Below, piece by piece: positions 1 to 64,000 of a stretch of DNA of 64,000 bases; positions within the stretch are counted from its first letter, which is position 1, and each line of letters begins with the position of its first letter. Both the position numbers and the translations under genes were made by a program. The notes below the pieces were generated by a model. It saw only the letters and a program-made list of their open reading frames with translations. It was not told where the DNA came from and did not search any database. The stretch is from Batkoa obscura (taxonomy: Eukaryota): NCBI GenBank assembly GCA_030770535.1, contig JASVEC010000013.1:124001-188000 (forward strand), given 5' to 3'.

Positions 1-271
1 CTCATTTTATTCTAGAGTATAAATTTATGCTTCATATGAATTTTATAGAATTGCATTTTAGTACTAAAATGGATAAAGAAGTAAGCTGTTTTATTGTTTT
101 ATTCAGCCAATTATATCGTTAATTCCAGTTTAGTAAAATGAGAAGGGTAATTTTTTGCATAAAATCGACGATTTTGTCAAAGATGTGTGATGGTTAAGTG
201 ACGTAGCTGAATATAAAAAAACTACAGTTGCCAAATACAAAAGCTCTATTAAATATTTATCAAAACTAAAC

Positions 272-1624
272 ATGTTATTAAATACCAAGCGTTTATTAAA
301 CCATTCAAGAAGATATCTCAATACTTCTACAAAAGTAACTATTTTAGGCGGCTCTGGCTTTATTGGTATATTTTATAATAGTTAAATACATAAAGTGAAC
401 TAACTATTATGACAGGAAATTATGTGATTAAGTCCTTGATCCAAGATCCATTTGTAAAGATTCAACCTATAAGCAAATCTGGGAGAGAAAATCCCAAAAT
501 TAAACAGTTAGGGAATCAAGTACTATCTACTCAACAGGGAGATATTACTGATTATAACCAAATGCAACATTTATGTAAAGATGCTAATGTTGTTATCAAT
601 TTGGTAGGGGTCATGAATCAAAAATGAAACAAATTCTACTAATATTCATATCAATGGTGCTGAAAACTTGGCTAAAATCACTCAGTCAAATGGCTCAAAG
701 CTAATTCATATTTCTGCTATTGGCGCCAACCCTGAATCTTCTATTGTTTATTCTAGAACTAAGGGTATAATATTTAATTATCTATCTTATCTATTAAAAA
801 TAAATTAGGTTTAGGTGAGGTAGTAGTCAAGAAACATAATCCAAATGCTGTTATTGTGAGACCTAGTTTAGTTATTGGACCCGAAGACGATTTCATTAAT
901 GTAATTACTACTGTTTACTTAATTTTAATTATGACTTAATTTTCTCAAATTATATAGAGATTTGCGAAAATCGGAAAGTATTTACCTTTTTTACCTGTCT
1001 TTGGTGGAGGATTAACGAAGTTTCAGCCAATTTATGTTTGGGATTTAGCAAAGGCTATTCAAATATTATCCAATAATGATTCCTTTAATGGTAAATTATT
1101 TGAAGTTGGAGGACCAAATGGTAACTTTATTATTTATTCTATTGTATAGTTAATCTATATGTTTAGTCTATACTTATAAGCAAATTATGGAGCTTGTATT
1201 GAAATATAGCCAACTAAAACGAGGAATTATTTCATTGCCATGGGAAGTGGCCAAATTGCAAGCTTATTTTTTAGAAAAATTACCACCTAGTTTGTTTTCA
1301 TTAACAAGAGAGCAAGTTGAATTATTAAAATTTGATAATATTGTTGATAACGAGCAGTTATCTTTGAGCGATATCGGTTTAAATGGTACGAATATTGAAA
1401 AAATAATACCTACTTATATCAACAGTACCAATAAAAAATCGTTATATACTCCAAATAAAAGAACTCATAAAATGGATTCCCAAGATCTAAATAATGAGTT
1501 TGAGCGTATTATTAGTTTAAAGAAGGAAGTTGCTGGCAAAAGAGAGAATGCACCTAACCTTGAGAAGCAATTAGAGTATTATATGTTAGATAATAACAAT
1601 GATAAAAAGAAAAAACAAAAATGA
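272..1624 (+). CDS. NDUFA9: NADH:ubiquinone oxidoreductase 39/40-kDa subunit (NDUFA9-like SDR), multi-exon
   Basis: ATG at 272 gives presequence-like MLLNTKRLLNHSRRYL, then Rossmann motif VTILGGSGFIG. Later exons encode VVINLVG, LIHISAIGA, IVRPSLVIGPEDDFIN, KFQPIYVWDLAKAI and FEVGGP. GT-AG introns; stop at 1624. Confidence 0.85.
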
Positions 1625-1638
1625 AAATTTAATTTAAT

Positions 1639-2157
1639 TTATTCCTTCCATAATTCACTATTATAATCTTCTGTTAACTCGGTATCATTACCATATAAAT
1701 ATTGCCAAGACGTAAAACCACCTCTTAAAATATAAATTTGTGAATCTTGATTTAAGTCGTCATTTAGACTAGTCAAATAATTGGAATAAATTGTAGCACA
1801 TTTTGGACCCCTTACTTGAGATAAAGCACAATGAAAAATAAAACTTTTTTTATCTTTATTATTTGAATGGAAATTTTGTACCTCATTTCTAAACTCATTC
1901 GAGGGTATGTTTATACTTCCTTTTATATGACCTCCCTTTTTGGCTTTAGTTTTTGTCTTATCATTTAAAATTGCTTACTTACGATATAATCGTTATCTCT
2001 TACGTCTACTATCAGATAATCTTTGCTACGAGAAAAAGTTAGTAAACAGCTAAATGATTAAGCTATTATTGCTTTGTTACTTCAAATTGTTTTTATTTCT
2101 CAGTATCAGCTCTTTCACTTGCTGGATTTCTATGTATTTAATTCTACTGATACTCAT
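1639..2157 (-). CDS. Cdc25-like rhodanese phosphatase/arsenate reductase (Ibp1/Ych1 family), multi-exon
   Basis: Minus-strand translation: MSISRIKYIE..., DVRDNDY, GGHIKGSINIPS, active loop IFHCALSQVRGPKCA, IYILRGGFTSWQYLYG; TAA at 1639-1641. Absent from the ORF track because exons are short. Confidence 0.88.
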
Positions 2158-2979
2158 TCTTTACTTTAAAAAGCAATTATTCAAAATTTCTTTGTTTTTA
2201 TTTTGGCACTTGAGTATTATTGGACTAAATATAAAATTATGCAACAGTAAGCTTATTTTGAAACTATATGGAAAAGTCTTTTTCCGTTCCAGCTTTAGTC
2301 CATTTTTGAGAACCTTGAAATCTATAAATATTATACTTTTTACATTTTGAACAAAATAATTTGCTTATTATTTCAAAAATAAAATAGATCAATAGTTTTT
2401 TATTGTTCTTGTTTTGAATTTTAAAATTCAAATTTTAAAATTTGTAAAATAGCTTCTATAATTTAATATTTTATAGATAAAGTTGCAACCTTACTAGTGT
2501 TGAAATCCCAATAAATAACTATTTGATAAATTGATTTTTTATAAAAACAAATTTAAAACATGAAGAATTAAAATAAAAAAGGAGAGCTTTTTTTAGTGAA
2601 ATGCTATTGAAATCATTTAGAACAAATTAAATTAAATTTTAGCTTTACATTAAAAGAATAAACAAGTCGTAAAAGCTAATAATTAAATCAAACTTTATTT
2701 TAACCCTTTTTTATTATTTGGGCATATGCCTGATAATAACATGTTAAACTAAGAATTGGTTTTGAGGTTAAGATTAAGGTTAAGGTTGAAAAGTCATTTA
2801 ACTACGAAAATATAATATTTATAAGAAAGTCAATAAAAAAGTAATAGTACCTTATAAAATAGTGGTGGTTAGCTTAAATTTTTATTCATACAAAAAAAAG
2901 GTGGGTTGAGAATTAAAAAGAGGGCTAAAAATAATAAAGACACAAATACTTCAATAAATACTACAAACTACCACCTACC

Positions 2980-3729
2980 CTAACTAAAAGAGGTTGATTT
3001 CAACCCTTGTAACTCATTATACATTTGGTCATTTTTACACTTTAAAGAATTGATGTAGTTGATCGCTTGTGATAAAATTTCCCATTTTGAGGCCTTATTT
3101 AACTTATTTGCAGGTAATACTTGACGTAAACTTTCAAATAATTGTTTCATTTGCTTTCGTCGCTGTCTTTCCGCAAGTTTATGACTCTCTTTGATCATCT
3201 CATCTTGTTTCTCTAAATCAAAATTTTGTTCGTATTCAATCATCTGGATCTTGTTATGTGGATGGACTAGTACAGCGCTGATTGGATTATCAGTATATAA
3301 ATTATTATTATAGATTAAATTAATGTCATTAACATCTTCCTTATAACTTTCTTCCTCATTTTGATTAAATTGGTTTTTTAGTACTACGTTTAATGGCGGT
3401 TGTCGAGGTTGATTTATAATGTTATTTTTATTGTATAGGTTTACTATATCATTATTTATAGTATATGACAGCGATGAAGAAGAGGATTGCTTTAAATTGG
3501 AAAAGTTTAAGTCGTTAATTTGATTGTTAAAACTAGAATTAAATTGCATCAAATTATTACTACTATTATCATGTACACCACTGCTGTTATTTGTATTGTC
3601 ACATATAGAAATATTGTTCATATTACTGCTATTATTACTAAAATCGTTTGAGGGTTGTTCGAGTAAATGAGTAATCGAAGGCAATGATAAATTCCTATTC
3701 TTGTTGTCTTTATTATTTAGTCTATTCAT
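2980..3729 (-). CDS. bHLH transcription factor
   Basis: C-terminal SHKLAERQRRKQMKQLFESLRQVLP...KASKWEILSQAINYINSL; Asn-rich N-terminus. Confidence 0.9.
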   Translation of the reverse strand: MNRLNNKDNKNRNLSLPSITHLLEQPSNDFSNNSSNMNNISICDNTNNSSGVHDNSSNNLMQFNSSFNNQINDLNFSNLKQSSSSSLSYTINNDIVNLYNKNNIINQPRQPPLNVVLKNQFNQNEEESYKEDVNDINLIYNNNLYTDNPISAVLVHPHNKIQMIEYEQNFDLEKQDEMIKESHKLAERQRRKQMKQLFESLRQVLPANKLNKASKWEILSQAINYINSLKCKNDQMYNELQGLKSTSFS

Positions 3730-4814
3730 GTTATTTTTACTTTTTCCAAAAAAAAATAATTGAAATATAGTTGAAATATTCTATTTGATGAATAAAAAAG
3801 ATTTAAATGAAATCTGTATTAATAGTCGTATATTCAGATTGTTCTCTTTTTGTCTCCTCCCCTTTAAGGTCGAAATTGATAGATAAATATGATTGTTTTA
3901 GTAATCAGAACAATTAAACAGTATTAAGATCAAAAAAAGAGTTATTGCTTTATTTTTATACTTCATAATTTTTTTATCCAATGTTTAATTTTTTATTATT
4001 ACTTTTTCTAAAGTATATTTTTGATTTAATTGGTTTTAACCCAAATTTTGGACTTTATTAATTATATTTCACCTTAATTATTTCACCCTATTTTTTACTT
4101 CCCATTTAAGCTTGAAGCTTAGGTCTAGTTTGTACTCTAGTCCAATACACTTAAAACAACTGCCCATTTTGGTTATTGAATTTTGATTCTTTATTCATTT
4201 TGAATGTATTCTTATTAACATATTGTATTATATTAATAATAATACAATAATTGAAATAAGGATTATTATTAAATTAAATTCTTTTTCTAATTTAACATTG
4301 AGCTTTTTGTCTAGCTTATTTTAACTTAAGTGTTGTTTATGGTTTTGATCTATATCTTCCATTTGATCGACTTTATATTTATCATGTTTATGTAACCTTT
4401 AATAGTATAATATTTTAGCCCCTAGTTTTATTAATTTTTAAACATCAGCTTATTTTTTGATTACTACTATAATATTTTTATAATAACAATATACATTAGC
4501 TATTGATTTAATATATAATTAATTATAAGATGCAAAAAGTGGTTTGTTTTCAGCTTTCATATCGTTTAATAATTGATAATTTACTTACTAATCTATATTA
4601 TTGAGGAATATTTCTAACATTTGTTTATATATGTTTAATACAAACTCACAATGTGTTTCATGATAATAAATTGAAAGCTTAATTTCAATTTATTATTTAA
4701 GCTATACTGACCAATATCAAGTTACAATAACTTGAAAGCATGATTTAAATTACACTTATAAATAATAAATATAACTTTATTTTATAATAATAAACAAAAA
4801 AATAACTTACAAAA

Positions 4815-5798
4815 TCATTTTTTTTTCTTCAACAAGGAATTAATAGTAAACTTAGATAAATTTAAAAAGAAGATGGCCAAAGTAAAAGAAACAACAACAG
4901 GGATAGCAATATACTTATTTGAGGAATCCATGGTCCATCTGTTGAAATCAGTATAGTTACCTAAATAACGAACAATGTACTCTTTTGTTCTATTCCATGC
5001 ATCCGAGTTGATATTTAATTCGGTTGAGTCCAATTCTAGCAAGCTATCAAATAATACTTTATAATTTTCTTCTTTTAAGCTTGCCAAGCTGGTGGAAGTA
5101 GCATTGTCGTCATCATCATCAAAAACACTTTGATTGTCTTTTTCGAATTGATTTATAGCTTCACTTAATGAAATAGTTTCTTTAATTGTTTCTTCCTTCA
5201 TCTTTTGATCTTCTGTTGGGGAGTGGACGATTTGATTATTAATATTAGTGATAATTTCATTTTCATCTGGTAGTTGAATTGTACTCTTAAGATCTAATAA
5301 AGTGTTATAGATATCCATCACTTCTTCCTCCTTCTCATTAATTTGGGGCTTTGCTGAATCATTGTTCATGTTTGCTTTGTTCCCATTAATAATAAGTCCG
5401 AGCATATCAATTGCTTGGTCTAATAAACTTGAATTGTTATTATTGCTATTATTGAACTTGTTAATATTTAAAGCTGGAATGTCACTATTATCTTCAGATC
5501 CCAAACTGATACCAGAATCGGCTCTTTTACGTGAAACTGGAATTGTACTATCATATTTATCATTGTTTAATGACATATTATTAAATAAGTCATTGATTTC
5601 AACTGGTTTATTTGTTATATCTATTTCCTTTTCTTCTTCGTCTTCTTTCAAATCAATAGCCTCATCTTGGTCATTGTTGACATCATCTTCTTTAATAGAG
5701 TTTAACTTATTGATCTTATTAACCGAGCTTACCCCATTGTTGCCGAAAATTGGGAATGGAAAAGCCATTGCCATAGCAATATCATTCTCGTAATTCAT
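4815..5798 (-). CDS. Hypothetical acidic protein with C-terminal transmembrane anchor
   Basis: 327-aa open frame; hydrophobic YIAIPVVVSFTLAIFFLNL followed by basic KKKK tail. Confidence 0.7.
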   Translation of the reverse strand: MNYENDIAMAMAFPFPIFGNNGVSSVNKINKLNSIKEDDVNNDQDEAIDLKEDEEEKEIDITNKPVEINDLFNNMSLNNDKYDSTIPVSRKRADSGISLGSEDNSDIPALNINKFNNSNNNNSSLLDQAIDMLGLIINGNKANMNNDSAKPQINEKEEEVMDIYNTLLDLKSTIQLPDENEIITNINNQIVHSPTEDQKMKEETIKETISLSEAINQFEKDNQSVFDDDDDNATSTSLASLKEENYKVLFDSLLELDSTELNINSDAWNRTKEYIVRYLGNYTDFNRWTMDSSNKYIAIPVVVSFTLAIFFLNLSKFTINSLLKKKK

Positions 5799-7347
5799 CT
5801 TTATTTAAAAAAGTATTAAAAAACAACAATATTTCTTCTTTTTCTAAAGTTCATTAAAGCTAGTTTAAATACTATTCTTTTTACCATTCTTACTATCTAC
5901 CTTATTTAAGTCCTTGTTTATCATTTTATTCATCTTCACCCACCTTGAAGTTGGATTTTTGTTATGGCATAACTATTAAATAAATTTATTATAAATGTTT
6001 CATTTGACTCGATAATCTTATGGCGTTTTATTTTCTGTAATCTTTGGTTAATCTTTTTTGTAAAAGTTTAAATCGTTATTAAGAACAGTATAAAATTAAT
6101 ACAAAACTTTAAATAATAAGTTGTATAGTTGCATTATACAAAATTTCAATTTGTTTATTTCAGTTTACTTTTATTATAATTATTTCAAACGTTTAGTTAA
6201 ATTCTTTTTAATGTCTCCATTCTTTCTTAGTTAAAACACATTTTATCCACCCCAATTAATCAGTTTCATTATCACTTTTGAAATCCAACATTTATTATTT
6301 TATTTATATAAAATCAACTTAACCACCCTAACTAAGGATAGTTAATTTATATTCGATCCTTAATTTAGTTTTAATTTATAAATTGAATTAAATAATTGAA
6401 ATTGAAATTAAAATTCACTATATATCGTCTTGTTAATTAATATACTGTGCAATTTTTAATAGAGTATTTTCACTGAAATACATGTCGATTTTATACCAAG
6501 TTTTAAAGGGTGCAATTTCTCTTTTTCAGTGGTTTTTTAGCACCATTAAATTACTGAAATTATTATAATTTCTTACTTTGTTGTGATTAATGTTTAACGG
6601 TTTATATTTAATTATTTCAAAGTATTAGAAAAATAAAATAGTATAAAATCAAATCTTACAATGTAGTTTTATACAAAACAATAATTTTTTTTTAAGTGTA
6701 TCCTTTGTTCTTTTTCAAATGGTAGACATTCTAAAAAAAAGTACAATCTAGAAATAGCCGCAATTTTCTTTTACAAATGCTTACAATTTTAATTGTAAAA
6801 GTTCAAGTTTATTATAATCTAAATCAGGACGTTTATATTAACCAAACTTAAACTTCTTTTTGTTTTATTTAACCCTTTTGATTAATTCATTTATTTGTTA
6901 TCTTTAAATGCTCTACATCTATCTTTACATTTGCCTATTGTCAAATAAAATATTTAGAATTACAGTGAAGGAGTGAAAATTATAAAAACTTTGATATGAA
7001 AGATATAAGAGATGGCGTTCAAGGCTTTATATAGAAAAAACATCGAGTTTAAACAAATTTAAAATGTTAGATAAAAACATGTTATTAAAAACAATTGTTC
7101 CTATACTAAATGCTTTTTAATTTATATTAGCATTTTAAATTTGTATAATCACAACTTAGAAGCCTAGAATTTAGCTTTGGATAGTTTAATATGACTACAA
7201 ATACTAAAAGTATAATAAATGTCTACCTTTTATATGAAATGTTAGACCTTATATAGCTCTAATTTAAAGATAGCAGATAAATGTTTGATATTTTAGATGA
7301 TTATGTTATTAAATCGAGCGTTTTTATAGTTATTAAATAGTTAAAAG

Positions 7348-7480
7348 ATGAATTTCAAGTCAATCATTGTTATTGTTACATCTGTTTAATCAAAGAGCTT
7401 GTTAGTGACTGATTTGTAAAGGAAGTATACGAAATTTTCGCTAAAATATAGAGATATAACAAATTAAGATACAACTAAGT
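7348..7480 (+). pseudogene. HW-peptide family copy 1 (degenerate)
   Basis: ATG AAT TTC AAG TCA ATC ATT GTT ATT GTT ACA TCT GTT TAA = MNFKSIIVIVTSV*, aligning to the signal peptide of the 9365 copy; upstream TTATTAAATAG motif. 3' end approximate. Confidence 0.55.
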
Positions 7481-7687
7481 AAACATGATCTATTAGTGAA
7501 GTTTAACGCAGATATCACTTTAATTACAGGTATAAACTTTGAGATAACAACATATTTTTAACAAAGTGAATATAATTTTAAAAGCAATAACCTTTGACAA
7601 AGAAACCGCCCTTTATACAAATCATTTAGTTACATGATGACATGTATGCTATATCGTTATCAACAATATTTTTGAATTCTTAGTATA

Positions 7688-7793
7688 TATGGGGGTGTTT
7701 TTTTTGGTTTCATCACTTTTTCCATTTTTTAAGCGCTATTTGGAGTGGAAAGATTATTAGTAAAATTTTTAAACATAAAAATACATCCCCATA
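7688..7793 (+). mobile_element. MITE family A (~105 bp, Tc1/mariner-type)
   Basis: TA-TGGGGGTGT...ACATCCCCA-TA: short TIRs, TA flanks, internal AAGCGCTATTT..GGAAAGATT.TTAGTAAAATT shared with 13 other copies. Confidence 0.9.
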
Positions 7794-8027
7794 TACCATT
7801 TATCAAATTAATAATTTGAATCCACCTAATTTATTTCTACTTTGTTTACTGGAAGCACTAAATTATGTGTTAGAAAGACACTATATATGATACTAACTTA
7901 GCCCAACTGGCTGGTTATAAGCTTTAACTTTCATATCAGTCAAGCTTATGCATCAGCATATAAATATGGTTATTCTTTTTTAAGCTCCTCTGTATTAAAC
8001 CTTTTTTGTTAATTAAATAACCGTATG

Positions 8028-8158
8028 ATGGATTTTAAATTAGTGCTTTTTTTCATTGTATTTGTTGTCAGTCAATGCTTATTTGATCACTTGTGACAAT
8101 ACAAGTAACCTACTAAAATCCATCTTATTGATGTTACTTCTGAGCACCGTGGTATTAA
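8028..8158 (+). pseudogene. HW-peptide family copy 2 (frameshifted)
   Basis: MDFKLVLFFIV, then shifted frame LLSVNAYLITCDN (cf. ILSTNAYLIARDN); degenerate end GAG CAC cg TGG TAT TAA; upstream TTAATTAAATA. Confidence 0.7.
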
Positions 8159-8524
8159 AACACTATAGTATTTACCATTTTCCATGCTTTAAGCTTATTT
8201 GCCATTTTTATAGTTGTTTGTATTTTAAGATAATAAAGATGATTACGCGTAAATATATTTTAAATATTAATAAATTTGGATTACAAAAAAGTATTAAATA
8301 TTATAAACTAGTTCATTAATTTCAACGTTGGTTTTTGATAAACATTATATTAGAATATTAGATGTCAATTGTTTTTTAATAGCTTTTTTTTAAAAAAAAC
8401 TTCAATTTTATAACTCACATTCTACAATTTGTATAACAGCTTGGCTACATAACGCTCAGATTATCGAGTAATCCAATCCTTTGTAGAATCTAGAGAATTA
8501 TGAAAATTTATTGTTTTTTTTTTG

Positions 8525-8566
8525 TTTTTATTTTATTTTATTTTATTTTATTTTATTTTATTTTAT
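8525..8566. repeat. (TTTTA)n microsatellite
   Basis: Direct reading: about 8 tandem TTTTA units. Confidence 0.9.
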
Positions 8567-8757
8567 ACATTTATAGCTTTTATTTATATGATTTGATTTT
8601 TATTTTACCAATTTATTATTGAGTCAAAGTACTATCGAATTTAAACAAATAATAAGTTTCTTTTAAAATCGAAAATGGGGGATTTAAAACTGGATATAAA
8701 TCAAGAGAACTAGACAACTTGATGATATAATGTATCAAATATAGTTAATTAGAACTA

Positions 8758-8862
8758 TATGGGGAAGTATTTTTATGTTTAAGAATTTTACTAACAATCT
8801 TTCCGCTGAAATAGCGCTTAAAAGATGGAAAAAATAATGAAATCAAAAAAAACATCCTCATA
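8758..8862 (-). mobile_element. MITE family A
   Basis: Reverse-oriented copy TA-TGGGGAAGT...ACATCCTCA-TA. Confidence 0.9.
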
Positions 8863-9364
8863 TAGCATTGTTATTTTAGCACTTAGTTTAATAAATTATT
8901 TAAAAATGGATCTATTATCTCAAAGCACTATAAGGTCATTTTGCTATCAACACTAAAGCTCAAAAATTTAGAACAAATCAAATAAACAAACTAAGTATGC
9001 GCTAAATAAAATAATAGAAGCTTCTATAAATATCGTATACAAAATAAATAACCCTGAAAATTTTATTGATTACTACTTTTAACAGGTTGACCTCCTTTTT
9101 AAATACCTTGTTCTTTAATCCATTAGTAATGTTGTTTAAAATAATATCAATTTAGTTTAAAAGTAATTGTAAAAGTACTAAAAGTGAATAAAATAACAAA
9201 AATCGAATGTTCTAAATTTGAAATTCAACTTGTTTTTATTCTTTATTATATGCCTATAAAATTTAGTATTTAAAAAACAAATATATAAAATGTTCAATAT
9301 TTACTCTTGTTAAATACCCTCCTTGTTGAACCTATTTTTGTTTATTAATTAAATAGTTTTTAAA

Positions 9365-9496
9365 ATGAATTTTAATTTAATTATCGCTATTGTTGTATCC
9401 ATATTATCAACCAACGCTTATTTAATCGCTCGTGATAACGCAGAAAAGCCACCTGAACCTACATCCACTAATAATAATCCTGGACATTGGCCTTAA
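9365..9496 (+). CDS. Small secreted peptide precursor, HW-peptide family copy 3 (intact, 43 aa)
   Basis: MNFNLIIAIVVSILSTNAYLIARDNAEKPPEPTSTNNNPGHWP*. Hydrophobic signal peptide with T-N-A cleavage site, upstream TATATAAAA, seven paralogues nearby. Confidence 0.85.
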   Translation: MNFNLIIAIVVSILSTNAYLIARDNAEKPPEPTSTNNNPGHWP

Positions 9497-9692
9497 AGTT
9501 TCATAATCTATCTTTTTCGGTATCAGAAACTATATTCTCTTTATTTTGTAATTGATATTCACTTTTAATAAAATTTATTGAATTGTAAAAAAAATAATGT
9601 TTTATTAATCATTATATTGAACTTTGAATGAAATAATTTAGACACAATGTAATTAAATTGTTACCTTAGAAGCTCACTTATCGTTTTTTATA

Positions 9693-9793
9693 TATGGGGA
9701 TGTATTTCTTTGTTTAGAAATTCTAACAATTTTTCCACTCAAATAATGCTTAAAAGATGGAAAAAGTGAAAAGTTAAAAAAAACACCCCTATA
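9693..9793 (-). mobile_element. MITE family A
   Basis: TA-TGGGGATGT...ACACCCCTA-TA. Confidence 0.9.
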
Positions 9794-10220
9794 TCAAGTA
9801 TTTATAGTAATGTTTATTAAATCAAAATAGTAGTTGAAATATCATTAAAAGAATTAAATATCAGTAGATTGTTTATTATAATAATCTAACTAGTTCAACT
9901 GAGTTATAATCTAATAAATACCACATCAAAGTATTAATCTATGACTATTTTTCAGTATAATATATATACTACAAGCAAACAAATGGATATGTATAATATT
10001 TAATATCATTTTTAAATTCTATTTTTTAAAGCATTGGTTTATTTTGTTATACGAATATTTATATATCAATTATCAATACGAAACAAACTTAAAGAAATAA
10101 AAATTCCCCATCACACATTCTTTCACAATAAATAATTTTTTACTCAAAATTTATTGGATTATTTTATGAATACTAGCCTAAGGGTTTCCACAATTTACAA
10201 AGGGATATTATAAAACTCAT

Positions 10221-11003
10221 AAAATGGAGGGGCTACAAGGGGTTGAAAGGAGAACTTAATATGCATAAGTAATTTATATGTTGCAAATAAAATAAATAAA
10301 TAGAAAGGTTAATGCTAATGTTAATTTAACCCTTCATCTCTGTGAAAGTTGATACTTAGTGGTCGAAGTTAAAAGCTACTCTTGCTTAATTAACTTGCCT
10401 TGAGTCGAACGGTCTTAGTTTATGTAACTAAGATAGACTTAACTTAATAGAAATAATACGTATAAACTACGAATTATGTAAAACAAATATAATAGAAGAT
10501 ACTACTGTAAAATCTATATAAGATGTTGTCTGAAAGACTTAATGGCTTTATTAATGGTACGATATCAGGGAATAATTCAGTTAAAAAAGCCTCGAGTTAG
10601 TATGTCGAAGAATCTCTTTTATACTCCAATAAGTATGGATATTAAAAGGAGATAATATTCTTTGCAATATGAAGTTAGAAATTCTCGCAGCAAATCAAAA
10701 TAAGGGATTCTGGTTTGATTGTGTTTGAACTTGAGAACACAACAACTTAAGTGATTGTTGTGTTATAATCAATCCGAGAGCTAAATAAAGCAATATTTCA
10801 CAATCTCTAAGATATAGTCTAAATTTCAAAGGTGCGCTTAGATAGGATTCTATTTTTCGTTAGTGATGGCTATTTTTATTGTTTCTATCTGGAAAATGAG
10901 TGATTAAGCTAATATTCAACTTTCTATGCGTTTTATATATATCATATAAATTGCTTTGATATAAAAAAGATGCCTTTTTAACCCCTTGTAATCCCTTCAT
11001 TTT
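10221..11003. mobile_element. Long-TIR (foldback/MULE-like) non-autonomous element interrupted by a solo LTR
   Basis: Left arm AAAATGGAGGGGCTACAAGGGGTTGAAAGG...AATTTATATG...TAGAAAG (10221-~10330) matches the reverse complement of ~10900-11003 (AAAATGAAGGGATTACAAGGGGTTAAAAAGG...AATTTATATG...TAGAAAG). Confidence 0.7.
10341..10802. mobile_element. Solo LTR (462 bp) with 5-bp target-site duplication
   Basis: Starts TGTGAAA, ends TTTCACA (7-bp inverted termini, TG..CA), flanked both sides by ATCTC; second copy at 17656. Confidence 0.9.
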
Positions 11004-11236
11004 GCAAATTATATTGCTTGTTTTTGTATTTTAGCATTTAAAAATTCTTCTCACATTATTTATAACTAGTTTTTCACTAAATTAAATATCGAAAATTGCT
11101 ACTTTAAAATTTATAATAATCCAGTTTCTTCTTTTTCAACTCTACTTTTTTTAAAAAATTAGAAAAAATTAATAGAAATAAAGGGAAGAGCATTTACTAT
11201 AAAATAAATATTTTCTTACTTATTACTTCATATCAG

Positions 11237-11383
11237 ATAAAACTTTAAACTCAATATTTGTGTTTATATTATTATCTTTTTATCAATGGATGCTTATTTA
11301 ACAGTGGATAATAATGATAACAATAATAATAATAATATAGGATACAATTTATATCCACTTATAGATGTGGACATTGGCCTTGA
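11237..11383 (+). pseudogene. HW-peptide family copy 4 (lost start, frameshift)
   Basis: NFKLNICVYIIIFLSMDAYLTVDNN..., an (AAT)n expansion, then shifted frame ISTYRCGHWP-TGA (11381-11383). Confidence 0.8.
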
Positions 11384-11441
11384 AGTTAAGCTAATACGTT
11401 GCTAGCATTATTTTATAGAATTTAATAATTTAAATTTAAAA

Positions 11442-11547
11442 TACGGGGGTGTTTTTTTTTGGTTTTATCACTTTTTCAATTTTTTAAGCACTATTTGGGC
11501 GGAAAAATTGTTAGTAAAATTCTTAAATACAGAAATACATCTCCATA
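11442..11547 (+). mobile_element. MITE family A
   Basis: TA-CGGGGGTGT...ACATCTCCA-TA. Confidence 0.9.
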
Positions 11548-11762
11548 CTGAGTTTATAGAATTTCACTGTGAGGAATTTCATTGAAATTGGGTTAAAAGT
11601 TTATCTAGTAAGAACATATTTAAAGAAGTAAAAAGAAATAAAAAATCGATCTTATTCAATTTAGCTTAATTTAACTTTAAGTAATAATTTTTATTATTAA
11701 AAAATTAAGCAGTCTTTTTTTTAATCCTATAAATTTTTATTTTTATTTCAGATTCCAATTAA

Positions 11763-11844
11763 GGTGCTATGGCCGAGTGGTCTAAGGCGGCGCACTCAAG
11801 TTGCGCTCTCTTCGGAGGCGTGGGTTCGAATCCCATTGGCACTA
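11763..11844 (+). tRNA. tRNA-Leu(CAA)
   Basis: Acceptor GGTGCTA/TGGCACT-A, D arm GGCCGAGTGGTCTAAGGC, anticodon arm GCGCA-CTCAAGT-TGCGC, long variable arm, GGTTCGAATCCC, downstream T5 terminator. Confidence 0.96.
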
Positions 11845-12014
11845 TATGTTTTTAACATATTTAAATACTACATTAATTTTTTATATTATTATTAAAATAA
11901 AGTAATATTGTTTTATAAATCAATAATTTTTATTTATTATTAAGTATTAATCATAATAAAGTATAAATATACAATTATATAAAATACTTAATATATTTCC
12001 TTTATTTCTTTACT

Positions 12015-14060
12015 TTAAGTAATAACAGTTGGTTCTTTTCTATCAGTAAATTCGGTTAATTTTGAAATTTGTAAAGCAGCTTCAATTAATGGTTTAAGAG
12101 CTTCTGGAGCTTCTTGTTCTGCTTTAATAGCATCAGCTTCATATTTTTCAACATACATACGAATAGTAGCACCACTAGAGCCAGTACCTGATAATCTAAA
12201 AATAACTCGACTACCACATTCAAAGATGAATCTTAAACCCTATTAATGTTAATATTAATATTAATATTATATTAATAATAGTTATAAACTTACTTGATTT
12301 TTTGAAATGGAATGATCAATTGGATCAGTATATTCAAAATTATCTGTTTTCTTTACAGTGAATACATTGAATTTTTGACCAACAAATTCATTCTTATTAA
12401 TTTTTTCTAATAAATAATCCATCATATTCTTAGCTTTAACAGAATCTACTTCTTCATAATCATATCTTGAAAAATAATTACGACCAAATTGTTGATAATG
12501 TTTACTTAATATTTTCTTAATAGTAATTGTATTATCAATTTCATTAATACTAGCTAATATATTTAACCAAGCTAAAATAGCCCATAGTCCATCTTTTTCT
12601 CTAATATGATTACTACCTGTACCAAAAGACTCTTCACCACAAATCGATAATTTATTAGCATCCATCAAATTACCAAAAAACTTCCATCCAGTAGGTACTT
12701 CATAACATGTATATTTTAATCCTTCAGCAACTCGATCTAAAGCAGTAGATGTAGGCATTGAACGAGCTAATCCAGTAATTGGATTTTTCTTAAAGTAAGG
12801 AATAAATTTTGAATTAGCTGCAATAATAGCTACGGAATCAGATGGGTTAACGAATGCATCATAAGCTAAGATCATATTACGATCCCCATCCCCATCGGAA
12901 GCAGCCCCAAAAGAAATTTGATTTTGGTTTACTTTTTCAACTAATTCATGAGCATAAGTTAAATTAGGGTCTGGATGACCATTATTAAAAGTAGGAGATG
13001 GAATACAATTCATTATTGAATTCGAAGATAAATTTAATTCTTTAATAAATAAACGTTGAGCATATTCTCCAGTCACTCCATGCATACCATCAAATAAAAA
13101 TTTAAAATCGGATCTAGTTGAAATAAAATTTTGAATTAATTTAAAATCAAAGATTTCTTTCATTAATTGAACATAATCTTCAATGGAATCAATAATTTCA
13201 ATAATAAAATTATTATATTCAATAGTTCCTATTTTAGAAATATCAATCTATAATTAAAAATATATTATTAATTATTATATTATATTATATTAAATTATAT
13301 TATATAATTTACATCTTGAATATCAGCTAATGAATATTCTTTAATAATTTTAGTATATTCATAAATTTTATCAGTAATTGATTCAGGAGCAGGTCCTATT
13401 ATAAAATAAATATAGAATATAAATAAACATATAAACTAATAATTATTATAATATTATATTTTACCTCCATTGGATACATTATATTTGATACCAAAATCAT
13501 TTTCTGGGCCTAATTAATTAAAAATATTAATTAAATTATATATTATATATTATTATATATTATTATATTATTTACCTCCTGGATTATGAGATGCAGTTAA
13601 TAAAATACCACCTAATAAAAAATAAACAACTATAACTATAAATATATAAATAATTTCTTACCATCAGCCTTAAGTTTACGAATTAAATTAGAAGCAGCAG
13701 GAGTAGATAAAATCCCATTTTGACCAATAATTAATTTAGCTACCTAACAATAATATATTATTAATAAACAATTTTATTTTGGTTATTATTCTATTTTAGT
13801 TTTATACAACTTACCCCATTACCAGCTGCAATTTTAATAATCTTTTGGACAGCTTCTTCAGAAAAATATCTTCCATCTCCACCAACAACAAGGGTTTTTC
13901 CTTGACATCCATTAGGAATAGCTTGTAAGGTAGCTTGAATAAAATTTTCGGTATAATGTTGTTGAGAGAATACAGCTACTTTTTTACGTAATCCAGAAGT
14001 GCCTGGTTTTTGACCATCAAAAATAGTCGTAGGAATTTGTTGAATTGTAAAAGTACTCAT
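12015..14060 (-). CDS. PGM: Phosphoglucomutase, multi-exon
   Basis: [58 protein letters not shown]-terminal PTVIT*. Confidence 0.96.
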
Positions 14061-14475
14061 TTTGTTATTATTTTGAAATGAAATAAAGATTGTTTAAGAG
14101 TTTAACTAAATGTATTTATAGTTTCATTATTGAGGTTAATTAATTATTTGCTTATTGTTATTTGTACAATTTAATTTATCCATGAAATTTTATTAGTCGA
14201 TTTCTTATCAAATCAGAATTTCAAAAGTCAAGTAGCTTTAGATTCTATCGTTTTAATTGGTTCAATATAAAGTTCTAAAAAATAAAAAAAGAATTGGTGG
14301 CAAAATTTTAAATTTATTCATACGTCATCTTACAAAATCAAATATTTGTAGAAGTAATAATAATAACATTACATAATAAACATAATCCTCAATTATTATA
14401 ATAAATATAATTATAAAATAATTTATAATTCATAATTCATAATTCATCAAACTAATATTTTATTCGTTCATTTAT

Positions 14476-15742
14476 CTAATACTTATAAAACCCTCTACCT
14501 GATTTTTTACCTAACCATCCAGCATCCACATAAGTTCTTAATAAAGTAGCTGGACGATATTTAGAATCTCCAAATTGGTGATGTAATACATTCATAATAG
14601 CTAAACAAGTATCTAATCCAATAAAATCAGCTAATGTTAATGGTCCCATTGGATGATTAGTCCCTAATTTCATTGTAGTATCAATATCTTCTTTGGTAGC
14701 AACACCCTAAAAGAGAAAGAAGAATAAAGTTAATATGTATCTAAAGGAGAAAAAGGGAGATAAACTTACTTCTTGTAATGTAAAAATAGCTTCATTAATA
14801 AATGGCATTAATAAACGATTGGCAATGAATCCAGGACTATCCTGGGATATAGTGGTGGTTTTACCTAGAAGAATGAAATTAATTATTACTATGTTAATAT
14901 TAATATAAGATCTATTATTTACCCATAACTTTTGATAATTCTAAAGTAGTATTTAAGGTATGAGTAGAAGTAGCTAATCCAGATATAATTTCAACTAATT
15001 TCATAACGGGTACTGGATTCATAAAATGCATACCAATGACCTATTAAAATAAAATATTAATATTAATATTAATAATATAATATAATAAATTAACTTACAT
15101 TCTCAGGTCGATTAGTTGAAGCAGCAATTTTAGTAATTGGGATAGAAGAAGTATTACTAGCTAATATTGCTTTTTTTTCAAGAATTTGATCCAATTTTTT
15201 AAAAATATCTTGTTTTACACTTAAATTTTCTACTACTGCTTCAACAACAAATTTTGATTCTCCTAGTCCTTCAATATCTTTTACTTTTTCAATTTTACTT
15301 AATATTAAGTCCTTTTGTTCTATTGAAATCTTATTTTTGGATACATCTTTTTCTAATAATTTAACTAAGAAATTATAACCTTTTTCTAAACTTTGGGGGT
15401 TATTATCATAGAATTGCACTTTTTTAATAGTATCAACCTTGGCCGCGACTAATCCAATTCCAATGCCCATTTGACCTGAGCCAACTACTGAAAAGGTATT
15501 GATTTCATTTAAAGTCAAGGAGTTAGACTAAGAATTGAAAAGGATGAATTAAGTAATTAAAAGTTGTAATAAAAAGTAATAATATACTTACTACTTCACT
15601 ACTTAATAGTTTAGATTTAGTATGAAATTTTGAAGTTGAAATCTAAGTTTAATTATAAATAAATATTATGAAAGTTTATTATTTTATATTAATTTACTCT
15701 TATTGATTGAATATTTTTCAAATTAGATTTTAATAATTGCAT
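14476..15742 (-). CDS. 3-hydroxybutyryl-CoA / 3-hydroxyacyl-CoA dehydrogenase, probably mitochondrial, multi-exon
   Basis: [73 protein letters not shown]. Likely start [15 protein letters not shown] at 15742. Confidence 0.92.
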
Positions 15743-16525
15743 TTTGTCTTTAATTGAGGAAAAAATAAAATTCATTGATTTTGATTTTTGATATTTATTT
15801 TCGATTAATTATATACTAGTTTTTTATTGGTTAGGTTTTTAAGATTAAATTTGAAGATTTTTTTAGTTGATTATTTATGTTATTAAAACAATTTAAATGA
15901 ATATAATAATACTGATAATATATATTTACTGAGTAGATATAATTAATTAATCAATTTTAATTAATAGAATATTAGAAACTATAACCTCAACCCTAACTAT
16001 TGTAAGATTCTGGCCCAAATTGAATGATTCTAATATCATTCTTTTGTTTCCTTACTTCATTTTTTTAATAAAAGAACCCAAATATTAAATAATATTTTAT
16101 TCAAATATAAATAAAAATTATAATTAAAAAATTTATTCATAACAAAGTTATTTATTTATCAATAATCTTTTAATATATTCTTTATAATTAAATTACTTAT
16201 AACAATAATAATAATATCATTATTATTGTTAATAGTATTATTATAATATAAAGTGTAGTGAATAATTAATAGAATAATAATACTTATTATAATAATTCAT
16301 ATTATTATTATTATTATTATTATAATAGAGTTTAAAAATGCATTTAAAGTAAAGTAAAGTATTAATTCAAAAATAATTATATAATGAATTAGAAATTGTA
16401 ATTTATATATTTACAGAGTCTAACAATTTATAAGGATCAGTTATACTTATAAAACCTAAACAATCTTCAATTACAACATTTAACAAATAGATTCATATAA
16501 TGAGTTTGTTAATATAAAGTTATCT

Positions 16526-16657
16526 TTAATGTCAATGGCCTTCACTGTTGGTAGTAAGAGGTAGTGGTGGGAGATTATTTTCATTGTCATGAGGGATTAA
16601 ACAAGCATTAGGAAATAAAAGAGATACAGTAGAAATAAAAAGGAAATTAAAATTCAT
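16526..16657 (-). CDS. HW-peptide family copy 5 (TGA at conserved Trp)
   Basis: MNFNFLFISTVSLLFPNACLIPHDNENNLPPLPLTTNSEGH-TGA-H-TAA; 44 codons, same length as the intact copy. Confidence 0.75.
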
Positions 16658-17112
16658 TATTATTTGGTTAAATTGAAAATGAAAGTAGAATTAAAAGAAA
16701 ACGATAAATGAATAAATGAATGAGTTTACATACCTAATATTCTAACCAATATGTAATATGAAAACAATTAAGTGATATAAGAAAATAAACATATTTTAAT
16801 AGAAAATAAATTCATATTAATTTATTGATATCTTAATAATAGTCCTATTAGTTCTATTAAGTGCTAGTAATTTATAAGACTAAATAAAAACGAGATTCAA
16901 TTCCATTCTCAGAATGAAAACCTATAATAATTATTAAATTCTTGATAAGATTATAAAACTAGTATATATTTATATATATTTGTATTGTTATAATAAAATA
17001 TGATTGATGAGCGTTAAACTTTCAAGCTTTATTCAACCACTATAGAATTCATCTATAAAATAAGAAAAAAAACCAAAACTATATATGTAGTGTCTTGTGT
17101 TTAATAATAATC

Positions 17113-17250
17113 TTAAGGTCAATGTCTTTCATAGTTGCTAGACTTAGACAAGTCTACAGTTTCCATGTTATTACTATAGATTAGGTAGGCATTGATAGAT
17201 AAAATAGATAAAATAGATATCATAAAGATAAAGATTAGATTAAAATACAT
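17113..17250 (-). CDS. HW-peptide family copy 6 (TGA at conserved Trp)
   Basis: MYFNLIFIFMISILSILSINAYLIYSNNMETVDLSKSSNYERH-TGA-P-TAA; upstream TTAATTAAATA. Confidence 0.75.
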
Positions 17251-17309
17251 TTGTTTCAATATTTAATTAACAATAGAAAACGTTTGTAAAAATAATGTAA
17301 ATTGTAATA

Positions 17310-17413
17310 TATGGGGGTGTTTTTTTAGTTTCATCACTTTTTACATTTTTTAAGCGCTATTTGAGTGGAAAAATTACTAGTAAAATTCTTAAACAAAAAA
17401 ATACATCCCCATA
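17310..17413 (+). mobile_element. MITE family A
   Basis: TA-TGGGGGTGT...ACATCCCCA-TA. Confidence 0.92.
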
Positions 17414-17655
17414 TGAGAATATCCGAATTGGTTTCATTTTTTTTATCTAATTTTTAAATATTTTAAGTATCAAAAACTTTGCTTAGCATTCTATAAAAGT
17501 AAATTAGTAGAATTTTTACTAAATATAATAGAAATTCCCGGATTAGCAAGCCTTCTACTAGTATAACTTATATGTTGACATTAATCAAAGTTGTAATATG
17601 TAAATAAATATATATTCCTATAAAACTCTATTGAGAAATATTTATTATTAATTGC

Positions 17656-18136
17656 TGTGAAAGTTGGTACTCAGTGGTTGGAGTTAAAAGCAGTTCTTGC
17701 TTAATTAACTTGCCTTGAGCTGAACGGTCTTAGTTCATATAACTAAGATAGACTTAAATGAATAAGATTAATACATAATGAGTTACGAATTATGTAAAAC
17801 AAATAGAATAGAAGATACTACTGTAAAATCTACGTAAGATGTTATCAGAAAGACTTAGTGGCTTTATTAATGATACGTTATTAGGGAGTAATTCAATTAA
17901 AAAGCTTCGAGTTAGTATGTTGAAGAACCTCTTTTGCATTCCAACTGAGTGGCTATATATAAGGAACATTATAGCAGTTATTCCTTATTATAGTTGCCAA
18001 GTATGGACATTAAAACGTGGACAATAAATTCTTCGTGGTCGGGTAGTAGTAATTCTCACAGCAAATCTATATAAGGAGCTCTGAATTGATTATTATGTTA
18101 TAATCAATCATAGAGCTAATGAACCGATATTTCATA
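17656..18136. mobile_element. Solo LTR, second copy
   Basis: Aligns in direct orientation with 10341-10802 (TGTGAAAGTTG...CTTGCTTAATTAACTTGCCTTGAG...ATATTTCATA); flanks ATTGC and AAGAC do not match. Confidence 0.85.
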
Positions 18137-19222
18137 AAGACTTATAAATTTAAAAACTTAAAATTTAGATTAATTTTTAGCCGAATTTTGAAACCAATTG
18201 GTGCACCCTTATATATTAAGCATTACTTGTACTTGATTTTAAATAATCATAAAAACTAATTTATATAAGTTGTATTAATTTCAACTATGTGGAACTGAGA
18301 TAGTGTTATTCAAATAAATAATAAAAGCCTAAATTACTATTGAAAATGCTAATAAAATAAATTGACAGTAAATAGAAGGTACAGTGATAAATAAAGCTAA
18401 TTTATTTATTTTATTAACAAATAACTATAGTTTTGTTTCTAATCAGTAGATAAATCAATTGTATGATTTTTGATGATAGTGTTCTAATAGTAAAAACATC
18501 TATTACCTTCTGTTTAATCTAATAAATTCATTTATCAATTGTTGCTAAAATCAAAGCTAAAACGTTATTTTGAATTGATAGTATTCTATACCTTTTTTCA
18601 TAATTGTACAATTTATTTTTTACGATTTTAACTTCCTTAGAATATTGAATGCTGGATAATTCCACTTAACATTTTGACTTTAATTTGTATATTTTAGGCT
18701 GATTCAACAGCTTTTAACATTATTAATGGGTTAAATTATAGAATATTTATATAAAATACTTAAATAAGAATAGTATATTTATTAAAAAATACCAATAAAA
18801 GACTAACAAAATTTTAATAAATTGCAATATTATAGACGTTCATGCATTTAACAATATAAAAGCTTAATGGTCTTTTTAACATTGATAATCTAAATCTTTT
18901 TTTATAATAACAATTACTTGATTTATGTATAATTTATAAAATATACATATATTATAATATTATTAAAACTTTTCATTTTTTTAAACATTAATAATGTATT
19001 AAACATTTGTAGTTTAAGTCACAAAATTGGTCTATAAATTTTATATAAGGAATTTTATTAATTTTTGTATGAAAAATTATTTAGATAAAATATAAAAGTG
19101 AAAAGTAGTCTGTTACATTGTTAAACAGTAATTAATCAACATTTCATTACCCTGAAATTTTAATCAACTTTAAAGTATCAGTAATCAACCCTATAACATA
19201 TAACCAATGTGTACAACGATAT

Positions 19223-19354
19223 TTATAACCAATGATCTGTAATAGAAGTAGTTATAGACTATATAAAACTAATTAATCTATCACAAGGAAATAGATAAAC
19301 CTTGGTAGTAGTTAAAATGGATACGACAAAAGCTAGGATCAATCTGAAGTTCAT
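19223..19354 (-). pseudogene. HW-peptide family copy 7 (internal TAG)
   Basis: MNFRLILAFVVSILTTTKVYLFPCDRLISFI*SITTSITDHWL*; 44 codons, frame intact. Confidence 0.8.
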
Positions 19355-20598
19355 TTTATAATTAATTTCTGTCAAAATAATATAATAACATTAAAATATA
19401 AGTTGTTTATATACTTGACTCAAATTAAAGTTATATTGATAGTATGTCACATAAGTAAATTGAGTATGATCTGTGCTAACGAAGTGTTCTATATGATGTA
19501 TTTTAAAACCGTTTTGTATATCAAGGAATAGATCCTCAATAAAAAATTGAGTTTTTAGGTCTTTTTAAACTATTAATTAAAAAAGTGTAAAATATCAAAA
19601 ATCCTTAATATAAACAAAATATTGTTATAACTAGCTATATTAAGTCCAATAGATTCCTCAACTTAGAAGTTGTTACTAACAAAAAGGACTAACATACAGT
19701 ATTAAAGTCTATATTACATAGTAAAGCATTTTATTATTATCTTAAAGTAGTTACTCTCTTTTTAAAAAGGTGACATTATTTCTTTTAATAAGCTATTCAA
19801 TTCACTTTTTGATAATTTCAAACTTACCATGCACTAACTTTCAATAATAAAGGTGATTATTAAAGGAAGATCAATATATTAAATGAAACAAAAAAAAGAT
19901 TATTAAAAGGAAAAACAATAAGAAGTTGATAGTATAAATTCATATGAATGGTAAAATCTTGACTACAAATTTAAATGTGATTGTTTTATACCATGATTTT
20001 TTAAAATGGAATTAGTACTGATAAAAATTGATGTTTTTTACACAAAAAGGCTGATATTAGTTTATCTTAACTAATATTAATATACTATGTTCCTGAAATT
20101 TAATACATTAATCGAGCCTCAAAATTCTATAAAATAATCATATTAATTTATTAAATAAAAATAGTGTCCAATATAGATGATTTATAATAATGGACCAATT
20201 TATCTAAAACATTTACGTTTTGGTTATTAAAGAGCTTAAACTAATAAACTGAAAGTTTGTAATATAAAAAATCTTTATTTCAATATAAAGTCCTAGTTAC
20301 ATTTAAGTTATCTCTCACTTTTGATTTATATCTTAAAAGTTTTCATAATATATTATATGACATATGTGTTAAAGTTATTAATTTAATGTACTAATTAGTA
20401 ATTTTCAAGATTAAAATTATAAATTATAATATTAAATTATGGATTTTTATTTTAATATTTTAAAAAATGATAAATTTTATAAAAATTACTAAAGCAGTAT
20501 CTTATAGCATCTTAAAATTTATTATTTTAAAGAAAAAGTCTGAAAAGATTAAAAATAAATCCAGAAGCATACAAAAGCACTAAAATAACAATGCATCT

Positions 20599-20724
20599 TT
20601 AAGACCAATGTCCGCATCTTCAACCAAAGATAGGTTCTGATGGTGGGATTTCATTAGCGACAGTTAAATGAACATCAGCTGCTAAAACGAATACACTAAA
20701 GGGAAGGATTAATTTGAAATTCAT
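20599..20724 (-). pseudogene. HW-peptide family copy 8 (internal TGA)
   Basis: MNFKLILPFSVFVLAADVHLTVANEIPPSEPIFG*RCGHWS*; frame intact. Confidence 0.8.
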
Positions 20725-20878
20725 ATTGTTATTATTTGATTAATGTTAAATATCTTATTAAGATGTTAAATTAATATTAACTGTTGACACTTTTATACTT
20801 AGTTTGATCTAATGTTCTATAAGTGCTATGGGATTAGATAAAGGTCTTTAACATGGGTGTTGTAGCATTATTTTTTGA

Positions 20879-20983
20879 TATGTGAATGTATTTTTGTGTT
20901 TAAGAATTTCACTAACAATTTTTCCGCTCAAATAGTGCTTAAAACATGGAAAAAACAATGAAGCCAAAAAAGACACCCCCATA
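20879..20983 (-). mobile_element. MITE family A
   Basis: TA-TGTGAATGT...ACACCCCCA-TA. Confidence 0.88.
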
Positions 20984-21112
20984 TGTTCGCCCATTTTGGA
21001 GATACTAATCCATGTAGAGATAAATCCTAAAACCTTAAATACACTAATTGAAATAGTAAAAATCTAATTAAATAGAATTTATTAAGTATAAAACTGAGAG
21101 CATTTATTAAGA

Positions 21113-21217
21113 TATGGGGATGTATTTTTTTGTTTAAGAATTTTACTAACAATCTTTCCACCAAAATAGCGCTTGAAAAATGGAAAAAGTGATGAAGCCA
21201 AAAAAAACATCTCCATA
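21113..21217 (-). mobile_element. MITE family A
   Basis: TA-TGGGGATGT...ACATCTCCA-TA. Confidence 0.9.
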
Positions 21218-22025
21218 TGCATACATTCAACAAAAGTAATTCCCTTTATCTTTCCTGTCAAGAATATATGTTTTAAACTCCCTGGTAATAGTTTTACAGC
21301 CAAAGTCATCAAATTGCCATACATTTATGATTTCAATCGATTGTTCTATAAATTAGCGATACGGTAATCAAAACTTTCACAATTACTTTAGTTAAAATAA
21401 TTTTGTGTAAAATTTTAAGTTTATAAAAATTTAAAAAATCAATTCAAAACTACAAGATAGAAAAAACAAAAACAATAATGAAACCAATTATGATTCTATT
21501 ATAGCTTCTATTTCAAATGATACTATATAGGCAGCATCTTATTATTATAATAAAGCTTATCTTTACCTTTATAATATTCTTTTATCTTAACTTTCATTTT
21601 TATTTTCAAAATTAGCTATCAAAATTCTCACAGGATTTGCATAATAAAAAATAGATTATGTACCTATAATTAATTGGTTATATTATAGCATTTTGATATT
21701 AAATAAAATATTGTATCTATAATATTCTTATTAAAACATTATATTTGTTATTGTTTTATTCTTTATTAAACTGGCCCTTTGATCCTAACAGTATAAAGTG
21801 ATTATACACGATAATATTAAATTCAAATTGTTTAGTATTTAAGTTTTTTGTTTACTTTTTATACAGGTTAAGAGTATCGATACTGCTAATGATTATTAAT
21901 TTTCTAAAATGAGCAAATGATTATTCCTCAAGCGCTTTGTTTTGTTGCCTATAACTTATATACGTTTAACTTGTATAATAGAATAAGAAAGGGAAACATT
22001 AATTGCTTTTATTTTTTTTTAAAAG

Positions 22026-23468
22026 TTAAGCTTTATTTTCCTTAACCGTATTCATCCCTCTTATGCCTTTAATATGCGATTTTGCAGGCACTAGAATAAC
22101 ATTGTCGTCTTCAATTTCGTGAGAATGGCTGAATATTTCAGTATTATAATAATCATTATTTACATCTAAAGGATTAATTGGCTTAATTAGAATAGGTTCA
22201 AGTATAGTGCTTGGAGGTCTTTCCTTTCTTAATTTGCGTCTATAAAAAAGAAATAACACAGCTCCAGATATTAGTATAATACCTCCGATTCCTCCACTAA
22301 TGCCTCCAATCAAAGCGCCATTGTTACTCTTTTCTCCTTTACCTCCTTTGTCTTTAACTGTGATTTTTTCTTCAATTTTGTTATCAATATTACTATTTTT
22401 AACTGATGAAGATATATGATCGATCTGCTCCCAATCAGTCATATTTATTAATTGAACTCTATTCGTACTTTGAAGCATATTTTTCTTTTTCCTTTCTGAT
22501 TAAATAAGAATAAAGCCAAATGAATTCATTAAATAGTTTTTATAAACACCAAAACAACCATCATTGTTTATTCTAATCTGCTTAATTTTTTTGAATGAAA
22601 ATGGTGATAACTTCAATTCAAAAATATCACCTAAAAAATAACTCCCAGATTCTTCATACCCGAGAAAATAAACTGACTGGTTATATTTTATTACTTCAAA
22701 ATAGCTATATTTATTGATTTTAATATCATAAGATTTTGGGCTTTTTGAAACTAAATTTATTTCATGCAATTTATCATAACTTTCTATATCGTACTGCTTT
22801 TCTTCTAAGTATTTGAAATAATATATACTATTGTTTAAAATGAATAATTGATGCATAGTTTCACTTTCAGGTAAGTTAAAGACTGGCTTAATTTTCTTAG
22901 TTTCAATGTCAAATAGTTGTAATTGGAATGATTTTACTTTCTCTGGTTCGGTAACCCTGAAATTACCAGAAATATAAAATTGGCTATTGTTTTTTTCATT
23001 TTGTGAAATATAATAATCTTGTGATATTACTTTAATTTTTGAACTTATTGTATTAAAACCTTTATATAAATTTGTAATAACATACTCGTCATGCCATTCT
23101 TTTTTATTAATATCAAAATATTTAAACGACAATAACTTACTATCTTTATTTTTATAAAAAGCTACTATAGTTTTGACCCCACCTTTAATTGTAGAAAAAA
23201 CATTTGGGTAAACATAAATTTCTTCTGGGTAATTAGTTACATTATATGTTTCCCACTCCGCGGTATTATCTACTAATTTAAACCCATCTTTTAAATCCAA
23301 TGTAAATAACTTCTCATTCAATTTGATTCCATTCACATTTGGCAAATATACACTCCCGCCTAAATAGTACACTTTATCTTCAATTATAACGCAGCCACCA
23401 GATTGTACCCTTGGTGAAAAAGCTGCAGCTCTATTAAGTAAAAAAATACCAAGTAATAGAACAAACAT
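22026..23468 (-). CDS. Kelch/beta-propeller-like type I membrane protein, interrupted by one in-frame TAA (22500-22502)
   Basis: Signal peptide, PRVQSGGCVIIEDKVYYLGG, TM segment LIGGISGGIGGIILISGAVLFLFY-RRK. The two track ORFs are in the same frame, 7 codons apart. Confidence 0.75.
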
Positions 23469-23589
23469 TAAAAAAGGTATCGAATGATTGTTACTTAATT
23501 TAAGGACATATCATATTTGTAAAAACTTTCTTTAAACCAATTATAAATAATAATAATAAATATACTCTAATGATATTATATTTGTAATA

Positions 23590-23685
23590 TTTGGAGGTGT
23601 TTCCTGGTTTCATTAATTTTCCATTTTTAAGCACTATCTAAGTGGACGTTGTTAGTAAAGCTAAACAAGAAAATACATCCCCATT
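23590..23685 (+). mobile_element. MITE family A, degenerate
   Basis: TGGAGGTGTTT..CCATTTTTAAGCACTAT..GTTAGTAAA..ACATCCCCA. Confidence 0.8.
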
Positions 23686-23705
23686 TATTTGTTTTCAATT
23701 TTAGA

Positions 23706-23880
23706 TATGAGGGTGTTTTTTTACCAGTTGCCCTTTTTTGCTATTTTTTAAGTTAAAAATTAATTGCTCGATTAAAATACTTAAATTTGAACTAAAAGGG
23801 ACTTATGGAGGATTTTTAGTCACTGCACGTTTTCATTTTTTTAAAATAGCAAAGGGCAATTGATAAAAAACATTCCCATA
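23706..23880. mobile_element. MITE family B (~175 bp, ~45-bp TIRs)
   Basis: TATGAGGGTGTTTTTTTACCAGTTGCCCTTTTTTGCTATTTT versus right-end reverse complement TATGGGAATGTTTTTTATCAATTGCCCTTTGCTATTTT; TA flanks. Confidence 0.85.
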
Positions 23881-24882
23881 TAGAATATCTTTCTGTGACT
23901 ATTTTTTATTTTTGAGCTTAGGATTTGAGCAAATCATCAGACTATTAAATTGAAACGCGTCCATTTATCATCATTTTTCTTTCAAAAGGTTTATGTCCCA
24001 AGTGCTTGATTAGCTACGATAAAAGTCAAGCACTTAGGGCAGTCAACTTGTGAGAGAAGTGGGATTGAAATTTGTATCTATTTGTTATTAATTTGAATGA
24101 TTTTTTTAACAATAGCTAAAATAAATTCCAAACTTATTAAAAAGCTGTTTTTGTATCATAAATTTTGACAACTATGATTTTTTTCTATGCTATAGAATAA
24201 TAGAAAACGTTAGTTGCTTACAAGTAATATTTTTAGAGAATGCCATCTACGTTGTCACTGATATTTAAATAAGAACTAGTTGAGAGAAAGGAGATAAGAT
24301 AAGCAAGATTAGCTTGAAATCCTTTTTTTTAATCATTAGTCGATGAGAATTAACTTATTCGGGCGATAAGTATTTATATACTTATTTCAGAACCTGGATT
24401 ATATAACCATTTTGACTCTAAATTGCATATTTATTATAGTAATATAGAGCAGATATACTTAATATAAAAGATGGAACACTGAATTATTTCAACATATCTC
24501 TAGTTTACTTGGGGTTAACGGAATGGAAATAAATTTTCCTGATTAAATCTCAACTTATAAGAATAATAATGACCAAAAAGTATTAAAAGTAGGAATTATC
24601 CAGAGGCAGGAATTGTATAACTTCGTTAAAAAGATGATAGAGTAAAACTGTCCTAGATCCTTATAGTTTTTATTTAGCTTATAATTCTATTACATTTTGG
24701 AATCTTAAAGCTTAATCTACCCAAGTAAGACACTAAGCTACTTTATATCTTTATTGATAGTAGTATTTCTCGATTTCTAAAATATTGAGTATCAACGCAA
24801 TTTCATTAATTTTTAATTGGCTACACTCAAATGTTTACATCTAGTTCCAGATAAAAATAAAAATTCTAAATTGAAATCGATA

Positions 24883-25428
24883 ATGAGTGATAAAAAATAC
24901 CATCCCGAAATCGAATTCATAAATCCAAAGCAATTAGCTGAGGATATCTTAAACGACAAATTGCGCGTAAAGTAAGGATAGTAATAAAAATTATTTAAAT
25001 CAATCGACTAACTTTATTATAGTGAGGAGATAGCCATAATTGATGTAAGAGATAATGACTTTGTGGTAAGGATTAGTATAAGATAGAGCTTAACAAAACT
25101 AAGTATTTAACTATAGGGAGGGAACGTTACTGGAGCTATCAATTCACCAAGTAAGAAATATGAAGATGAGAAGCAAGAATTATATAACAGAGTCAAGGAT
25201 AAAAAAAGAGTGATATTTTACTGTGGTTCTTCTACTGGAAGAGGGCCTAGAATCGCAGGTTTTTATAAAGACTTTCTAAATCAAAGACAAAAAGAGGATA
25301 ACTTTGATGGAAATAAAGATCAAAAAGTGGAGGTATTAACTTATGGTTTTAAGGCCTGGTACCCACTTTATAAAGATGAAACTAAGCTGGTTGAAAATTT
25401 CGACCCTTTAATTTGGGATAAAAATTAA
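24883..25428 (+). CDS. Cdc25-like rhodanese phosphatase/arsenate reductase, second paralogue, multi-exon
   Basis: MSDKKYHPEIEFINPKQLA..., IIDVRDNDFV/GGNVTGAINSPS, VIFYCGSSTGRGPR, LTYGFKAWYPLY. Confidence 0.85.
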
Positions 25429-25481
25429 TAAACTTAGGAAAATTTTATAATTTATTTTTATTTTTATTTTTATTTTTATTA

Positions 25482-26355
25482 TCAAAATTCCCAATAATAA
25501 AAGTTACCACAACTAGAACTTTTTATATTAGTTGAGATCATTGTACTTTTATCTAGCATATACTCATTTGATGGTAAGTTAAGTTTTGAATTTTGCTTGA
25601 CTAAAGTTCTAAAATCAGTGGTATACAAAGGTGAATGGACACACATGGTATGATACTCACCAAACTCTCCCAACAAATTAAGACTAGAATCACCCTCTTT
25701 TAGCAACTCATAACTTAGTAATTTACCAACCCATTTTTCCCCATCCTTTATTTTAGCTCTATTAATACAAGTTATATATACTTGAAATCCAGCCTCAAAT
25801 AATTCATTTAGTATAACCTCACTATCTAAGCCCCATAAAGGCCGTAGGAGCTCTGTTCCTGTTCCATCAACTGCTCGCTCCATAAAGTCACTGCATACTG
25901 GCAATACGTCCCCTAAAATAAAAGTGGGTAGATTATTATTATTATATTGGTTATATTATAATTTACCAGTAACCAAATATTTAATATCATATTCTTTATT
26001 CAACTCTTTTATTTCATGTTGATATGACTCCAAATAACTTGGGGTTTCATTGATTTGGACGACCTTATGTGGAATACTTAAGGCTTTTGCTTGTAATTGG
26101 ATTAGATCTAAATTGTGTGCCAGAAAGGGCGACTTTTGGGCTATTAAATGGTTTGTTTTCAGAATTTACTACCATAACTTTTGGTCTATTTACCTGGAAT
26201 GAAGGTAACTAAAACTACTACATCATACCGTGGATCTTAAATAGAGTTATTGGAGTTTGATGCAAGGCTGATGATACTTTACCTTGCTTTATTTTAAATA
26301 GCACTAGATTGCTATCTTTACCCCCGGAGTAGGATACGGCTACTTTAGTTAACAT
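25482..26355 (-). CDS. PP-loop ATP pyrophosphatase, diphthine-ammonia ligase (DPH6/DUF71)-like, multi-exon
   Basis: MLTKVAVSYSGGKDS, LQAKALSIPH, LVTGD, LLRPLWG, LLGEFGEYHTMC. Confidence 0.85.
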
Positions 26356-26430
26356 TATTTATAAGAAATGCTTTTACTATATGCCTTGTTTAAATCGGCT
26401 TTTTTAGTTTTTAACAATAGAATCGAGCAG

Positions 26431-26714
26431 CCAATAGCATTCATTAGAAAATAAAAGATAGCGATAGCAATCAATGAATTATAAAATGATAGTAAATGGT
26501 ATAGTATAGTGAAACAACAAAGTTTTTGAAGCTGTTTTATTTTTATAAAGATTAGGATGGATTTAAATAAAGAATAGAGATAAATAATTCTTATATAAAT
26601 AGAAGCCCATTTTCACATCTGAAATTTCGACCCCAAAATAATGATTATTTTAATAAAAATGAGTCAACTTCCGAAGCGAACCAATAGCCAAAATGGGGAC
26701 ATATTATGGCCAAT
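26431..26714 (+). promoter_or_regulatory. CCAAT boxes and a TGAGTCA site in the divergent promoter upstream of GGC1
   Basis: CCAAT at 26431, 26681 and 26710; TGAGTCA at 26660-26666. Confidence 0.4.
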
Positions 26715-26844
26715 AAAACTCATCAAACCCCATTAAAAATGCATCCTCTATCAAAAAGGATTAAGAATAAAAATTGAATCCCTTAAAAACTCAAACTCAA
26801 AAATCAACTTTAATTTTTTTCAAAAAAATTAAGATAAAATTAAA

Positions 26845-27960
26845 ATGGGCGGCTTAGAAGCAAGCAGTAAAAAATCAGAATCTGGTTTAGCAAGATTTTG
26901 CGGTTCAGCAAGTTCAGGTCTTTTAGAGTTATTGGGGTTCCATCCAGTAGATACCGTTGCTAAACGTTTGATGTCAAATCAAAGCCCTGTAAGTGAAATA
27001 AATCAAAATAATTCAATACTTGGGCTCATAATTTTTTATATTAGATCTTTGTTAAAGGAGCACCATTATCAGAAGGTATGGCCAGTTTAAACAAAATTGT
27101 TTTTAAGGTAAGATTAATCATTTTAATAAATAAGAACATTAAATTAAACCAACATAGAACGCTACTGAGCAATCCTTCATAAAAAAGTATACCAGTTTAT
27201 TCCCAGGTTTAGGGTTTGCTGCCGGATATAAAATCACCCAAAGAGTATATAAATACGGAGGTCAACCCTACGTTAAAGATTACTTAAACACCAACCACCG
27301 TTCTTTTTTCACTAACTTCTTTGGTGAAAAGACCGGTAAAACAGTGATGCACGCTACTGCTGGTTCCATTGTTGGTATTGGTGAAGTAGCTTTACTTCCA
27401 TTAGATGTACTTAAGATCAAGTCTCAAACCAACCCAGAAACCCTCAAGGGTAGAGGCATCTTTGCCTTGATTAAGGATGAAGGCCTTGGGTTATATCGGT
27501 AATTTAAAAAATGATTGAATTTACTTTGTTTTAATAATTTTTTAGTGGTGGTATGTGGACCGCAGCCCGTAATGCCCCAGGATCTTTTGCCTTATTTGGA
27601 GGAGCAGCTATTGTAAAAGAATATTTCTTTGGATTAAAGGATTATAATCAAGCTACCTTTTTCCAAAACTTCTGCTCATCTATTGGAGGTGCTATAGCTT
27701 CTATTACAGTCGCTGCCCCATTAGACGTAGTCAAAACCCGTATTCAAAATAGACCTTTTGATGCTCCAGAATCTGGAATGAATATTATTAAAGATATGAT
27801 TAAAAAAGAAGGTATGCGAGCTTTCTTTAAGGGATTAACACCAAAGATATTAGTAGTTGGTCCTAAGCTTATCTTCTCATTCACTGTTGCCCAACAATTG
27901 ATTCCTATATTCCATGAAACCTTTGAAAAAGCTGGAATTACCCATACAAGCCAAGCTTAA
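26845..27960 (+). CDS. GGC1: Mitochondrial GTP/GDP carrier, multi-exon
   Basis: SGLARFCGSASSGLLELLGFHPVDTVAKRLMSN, YKITQRVYKYGGQP, WTAARNAPGSFALFGG, GLTPKILVVGPKLIFSF. Confidence 0.95.
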
Positions 27961-28145
27961 AAAAATAATGACATAACCTTAGTTATACATTTGTGCCACC
28001 CTTTTGATTTTATTTTTCATACAATAAATAAAATTTAATTAGACATAAGTTTGCTATTACTTTTTGTTGTGATTTATTTTTTATTACAATTTAAATTAAT
28101 TTTTTATAAATTATAAATTTAACTTTTTAAATTTATTGAGCTAAG

Positions 28146-31100
28146 ATGGGATTTAAAAATAAAAACAAAGGGAAAGCAAAGAAAAATAATAACAAAAATA
28201 AAAGTAAACAAACAAAACCAAAGAAAGAAGATGGTGATATAAATGAGCCATCTTCAAATACATTACTAACCAGTGGAGATCAAACTGATTTAAATCAAGA
28301 TAAAAATAGTGAATCTGCTAGTGATAACTCTACCCCAAATAATGACTCAAGTTCTGAGAGCAAAGATGAATTAAACCAGGATCAAATTGGCAAGCCTGAT
28401 GATACAAAGGATGAATCTAATGACGAAACTAAAGAATTGAATCTAGAGGAAAAAAAGGACTCCATTAGTGAAAATTTACCTCTAATTAGAGAATCAAAAG
28501 ATGAACTAATTCAAGATCAATCCAGTGAATCTGGTAATGAGGTTGAGGGATCTAATAAAAATATCAAAGATAAATCAAATCAAGATGAAACTGTTAAATC
28601 TGGAAATGAGATCACAACATCGGATGAGCAACTTAAATCAAGGCAAGAGAAAGCTAAAGATTCCAACATTGAGAGTAAAGAGCAAATAGTACAAAAGGAA
28701 CCTAATAAATCCAATAATGAAAGTGAAAAGCCAAGTCAGGCCGAAACTGAAGAGAAGCTTACATATTCAATTATGGAAAATAAGCAAACATTATTAGATA
28801 ATACTATGAATTCAAACAACGAAAATAGAGGTAAATTGATAAAAGATGCGCTTAACGAATCTATTAATAATGGAAATGAAATGGAGAAAGTTCAAGTTGT
28901 TAATCCTAGTAGTAAAATTAAGAATGAGCTTGATGAAACTATTTCTGAAAACAAAGAACCTGCTCAAGATAAAATTAAGGATTCCAAGAATGAAGATCCA
29001 ACAATAAATGAAGCTACCGATAAAAACAAGAGCAATAATATTCAAAATGATAATAAAATGGGTTCAAATGAAACAAAGACTTATGCAGATATAGCAAAAG
29101 AAAGCGAACAAGTAATTAAAAACGAAGATTCTGAAGAATTCGAGTTTATTGAGCATGTTTTACCTTCACCTTCTAATGGAGAAATAGATGAAAACAAAGA
29201 AACAAGTAAAGATACTCAAGTTTTAGAAGCCAAATCAGAGCCTGAAACATCGGATGATAATGATAAAGCTAAAGATAAAGGGTCGAATGATACTACTGTT
29301 AAACTAGAGCTTGGGGTGCTGGATGATGTTGACGAATCTAAAACCAAAGCATTGAATAATAATAATGTTGAATCTAAGGCCGATGAAAAAAATGAAAAAA
29401 TCATTGAGTTTAAAGATAAAGAACCAACAAATGCAGTTACCAAAGCTGAAGATGAAGAGTCAAGCACTAATATACCGTCAAGTGAAAATGAAGATCAAAA
29501 TTCAGATTCAACACAAAATACCAAAGAAAACCCACTAGCTAAAGATATTAAAACTAAAGGCAAAAATAGTACAAACAATGAAGAGGTATCGAGCACTAGT
29601 GATGGACCAAAAATCACCAAAAGCAAAGATTCAAGTGAAAATATAGAAGGAAATGATTTAATCAAGGACGCTACTTCAGAAGATAAAGATGCTGAAGTAG
29701 GATCATCGCCAATTAATGAAAATATCTCACAGACTGCTGAAAAAGAAGACTCACAAAAAAATATTGATGAAGAATCGCCAACTAAAGACACCGCCATAGA
29801 AGACAAAGATGACTCGAAAGCTGAAATAAATCTAAGTGATGTTGATGTCCCAAAAGCCACTCATAAGGGAAATTCGCAACAAATTACAAACGAAGAAGAG
29901 TTAGCTAAAGACACCGACGTCAAAGGTAAAACGGTTTCTGAATATAATGATATCTCACAGGCTACTAAGAAAGAAGACACAATACAAAATATTGAAGGAA
30001 ATTCACCAGTTAAGGACGTAATTGTAAAAGGTGACAGTGATATAAAGGCTTATGTAGCGTCAAGTGGTGGTAATGTCCCACAAGCCACTGACAATGAAGA
30101 TTCAAAACAAAGTACAGATGAAAGTTCACCTCCTAAAGAAAATACTATAGAAAGCAAGGATGACACAAAAAATGAAACAGCAGTAAATAACAATAAGTTT
30201 CCAGAATTTAGTGGAAAAGAAAATCCAAAACAAACAGCAGAAGAAAAATTATCAAATAAAGATGCTAGCCCAGAAAGGAAAAATGATGACAAAGCCGAAT
30301 CAGCATCGAGTAATGATAAATCCCCACAAGATACTGAAAATACAGATTCAGAACCAAGTAGAATAGAAAAACCATCAGCTAACGATACTAATGTAGAAGA
30401 CAATACTGATAAAGATAAAACAACGTTGGATAATGATAATTCCTCACTAAGTAGCAAACTAGAAAAAGACACCAAAGATGAGAAATTGACTGAAAACAAA
30501 GAAGGTGGTAATAACGGAGATAAAAATTCAGTAGATGTTTTATCTAAAAATGACTCAAAGCCTGTAAGTGAAACTGCAACTGATGAGCCCAAAGACAATG
30601 ATTTGAAAGTAAGCAAGGAAGTAAAAGATTTAGACTTGAAATCAGCTGAATCAGAAAAAGAATCCGATAATAAGGGTGATGGCTCAGATAATAAAGTTAG
30701 CAATTTGGATAGAAAAAATGATGAAGGGGCAATTCCCACATCAGAGCTTAAAGATCAGGTGGAAGATAAAGCTAACTTAGTTAATGAGCCAACTAAAACT
30801 AAAAGCCTTGAAAAAGATGAAGTAAATAAAGGACTTGAACCAACTAAACATCAAGGCCATGTCAATACCCAATCAGACGAGAATAAAGGATCGGATTCAG
30901 AACTAAAACCATTGAAATCGGACTTAAAAGAGGATAATGACAAAGTTGGATTAGTTGATGAATTACCATCAGACAGTAAGGGCTTAAAAGAAGCTAATAC
31001 TGAATCGAGCGTAAAAAAAGATGACGAAGAACCTTCAGCATCGAAATCTGACCTAGATAAGAGTAGCCTTAAAGATAATTCTGATGATAACAAACCAATT

Positions 31101-32792
31101 GAGACGTTTAGTGAGTCTAAAAATAAAACAAAGGAAAGTGGAGAAGATGGAAGCACCAAAAGATTAGAAAAAGGTGAAAGTAAGCCTGAACCTATTTTAT
31201 TAAACGAAGATGACACAAAGTCTGATGAACTAATTAATGAGCTAAGTATCAATGATACTAAGAAAAATGCCCCCATAAATAAAGTAGATGATAAGAAGAC
31301 AGATACGGATAGCTCAGAATTGAAAGTAGAAAATGAAGTTAAATCAATTGATGAGTTACAAGGTCAAAATAAAATAAAAAAAGAGTTAAGTTCCGTCGAT
31401 CCAAATGAAAAGACAGCTACTAGAAAGAACACTGATCAAAATAAAGCAACTGAAACTAAGGATGATAATGAATCTAAAGAAGTTGACCAAGACAATAGTA
31501 TTAGGTATGACGAAAAGGAAGAAAAGGATTTAACAGCTAAAAATGAACAATATAGTTTCAAAGCCTTAAACGAAGATAATCCATTATCAACCGAAATAAA
31601 TCAAAAATTAAGCTCAACCAGCAATGATCTAAAACAAGATGCCCCTAAAGTTATAGAACAAACTGATAAAATAAAATATGAAAATGATGATAAAGAAGGA
31701 TCTATTACGCCAACTGAAGCTACTAGTAAAATAAACCAAGGAGAAGCTATCAATAAAGAAAAGGGTAACAACGAAACTGATAATACAAAGGAGCGTAACA
31801 ATAACCAAAATGATATTGAATCAATAAAGAGTAAACTTGAAGATTTAAAACAAACAAAAAGTATATTGGAAAATTATGTTGATAAAAATGATGATGACGA
31901 AGATAAGGATAATGATTTTGAAAAGATAGAAGCTAAAGATTATAAAAGTAGCAATGAATGCTTAGATCAAGAGATACCAGTAAAGACGAAACAAAGCGAT
32001 ATAATTAGAGAACTTGGATCATCACCAAATAATACAAAATCCAATGTTGGTGATACTGCTAAAGAATTAGAAGATAGCAAGTCCAAAAACCAAGAGCCAG
32101 ATGTATCAAAAGCATCTAAAATAAAAGATATTGAAGATAAAGTAGAAGAAAAATCAGAGTCGAACTCACCTCTACAAATTATTACTTTAGATGATATTAA
32201 GGAAGATGATAAGGATAAATTAAATAATTCAAAAAATAAGCAAGATGAACAAAAGGATTCTTTAACTACTAATACAAGTGGAATATCATCTGAAGATACA
32301 AAAGTTAAAGCTCAAGCTAATTTAAATACTAAAAAGTCAGCTAAAGACGAAAATGAAGCTAAACCAGCTCAAGATGAAAACGAAGATTCACTAAATAAAG
32401 AATTAGGTATAAAAGAAGATATTGAACTTATTGTGCTCCCTCAAGGCGGCGTCAATAAAGAAGAGGCTGCCGTTGGAGAGAATGGGTGTACAGACTCACT
32501 TGATGAGGTCATTGAAGCTGAGTTAGAGGCTGAAGAAGAAGAGTATGAAATCATTGAACCTATTGAACTCACTGAGGAAGAGAATTTAGTTTTAATTGAA
32601 AAGATACAATTGCTTCTTACGGATGAGATGGAACAATTGTATGAAACAGCGTATCAAGAGGTTGTGGTTGAGGTTGAGGATAGCTTAAAAGATCAATTGA
32701 AACAAAATGTGGAAAAGATTAAACGGGAAGCTTTTAATGAAGAATATCAGAGATTGGTAAAGAGTAGAGATGAAGATATTACGCTTTGTTAG
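28146..32792 (+). CDS. Large intronless acidic, likely disordered protein (1548 aa) with internal repeats and C-terminal helical domain
   Basis: 4.6-kb open frame rich in D/E/K/N/S; basic N-terminus; helical last ~80 aa. Confidence 0.85.
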   Translation: MGFKNKNKGKAKKNNNKNKSKQTKPKKEDGDINEPSSNTLLTSGDQTDLNQDKNSESASDNSTPNNDSSSESKDELNQDQIGKPDDTKDESNDETKELNLEEKKDSISENLPLIRESKDELIQDQSSESGNEVEGSNKNIKDKSNQDETVKSGNEITTSDEQLKSRQEKAKDSNIESKEQIVQKEPNKSNNESEKPSQAETEEKLTYSIMENKQTLLDNTMNSNNENRGKLIKDALNESINNGNEMEKVQVVNPSSKIKNELDETISENKEPAQDKIKDSKNEDPTINEATDKNKSNNIQNDNKMGSNETKTYADIAKESEQVIKNEDSEEFEFIEHVLPSPSNGEIDENKETSKDTQVLEAKSEPETSDDNDKAKDKGSNDTTVKLELGVLDDVDESKTKALNNNNVESKADEKNEKIIEFKDKEPTNAVTKAEDEESSTNIPSSENEDQNSDSTQNTKENPLAKDIKTKGKNSTNNEEVSSTSDGPKITKSKDSSENIEGNDLIKDATSEDKDAEVGSSPINENISQTAEKEDSQKNIDEESPTKDTAIEDKDDSKAEINLSDVDVPKATHKGNSQQITNEEELAKDTDVKGKTVSEYNDISQATKKEDTIQNIEGNSPVKDVIVKGDSDIKAYVASSGGNVPQATDNEDSKQSTDESSPPKENTIESKDDTKNETAVNNNKFPEFSGKENPKQTAEEKLSNKDASPERKNDDKAESASSNDKSPQDTENTDSEPSRIEKPSANDTNVEDNTDKDKTTLDNDNSSLSSKLEKDTKDEKLTENKEGGNNGDKNSVDVLSKNDSKPVSETATDEPKDNDLKVSKEVKDLDLKSAESEKESDNKGDGSDNKVSNLDRKNDEGAIPTSELKDQVEDKANLVNEPTKTKSLEKDEVNKGLEPTKHQGHVNTQSDENKGSDSELKPLKSDLKEDNDKVGLVDELPSDSKGLKEANTESSVKKDDEEPSASKSDLDKSSLKDNSDDNKPIETFSESKNKTKESGEDGSTKRLEKGESKPEPILLNEDDTKSDELINELSINDTKKNAPINKVDDKKTDTDSSELKVENEVKSIDELQGQNKIKKELSSVDPNEKTATRKNTDQNKATETKDDNESKEVDQDNSIRYDEKEEKDLTAKNEQYSFKALNEDNPLSTEINQKLSSTSNDLKQDAPKVIEQTDKIKYENDDKEGSITPTEATSKINQGEAINKEKGNNETDNTKERNNNQNDIESIKSKLEDLKQTKSILENYVDKNDDDEDKDNDFEKIEAKDYKSSNECLDQEIPVKTKQSDIIRELGSSPNNTKSNVGDTAKELEDSKSKNQEPDVSKASKIKDIEDKVEEKSESNSPLQIITLDDIKEDDKDKLNNSKNKQDEQKDSLTTNTSGISSEDTKVKAQANLNTKKSAKDENEAKPAQDENEDSLNKELGIKEDIELIVLPQGGVNKEEAAVGENGCTDSLDEVIEAELEAEEEEYEIIEPIELTEEENLVLIEKIQLLLTDEMEQLYETAYQEVVVEVEDSLKDQLKQNVEKIKREAFNEEYQRLVKSRDEDITLC

Positions 32793-33200
32793 AGTTATGT
32801 TCGCTAGGGATGGTGGTTACTATATAAGGCTGTTGCTTAGTTTAAATATTTTTAATATCTTGTTTAAATAAAAATTTATACTACTTTAAAGGATTTTTGT
32901 TTTTTAATTTTAACTACTGCTCTTTTTTGTTGAAGTTTAAAAGATGTTAAAACTATAAAAATGGATATAGATTCTAAATTTATCATAACAAAATTAACAA
33001 TTTAAAATAAAATAGAAATAATTCTTTTTTTATAGTTTAATATTAAAGTGCAAGACTACATGACTTGATCAAGGATAAAAAAGCCATACTTGTAGTATAC
33101 GGAATCTATAGTTGCTTAGCTGATAAAATAAGGACCTAGACGGAAATAAGAAGGTTTGAAAAATTTATGAAAAAATTACAAAGTTGAACTCGAATCCAGT

Positions 33201-34789
33201 TTACTCTGATTTATTCTTCTTGCTCTTCTTCTTCTTGTCCTTTTTACTCTTACCTTCGGTATCCTCTAATTCACGCTTATTGCTCTCTTCTTTCTTTTCT
33301 TTCTTTTCTTTTTTATCCTTCTTTTCCTTCTTTTCTTTCTTCTCTTCTACTGGAGCTTGAGCTTTTTCTTTACCATTTACTTCAGTATCTTCTTCAGGAC
33401 CTTCTTCATTCATCCACTCTTCAAGGGCTCCCTTCATTGTTTCGGTATTCTTCAATGGTGTGGCACCAGCTTCATAAAACTCCAATCTGTTTTCAACTTG
33501 TTTCTTAAGAGCCTCACCAAACTTACTGGTTGGTTTATCAATGAAACAATCAATACGGGAAGCCATTGAGCATTTATTGGCAAGGAAACGAGAAATTCTT
33601 CCCTTGTTTTTGGTACCAGCACGTCCAATGAAAGAAGAGTGATAGATAAGTCCATATTTTGGTGTGTTACCTTTGGTTTTTAAAGCACGGAAAAGAGCTT
33701 TTTCAGCACCAAGAATTTGTACGGTGGAAGCTGGGTATTTGGATAAATTGGTCAAGGAACCAGCATGGGAAATAAGACGTGCACCAACTACTTCACCAAT
33801 CAAAGCTGCAAGATTAGGAGCTACGTGGTTCATCTTACTGATAAGGTATTCATGAAGGTTTTTACGGTACTTAATGATATTGACTACTCGAACTGCGAAA
33901 CTTTCAATATTTGCAAGATCAAATTCACCAATATCAGTTCCCATAGAAGAGCGCGCAGCGTCAAGAATTTGACGAGAAACGCTCTCATCATCAGTAATTT
34001 CAGTTAAACCTTCTAAATCTTCTTCAGTAAGACGACCTTTGTTTTTAATGAATTTAGCTAATTGAGCATATTGTGAGTTATCTTTAACAATTTTACTCAA
34101 CTCAGGGAAATGCCAAGAGTACCATTCACGGATACGCATAGTAAAAGTGTTGACATCTTTATCTAATTGATCAAGAAGGGCAATAGATTGAATGATCATA
34201 TTGTCAGAACGATTGACATTGAACTTAACTTTAGCACGAGAGTAAGAGTGACCTAAACCAAGTTGAGCCTTTTCCATATCACTAGTCTTGAGTTGACTTA
34301 AAAGATGGTCAAGATGATAACGGACACCACGAACAATTTCAGCTACCATTTCATTGGATGCACACTCAACACCAACTGTGGCTTTGACTGAACCTGCTAA
34401 ATTTTTTTCACTTACACCAAGGGTTACTCCCTTCAACTTTTTTGGTAAATTTAATAATAAAAATTCTTTTAAAGTCTCGTTACAGATACCTAAGTTTTAA
34501 CTTAATAACTATTCATATAAATAAAAATATTCCTACCCTCGGAAACATCATTAGCGTTTTCTAAAGCTTCAACAGCGGTTTTGAATGGATTGAAAGACTT
34601 CAATTGAACAGATTTACCAAACTTGGTTAAGTCTAATACATCCTTTTGGATACCCTCCGTAGTCATTGCAATGTCTTCGGATTGCACACGTTGGAAAAGA
34701 GCATACCCTCCAGCGGTTTCGTATAAAATAAAATCAACCTTGGGAATTTAGATTTTATATAGGTTTAATAAGATAGTTTTAGTTACCAT
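33201..34789 (-). CDS. NOP56: Box C/D snoRNP core protein Nop56
   Basis: First coding exon is ATG only (34787-34789). [57 protein letters not shown] tail. Confidence 0.97.
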
Positions 34790-35423
34790 TTGTGTTAGTG
34801 TCTATTTTCTATAATTTTAAATTAGATTTTGGGGCTAATTTGACAGTAGTCGAATACTAGAAAAAATACAAGGAATTGGAATTTTTTATTTCCTTTTTCT
34901 GGAAAGTTAGGTTTGAGCTTAAATTATGGGATTTTATAGATTTAGACGAATTAAATTAGCTCTGGTTAATTTGCTGAGAAAATTAAATGGAATAAAATAT
35001 TTTTTGGATGATGTGGGTAAACAATTTTAAATTTCAACTAAATAGGCGATATATGATAATTGTCAATATTAAACAAAAACATTACTAAAGAATAGTCGAT
35101 AAAAATCACTGATGTTTAATCCATTTTAATAGAGATTCTAAGGCTTCTTACCATTGATGTTATGATTTAAACCTAATTTTTTATACACAACATCAATATT
35201 ATCCAGTAATAATATAATTTAAATGCAGCTTTTATAGGAATAGTATTTAATTTAGGCTACCTGAGGCCGGCAAAATTTTATCTTTATTTGATAATTTTTA
35301 TTAAATTTTACATCTGACCTTTATCTAAAATAAAGCTAAACATGTACTATTAAATATACTAGGAGAAGGTATCAAAAATAAACCTGGGCAACTTGACTCA
35401 AAAATCAGCCAAAGTAATTTAAA

Positions 35424-37346
35424 CTATGGATCGCTGCCACACATTCTTTTGCCTCCTAAAAAACTCAAACTTGTATCACGATTAAAGTCTTGAAATATTG
35501 GCCACAATTTTGAAAGTTCAAAAATTTTTGTCTTACATAATTTTACAAACTTCATTCCTTCTTCACCTTTATCCAAAGTAAATGGATAGGTAGCCCACTC
35601 TAGATTAAATACATTACCAAAATGGATATGATAAAACAAATGGAAGCTTTCAGTCTTTGTATCTTTTTTTAACTTATTTTCAATCGCTGTGATAAATTTG
35701 TACAGCCTAAGCCCTAATTTTTTATAATCGGTAGCGAAGTCAAGATGCTGAATTAGTTGGTTGTCGTCTTCACTTGTTGAAAAAGTGGTTTTTAAGCCAT
35801 AAACCAAACATAATAAAGAGAATCGGAATGTATTAGCGCATAAACAGGATAACAAAAAAGGATGTTCAATAGTGTTCACGCTGCACGCCATGACTGATTC
35901 TGGAGTAAAAGAAAACATTTCGCACCTTGCTAAACCATTTAGCTTGTTTAGACTTGCATCCACTTTTGCTTTAAGTTCATTTATATTGGCATCAGGTAAC
36001 TTTAGTTGCTCTTTGATAGTTATCAATCGGAAATGTTCTTCCATCAAGTAACCAGTTATAGAAGTTATTTTATGATGGACAAGTCTGGAAAACTAAAATG
36101 AATTAGTTAAAATCGATTATTTTGATAATACTTACCAAATCATCAGGCATACCTGTGTTATTCTTTAGAGAAAAATTCAGATCTGGTAGTCCTAAAAAAA
36201 TCGATGTTGAAACCAACGATGGCCTTGAGTAATATAATGAAAGCATCCTATCTTGCGCTACACATCTAACCCATACAATATAACTTTCGAGTTGATTGGT
36301 AATAACCAGCTCATTCTGACACATATTCTCAGATAGATGTAAGCTTAGGATTTGACCAATTCTAAAAAAATTAATTTCTAAACCATTTAGTTATATTTCG
36401 CTTACCGAACACCTTCCACTAATAGCTATTAGTGTCATAAAAAGAAAAATAGAGAAAAAACTTACTATTGGTTAACGAAGACTGATACACTTCTCCATTT
36501 CCCATTTCCAAAAACATACACACTGATAACGCTTGCACTATTTCAAGGCTAGGTTCATACTTGCCTACTTTGATCATGTTTTTACACATGCTGTAATAGC
36601 TATTGTTTTTCAATGAAATATAAGGTAGCCTATTTAAACAATTATAAAGATTCAAAACAGCTGCACAGAGAGAATATTTTAGTATCATTGACTGGACTGT
36701 TTGCGACTTTAAGAGAATAGGTTCCTTTTCTGGAGCAATTAAGTATTCTGCTCGATTTTGAAATTTGAAAAAAGTTTCTACGAGCTCTAAATGGGTTTTA
36801 AACTTATAGTTATTTTAGTTGCGTTGTTATAATTAAAACCTTACCCTTCATATTATTTAAATTACACATTGATTGTGTGGTATTTGATGTTTCTATATTT
36901 CTAACGCTTACGTTATTATAATTGCAAGTTGATTCTGTAGAACTTGATGCTTTTGGAGAGCCACTATGCGACCCAACTATTTTTTCAAACGATTTAGAAG
37001 CCACATTACAATATTTATAACCTGATTGGGAATCATTTGATGCTGGAGAAGGACTATTAGTATTTGTAGTAGCAGTATCATTATGATGTGAAGGACTAAT
37101 AGCATCTATAGACATATCGCTGTTAGGTTGTAAACCAACCACTTTCTCAAATAAACTTTCAAGTCTTGCATGCTTCATCTTCAATCGATGAAAAAAATCC
37201 CTTCTATTCTTTGCTCTTGATTGAGCGTCTTCCTGAACATAGATACAGTTCACTTTTCGCTTTGAGCATATACCACAAGGATTTTCCCGATCACATCGCG
37301 TCTTACTCTTTTGACAAAATATGCATGCTCTTTTAGTACTCGCCAT
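35424..37346 (-). CDS. Zn2Cys6 fungal transcription factor, multi-exon
   Basis: ACIFCQKSKTRCDRENPCGICSKRKVNCIY; downstream exons resemble the fungal TF middle-homology region (SLEIVQAL, QDRMLSLYYSRP). Confidence 0.9.
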
Positions 37347-39206
37347 TAAATGAATTTGCTTCTTTTTCTATTTTCAAAAGTCTATTGAGTTACCGTTAAC
37401 GTTGACTAAATTATTGAAATTATTGTGATTTAGTCTATGACAACTTTTTTTATGCTTGACCATTTCATCTCATATTAGAAAATTAAATTAAGTATTGGTT
37501 TTAGGATAAATGTTTATCCGTCTTCCGGCAATTTTGGTAGCCTATTATTATTTAAATTATTAAAGACTGAGAAAGCGGCTATTATTTATTTATTTGTTTA
37601 TTTATGCTCACATTCTTTTTGTTGTATTTGATTTAGTTAATTGTGCTACTTGTCATAATTATTAATAAATTAGAAGAACTTTAAGTTGACTAAATTTTTA
37701 GTATGGCTTCTGTTTTATATTTTTAAAATAAATTTTTATGAGTGTTTAAACCGAAAGCTCAATCATTTTCTATTTTTGATCTCCTATAAAAAATATAAAT
37801 TAACCACAGATGTTTCAAAAATCAAGGTTTTTTGTTTAGTTTCAAATAGGCATGTGGGAATGTTTTTTTGGTTCATTATTTTGAACATAGTGAGTAAAAA
37901 TGGACGAGCATTACGTCCTATTCGTACTGGTAATTTTAGATGTATAAAGGAATAGTACAAAATATAATTCCAACAAGTATCCTTTAAGTTTAAAAGTAAG
38001 AGCTCTATTTTTAAATAGTTCTTTTTAACTGACGCGATTATATTATCCCAGTCTTTTGAAACTCATAAAACTGCCAGCATGAATGAGATAACCTAATAAT
38101 GATGCAGAAACACCCGCTTATCGATTTCGAAAATTTAAACCTAACTCAACTAAGAAACTTTTATTGAATTTTTTAGATTTAATTTACCCAAATTATTCAC
38201 ATTCTTAGTGTGTTTCTGTCTTTCGGTGATATAGACCACTTACAAAATCCATACAGGCCTTTCCTTTTCGCCAGAATCGTCAGTCCCTTCTATCCAATCT
38301 ATGTTTATTGGGTGGCGTATTGCTTGCGAAACCAATTTTGATTGTCAAATTATGTTGGGCAAGAATCGTAAAGGTAGAGATATCCTACCTTTATGGTCAG
38401 CTACTCTTTTTCTTTAATCATTTGTACCATAAATATTGTTACTTGAGAGCTCACTCCTCAATAAAATTTAAAAAATTACTCAATAAGTTGAGAAATAAGC
38501 AAAAAGTGTTTAAAAATAATAGCCCATTGATGAATTCAAAGACAATGAAATAGGATGATTATTTTATTACACTTCTAAAAAAATGTAAATAAGTATAAAG
38601 CACTAATTATTTAGTTCAAAGCTGCAACTCTTTAGCTTATTAACATTATATCAAAACGACAGTCCGCTATTTTAGCATTTCGGGTTTTAGGTTTAAACAC
38701 AGAGCTTAAAGAAGCTTTTTAAGTTAAACCAATATCCTTTAGCTAATTTAAAGCTATAACAACAAAACAGACCTTTATCAAGACTATGTAATAATGGAAT
38801 GCGACCATTTTAAATGGTAATACCATACAGCTTTCCTACATGCTTCTACCCAAAAAACAAACTTACAGTTTATTAAAGCTTTCATCTTTTTCACTTTTTT
38901 AATAATTTTATTCTTGTTAAACTTGATTATATTTTTTTAAACATATCATAAAAATCTGTATTTACAATACAGGAAATAAATAGCATCAACTGGTATTGTT
39001 TACTTTAAGATGGATTACAAATACTAAATCAAATAGTATCACCAGGTTAAAGTATACATTGTCAATTTACATTACTCAGCAAACACTATATAGATTTAAA
39101 CAGACCATATTATTCTTGGTATACTAATATTATATATGACTTAATAGCATTGCTATAAGAGCTATTATTTAGCCCATTATTCCAGTATTAAATTTTTTAC
39201 TGCTTA

Positions 39207-39311
39207 TATGGGGATGTATTTTTTTGTTTAAGAATTTTACTAACAATTCTTCCACTCAAATAGCGCTTAAAAAATGGAAAAAATAATGAAACCAAAAAAA
39301 ACATCCTCATA
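39207..39311 (-). mobile_element. MITE family A
   Basis: TA-TGGGGATGT...ACATCCTCA-TA. Confidence 0.92.
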
Positions 39312-39868
39312 TAACCATTTTTTTTCCAAGACATTTATTAGCTAAAAAAGGCAAATTTATTCTCAAAATTTTCAAAATCTCAAAAATAAATTTAAATTTT
39401 TTAAATTAAAACACCTTTTTAACCAAATCGAACACTAAAGCTTTCGAAAAGCTCTTAGCATTGGGCTGGTTCAATGTGTTTCCGGTCCTCAATACCCCTT
39501 TTTCTTCTGTTAATATACCTCGCTTTCTTTTAAATAAACCATACCGTTCGTTAGGATGTTGAATAAAAAAACATCTTTTTAGAAGCTTTGTAGCCCACCA
39601 TTTTATTTACCTCAAACGTTATGTTCTTAAATTAAACTATGGAAACAAAAATAACACTACCATATACTTTACTAGTGGCGCATTTATTATATTAAAGTTG
39701 GTTAGTGAACACGAATCTTCTATTGAAAGCAATAGCCGCTGCTGTTTAACATCTTGATCTAATATCAATTTAAGCTAACTTCAATTCATAAATAAAGGTC
39801 CACTTTTTGTGTTTACAATCGAATTTCTAACTTATTTTAAGATACAAGTCCATTTGAAATAGCAACCA

Positions 39869-39973
39869 TATGGGAATGTATTTTTTTGTTTAAGAATTCT
39901 ACTAACAATCTTTCCGCTCAAATAATGTTTAAAAAATGGAAGAAATAATGAAGCCAAAAAAAACACCCCGATA
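39869..39973 (-). mobile_element. MITE family A
   Basis: TA-TGGGAATGT...ACACCCCGA-TA. Confidence 0.9.
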
Positions 39974-40209
39974 TAATAGACTAAAAAAGTTCTAAAAAGT
40001 CTTAAGCAATAGATATAAAAAGGTTTTAATAAGTCTTGTTAACGCAAATATATTGTTGTGGGTGAGATGAGTGTGTTTTACTGCGAAGTCTAGGTTCAAA
40101 TTAGGCTAAAAGATTAAAGTGTATAAGCGTAAGAATAATATTCATAGTAATTATCAAAATCAACTAGTATTCATAATTTATAAAATCATTAATATACTTT
40201 AATCTGAAT

Positions 40210-40897
40210 ATGATTAAATTTGTCCCTTTCATCGTTATCTTAGCTTTGGTTTCTGTCTTCACTGTTCCTGTTCTAGCAAACTCTGAATCTCAAGCTAGCG
40301 GATTATCTTCCACTAGTGGCACCATCAATCGCGGCATTTCAATCGTATAACTTCTCTTTTGGTTCATCAGCTGGACTTGGTTCTAATTCAACTTATGGAT
40401 CTACCGGCGACCTTCCTTTAGGATCAAGCTCATCATTTAGTTTTAATTACAGTGTAGCTGGAAATATTACTTACCCATACAACTACGCTTCCTCGTCTGA
40501 CAGAAATTCTTTTGATGATGCCATTAATATCTCTAGACTTGTTGGTATAGGAACTAGTTTTGGAAGTGGAAGTAACTATAGTGGTCCTTCTGGTTATGGA
40601 TCCATTTCAGGCAACGTCACAGGAAATAGGGGCTTTGGTGTTTCTACTGGCTTCTAAGCTTCTCAAGATAATGACTCAAGTTCATTTAGCGCTTCTGTTT
40701 CAGAAACTAATTTCGGTCAATCCACTGGTGCATGTTCAGGCACCAATGCAGGTAATAGTGATGGTATGTTTTCTGGTGGATACTATTGGTCTTTTAATCT
40801 CGAACCATCTATCAGACAGAATATCGTTGGTTCTGGCACCAATTTCAATAATTCTGGTAATACATTCCCCATTATTACCAAAACGTTTGTTAAATAA
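40210..40897 (+). pseudogene. Secreted Ser/Gly-rich protein, disrupted
   Basis: Signal peptide MIKFVPFIVILALVSVFTVPVLA; frameshift near 40340; Ser/Gly-rich frame continues through TAA at 40655-40657 to TAA at 40895-40897. Confidence 0.7.
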
Positions 40898-41153
40898 AAG
40901 TACTTTATTAAATTCATATGGTTTTCATATAAGTTAATCTTTGATACTATAAAATAGCAAAGTTGACGGGATTTAAGAGTTTGTATATAAGAATCTTTTT
41001 ATTATCAAGTAGAAATTAATGGTTACTTTTAATGGAATTCACCTACATAATTAAATCAAATGTAATAAGACTTACTAGATAAAAAATTTTTTAAAAAATG
41101 GTGAACATTCATTTATTACAAAGATTTAATTAATTTATAAAATACATACAACT

Positions 41154-42113
41154 TTAAAATGATAGGCTTATTTCAGTATCCAATGTTAGATAAGTATATA
41201 ATAGAGTCCAGATAGTAATAAACTTAGAATTAGGATATAGCGAGATCTTTGCATTTAGTTGTCTAGCTAACTTAACTTTAGAATATCTAATTTCCTGTAG
41301 AAACGTTGGTGAGGTCAAAAAGATGATAGAATTTAGGAACCCTTGTAAACTTTGAAAAAAATCGGCAACTATAGTTAAGTCTGTTGACTGTATCTTTGAG
41401 AATAATTTTACCATGATACAAAAATAGCATACTACCGGGACCCCTGGATATAATAATACTCTTAAAATGGCTGTGTTGCTTTTATTACTTCCATTAGCTA
41501 TAGAGTTTGCAAATTCACTTTTGAAATAATAGCGCCTTAAGTAATACAAGCTTATTATGGTTGTTATAACACAGAAACAATAAAATATTCCGAATAAAAT
41601 CCATCCATAAAAAGTTGTATATGACCATATTGTTCCACTGGTTTCTGATTTATACCAACAACTTACAGTATCTCCTTCTTGGTGAAGTCCAATTTGTCCA
41701 ACAAACACAGGCAATAAACTCAAAAGTAGAGCAAAAAAAGCAGGACAAATATAATAGGCCCATATCGTATATCGATTGGCATAAGCCTTATGTATAAAAG
41801 TGATTTGTAAATTAACAGCTATAACTACAGTGTAAAATATTGATATTAAGGTTGAAAAAACGACACCCCAAGCACTCAAAACACATACAACATCACTATT
41901 CGAATACCTTGAGATGAATTGAAACGTTAAAAAGATGATATCAGAACACAAGACTAAAATCGAAAGCCTATAGTTTATTTTATTGTTTAATTTTTCATTA
42001 ACTTTAAATACTGCAAAAGCCATAAGTAGAGCAAATATTACAAAAATAAACGATAATACTTGCGAAAAATGAAAAACTAAATAAATGGTATATAATGATG
42101 CTTCTTCTGCCAT
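41154..42113 (-). CDS. 7-TM GPCR, cAMP-receptor/Git3-like
   Basis: Seven hydrophobic segments; C..SAW, IAVNLQ, SCWY, RVLLYPGVP, LQGFLNSIIF motifs. Confidence 0.85.
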   Translation of the reverse strand: MAEEASLYTIYLVFHFSQVLSFIFVIFALLMAFAVFKVNEKLNNKINYRLSILVLCSDIIFLTFQFISRYSNSDVVCVLSAWGVVFSTLISIFYTVVIAVNLQITFIHKAYANRYTIWAYYICPAFFALLLSLLPVFVGQIGLHQEGDTVSCWYKSETSGTIWSYTTFYGWILFGIFYCFCVITTIISLYYLRRYYFKSEFANSIANGSNKSNTAILRVLLYPGVPVVCYFCIMVKLFSKIQSTDLTIVADFFQSLQGFLNSIIFLTSPTFLQEIRYSKVKLARQLNAKISLYPNSKFITIWTLLYTYLTLDTEISLSF

Positions 42114-43086
42114 TTCAATTTTTGATAAATTGGATTTGTTTAACTATTATTTTATAGTATAAATTAAGGATAAAGGGGGATTAAATAAACTTTGTTTAAT
42201 AATACATTGTTCTTATCTTTATTAAAAGAATTCCAATAAAATTTATAACACGGAAAAAAGCAACTGTGCCAATTAAATGTGATGATTAGTGGCGGACAAA
42301 TTCTATTCTGATTCTTAAAAAATGGAATAAAAGTTATATAATAGCACCAATTTATTATCTGCCTTTTACTATTTAGATATAAGAAATATGGTTTAAATGT
42401 TATAGCAATGCTCATTTATTAAACATTGCCACAAAAGGGAGTTAAATAAAATAATTATAGATTTACTAAGTGATAAAAATAAGGGTGGCTCACAATCTAT
42501 AAATACATTATTACCAATGATAGTATCAAAATATTAGATTTAAATTATTAAACAAAGCTTACTTATTGACTACCCTTATTATGCTTTTTACTCCGTCAAA
42601 GACTACTCAATTTATTACTATTAAAATGTATCTAACATTAACTATTTAAAATTTAAAATAGTATAAAACCCTGGCTATTTACGTAGGCCCTTGTACATTG
42701 TTTTTATAAGGTAGTTTCAAGTAATCTAATTTTTTGGGTCAAAATTAATTTAAAGACATTGATTGCAACAGCAAATATTTTTTATGTTTAAAAGCAAGGT
42801 AGTTTTCCTGTAAAAAGTTAAATCATAGCAACCTTATACCCTCACCAAGCGGATTGGCTCAAAAAGCTAAAATACTTTAAAATACTTCTATATAAAATCA
42901 AATACCTAGTTTTAGAACTTTAATCTACTTATAGTTTATAATAAAATTATTGTAATCTAATTATATAAAAGTTATATCTGTAATGCTATATTTAAAAACT
43001 ATAACATCAAACAGAGTATAAGTAATCAAACTTTGAAAGGTCAGTAATTAGCAATTGTTCTTTTTTATAATTAATATTAGCTATTA

Positions 43087-43191
43087 TATGGGGGTGTTTT
43101 TTTTGGTTTCATTATTTTTTCCATTTTTTAAGCGCTATTTGAGCGGAAAGATTGTTAGTAGAATTCTTAAACAAAAAAATACATTCCCATA
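43087..43191 (+). mobile_element. MITE family A
   Basis: TA-TGGGGGTGT...ACATTCCCA-TA. Confidence 0.92.
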
Positions 43192-43345
43192 TAACGACTC
43201 ATTCAATAATTTGTACACTCATATTTGTAAATTAAAAAATAAAAAACTAAGAATTAAAAGCACTTTTTAATTACTGGTCTATTAAGACAAAAGATGATTT
43301 AAGGTCTAATGAACTATACATTAAAATGTGAAAAAGTTCAATCGC

Positions 43346-46300
43346 TCAGAAACGTTTAGCAGAGCGAATAGTGGTAAATCCATCATCACCCTTGCTTTCC
43401 TTATCTTTGTTTTCCTTAGCCTGTCTTTCGGCTTCACGAGCACGCCATCCACCTGCTTTGGCTTGTCCAAGGGCTGGTGGATTAGTAGCAGGTTGGGTAG
43501 GTTCTGGTTTTTTGGCTGCGAAATCAGGTCTACCCTCTGAAGTTTGACGACGCCATGCGTCCCCTCCAGTTGTACGGCCACCACTCTCTTGTCTACGCCA
43601 TGCATTTTCGTTACTATGTTGACGAACAGGGGTTGATTCATCCTTATTTTGGCCTTCCATGGCAGCTTTACGTCCTGGTGAGACATAAGATTTTGAGCTG
43701 GTTGAAGCAGCTGTACTGTTCCTAATAGCTTCACGTGCAGCTCTAATCTTCTCATCAGCGGCTTCTTCTCTCTCCCTTTGTTTTCTAGCGATTTCATCCA
43801 ATTTACGACGTCTTTCCTTTTCTTCAGCTTCTTTAGCGGCCTTAGAAGCTTCTTCTTCAGCTTTCTTGGCCTTCTCTTTTTCAAGACGATCTTTTTCTTC
43901 TTGTTCTCTCTTATGCTCTAATGCTCTAGCTTCTTCCATCTTCTTGCGCTCTTCTTCAAGTTCGATACGCTTAGCCTCTTTGAGATCGTTGTATTCTTTA
44001 ATACGAGCATCTTTAGCTTCTTTTAATTTGGCTTGTAATTCAGCTAATTTAATACTATAAGCTTCTTGCCTCTTATTGGTGACACGCTCTTTGAAGCTGC
44101 TATAAGAAGTTAAAATACGAGATAAACGTCTTTTGATTGCCATATCTTCATCATATTTGGCACGGCTAAGTTCAATAATAGCTTTTTGTGAAGCTTTATG
44201 ATAAGCTTTATCAGATTTAAGTTGACGTTGATAATCTTCTTCAAGGAGGGGAATTTCTTCTTTACGTAAAGCACGTTCATAATGATCGAGATGACGACCA
44301 ACAGATCTAAGTTTGCTTTGAATTTCATTCTTTTCTTTTTCAAGATGTTCAACTTGGATTTGCATTAACTTGTCAGTGTTGAGATCCTTTAATTCAACTT
44401 CAATTTTCATCTTCTCTTTAATGGATTCTGCTAATTTCTTAGCCTCTTCAAGTTGAATGCTTTCGATTTCCTTACGTTTACGCTCTTCTTCTCTAAGTTT
44501 GGACTCTTCAAGTAAACGGAGACGTTCGGCTTCTTGTTCTTTTTGTAAACGAAGTGCTTTCTCGCGCGCTTCTTCCTTTTCTTTGCGGATTTGAAGAGTT
44601 TCGGCAATTTCTTTACGACGTTCAATAATAGCACGACGATTGATAATTCTTTTGTGCTCTTCTTCGGATGATTTTAATGCGTTTGAAATTGCATTCAATC
44701 TAGCTTCTTTCTTTTCTGCTTGTACTGATGGATCAATCATGTTAACAGCACAGTGTAAACGTTTAGCAAGTGAAGTAAGTTGGATGCGCATCAACTCAGA
44801 TGGAGTCTTTTGAAGAAGGGTTCCTTCATCAACTTTGGTATTAGAGCTACTATACATATCAGACTCAAAGGTTATAGCCTTTGTAGCATGATCTATTTTG
44901 ATTGAAAGCTCCCCACGTTTGCATCCATTCATGATAATTTTTTCAATTGCAGTGGCATCATAAGAATAAGAAGAGGATAAAGAAGCAAGTTTGACAACAG
45001 AATCAACCTTGATAGAAGTATAAACTTGAGAAAGTTGTTGTAATAAACGAGTAAGGATAACTTCACGTAAGGCAGGGATGTATTTAGCTTCTTCAGGTCT
45101 TGATTCTAAAGATTTTAAAATTGGAGCGACTTTTTTGCAAATTGACAATGGGTGGAACTCTGCTTCGAGGAACTTATATAAAGCTTTGATTTCGGAACGA
45201 ACACGCTCAAGAATATTATCAGCGAGGAGCTCTTTGAGGATTCCAGAACGAGTTGGAGCTTGTGATAAATTCAAAAGGTTTGTTAAACGTGAAGTTTTAG
45301 ATTTACTATCATCAATATCTAAAAGACCAGAACGAATTTTGGCAGTAGTAATTACTGGAACTGAAAGTGCAGATAAAAGAGCTTGAGAAGAAATGTCTTG
45401 TCTTTGTTCAGTAGAAACCTTTGTTCCAGATGCTTTTAAAGTAGAATAATAGCGGTTTTGAGCAGCAGCATGGAAAAGATAATTTTTACTTACAAAAAGG
45501 ATTTTAGTTACCTTATTGTAATAGTTTATCATCATCCCAGTTTTTGGTGCATTCTTAGAGTTAGATAAAAGACTATGAATATCCTCAACTGAACGGAAAG
45601 CTTCGTGCCAAAGTTCTAATTCAGTGGCAGTATTAAGCTGTCCAAAACGAATAGAGATTTGACGTTGAAGAGATTCAGGATCTGCTAAATTAACAGAATG
45701 AGATTGATGTGCGTATTTTGCAAAGTTGGTTAAATGATGACGAAGAACTTCACTTAAACGACGGAACTCGTTTTTACGGTTGTGTTCAATACAGAATTGG
45801 AATGTTTTGTTAGTTACTTCCTTTAAAAACAGTTAACTGATTTTTTTGAAAAATGATATGAGAATTACTTGATAAATCCCTTCTAAACGGTTGTTATTCT
45901 TAAGAACGTCTAAAATATTGCGGTATGTCTCCCAAAGAAGTTTAAGATAAGGAGTTACGATGTTTCTTTCACTTAACTCTTTAGAATCTTCTAAGCTTAT
46001 TGCTCGTAATAAAATAGATTCTGGAGTTTCTAATGCTTCTAAATCTTCCACACCCTCTTCACCGATTTTATCAGCTTTGGCTTGAGCTTCAACAAGCTTT
46101 TCTTCTACGAGATTAATGTATTTCTTACATACTTTCTAAAATTGTTAAAGATAAATAAAAATAGGTGTATATGAATGGATATTACTTCTATACTCAATGG
46201 GTCAAAATTTTGAGCAAAGTTCTTGTAGCTCATTAATCCATCTTTTGCAAACTTGGATTTGTTTTGATTAACACAAAGCTCAATAAATTTAACAACAACT

Positions 46301-46493
46301 GGTTCAAGTGTAGCAGTGGTAACATTACGATTGATACGAACTAAAGCTTCTTGAAGGATTTGTAAAGCTGATGTTTCATCTCCAACTGCAAGGAGTTCTA
46401 TAATAAAATATTAAAATAAGTCAATAAAAACAATAAATTTAAACCTTCAGCTCTTTTGTAAGCGGCTTCTGGACGAAGATTATAACGAGACAT
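43346..46493 (-). CDS. TIF32: Translation initiation factor eIF3 subunit A, multi-exon
   Basis: MSRYNLRPEAAYKRAE/ELLAVG, TPYLKLLWETYRNILDVLKNN, ELELWHEAFRSVEDIH, PCI domain, long coiled coil. Confidence 0.96.
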
Positions 46494-48143
46494 ATTTAAA
46501 TTAGCCTTATAATATTGGCCAACTAGTGTATACAGTAAATTTTTATTTACTAACAAAGTTGCAATGTTGAGTATATTTTTGATAAATTTAGTTCATTGGA
46601 AACAGGCTTATTTAAAGCTATGGGATTTAGTTAAAGGATTTGAAATACTGAATTTCAAAAGTTGCTTATGCCGTAACTTTAATTGAAAAAGTGCTCCCTT
46701 TTTTTACTGAGATTTAAAAATATATTCTATTGCCATTTTTAAATATAACTTTTATTTAATATAAACTTTGAATAAAAATGGTAAATTATTTATAAAATAA
46801 AAATCTTTTAATTTATCAATCAAAGCGTTTATTTATTAAGTTATCTCATAATAAATAATAAAATGTGTATTCAAGTTTTGAATTTTTTTATAACCTTGTT
46901 CAATAATAGTAAAAGTTATAAAGTAAGCGAAAATAATTTCACTTTGAAATTAATATCTTTATTATTTGATAGATATAACAAGTAATAAAAGCTACTGCTT
47001 TGAATGATAGATAAAATAGTTCAATTAAAATTCTTAATAAAACTTACGTTTTGAATAACACTTTTTTATAATGAAGGTATTTTGTATAACAACTATAGAG
47101 TTTTCAAGATAGCGCTTTAATTTGAAAATATTTTGTATATATTTCAATATGTAAAAAATCTTGTTTTCACCTTTGAAGCCTTTAAATGATACCCTTATTT
47201 TTGAATTACTTGATTATAATGTGTTTATCTACATTTATTAGACTAATAAATTTATAGTATTAAAGTTTTTTATTCAAACCTAGTATAAATACTTAATATC
47301 ATATTTTAATTTTAAATTATACTATTTTTAATTGAAAAGTTGATAAATTTAATTTATCAGTTTAAATAATAAAAACATTAGATATTTATAGTTGTTAAAG
47401 ATGCTATAATTTAATATTTTTTATATGTATATTCCATAACTGACCCTCAAAAATAAAATTTTAATATAAGGGATAAATAGCATTTTATCTTATTTTATTT
47501 TATTTTATTTTATTGGATTAAGTGCATACGACTAGAATAGCAATTGGCTTAAATATACTTAATGATCATAGTTGATGGTTTATAACTTTGGGGCAGTGGT
47601 AATAAATTAATAATCCGTTTCAACTTGAATCATTTAAAATTATAACCTGATCTAGTTAGAAAGTTTATTTATAGAAAATATCCCTCAAAATGCACCAGTT
47701 AAATGGTTTTAGTGCAAATTTGTTTGGGAATTTTAAGCGCATTCCGTATTCTTCGAGTAAAAAAGATTAAATATTGTGAATCACATCAATTAAATCTGTG
47801 TTTTCTCCTTAAACCATTTATAACGTTTTCTTTGTAGCTTTTAAGTCTTTTGATTGGTTTGCTCACCATATCATTCTAACTCTAACTCAGTTTTTGTACA
47901 GGAACATACGGAAATGTGACTAACCAGAGGTCAAATTAAAAAATCTTTATAAAGTGATTGAATGAACGGGTTTTAGTGAATGAGGCTGAGGATGAATGAT
48001 TGGTGGTTATTTATTAGGGAACTTAAGCAGGGTAAGTACAATTCCAATTTTGCAATAATTCTTTTATTAAAGTTTTAGTGATTGGGTGGTAGTTATATTT
48101 GAGCTTTAATTAAGCTTATAGTTACCCTTTCCCAATCCATAAT

Positions 48144-50092
48144 ATGGATCAACAATATTTTCATAACAACACTAGATACAATAATAATATCGATCGTAAC
48201 AATAATGAGATTGATAGATTAAGATATAATAATAACAATGAAGTTGAAGATTCTGTTGTATTACCTCCAATAAAAAATTTCAAGCCATATTATAATAATT
48301 CAAATAATCAAATGCCTCAATTACTATTACCACGTATTCAATTGTTGAGTCCTGCAAACAATATGTATAACAGTCCTAAAAATAGTGAGTTTAGTAGCAG
48401 ATCAAAGGTGTTTAACCTCTTACAAGTATCCGCTATTCAACAATCGCAGGCTGTTTTCAATTTCAGCACTTGGTTGAAATCTCATAGAGACTATTTAGCC
48501 TCTTTCCATTTCTACTTAAGCCAATTGGATGGTACTACATCAAGGGAAGTTGCTTTTGATTTAGAAAGACTTGGTGGGGTAACTACATATACTTATTGTC
48601 AATTCCAAATACTAATTATTTATTTAGAAAGTGGAAGCAACGTGTAATGAATTGGTTACTCATATAGTATTTCTTCCTAATTCAGAAAGAACCTCATTGA
48701 ACCCCCATATTAATAAGATCAGAAATGACAATGTGTATCAAAGGACTACAACCTCAAACGCTCCTTCTCATTTTGTATCTCCATTATATAGTACTTATAA
48801 TCATAGGCTGCCTAATTCTGGACATCTTGATTTTCATATACCACCAATTAAAGAAGTAAATTTTATTTTTTTATGGTAGAAATTCTTTTAAAATTGATTT
48901 TAGCTTGATCCTGCAGAACCATCTGGAATTAGTTACAAGCCAATATTTGATGACAAAACTCACAATTATAATGACAATAGCTGGCGCCAATTACGCCCTT
49001 TAGAACGTAAATGATTTATATACTAACAAACGAAATGTTTCTAACTATTTTCTTAGCCATAGTGTTACCACCTCCAACGCCTTCACAACACCACTTTGGG
49101 CTTACTAGATGTTATGATAATAACACTATTCATATTCCAAGCATAAAAATTATGAGTTATGAAAAACCGACATTAAAGAAATCAGATTTTCATTTCTTTA
49201 AACATCCTTTTGTTTTAGTTGAAGATGCAACTGGTCACTATAGACCCGCAGTAGCTGCTGAATATTCACCTAGTAAAGATGTAAATGAAACACCTTGGCC
49301 AAAGCTTTATATTGTTCCATCAACACGATGCCCATTTATAAAATGTCAATCAAAAAAAAAGAATCTAAACGGTACTGAAAAAAGAAGAGCTGAAGCCGCA
49401 CTTAGTAAGCTTACTCACTCAAGGCTATCAAATTCAACAAGGAGCCTTATCTTACCACCAATAAATATTGGGAATAATGATCTTTTAGATAGCATTGTGG
49501 ATCCTATTATGATTTCTAAAAGGTTTTGTAACGTTGATAATAATGATCCTTCCACCCATGAAAGTAAAAGATTATCTGTATTACCCAACTCACATTTACA
49601 ATATGAAAAGGTAATTTGTTTTCCATATTTTAATTCTTGATGATTAATATTTAGACTGCTATTATACCAAAGACTCTGCCACCAATTCCTCATCCAATAA
49701 GGTTAAAAGCTTCTGCAGCCCCTGCCCCTAACAATATTAAGAAACCAGGATATTGTGAAAATTGTAAAGCTAAGTTCAATGATATTGAAGAGGTAAATTC
49801 ACCTAAAATCTTATCTAAACAATTATTAATCTATTTATAGCATATACAATCACGCGTACATCGTGAATTTTCAGTAAATGATAACAACTTTTGTACTATT
49901 GACCTCTTACTGTCAAGGTTAGTTCGTCGTCCTAACCCACAGTTAATAAGTATGACTACACCGTCATCTTCTTCACCCAGCCATTACCTTAGCCGCAGTA
50001 TCAAAGACTACTCAATTGATAATCAACTTTCATCTGGACCTGCAGTTAGTATTACACAACCTTATGAATATCCCAAATACTTACCGCTGTAG
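48144..50092 (+). CDS. DBF4: Dbf4/Dfp1-like Cdc7 regulatory subunit, multi-exon
   Basis: BRCT-like N motif (LERLGG..VTHIV), motif M HPFVLVEDATGHYRP, zinc finger KKPGYCENCKAKFNDIEEHIQSRVHREF. Confidence 0.88.
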
Positions 50093-51127
50093 TGCTTTTA
50101 ATATATTGCTTTTAATATATTGCTTTTAAAACAAAATTAATATAGCAGCTTTGTATACTCGCTTCATTTTATTTTATGCCCAACCTTTTATGTTCCTTGA
50201 TTAGTACTAATGTATTAAAATATTGATAGATAGCCCATTTATGAATAGAGCATATTTTGTTGATATTTTTATAAATTGATACCAAACACATTGTTACTAA
50301 AGTTTTGGGTTGAGCCGGATATTAATAATTGACTAGTATGTTTTGTTTTCTGTTCTAATTCTGCCCCCTTTTCTTATTCTTTTATTTGGCCTGGACTGCT
50401 TACTGATTAAGCTAGCATCTTCAAACTTTTAATTGTAATAAAAATTTAGTTTTTTATTTAGAATTGGGTTTTAGTAAATTTAATTTAGCTATTTTTATAA
50501 AAAATCAATCGCCATTAACAATTATGCTACTTACGTTATTATTTCTATTTTCTTTACCCAAAATTTTGATTCAATCCATTTTAGATTTTGCTTTAAAATT
50601 TAAAACTAGTAAATAGAAAACGTACATTAGTTTTAATTGGGAAAAGTTAATTATTATTACACTAACCCTAATAAAATTTTAGGGTTATATGGGTTCCAAT
50701 CTTTGCTAAAATAATAATTGTTATAAAATTTTATTTGTACTAATATAAATTTAAGATCAGATTTAGATAAAAAAGTATAAGGAAAGCTTTTAAATTAAAA
50801 TATTATTAAAAAGATAATAAAACATATTTATATGAGTTATCTATAAATTATGTATATAGAAATACAATAAAAAAAGTATAAGCAAACGTATTAGGACGCT
50901 TCTATTACTAAATTAATTGTTGATTTATTTAAGTTTACATAAAATTAAAATATAGTTTTTATATTGTCGTATTCTAATACTACGGCTAATTAAAGACGTA
51001 AGCTATAGCTTAATATATTATATATTCGTTTGTCAATAGATTACATGTATTTGATGTGTTCCATTTAAGAAATAAGTGTAAACCTTTCATAAACAGAATA
51101 ATTAATTGTTTTAATTTGTTTTTTAAA

Positions 51128-51226
51128 TGGGGGTGTTTTTTTGTTTCGTTATTTTTTCCATTTTTTAAGCGTCATTTGAGCGGAAAGATTGTTAGTAAAA
51201 TCCTTAAACAAAAAAATACATCCCCA
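51128..51226 (+). mobile_element. MITE family A (AA rather than TA flanks)
   Basis: TGGGGGTGT...ACATCCCCA. Confidence 0.88.
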
Positions 51227-51261
51227 AATTATAAATAGATATTTGTTATAGCTTTTTACAA

Positions 51262-51366
51262 TACGGGGGTGTTTTTTTTGGTTTCATTATTTTTTCCATT
51301 TTTTAAGCGCTATTTGAGCGGAAAGGTTGTTAGTAAAATTCTCAAACAAAAAAATACACCCCCATA
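51262..51366 (+). mobile_element. MITE family A
   Basis: TA-CGGGGGTGT...ACACCCCCA-TA. Confidence 0.92.
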
Positions 51367-51887
51367 CTCACACATGCATTTTCAAGATAAAGGTAGAACA
51401 AAAAACAGCTTAAAATATTTATTGTTTAATTTAAATTAGATTAAATTAAATTATAATATAAGCTAGAAATAATAATTGTAGAATTTTAATGACTTTTAAA
51501 TGATTATATATATTCAAAACCTCTATTTATCGCTTTAACCTTCATAGTTCATGTTACTCTATTGTAAAATTAACTTTGATGAGTAAAAATAAGAATAAAT
51601 TCCACAAGCGAATATGTACAAATAAGTTTACAGATACATCTAAATATATATACTTTCATCCATTCCTGGTATTTGTAATAATCTTTGTTCTAAGTTGTGA
51701 ATTATTTTATTAATAAGGACTTTTTAAAAGATAAAGATTCAGGTTTTTAACTAAGTTTTCTCAATATAATACTAATATCGGAACTTCCAGCAGCTTATAT
51801 GGTAATAAAAATGTGGCTTATAAATGACCACCAACACAATAGTTGTAATTTTAAAAGGCGATAAAAAATACTTCTTAGAAGCCAGGA

Positions 51888-51992
51888 TATGAGGGTGTTT
51901 TTTTGGCTTCATTACTTTTTCCATTTTTCAAGCGCTATTTGAGCGGAAAGGCTGTTTGGTAGAATTCTTAAACAAAAAATTACATCCCCATA
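51888..51992 (+). mobile_element. MITE family A
   Basis: TA-TGAGGGTGT...ACATCCCCA-TA. Confidence 0.9.
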
Positions 51993-52749
51993 TCTATAAA
52001 TAGACCTGTTAAAGGAAAGTAGTAAAGTGTTTGCTTTCATAAAACAAAAGTGGAATAGAAGCTGAAATCGGAAACAGTTAATAGAAAAATTGACTTACAC
52101 CATATTAATCCAAAACATCTTTTTTATTATAAATTATAAGGCTCAATATTTATTTAACCTTAATATATATGAAAAAGGAAATTAAGGTTAGTGAGCAAGC
52201 TCATGTATTAGAGCATTCTATAAAAAGAAATATACTCTTACTAGATGGTTCATTTCACACTTATTTGGGCTACATCATTTTTCAATAACAATATAGAACA
52301 AATTAAAAGAATTTTGGAATTAAACTCAGAGCACATTCTATATTGGGTTTCCGGCATACTTATCTTATTGATAAAATTTTAAACCATATTTATTCAAACT
52401 TGAATATTTATTGAAAGGATTAAATTTTATAAATATTCACTTAAATATGAGCTATAGCTTTTTAAGAAAAGAAGCTTTAACCATTTAAGTTGTAATCCAT
52501 CTAATTGCTTTTAAAGTAAAAAGTTCTTTCAAACCTCTTAATGTATTACTATATGTTGTAGCTATCATATTTGATGCTATTACATATTACTTTTTGTTTA
52601 AGGAATATTAATTCTAATCAGAAAAATCCGATTTTTAAAAACCGTAATTTTAAGTTTCTTTTTAATTATTTATATTATAAAAAGTAAAACATCAAAAATA
52701 AATAGTGCAAATAAATACAAAATATTTTTTCTTTTATGTTAAACTCATT

Positions 52750-53250
52750 ATGGCCATTAAAGGAGCTGATTCAATATGCAACTGTATTTCAAATCTAAGT
52801 ACTTTTAATGATAGAATTGAACTATATCCCATGTTCAGTTCTTTATACAAAATATTGAGCGAAGTGAGCCCGCATCTAAACAACATTAACACTATCGAAT
52901 GCTTTGGATATGAAGTTATAGATACAGATATACATTTGGTTAATCATTATTATTTTATAAACAACAATGATATTACCTCCTCACTATGTAAACACGACCT
53001 TGAATTTTTGAAACAAAATTCAATGGTCCCATTTTATAAACTACCTCTTTTGATTGTGTGCTCATTAACCTTATGTCATTTGCCAACTCTAAATCTATAT
53101 CATCTTCTACCTATCTATTTAACTCGTATAAAAGATTTACTTGATCAGATAATTGCGTTATCTAATCATATAAAGCTAACGTTTACAAACCATTATTATA
53201 TCAATCTCTCGAATTTATTATGTTCGTTTATACTTCCTTATGTTCGCTAA
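52750..53250 (+). CDS. Hypothetical protein (~166 aa)
   Basis: Open frame from the first ATG (MAIKGADSICNC...) in very AT-rich DNA; no recognised motif. Confidence 0.4.
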   Translation: MAIKGADSICNCISNLSTFNDRIELYPMFSSLYKILSEVSPHLNNINTIECFGYEVIDTDIHLVNHYYFINNNDITSSLCKHDLEFLKQNSMVPFYKLPLLIVCSLTLCHLPTLNLYHLLPIYLTRIKDLLDQIIALSNHIKLTFTNHYYINLSNLLCSFILPYVR

Positions 53251-54399
53251 ATTTCGATAGCGATGTTAGTATTACTCAAATTATTTATACATGACTTTTA
53301 AATAAAAACGATACATTATTAAACATCTATATTATATTTTATTAAACTCAAAGGAACGAGTATGATATATATATACATAGTTTTTTTTTATATATCTAAG
53401 CTTCGAAGTTAAAGAAATTATTGCCAAGTTAACACCTATAATTAATACAAAAGATATCTTTGATGTTAAGCTATTTTTGAAAAACAAATAATACACTCAG
53501 GTAAATTCTATTACTGTGTATTAAAAAACAATCGAGGAAAGAGATAAAGGTGATGAAAAGCTTTGAGTCCTTCTGACCCTATTTAAAAAAACTTCTGCTG
53601 TGCTAGCTTTTTTAAGAACAATTGTCCATTCTAAATAAAATATAAACAGAACCGCCGACAAGCCAATTTATCCTCAACCAACCACAAGCTGTTGTTCATT
53701 TTTATCCCCATAAAAATTTGTAATGGCTAAGGGATTTTGGACCATCCTTTTATACTAGAAACTTTCTTCTGGTAACATCCTGGCTCTTTCAACTACTAGC
53801 ATAGCACTCTTCCAAATCTGGGTTGTTATATACAAAGCGGAATATAGATTTGCATGGTATAGCCTATCTAAATTCGAGGGTAGCCTTTTCATACTTGGGG
53901 ATTCTACTGCTTTAAGACCTAAAAAAATAAATACTGCTTACCCACGTATGCTTTATTTTTATACAAAAGTTACAAAAATTTTGATATCATAAAGTCTAAT
54001 TTAAACAATTAGTAATATTCATTTTATTTAATACATTATTTTTGATTAAATTTAAAGCAATTTTTGAGCTTTTTTGATATACTATAGTTATGATACCGCT
54101 CTTGTATAAAAAATGTCTAAACAATTAAATATTTGATTTAATCATTGACAACTGAATTCATTAAATAAAATATCGTATATTTTTTCAAACTTAATGTTAG
54201 TCAAATAGAACAAATAGAACAAATATAACAAATAAAAGCTTTAATATTTTTTTAAATATTATCACTACCTTTATTTTATTTTCAGAGACTATGAAACCAA
54301 CGAGTGTATAAAAAGGAGTAATCTAAAACCAAAAATGTGGGGTAAAAAATGATGGAAAGGTATATATAAAGCGAGAAATAAAAAAGAACAAAAAAAGAA

Positions 54400-56776
54400 A
54401 TGACAGATCAAAGTGAAATACAGAGTAGTAGTAAGATTTTTTTGGGGACAGCTGATAATTGTGAGAACTTATATCCTTTTGTTAGGGATTTATTATCGAA
54501 AGGATGAAGAAAGCATGAAGGAGTTACCCCACTTTCCAACCACTGTCTATGATGTGTTTATAAAAGGTAAGGTTCTACTTTTATTGTCCAAATTTAAATA
54601 GTGTAAATTATATTTCTTGGATTTCAGCTTTAAAAGAGGCTCCAAACGCCTCCTTTTTGGGAGAAAGGATTAGGAATGGGGATGAGTATTTAAACTACAG
54701 TTTCCAAACGTATCAGCAAATTTATCAAAGAGTTTTAAACTTCAGCTCTGGTCTTATGAATATGATCAATAACCATCAACTATATACCAATAAAGCAATA
54801 AAGAGTATTGGTATCTATAGCAATAATCGGATCGAATGGACTATCTCGGATTTAAGTTTCACGTTTCAAAATTTGACCTGTGTCGGAGTTTATAATACTT
54901 ATAGTAAAGAGCAGTTAGAATATATATTTCAGCATTCTGAGGTGGAGGTTTTGATTACAAACCAGGTAAATTTGCTCAAATTATTGAACTTAAAGGTTGA
55001 GTTGTTTGGTGTTAAGTTGTTGGTTAATATGGATTTTACGGACCCAAATCTGAACCTATGGGTGGAGCAGAGTTATGGAAGTAGTATTATATTGACGGAT
55101 TTTAAGGATGTGGAAGAGCTAGGTAAGTATAATATAGTGTAATTTTTAATAATATATATAAATAAATAAGGGAAAATAAAAAAATTACCGCTTAACCCAA
55201 GTAAAGAAGACAGTGTCTATACAATTTGCTATACTAGTGGTTCTACGGGTAATCCAAAAGGAGTAGTGAATACTCACCATAATTATACGTGTAGTTTGAT
55301 TACCAGTTATAGAGAATTTTCAAAATTAAAGTTGAAATCGAAAGTAAGTGAATGGTTATGATACATACTTTGAATTTAGACTTTCCACTATCTCATTAGG
55401 TATATTTCTCATATCTGCCCTTAGCGCATTGTTTTGAGCGTTCCACATTCATCACAATGATGCACTATAAAGTAGCGATTGGCTTCTACTCAGGCAACAT
55501 CAAAAACTTTTTAACTGATATAAGACAATTAAAACCCAGTATCTTAAATTGTGTGCCAGCCATACTGACTAAAATCTACGACCAGATACAATTCAATTTG
55601 AATCAAAACACTTACTCCGCACAGCTATTTAATAAGTTTGTTCAATATAAACTAGCAAACTACTATAATGGGCTTGGTGTTACTTCAGTTTATGATAACT
55701 TGTTTCTGACTAAAATTAAAGATGCTATAGGTGGTAATGTAAGGATTTTAGGCGTTGGCTCAGCCCCAATAGATAAAAGAGCTTTAGATGTGTTAAAAGT
55801 TTGTTTGGCAGTTAATATAAAGCAGGGTAATTCCATTAGTATATCTTAATAACAAAGAAATAATAACTGTCAGGCTATGGGTCAACAGAAACCTCGAGCT
55901 TGATTTCTGTCACAGATTTAGAGGATAAAGATTCAGGACATGTAGGGTTCCCAGGATTGCAGTAATTTGTAAATATGTAGCAACTAACTCAAACTAATTT
56001 TACAGAATCCAAGTAAAGCTAGTCGACGTACCTTCAATGAATTATTATGTTGGAGATAAGCCATATCCAAGAGGAGAAATTTTAGTTAAAGGGCCAAACG
56101 TATTTAAAGAATATTATAAAAACGCAGCTGCAACTAAAGAGGCCTTTGATGATGAAAATTGGTTTTATACAGGAGATATCGGCTGCTTTGATGACGAAAA
56201 TAGATTGTTTATTATTGACCGGAAGTCCAATATTTTCAAATTGGCTAATGGTAAGCACTATATTTGTAGTTTTAGTTTATCAAAGTAAAATATATACTAT
56301 TATTAGGTGAATTTATAAGCCCAGAAAGAATAGAAAATATTTTAAATCAACATGAGCTGATTGAACAGAGTGTTATTTATGGTAAAAAGGAAAGAAGGAA
56401 TGTGGTTGTATTAATTAAACCAGATATTGAAAAGCTTGAATTAAAATTCAAAAATCAGGATGAATATCAAATTAAACAAGCATTTTTAAATTCAATTAAA
56501 GAACATGGGCTGAAATTAGGTCTAAATAGGTAATATGATAATAATGAATTAATTATAAAAGTATTCTGATCTGGTTATTTATAGTTATGAGATACCAAAC
56601 AATATTATGCTTATAACGACTCCATTTACCATAGAAGGTGGGGAATTAACAGATAGGTAAACTATAATAATTATAATATAGTATAATGGTGATACTAATA
56701 AGTTCCTAGTTTTAAATTAAAAAGAAGCAATGTTTATAAAAAATATGAAAAGGAGCTTGATTCTCTTTATATCTAA
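54400..56776 (+). CDS. Long-chain fatty acyl-CoA synthetase, multi-exon
   Basis: TICYTSGSTGNPKG, SYLPLAHCFER, QGYGSTET, PRGEILVKGPNVFKEYYK, WFYTGDIG, IIDRKSNIFKLANGEFISPERIE. Confidence 0.93.
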
Positions 56777-56792
56777 TAAATTAGTCTAGTAT

Positions 56793-58391
<1,599 letters not shown>

Positions 58392-58486
58392 TGACAAAAT
58401 TGGTAAATTGGAAATAGAAAAACAAAAACAATTTTTCCTTTACTTTTTTATTTTGGTTCAATAACTTTAACTTATTTAAAAATACT

Positions 58487-60820
58487 ATGGAATTTAATGG
58501 CAGTGGGGGGAGTCAACATATTGACAATGAGACGGAAAGCCTTCTCAATTATATTACACTCAATTATACAAATGACAACAATAACTTGGTTGACCTGGAT
58601 TCTATCCAACTCAATGACGACGATGTTGAATTTCAAAGGATTCAAAGGAGAGAGATAGTACCAAGTAATATTACTGAGGCTAAGATTGATTTGAGTAGAG
58701 AAGACAGTAATAATCCTCAAAGTAATAGACTGAAACGGGCTGTAAGCTTATAGAGATTTAAAGTATCAGATAATTAATGTTAATTTTTTAGAGAGAGTAT
58801 GAAGAAGAAGACTCAAATACATGTTCGATATGTTACTCAGACTGGACCAACTCTGGAGAACATCAGATATGCTGCCTCCCTTGTGGCCATGTATTTGGCA
58901 AAAGGTAATGAAGTACTGCTTCAAAAAACTATAATTAATATTCCCACAGTTGTGTTAAACGTTGGTTTCAGACCAAAGCACTTGATCGTGGATTAAACTT
59001 AGCACCATGCCCCTTTTGTGGGTATAGTTTTTTTAATTTAAACTGAGGCCTTTATTAATTTCATTTAGTGTATATTACAAAGATAGAGAAATACGATCAT
59101 TGTATGTTAACAATCTCAAAGCGTTGGATGTAACTGAAAGAGATTCCGCCTTGAAAAAAGCAGAAATGGCAAGGACTCAAATAGAATTAGTGCAGAGTGA
59201 ATTGAACAAAGTGAAGCTAAGCAAAGACATGATAGAGGTAAATTAAATTAAATTAAATTGAACTAAATTAAAGAGCAAATAAAACTAAATGTTTTTTATT
59301 TAGAGGGAGTTATCTAAAGCACGTAAAGTTATTCAAGAATTAAATCGGTAGCTTTTTTATTTTTATTAATTTATTTTATTTATTGTTACAGAAAAGTTGC
59401 AAACTGCCGATCTTTTGGTGATATAATACCAACAGATATTATTGAAGTAGATAGTGTGGCTATAATTTCACCTTATGAGATCATTATACCAAGTAAACAT
59501 AAAGGTCTAAGTAATACTATTTTTAGGTTTAAAGCAAAAGTTGAGATATCCAATGAAGTAAGAGTAAAAATCATAAGCATATGATAATCGGTTCTAATTA
59601 TTATCTAGTCAAATATCACAAGGGTAATGGATGTTAGTAATAATGAAAAAATAATATTTGTTGGGCGTAAATTTGATCCAACGAATTTTGGTATCACTAC
59701 CATCAAATTAAACCAAACCAATGTACAGTTTTCTTATCGCTTACATAATAGTCAATTGAGAGATATTAAAACTCAAGAAAGTGGAACTGTCATTCATTTA
59801 TTGACAGTGTCCTTCGATAGCACCATGGTCTTAAGCAACCCTATGGAACAAAAAATCAACCATAAATTTAAGCTACCAGGCCAAGGATGGTCGTGTTGTT
59901 TTAATTCAAAGCAAAGACATTTTATTTATGCGGGGTGCGGCAACTCAAAGATAGTGGAGTTTGATTACAATTCAATTTTATGCCAAGAGCCTACCCGAAT
60001 ATTGCATTTCCCCGAAATCACAAGCCAGGCGCCAATTCATTCTTTATATTTTGTTGAGCTCAACCAACTCGAGTATTTGATTGGTGCTAATATTGATGGG
60101 GTTTACTTATGGGATTTAAATTTTGAAGGGGACATTAATTATAATAACCACTATAATGCGACTAGATTATGTAAAAAAATCATTGATAGAAAGGACCCAA
60201 ATTGTTCATGCTACTCATTAACATACGACCATGAAAAGAAAATGGTTTTGGCTTCATTTCGGGATTCAACGTTAAAAACAACAAATCATATTATTGGTAA
60301 GTTAATGTTTAATAGGCATAGTAGTGTATTGAGTATCACTTCCATGGTGAATATTACCAACCATTTAGATGAAATTCATTTTAACAAAGTAGCTGATCTC
60401 AAGGGTTACTTTCAGGAGACCTCTATGCCCAAAACGTATTTATTTTTTACCGATTATGCTTATTTTTGTGCTAGAGATGAATTGAAAAAAGAAGTAAGTA
60501 ATATGATAACTACAGTAAGATGGCGTTAAAATTAAAATTACTAGATTTTAATCTATAGATTACCAGCTATCGAAGATGGTAATAGTCATACCGTAATTGA
60601 TGAAGAACAAGTCGAGCCTATAAAATTTGTGTTAAAAAACGACATATTTGAACAAATGGGGGCTATTTTAGACTTTAAATTTTTCAAGAGTGAGGATAGC
60701 GAAAGTATCCCATTATTATTAATTTTAACCTCTAACTCAATTTTGCTTTTTGAATATGTGAATTCAACTTTTAATTTAAAAACTTCAATCCAAAAGAATA
60801 CGCCCATTTTTGTATCTTAA
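58487..60820 (+). CDS. RFWD3-like RING + WD40 E3 ubiquitin ligase, multi-exon
   Basis: TCSICYSDWTNSGEHQICCLPCGHVFG..CVKRW..CPFC, coiled coil, then WD40 region (GWSCCFN, IYAG, PIHSL). Confidence 0.85.
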
Positions 60821-60832
60821 TAAAAATTAAAA

Positions 60833-62424
60833 TTAAAGTTTATTTAAACTGTGATTCTTAGTTAAAGGTAAATATTTCTTATACAAAAATAGCACACAGC
60901 TTGTTCCAATACCAACATTGTGTTGAAGCGCTAACTTGGGATTAGGTACTTGGCGTTCAGGTTCTACTTTAGATCTTAATTGATTACAAAGCTCATAGCA
61001 CTGAGCTAAACCTGTAGCACCTAACGGATGACCTTTGGAAACCAGGCCGCCAGAGGGATTAACAACCACTTGATTTTTGAACTGCATCAATCTGCCTTTG
61101 CCTTTACATTGGATCATTTTCATCTCCTCCATAACCAATTTCTCCGCCTTACCTTCATCACATAAGCCGAGTGCCTCATACAATAAAAATTCGTTTGGCG
61201 TAAAGCAGTCATGTAATTCAATCACTGAAACATCTTTGATAGAATATTGATTTTGTCTTTTGAAAATTCTGTCAACTCCTTCTTTAGCTAAGTTGAGTCC
61301 AACAATATTTGCAAAAGAGTCATTGAAATTTGCAGTATCACTCAACATTTCCATGTCTAAAATTTCCACCGCTTTTTCTTTAAGATGGGGATTTTTATTT
61401 AAGTAACTTTCAGAAACCAAGACGGCTGCTGCACCACCATCAGCCTAAAAAGAATTTAATTAAAAATCGCAACAAGCAAATTGAAACTTACAGTAGGCCC
61501 AGCCATTGCAGAGTAAATTAAATCCGTTAGTTGCATCTTAGGATTTGTAATCTGCTCATAGGTAAACTCTTGATTGAAACATGCCTTTGCGTTATAAACT
61601 GAATGTAGATGATTTTTGTGTGCTATTTTTGTTAACACTTCTTTGGATACACTGTATTTGCGCATATACTCTAAACCAGCGGAAGTGAACATAGTCATGG
61701 CTCCACCAGTCATTTCATTTAATTTGGGATGTTTGTTGATTGGAGGTAAGTTTAATTTTTCGATCAAATCATCATGAGCCAAGTGATGGGGTGCAGTTGG
61801 CTGTGGGAAGTTAGGGTATTTCATGGAAAGGCCACGCTAAAATAAAAATAAACTTTAAAAACTAACGTTTGCTATGATTGCTTACTTCCATTTTCTCAAA
61901 CCCTTTAAAAAATAAATTAATAGGAATAGCTTGATTTCACCTACTTTTATACTTACCAAACGCTAGTACGCACTCCTTCCCAGACTTTAAAAAGGTATTT
62001 GCTAAATATAAGGCGCTTGAGCCTGAGGAACAATTACTATTCACATTGAATACAGGTATCCCTGTGAGCCCCACTTCTATTAATTTTGTTGTAAGCATCC
62101 TTTAATAAAGTGTAAAATTTCCTGCACTTACCTCTCAAACCTCGATGACCACAGCAAGAGTCACCGTAACAATAAGAGGCAACAGCAGCCTCGATATCAT
62201 TGATGCTCAAATCGCCATCTTTTAATGCTTCTTCTATCGCCTCTTTTGCGATTTCTAATGAAAAGCTCTAGTTAATCAGTTGGTTATTTAGTTAAAAATA
62301 CCTGGATACTCCCAATCTTCACGCTTCCCAAAGCGTTCAAACCTGGCATGATTTAGCTCTTGTATATAAAGTTTATATGTTTTTACTTCGTCATACCCAC
62401 TCCAATTACAAACGTACGTGTCAT
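60833..62424 (-). CDS. SCP2/SCPx-type thiolase without SCP2 domain, PTS1-like NKL end, multi-exon
   Basis: MTRTFVIGVGMTK, YCYGDSCCG, NVNSNCSSGSSAL, DGGAAAVL, IELHDCF, NPSGGLVSKGHPLGATG, LQHNVG. Confidence 0.93.
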
Positions 62425-62971
62425 TATGAATCTTTCAGTTGTATTTTTTGATAAAAATATTAAAACTGTAGTTCATTTTTCTGACACATTTCTATTTCAA
62501 ATGGCTGATGACTTCATCATGGTTGAAAATTTAAACTTCTTATTGGTCAAAAGTGGGGCTGTGACTATTATTTTTCAAATGTTGAAATAGCATGACTCTT
62601 AAAGCTAGGGAGGCAAATTATTCTTGAAATACTAGTTCTTTTGGTCTTAGTTCATGACTTTATAATAGCTGAAGGGCGTCTTTTTATTTATGAATACTAA
62701 ATTAAGCTTAAAAAGGGTTGTTTTGGGACAAATATACGCTTTTCAAAGTTAGAGTTTTACTTTATCAACTTCCAATTGAAAATTAGGTCCATTTTAACCT
62801 TTTTTGGACCAATTTTCATTCATTGGCTCGACATGTAAAAGCTAACTATAATTGGTTTAGCCTGAGTTTTAAAAGGAATTACCTTTTAATTCACTCAATT
62901 TTTAATATCATTTTAAAGAACACACTTTTTATCTACTGACATTAAACCAGACGATTTTTTAACACACAGCA

Positions 62972-64000
62972 ATGAGCAATAACTACTGGGAAGCCAAAGA
63001 CAATGAACTAGAGAAAGAAGAAAGCGTTAAGGAAATTGTAGATTTGAAAAATGTGGATTTAAAAGTCTCCAGAGTAGCACAGCTAGACGCTGATTTATTA
63101 GATAATGAATTGAAAGAGATTTTATCAACGAAGCTGTTTACTGCAGTTTCATTGTTTAAGGTAACCGATTAATAGAGTTTGTAAAGTTTAAAACGAATAG
63201 CTTTGTTTTTTATAGAGTGATATCAAAACTATGTATGAGCCGGAATTGGTTTTAGGGCTTCAAAGTGTTTTATTTTATTTTTCTTTCCGTGGTAAGTTTA
63301 AAGCTAGTTACGGTGCCATGTTGCAAAACCTGAGGTTTCAAAATGATTTTTCACGTAAAATTAATTTATTTGATCACATCTTTTTTATTTATTTTTGCTT
63401 CAGCTAAAAATTTTACTACCACTTCGATTTCGGACCCCACTTTATTACAAGTATCACTCTATGGCGCATTAACGATTGGTGGCCAATATCTCTGGAGTAA
63501 GTGGTTAAACTCTGGAGTAGGTGGAGGGTGGGGAGATGAAGTTAATAGTCATACTATAAAGTACAAAATTTATAAGGCTATAAGTTCCTTAGAGAAATGG
63601 GTCAAATTGATCAACTTAATTCATTTTTTACATTTTATTTATAACGGAAGGTAAGTTTTACTTTACTGTCTTGGTTTTAAAATATATTTATTTTATTTAG
63701 ATATCGAGGTATTATTGAAAGAATACTTGGTCTAAGGTTAGTACCAGCCAGAAAAGCAGGCATAAGGCAGTTAAATTTTGAGTTTTTAAATCGACAAATG
63801 GTGTGGGATGGGTTTGCAGAATTTTTGTTGTTCATAGCTCCCTTAATTAATCTACCAAAGTTGAGTAACAAGCTGAAAAAGATCTTGTTCAAGTTTGGAG
63901 GTAATGAAAAAGAAGGCATGTATTCAGTGGAAAACCAAAAGATATTAAGTGAGTTACCAACATCCACGTGTGCGTATTGCTATTATTACAAAAACTTGGA
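62972..64000 (+). CDS. PEX2: Peroxin Pex2 (runs off the window end)
   Basis: RVAQLDADLLDNEL, ASYGAMLQNLRF, LNFEFLNRQMVWDGFAEFLLF, start of RING TCAYCY. Confidence 0.92.

What the first reader, a model, noticed from the sequence alone, without database searches (positions are those of the whole stretch)
7348..20724. Cluster of eight paralogous tiny secreted-peptide genes ending in G/D/R-H-W-x-stop
Seen: copies at 7348+, 8028+, 9365+, 11237+, 16657-, 17250-, 19354- and 20724-. They share an M-N-F-[KNR]-L-I signal peptide, an N/D-A-Y-L cleavage region, a variable Pro/Asn/Ser/Thr spacer and a conserved C-terminus (PGHWP, CGHWP, CGHWS, TDHWL, EGH*H, ERH*P); copy 1 retains only the signal part. Lengths are about 41-45 codons, below the ORF-track cutoff, so standard annotation would miss them. 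Inference: signal peptide + variable region + conserved C-terminal motif is the layout of peptide-signal precursors (e.g. plant CEP/PIP). I do not recognise the family. It could be an undescribed pheromone, signalling peptide or host-directed effector under birth-and-death evolution.
Basis: partly seen in the sequence, partly recalled or inferred. Interest (0 to 1): 0.88.

Follow-up and report, generated by a model that had tools for sequence, protein, structure and literature searches.

The report
Hidden fungal peptide gene, decayed copies
An insect-infecting fungus carries one intact gene for a tiny 43-residue peptide, transcribed in a close relative and predicted to be secreted, amid eight broken copies of itself; it matches no known family and likely gives a short signal peptide ending in His-Trp-Pro, in a fungal group whose signals between cells are poorly known.

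Summary
The family is real, but it is not eight genes. All 8 copies are homologous (leave-one-out nhmmer E 6e-25 to 4e-5) and a ninth lies at 24324-. Only 9365-9496 is intact (43 aa). The others have a lost start, a frameshift or an early stop. The host is Neoconidiobolus (phosphoglucomutase 98% identical to N. thromboides). In a spliced RNA run of a close relative, one contig covers 9337-9498 without gaps (9 differences in 162 nt), so this gene or a near-identical copy is transcribed. Selection acted on the protein. Among 7 copies the signal region (0.62) and the GHWP-stop block (0.72) are conserved and the spacer is not (0.36). Between strains the intact locus differs about half as much as its flanks. 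Pfam, PDB, Atlas, two protein collections and a metagenome scan gave no relative. It fails the tests for Kex2-repeat pheromones, plant CEP/RGF and Qsp1 membership, but its layout resembles the Qsp1 precursor. Best reading: a secreted precursor whose C-terminal His-Trp motif is the active part, likely a fungus-to-fungus signal (0.4); a host-directed peptide is the main rival. Secretion, processing and function are untested.

The parts
9365..9496 (+). Intact 43-aa peptide precursor gene: hydrophobic N-terminus (predicted signal peptide, cut likely after Ala18), Y-L-I-A-R-D-N, Pro/Thr/Asn spacer, C-terminal G-H-W-P-stop; no Cys
   Evidence: hydropathy; RNA contig over 9337-9498 with 0 gaps in run X12
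9282..9289 (+). TATA-like box 81-83 nt upstream of the intact start codon
   Evidence: a TATAWA hexamer lies within 100 nt upstream in 7 of 9 copies, in AT-rich DNA, chance not computed
7348..7393 (+). Broken copy: signal region only, stop after 13 codons, 3' part unrecognisable
   Evidence: (leave-one-out E 3.5e-5)
8028..8158 (+). Broken copy: frameshifted, degenerate end block (W-Y-stop in another frame)
   Evidence: (E 7.3e-11)
11238..11383 (+). Broken copy: no ATG, AAT-repeat expansion, G-H-W-P-stop block out of frame with the signal region
   Evidence: (E 3.8e-5)
16526..16657 (-). Broken copy: in frame, stop at the Trp position (41 aa as it stands)
   Evidence: (E 5.3e-13)
17113..17250 (-). 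Broken copy: in frame, stop at the Trp position (43 aa as it stands); a MITE sits 58 nt upstream of its ATG
   Evidence: (E 1.2e-7)
19223..19354 (-). Broken copy: in frame, one stop in the spacer, ends D-H-W-L-stop
   Evidence: (E 1.2e-5)
20599..20724 (-). Broken copy: in frame, one stop in the spacer, ends G-H-W-S-stop
   Evidence: (E 2.7e-15)
24245..24324 (-).
   Evidence: (E 2.4e-6)

Best explanation
The intact gene at 9365-9496 encodes a 43-residue precursor that is predicted to be secreted and would be trimmed to a short peptide whose conserved C-terminal Gly-His-Trp-Pro likely acts as a signal between cells of the fungus itself, while the eight neighbours are broken paralogues. Shown: one intact frame, eight broken copies, conservation confined to the signal region and the last four codons plus stop, and an ungapped RNA contig over the gene in a relative. 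Inferred: entry into the secretory pathway and signal cleavage after Ala18 (25-mer); possible further trimming at L-I-A-R (20-mer) or outside the cell; recognition of the free C-terminal His-Trp motif by a fungal receptor or importer that sets growth, sporulation or fusion, as Qsp1 does in Cryptococcus. Inferred history: gene-sized local duplications gave paralogues that diverged under selection with different spacers; all but one were then lost in this lineage, helped by a strong C>T/G>A bias.
For: Regional identity among 7 copies (the 2 without an end block left out): signal 0.62, Y-L-I-A-R-D-N 0.57, spacer 0.36, end block 0.72, 3' flank 0.40-0.41. The best 15-nt window after position 75 is exactly the end block; 0 of 20000 column permutations reached it. 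Codon positions 1/2/3 in the first 25 codons: 0.54/0.73/0.56, the pattern of selection for hydrophobic residues. In 5 of 7 copies with the block, the start codon is in frame with G-H-W-x-stop, and one copy has a different stop codon at the same place. Four of 8 broken copies keep ATG and frame with one stop; under neutral decay the chance of 4 or more was 0.058 or less in all 6 settings with 0.25-0.35 changes per site. RNA run X12 (spliced: it skips a 54-nt phosphoglucomutase intron) has a 164-nt contig on 9337-9498, depth 997.5, 9 differences, 0 gaps, where neighbouring non-repeat bins read 0-24. Strain divergence over 9235-9595 is 20 of 361 (by subtraction of two listed pieces) against 148 of 1401 in four flanking pieces, Fisher p 0.003. 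No Cys, net charge -1 after residue 18, unlike Cys-rich effectors or cationic antimicrobials. Qsp1 is secreted as a pro-peptide, matured outside the cell and imported (PMC7537855, passages).
Against: No call bears on the target: self-signal over host-directed rests on analogy. No signal-peptide predictor was available, and the intact copy has no basic residue in its n-region. The 9 RNA differences were not listed, so an open frame in the relative is shown only as absence of gaps; the contig may come from a near-identical paralogue, and its divergence alone is borderline against the flanks (p 0.052). One RNA study only. The Arg of L-I-A-R is present in 1 of 9 copies and Ala at P2 is not among the preferred Kex2 residues (PMC8528282, passages). 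At 0.15 changes per site the neutral simulation gave 0.40, 0.15 and 0.01. No homologue was found in any other fungus; so narrow a range and loss of 8 of 9 copies fit a host arms race as well as a core signal. No processing enzyme or recognisable receptor lies in the cluster.
Confidence: 0.4

Rival explanations
1. The peptide is secreted but aimed at the insect host (or at another partner organism): the C-terminal motif would bind a host receptor or enzyme, and the many dead copies would be the trace of an arms race.
For: N. thromboides is treated as a generalist insect pathogen (PMC11105155, passages). Lineage-restricted, fast turnover, hypervariable spacer, MITE-rich surroundings.
Against: No Cys scaffold; no C-terminal Gly or Gly-Lys/Arg amidation signal as most insect neuropeptides have (recalled); no hit to any animal peptide in Pfam, PDB or the 1.84-billion library; the paper search on GHWP gave only an unrelated receptor motif.
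Confidence: 0.25
2. It is a secreted peptide with a non-signal role: the core of a modified natural product (His-Trp cross-link), a metal-binding or antimicrobial peptide, or a component of the spore coat or mucilage.
For: A short invariant His-Trp core at the C-terminus behind a variable linker would suit an enzyme substrate or a metal site (inference). Zoopagomycota are rich in Kex2-processed peptide precursors (PMC7329392, passages).
Against: No tailoring enzyme among the ORFs in or beside the cluster: phosphoglucomutase, 3-hydroxyacyl-CoA dehydrogenase, a kelch protein and a tRNA. Single core, no repeats, acidic.
Confidence: 0.2
3. The family is dying or neutral: all copies, 9365 included, are relics, and the RNA is leftover transcription from an old promoter.
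For: 8 of 9 copies are broken; strain divergence of the RNA contig alone is borderline against flanks (p 0.052); no homologue elsewhere.
Against: Ungapped RNA contig far above neighbouring bins and halved strain divergence at 9365, whereas the piece over broken copy 7348 differs at 41 of 339 sites with 13 gap letters.
Confidence: 0.1
4. The single-stop copies are not dead: stage-specific stop readthrough or RNA editing would let them be made as peptide variants.
For: Four copies keep ATG and frame and carry exactly one TGA or TAG, never TAA; two stop at the same codon.
Against: G>A and C>T are the commonest changes here, about three times the reverse, which makes such stops the expected first hits; the two copies that share the stop group together in the tree with weak support (65); TGA occurs as a normal stop at 3 of 13 long ORFs checked. 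Such editing is known from Sordariomycetes only (recalled).
Confidence: 0.05

Closest known systems
Cryptococcus Qsp1 quorum-sensing peptide precursor
   Same: Tiny secreted pro-peptide with a single active core; the mature 11-mer ends in aromatic-Pro-Trp (bioRxiv 10.1101/191668, passage); matured outside the cell and imported by Opt1 (PMC7537855, PMC6571750, passages). A precursor length near 45 aa with the core at the C-terminus is recalled, not confirmed (one search found no paper).
   Different: No sequence relation found; different phylum; maturation, import and function untested here; nine copies with eight broken.
Kex2-processed repeat proteins (KEPs) and alpha-factor-type pheromone precursors
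   Same: Signal peptide followed by a processed bioactive peptide; common in Zoopagomycota (PMC6339444, PMC7329392, passages).
   Different: One core, no repeats (three were the minimum in PMC6339444), no KR/RR site; variation lies in separate genes, not in tandem repeats.
Kex2 pro-domain-processed (K2PP) fungal effectors, LxxR motif
   Same: L-I-A-R follows the predicted signal cut in the intact copy (motif from PMC8528282, passages).
   Different: Arg in 1 of 9 copies; the product would be a 20-residue unstructured peptide, not a folded Cys-rich protein.
Plant post-translationally modified peptide hormones (CEP, PIP, IDA, RGF/GLV)
   Same: Signal peptide, variable region, conserved C-terminal motif with Pro, Gly and His; multigene family (layout recalled).
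   Different: Fungal host; their motifs (recalled) are absent; no Pfam hit at E up to 1.

Membership tests
Qsp1-type quorum peptide | Very short secreted pro-peptide with one C-terminal core | tested here: inconclusive
   Layout fits; secretion rests on hydropathy only
Qsp1-type quorum peptide | Sequence homology to Qsp1 | tested here: not met
   No relative; the 2 hits are repeat artefacts. No direct pairwise alignment with the Qsp1 precursor was run
Qsp1-type quorum peptide | Extracellular maturation by a Pqp1-like protease and import by Opt1 | not testable with these tools
   Needs peptidomics and mutants; no whole genome was held
KEP / alpha-factor precursor | Three or more repeated cores separated by Kex2 sites | tested here: not met
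   Single core, no KR or RR (criterion)
a-factor-type lipopeptide pheromone | C-terminal CAAX box and no signal peptide (recalled) | tested here: not met
   Ends G-H-W-P, has a hydrophobic N-terminus, no Cys
K2PP effector | KR, RR or LxxR after a disordered N-terminal pro-region | tested here: inconclusive
   L-I-A-R in 1 of 9 copies; Ala at P2 not among the preferred residues
Small cysteine-rich secreted effector | Several Cys forming disulfides | tested here: not met
   0 Cys in the intact product
Plant CEP/PIP/RGF peptides | Family C-terminal motif and plant origin | tested here: not met
   No Pfam hit; fungal host; motifs compared from recall
Insect neuropeptide mimic | Core shared with a host neuropeptide, usually with an amidation signal | tested here: inconclusive
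   No amidation signal in the sequence; no hits; no dedicated neuropeptide library was searched
Transposon fragment or non-coding RNA | Terminal repeats, high copy number or Rfam match; conservation independent of codon position | tested here: not met
   Rfam: only the tRNA in 6000-25000; homology among copies is gene-sized and separate from the MITE; codon-position signal

The most novel reading that the evidence does not exclude
This is the first peptide pheromone or quorum signal of the Zoopagomycota: a single-core His-Trp peptide, too short for gene callers, that Neoconidiobolus uses to time conidiation or zygospore formation, with the paralogue cluster recording past signal dialects.
Probability: 0.25. 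Interest if true: 0.8.

Novelty: new variant of a known kind. Interest (0 to 1): 0.5.

Why it matters
A review states that mating genetics in Zoopagomycota is still not well understood (PMC10386755, passage), and searches listed no paper on a peptide signal or on this family in Entomophthoromycotina. A transcribed, constrained 43-codon gene gives a candidate that can be synthesised for little money and tested on a culturable fungus. It also shows that small peptide genes in these insect pathogens slip through annotation: the exact product is absent from about 15 billion predicted proteins, although a 98% identical phosphoglucomutase is on record. If it is host-directed instead, it is a new kind of Cys-free micro-effector. 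Lineage-specific small secreted families with dead copies are common in fungi, which limits the surprise until a function is shown.

Tried and rejected
Homologue searches with no result: 5.8-billion collection, near lengths, no candidate; longer proteins, 0 of 967 candidates at E up to 10; 1.84-billion representatives, 2 hits, both summed repeats without the layout; Pfam 0 of 3 peptides; PDB 0; ESM Atlas no usable hit; exact look-up 0 of 3 peptides, but also 0 of 2 other window proteins, so weak; metagenome pattern scan, 3 matches, all chance: other frames, no signal region, HMM scores 8.3 bits or less. A scan of collections by protein could not run on so short a query. Short, low-complexity queries make all these blanks weak. 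RNA without cover, not counted as evidence: run X2 (organism B) has no contig at 9270-9476 although its phosphoglucomutase is covered; in X12 the bins over copies 8031 and 11238 read 2.5 and 0, and the bin over 7348 reads 94 from pieces mostly not listed (one ends near 7314, before the ATG). The five copies beyond 13400 were not tested for RNA. Only 4 of 12 listed runs were laid; none is on record as RNA, but X12 skips an intron and X2 shows a poly(A) tail. Alternative frame: the end block also reads D-I-G-L-K in the +1 frame with mild changes; rejected because 5 of 7 copies, the intact one included, put the ATG in the G-H-W frame and the RNA contig has no gap or intron there; the 2 frameshifted copies do fall in the +1 frame. 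Alternative genetic code: TGA ends 3 of 13 long ORFs and Trp is read from TGG. RGF-like N-P-G-H resemblance (recalled): rejected, the other defining residues are absent. The paper hit for GHWP is an insect chemoreceptor motif. The tree of the nine copies is unresolved (supports 21-65). No fold or complex was predicted: a 25-residue unstructured peptide with no candidate partner. Three look-ups of earlier findings were blank. The primary Qsp1 papers were not held; no supplements were read, and the KEP tables there could list Neoconidiobolus peptides.
Full report
Setting. The window is 22-35% GC with intron-bearing eukaryotic genes. An exon of the phosphoglucomutase inside the cluster is 98% identical to that of Neoconidiobolus thromboides; the next hits are at 65% or less. 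The host is thus N. thromboides or a close relative (Entomophthoromycotina), treated as a generalist insect pathogen in PMC11105155 (passages). No whole genome was held, so copies outside the window could not be counted.

Observation. An HMM of seven copies found the eighth in 8 of 8 trials (E 5.7e-25 to 3.8e-5), and the full HMM found a ninth copy at 24324- (E 2.4e-6) with the next hit at E 0.29. Only 9365-9496 runs from ATG to the G-H-W-P-stop end (43 aa). Copies 16657- and 17250- stop at the Trp position; 19354- and 20724- have one stop in the spacer; 8031+ is frameshifted; 11238+ lacks ATG and its end block is out of frame with its signal region; 7348+ stops after 13 codons; 24324- lacks ATG and the end block. 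Four copies lie on + and five on -, over 17 kb, interrupted by a tRNA-Leu, phosphoglucomutase and a 3-hydroxyacyl-CoA dehydrogenase. All-against-all BLAST of 500-nt flanks shows homology only over the gene and at MITE copies, so the unit of duplication, or what is left of it, is gene-sized.

Was it a protein-coding family? Among the 7 copies that keep the end block (7348 and 24324 left out), mean pairwise identity is 0.40 far upstream, 0.51 just upstream, 0.62 in the signal region, 0.57 in Y-L-I-A-R-D-N, 0.36 in the spacer, 0.72 in the last four codons plus stop, and 0.40-0.41 downstream. The best 15-nt window after position 75 coincides with the end block, and 0 of 20000 column permutations reached it; the alignment itself favours such blocks, so the p-value is generous. 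Second codon positions are the most conserved in the first 25 codons (0.54/0.73/0.56). Distances to the intact copy are 0.53-1.02 changes per site, yet 4 of 8 broken copies keep ATG and frame with a single stop. In neutral-decay simulations the chance of 4 or more such copies was 0.058 or less in the 6 settings at 0.25-0.35 changes per site, and 0.40, 0.15 and 0.01 in the 3 settings at 0.15. So most divergence took place while the copies were still under selection, and the breaks are later. The block also reads D-I-G-L-K in the +1 frame, but 5 of 7 copies place the ATG in the G-H-W frame; the two frameshifted copies fall in the +1 frame.

Expression and strain comparison. Twelve runs hold part of 7300-17299; four were laid on 7200-13400 at 80% likeness. 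X12 (organism D) is spliced RNA: its phosphoglucomutase contig skips 54 nt at an intron. It has a 164-nt contig on 9337-9498, depth 997.5, 9 differences and no gap, while neighbouring non-repeat bins read 0-24. The contig spans 28 nt of leader, the whole frame and the stop. Contigs show neither strand nor ends nor level; no continuation into the 3' flank was laid, so a near-identical paralogue cannot be excluded; the 9 differences were not listed. DNA run X5 (same organism label) has a piece over 8861-9595 with 57 differences and 9 gap letters; a piece of X1 over 8861-9234 with the same length offset has 37 and 9, which leaves 20 differences and no gap over 9235-9595 if both are one haplotype. 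That is 5.5%, against 10.6% (148 of 1401) in four non-repeat flanking pieces picked from the 32 records listed (p 0.003) and 3.3% in phosphoglucomutase; the RNA contig alone gives p 0.052 against the flanks. The piece over broken copy 7348 differs at 41 of 339 sites with 13 gap letters. Copies beyond 13400 were not tested.

Anatomy. Residues 5-13 have a mean hydropathy of 3.47, with Thr16 and Ala18 at the usual -3 and -1 places; no signal-peptide predictor was run. A screen for short frames with a hydrophobic start and polar tail gave 4 in the window: 9365, 17250 and two MITE frames. The predicted 25-mer has no Cys and net charge -1. L-I-A-R fits the extended Kex2 motif LxxR (PMC8528282, passages), but the Arg is present in 1 of 9 copies; others have Cys, His, Ser, Asp or Ala there. 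CpG is depleted (observed/expected 0.64) and C>T/G>A changes are about three times the reverse, so loss of that Arg and stops at the Trp codon are the expected first hits. The site is therefore possible, not established. What selection kept is the entry signal and a free C-terminal His-Trp-x; the length and sequence between them were free.

Relatives and literature. No homologue was found, 49/53 or 67; the queries are short, so these blanks are weak. Rfam gave only the tRNA. Paper searches (listings and abstract starts) showed no description of the family; passages were read in PMC7537855, PMC11105155, PMC8528282, PMC10386755, PMC6571750, PMC6339444, PMC7329392, PMC3203159, PMC4414376 and bioRxiv 10.1101/191668; no whole text and no supplement was read.

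Mechanism. Shown: one intact gene, eight broken paralogues, two-ended conservation, RNA in a relative. Inferred: secretion, trimming and a C-terminal ligand. Among uses of such a ligand I rank a fungus-to-fungus signal first (0.4): the peptide is linear, acidic and Cys-free, has no tailoring enzymes beside it, and the closest fungal precedent for a tiny single-core secreted pro-peptide is Qsp1. A host-directed peptide (0.25) explains the turnover equally well; a modified or structural peptide (0.2), a relic (0.1) and readthrough of the single-stop copies (0.05) follow. It works like a Qsp1- or plant-hormone-type precursor in layout, and is not a member of Qsp1, KEP, a-factor, CEP/RGF or Cys-rich effector families by the tests listed.

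Verdict. Real, unannotated and apparently undescribed, but smaller than claimed: one live gene. New variant of a known kind; interest 0.5. If it proves to be a pheromone or quorum peptide of Zoopagomycota (0.25), interest 0.8.

Noticed in passing
window, 14 places from 7687 to 51993 (e.g. 43086-43193): A 108-nt MITE-like element with TATGGG...CCCATA ends, 76-94% alike; summed contig depth in two DNA runs is thousands of times that of single-copy DNA, so it is very abundant genome-wide. Eight copies lie among the peptide genes; one sits 58 nt upstream of copy 17250.
   Followed up: partly
window 10321-10800 and 17655-18134: A second repeat of about 480 nt, 72-87% alike in two copies, also multi-copy in DNA runs and present in RNA contigs; unclassified.
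   Followed up: partly
window 7249-11508, runs X1 and X5: Run X1 shows two haplotypes of equal depth, one sharing its differences with X5; X5 shows one haplotype at 7249-7587 and little or no cover over copy 8031. This hints at heterozygosity or duplication and at copy polymorphism, but holes prove nothing.
   Followed up: no
window 41154-42143 (-): A 329-codon frame that reads like a seven-helix membrane protein (by eye); no Pfam hit and no meaningful PDB hit. About 17 kb from the cluster; no link to the peptide shown.
   Followed up: partly
window 22026-23510 (-): Kelch-repeat protein with a likely single membrane helix, read in two adjacent frames split at 22500, between copies 8 and 9.
   Followed up: no
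window 28140-32792 (+): A 1550-codon, very acidic low-complexity frame without a Trp codon and with internal repeats spaced 105-123 nt apart.
   Followed up: no
window 7200-13400, strain differences: Strong C>T/G>A bias and CpG depletion (0.64) in intergenic DNA; relevant to the open question of methylation or RIP-like mutation in Entomophthorales raised in PMC11105155.
   Followed up: partly
window 1639-1974 (-) and 25117-25428 (+): Two frames that look like rhodanese/Cdc25-type phosphatase domains (by eye, not searched).
   Followed up: no
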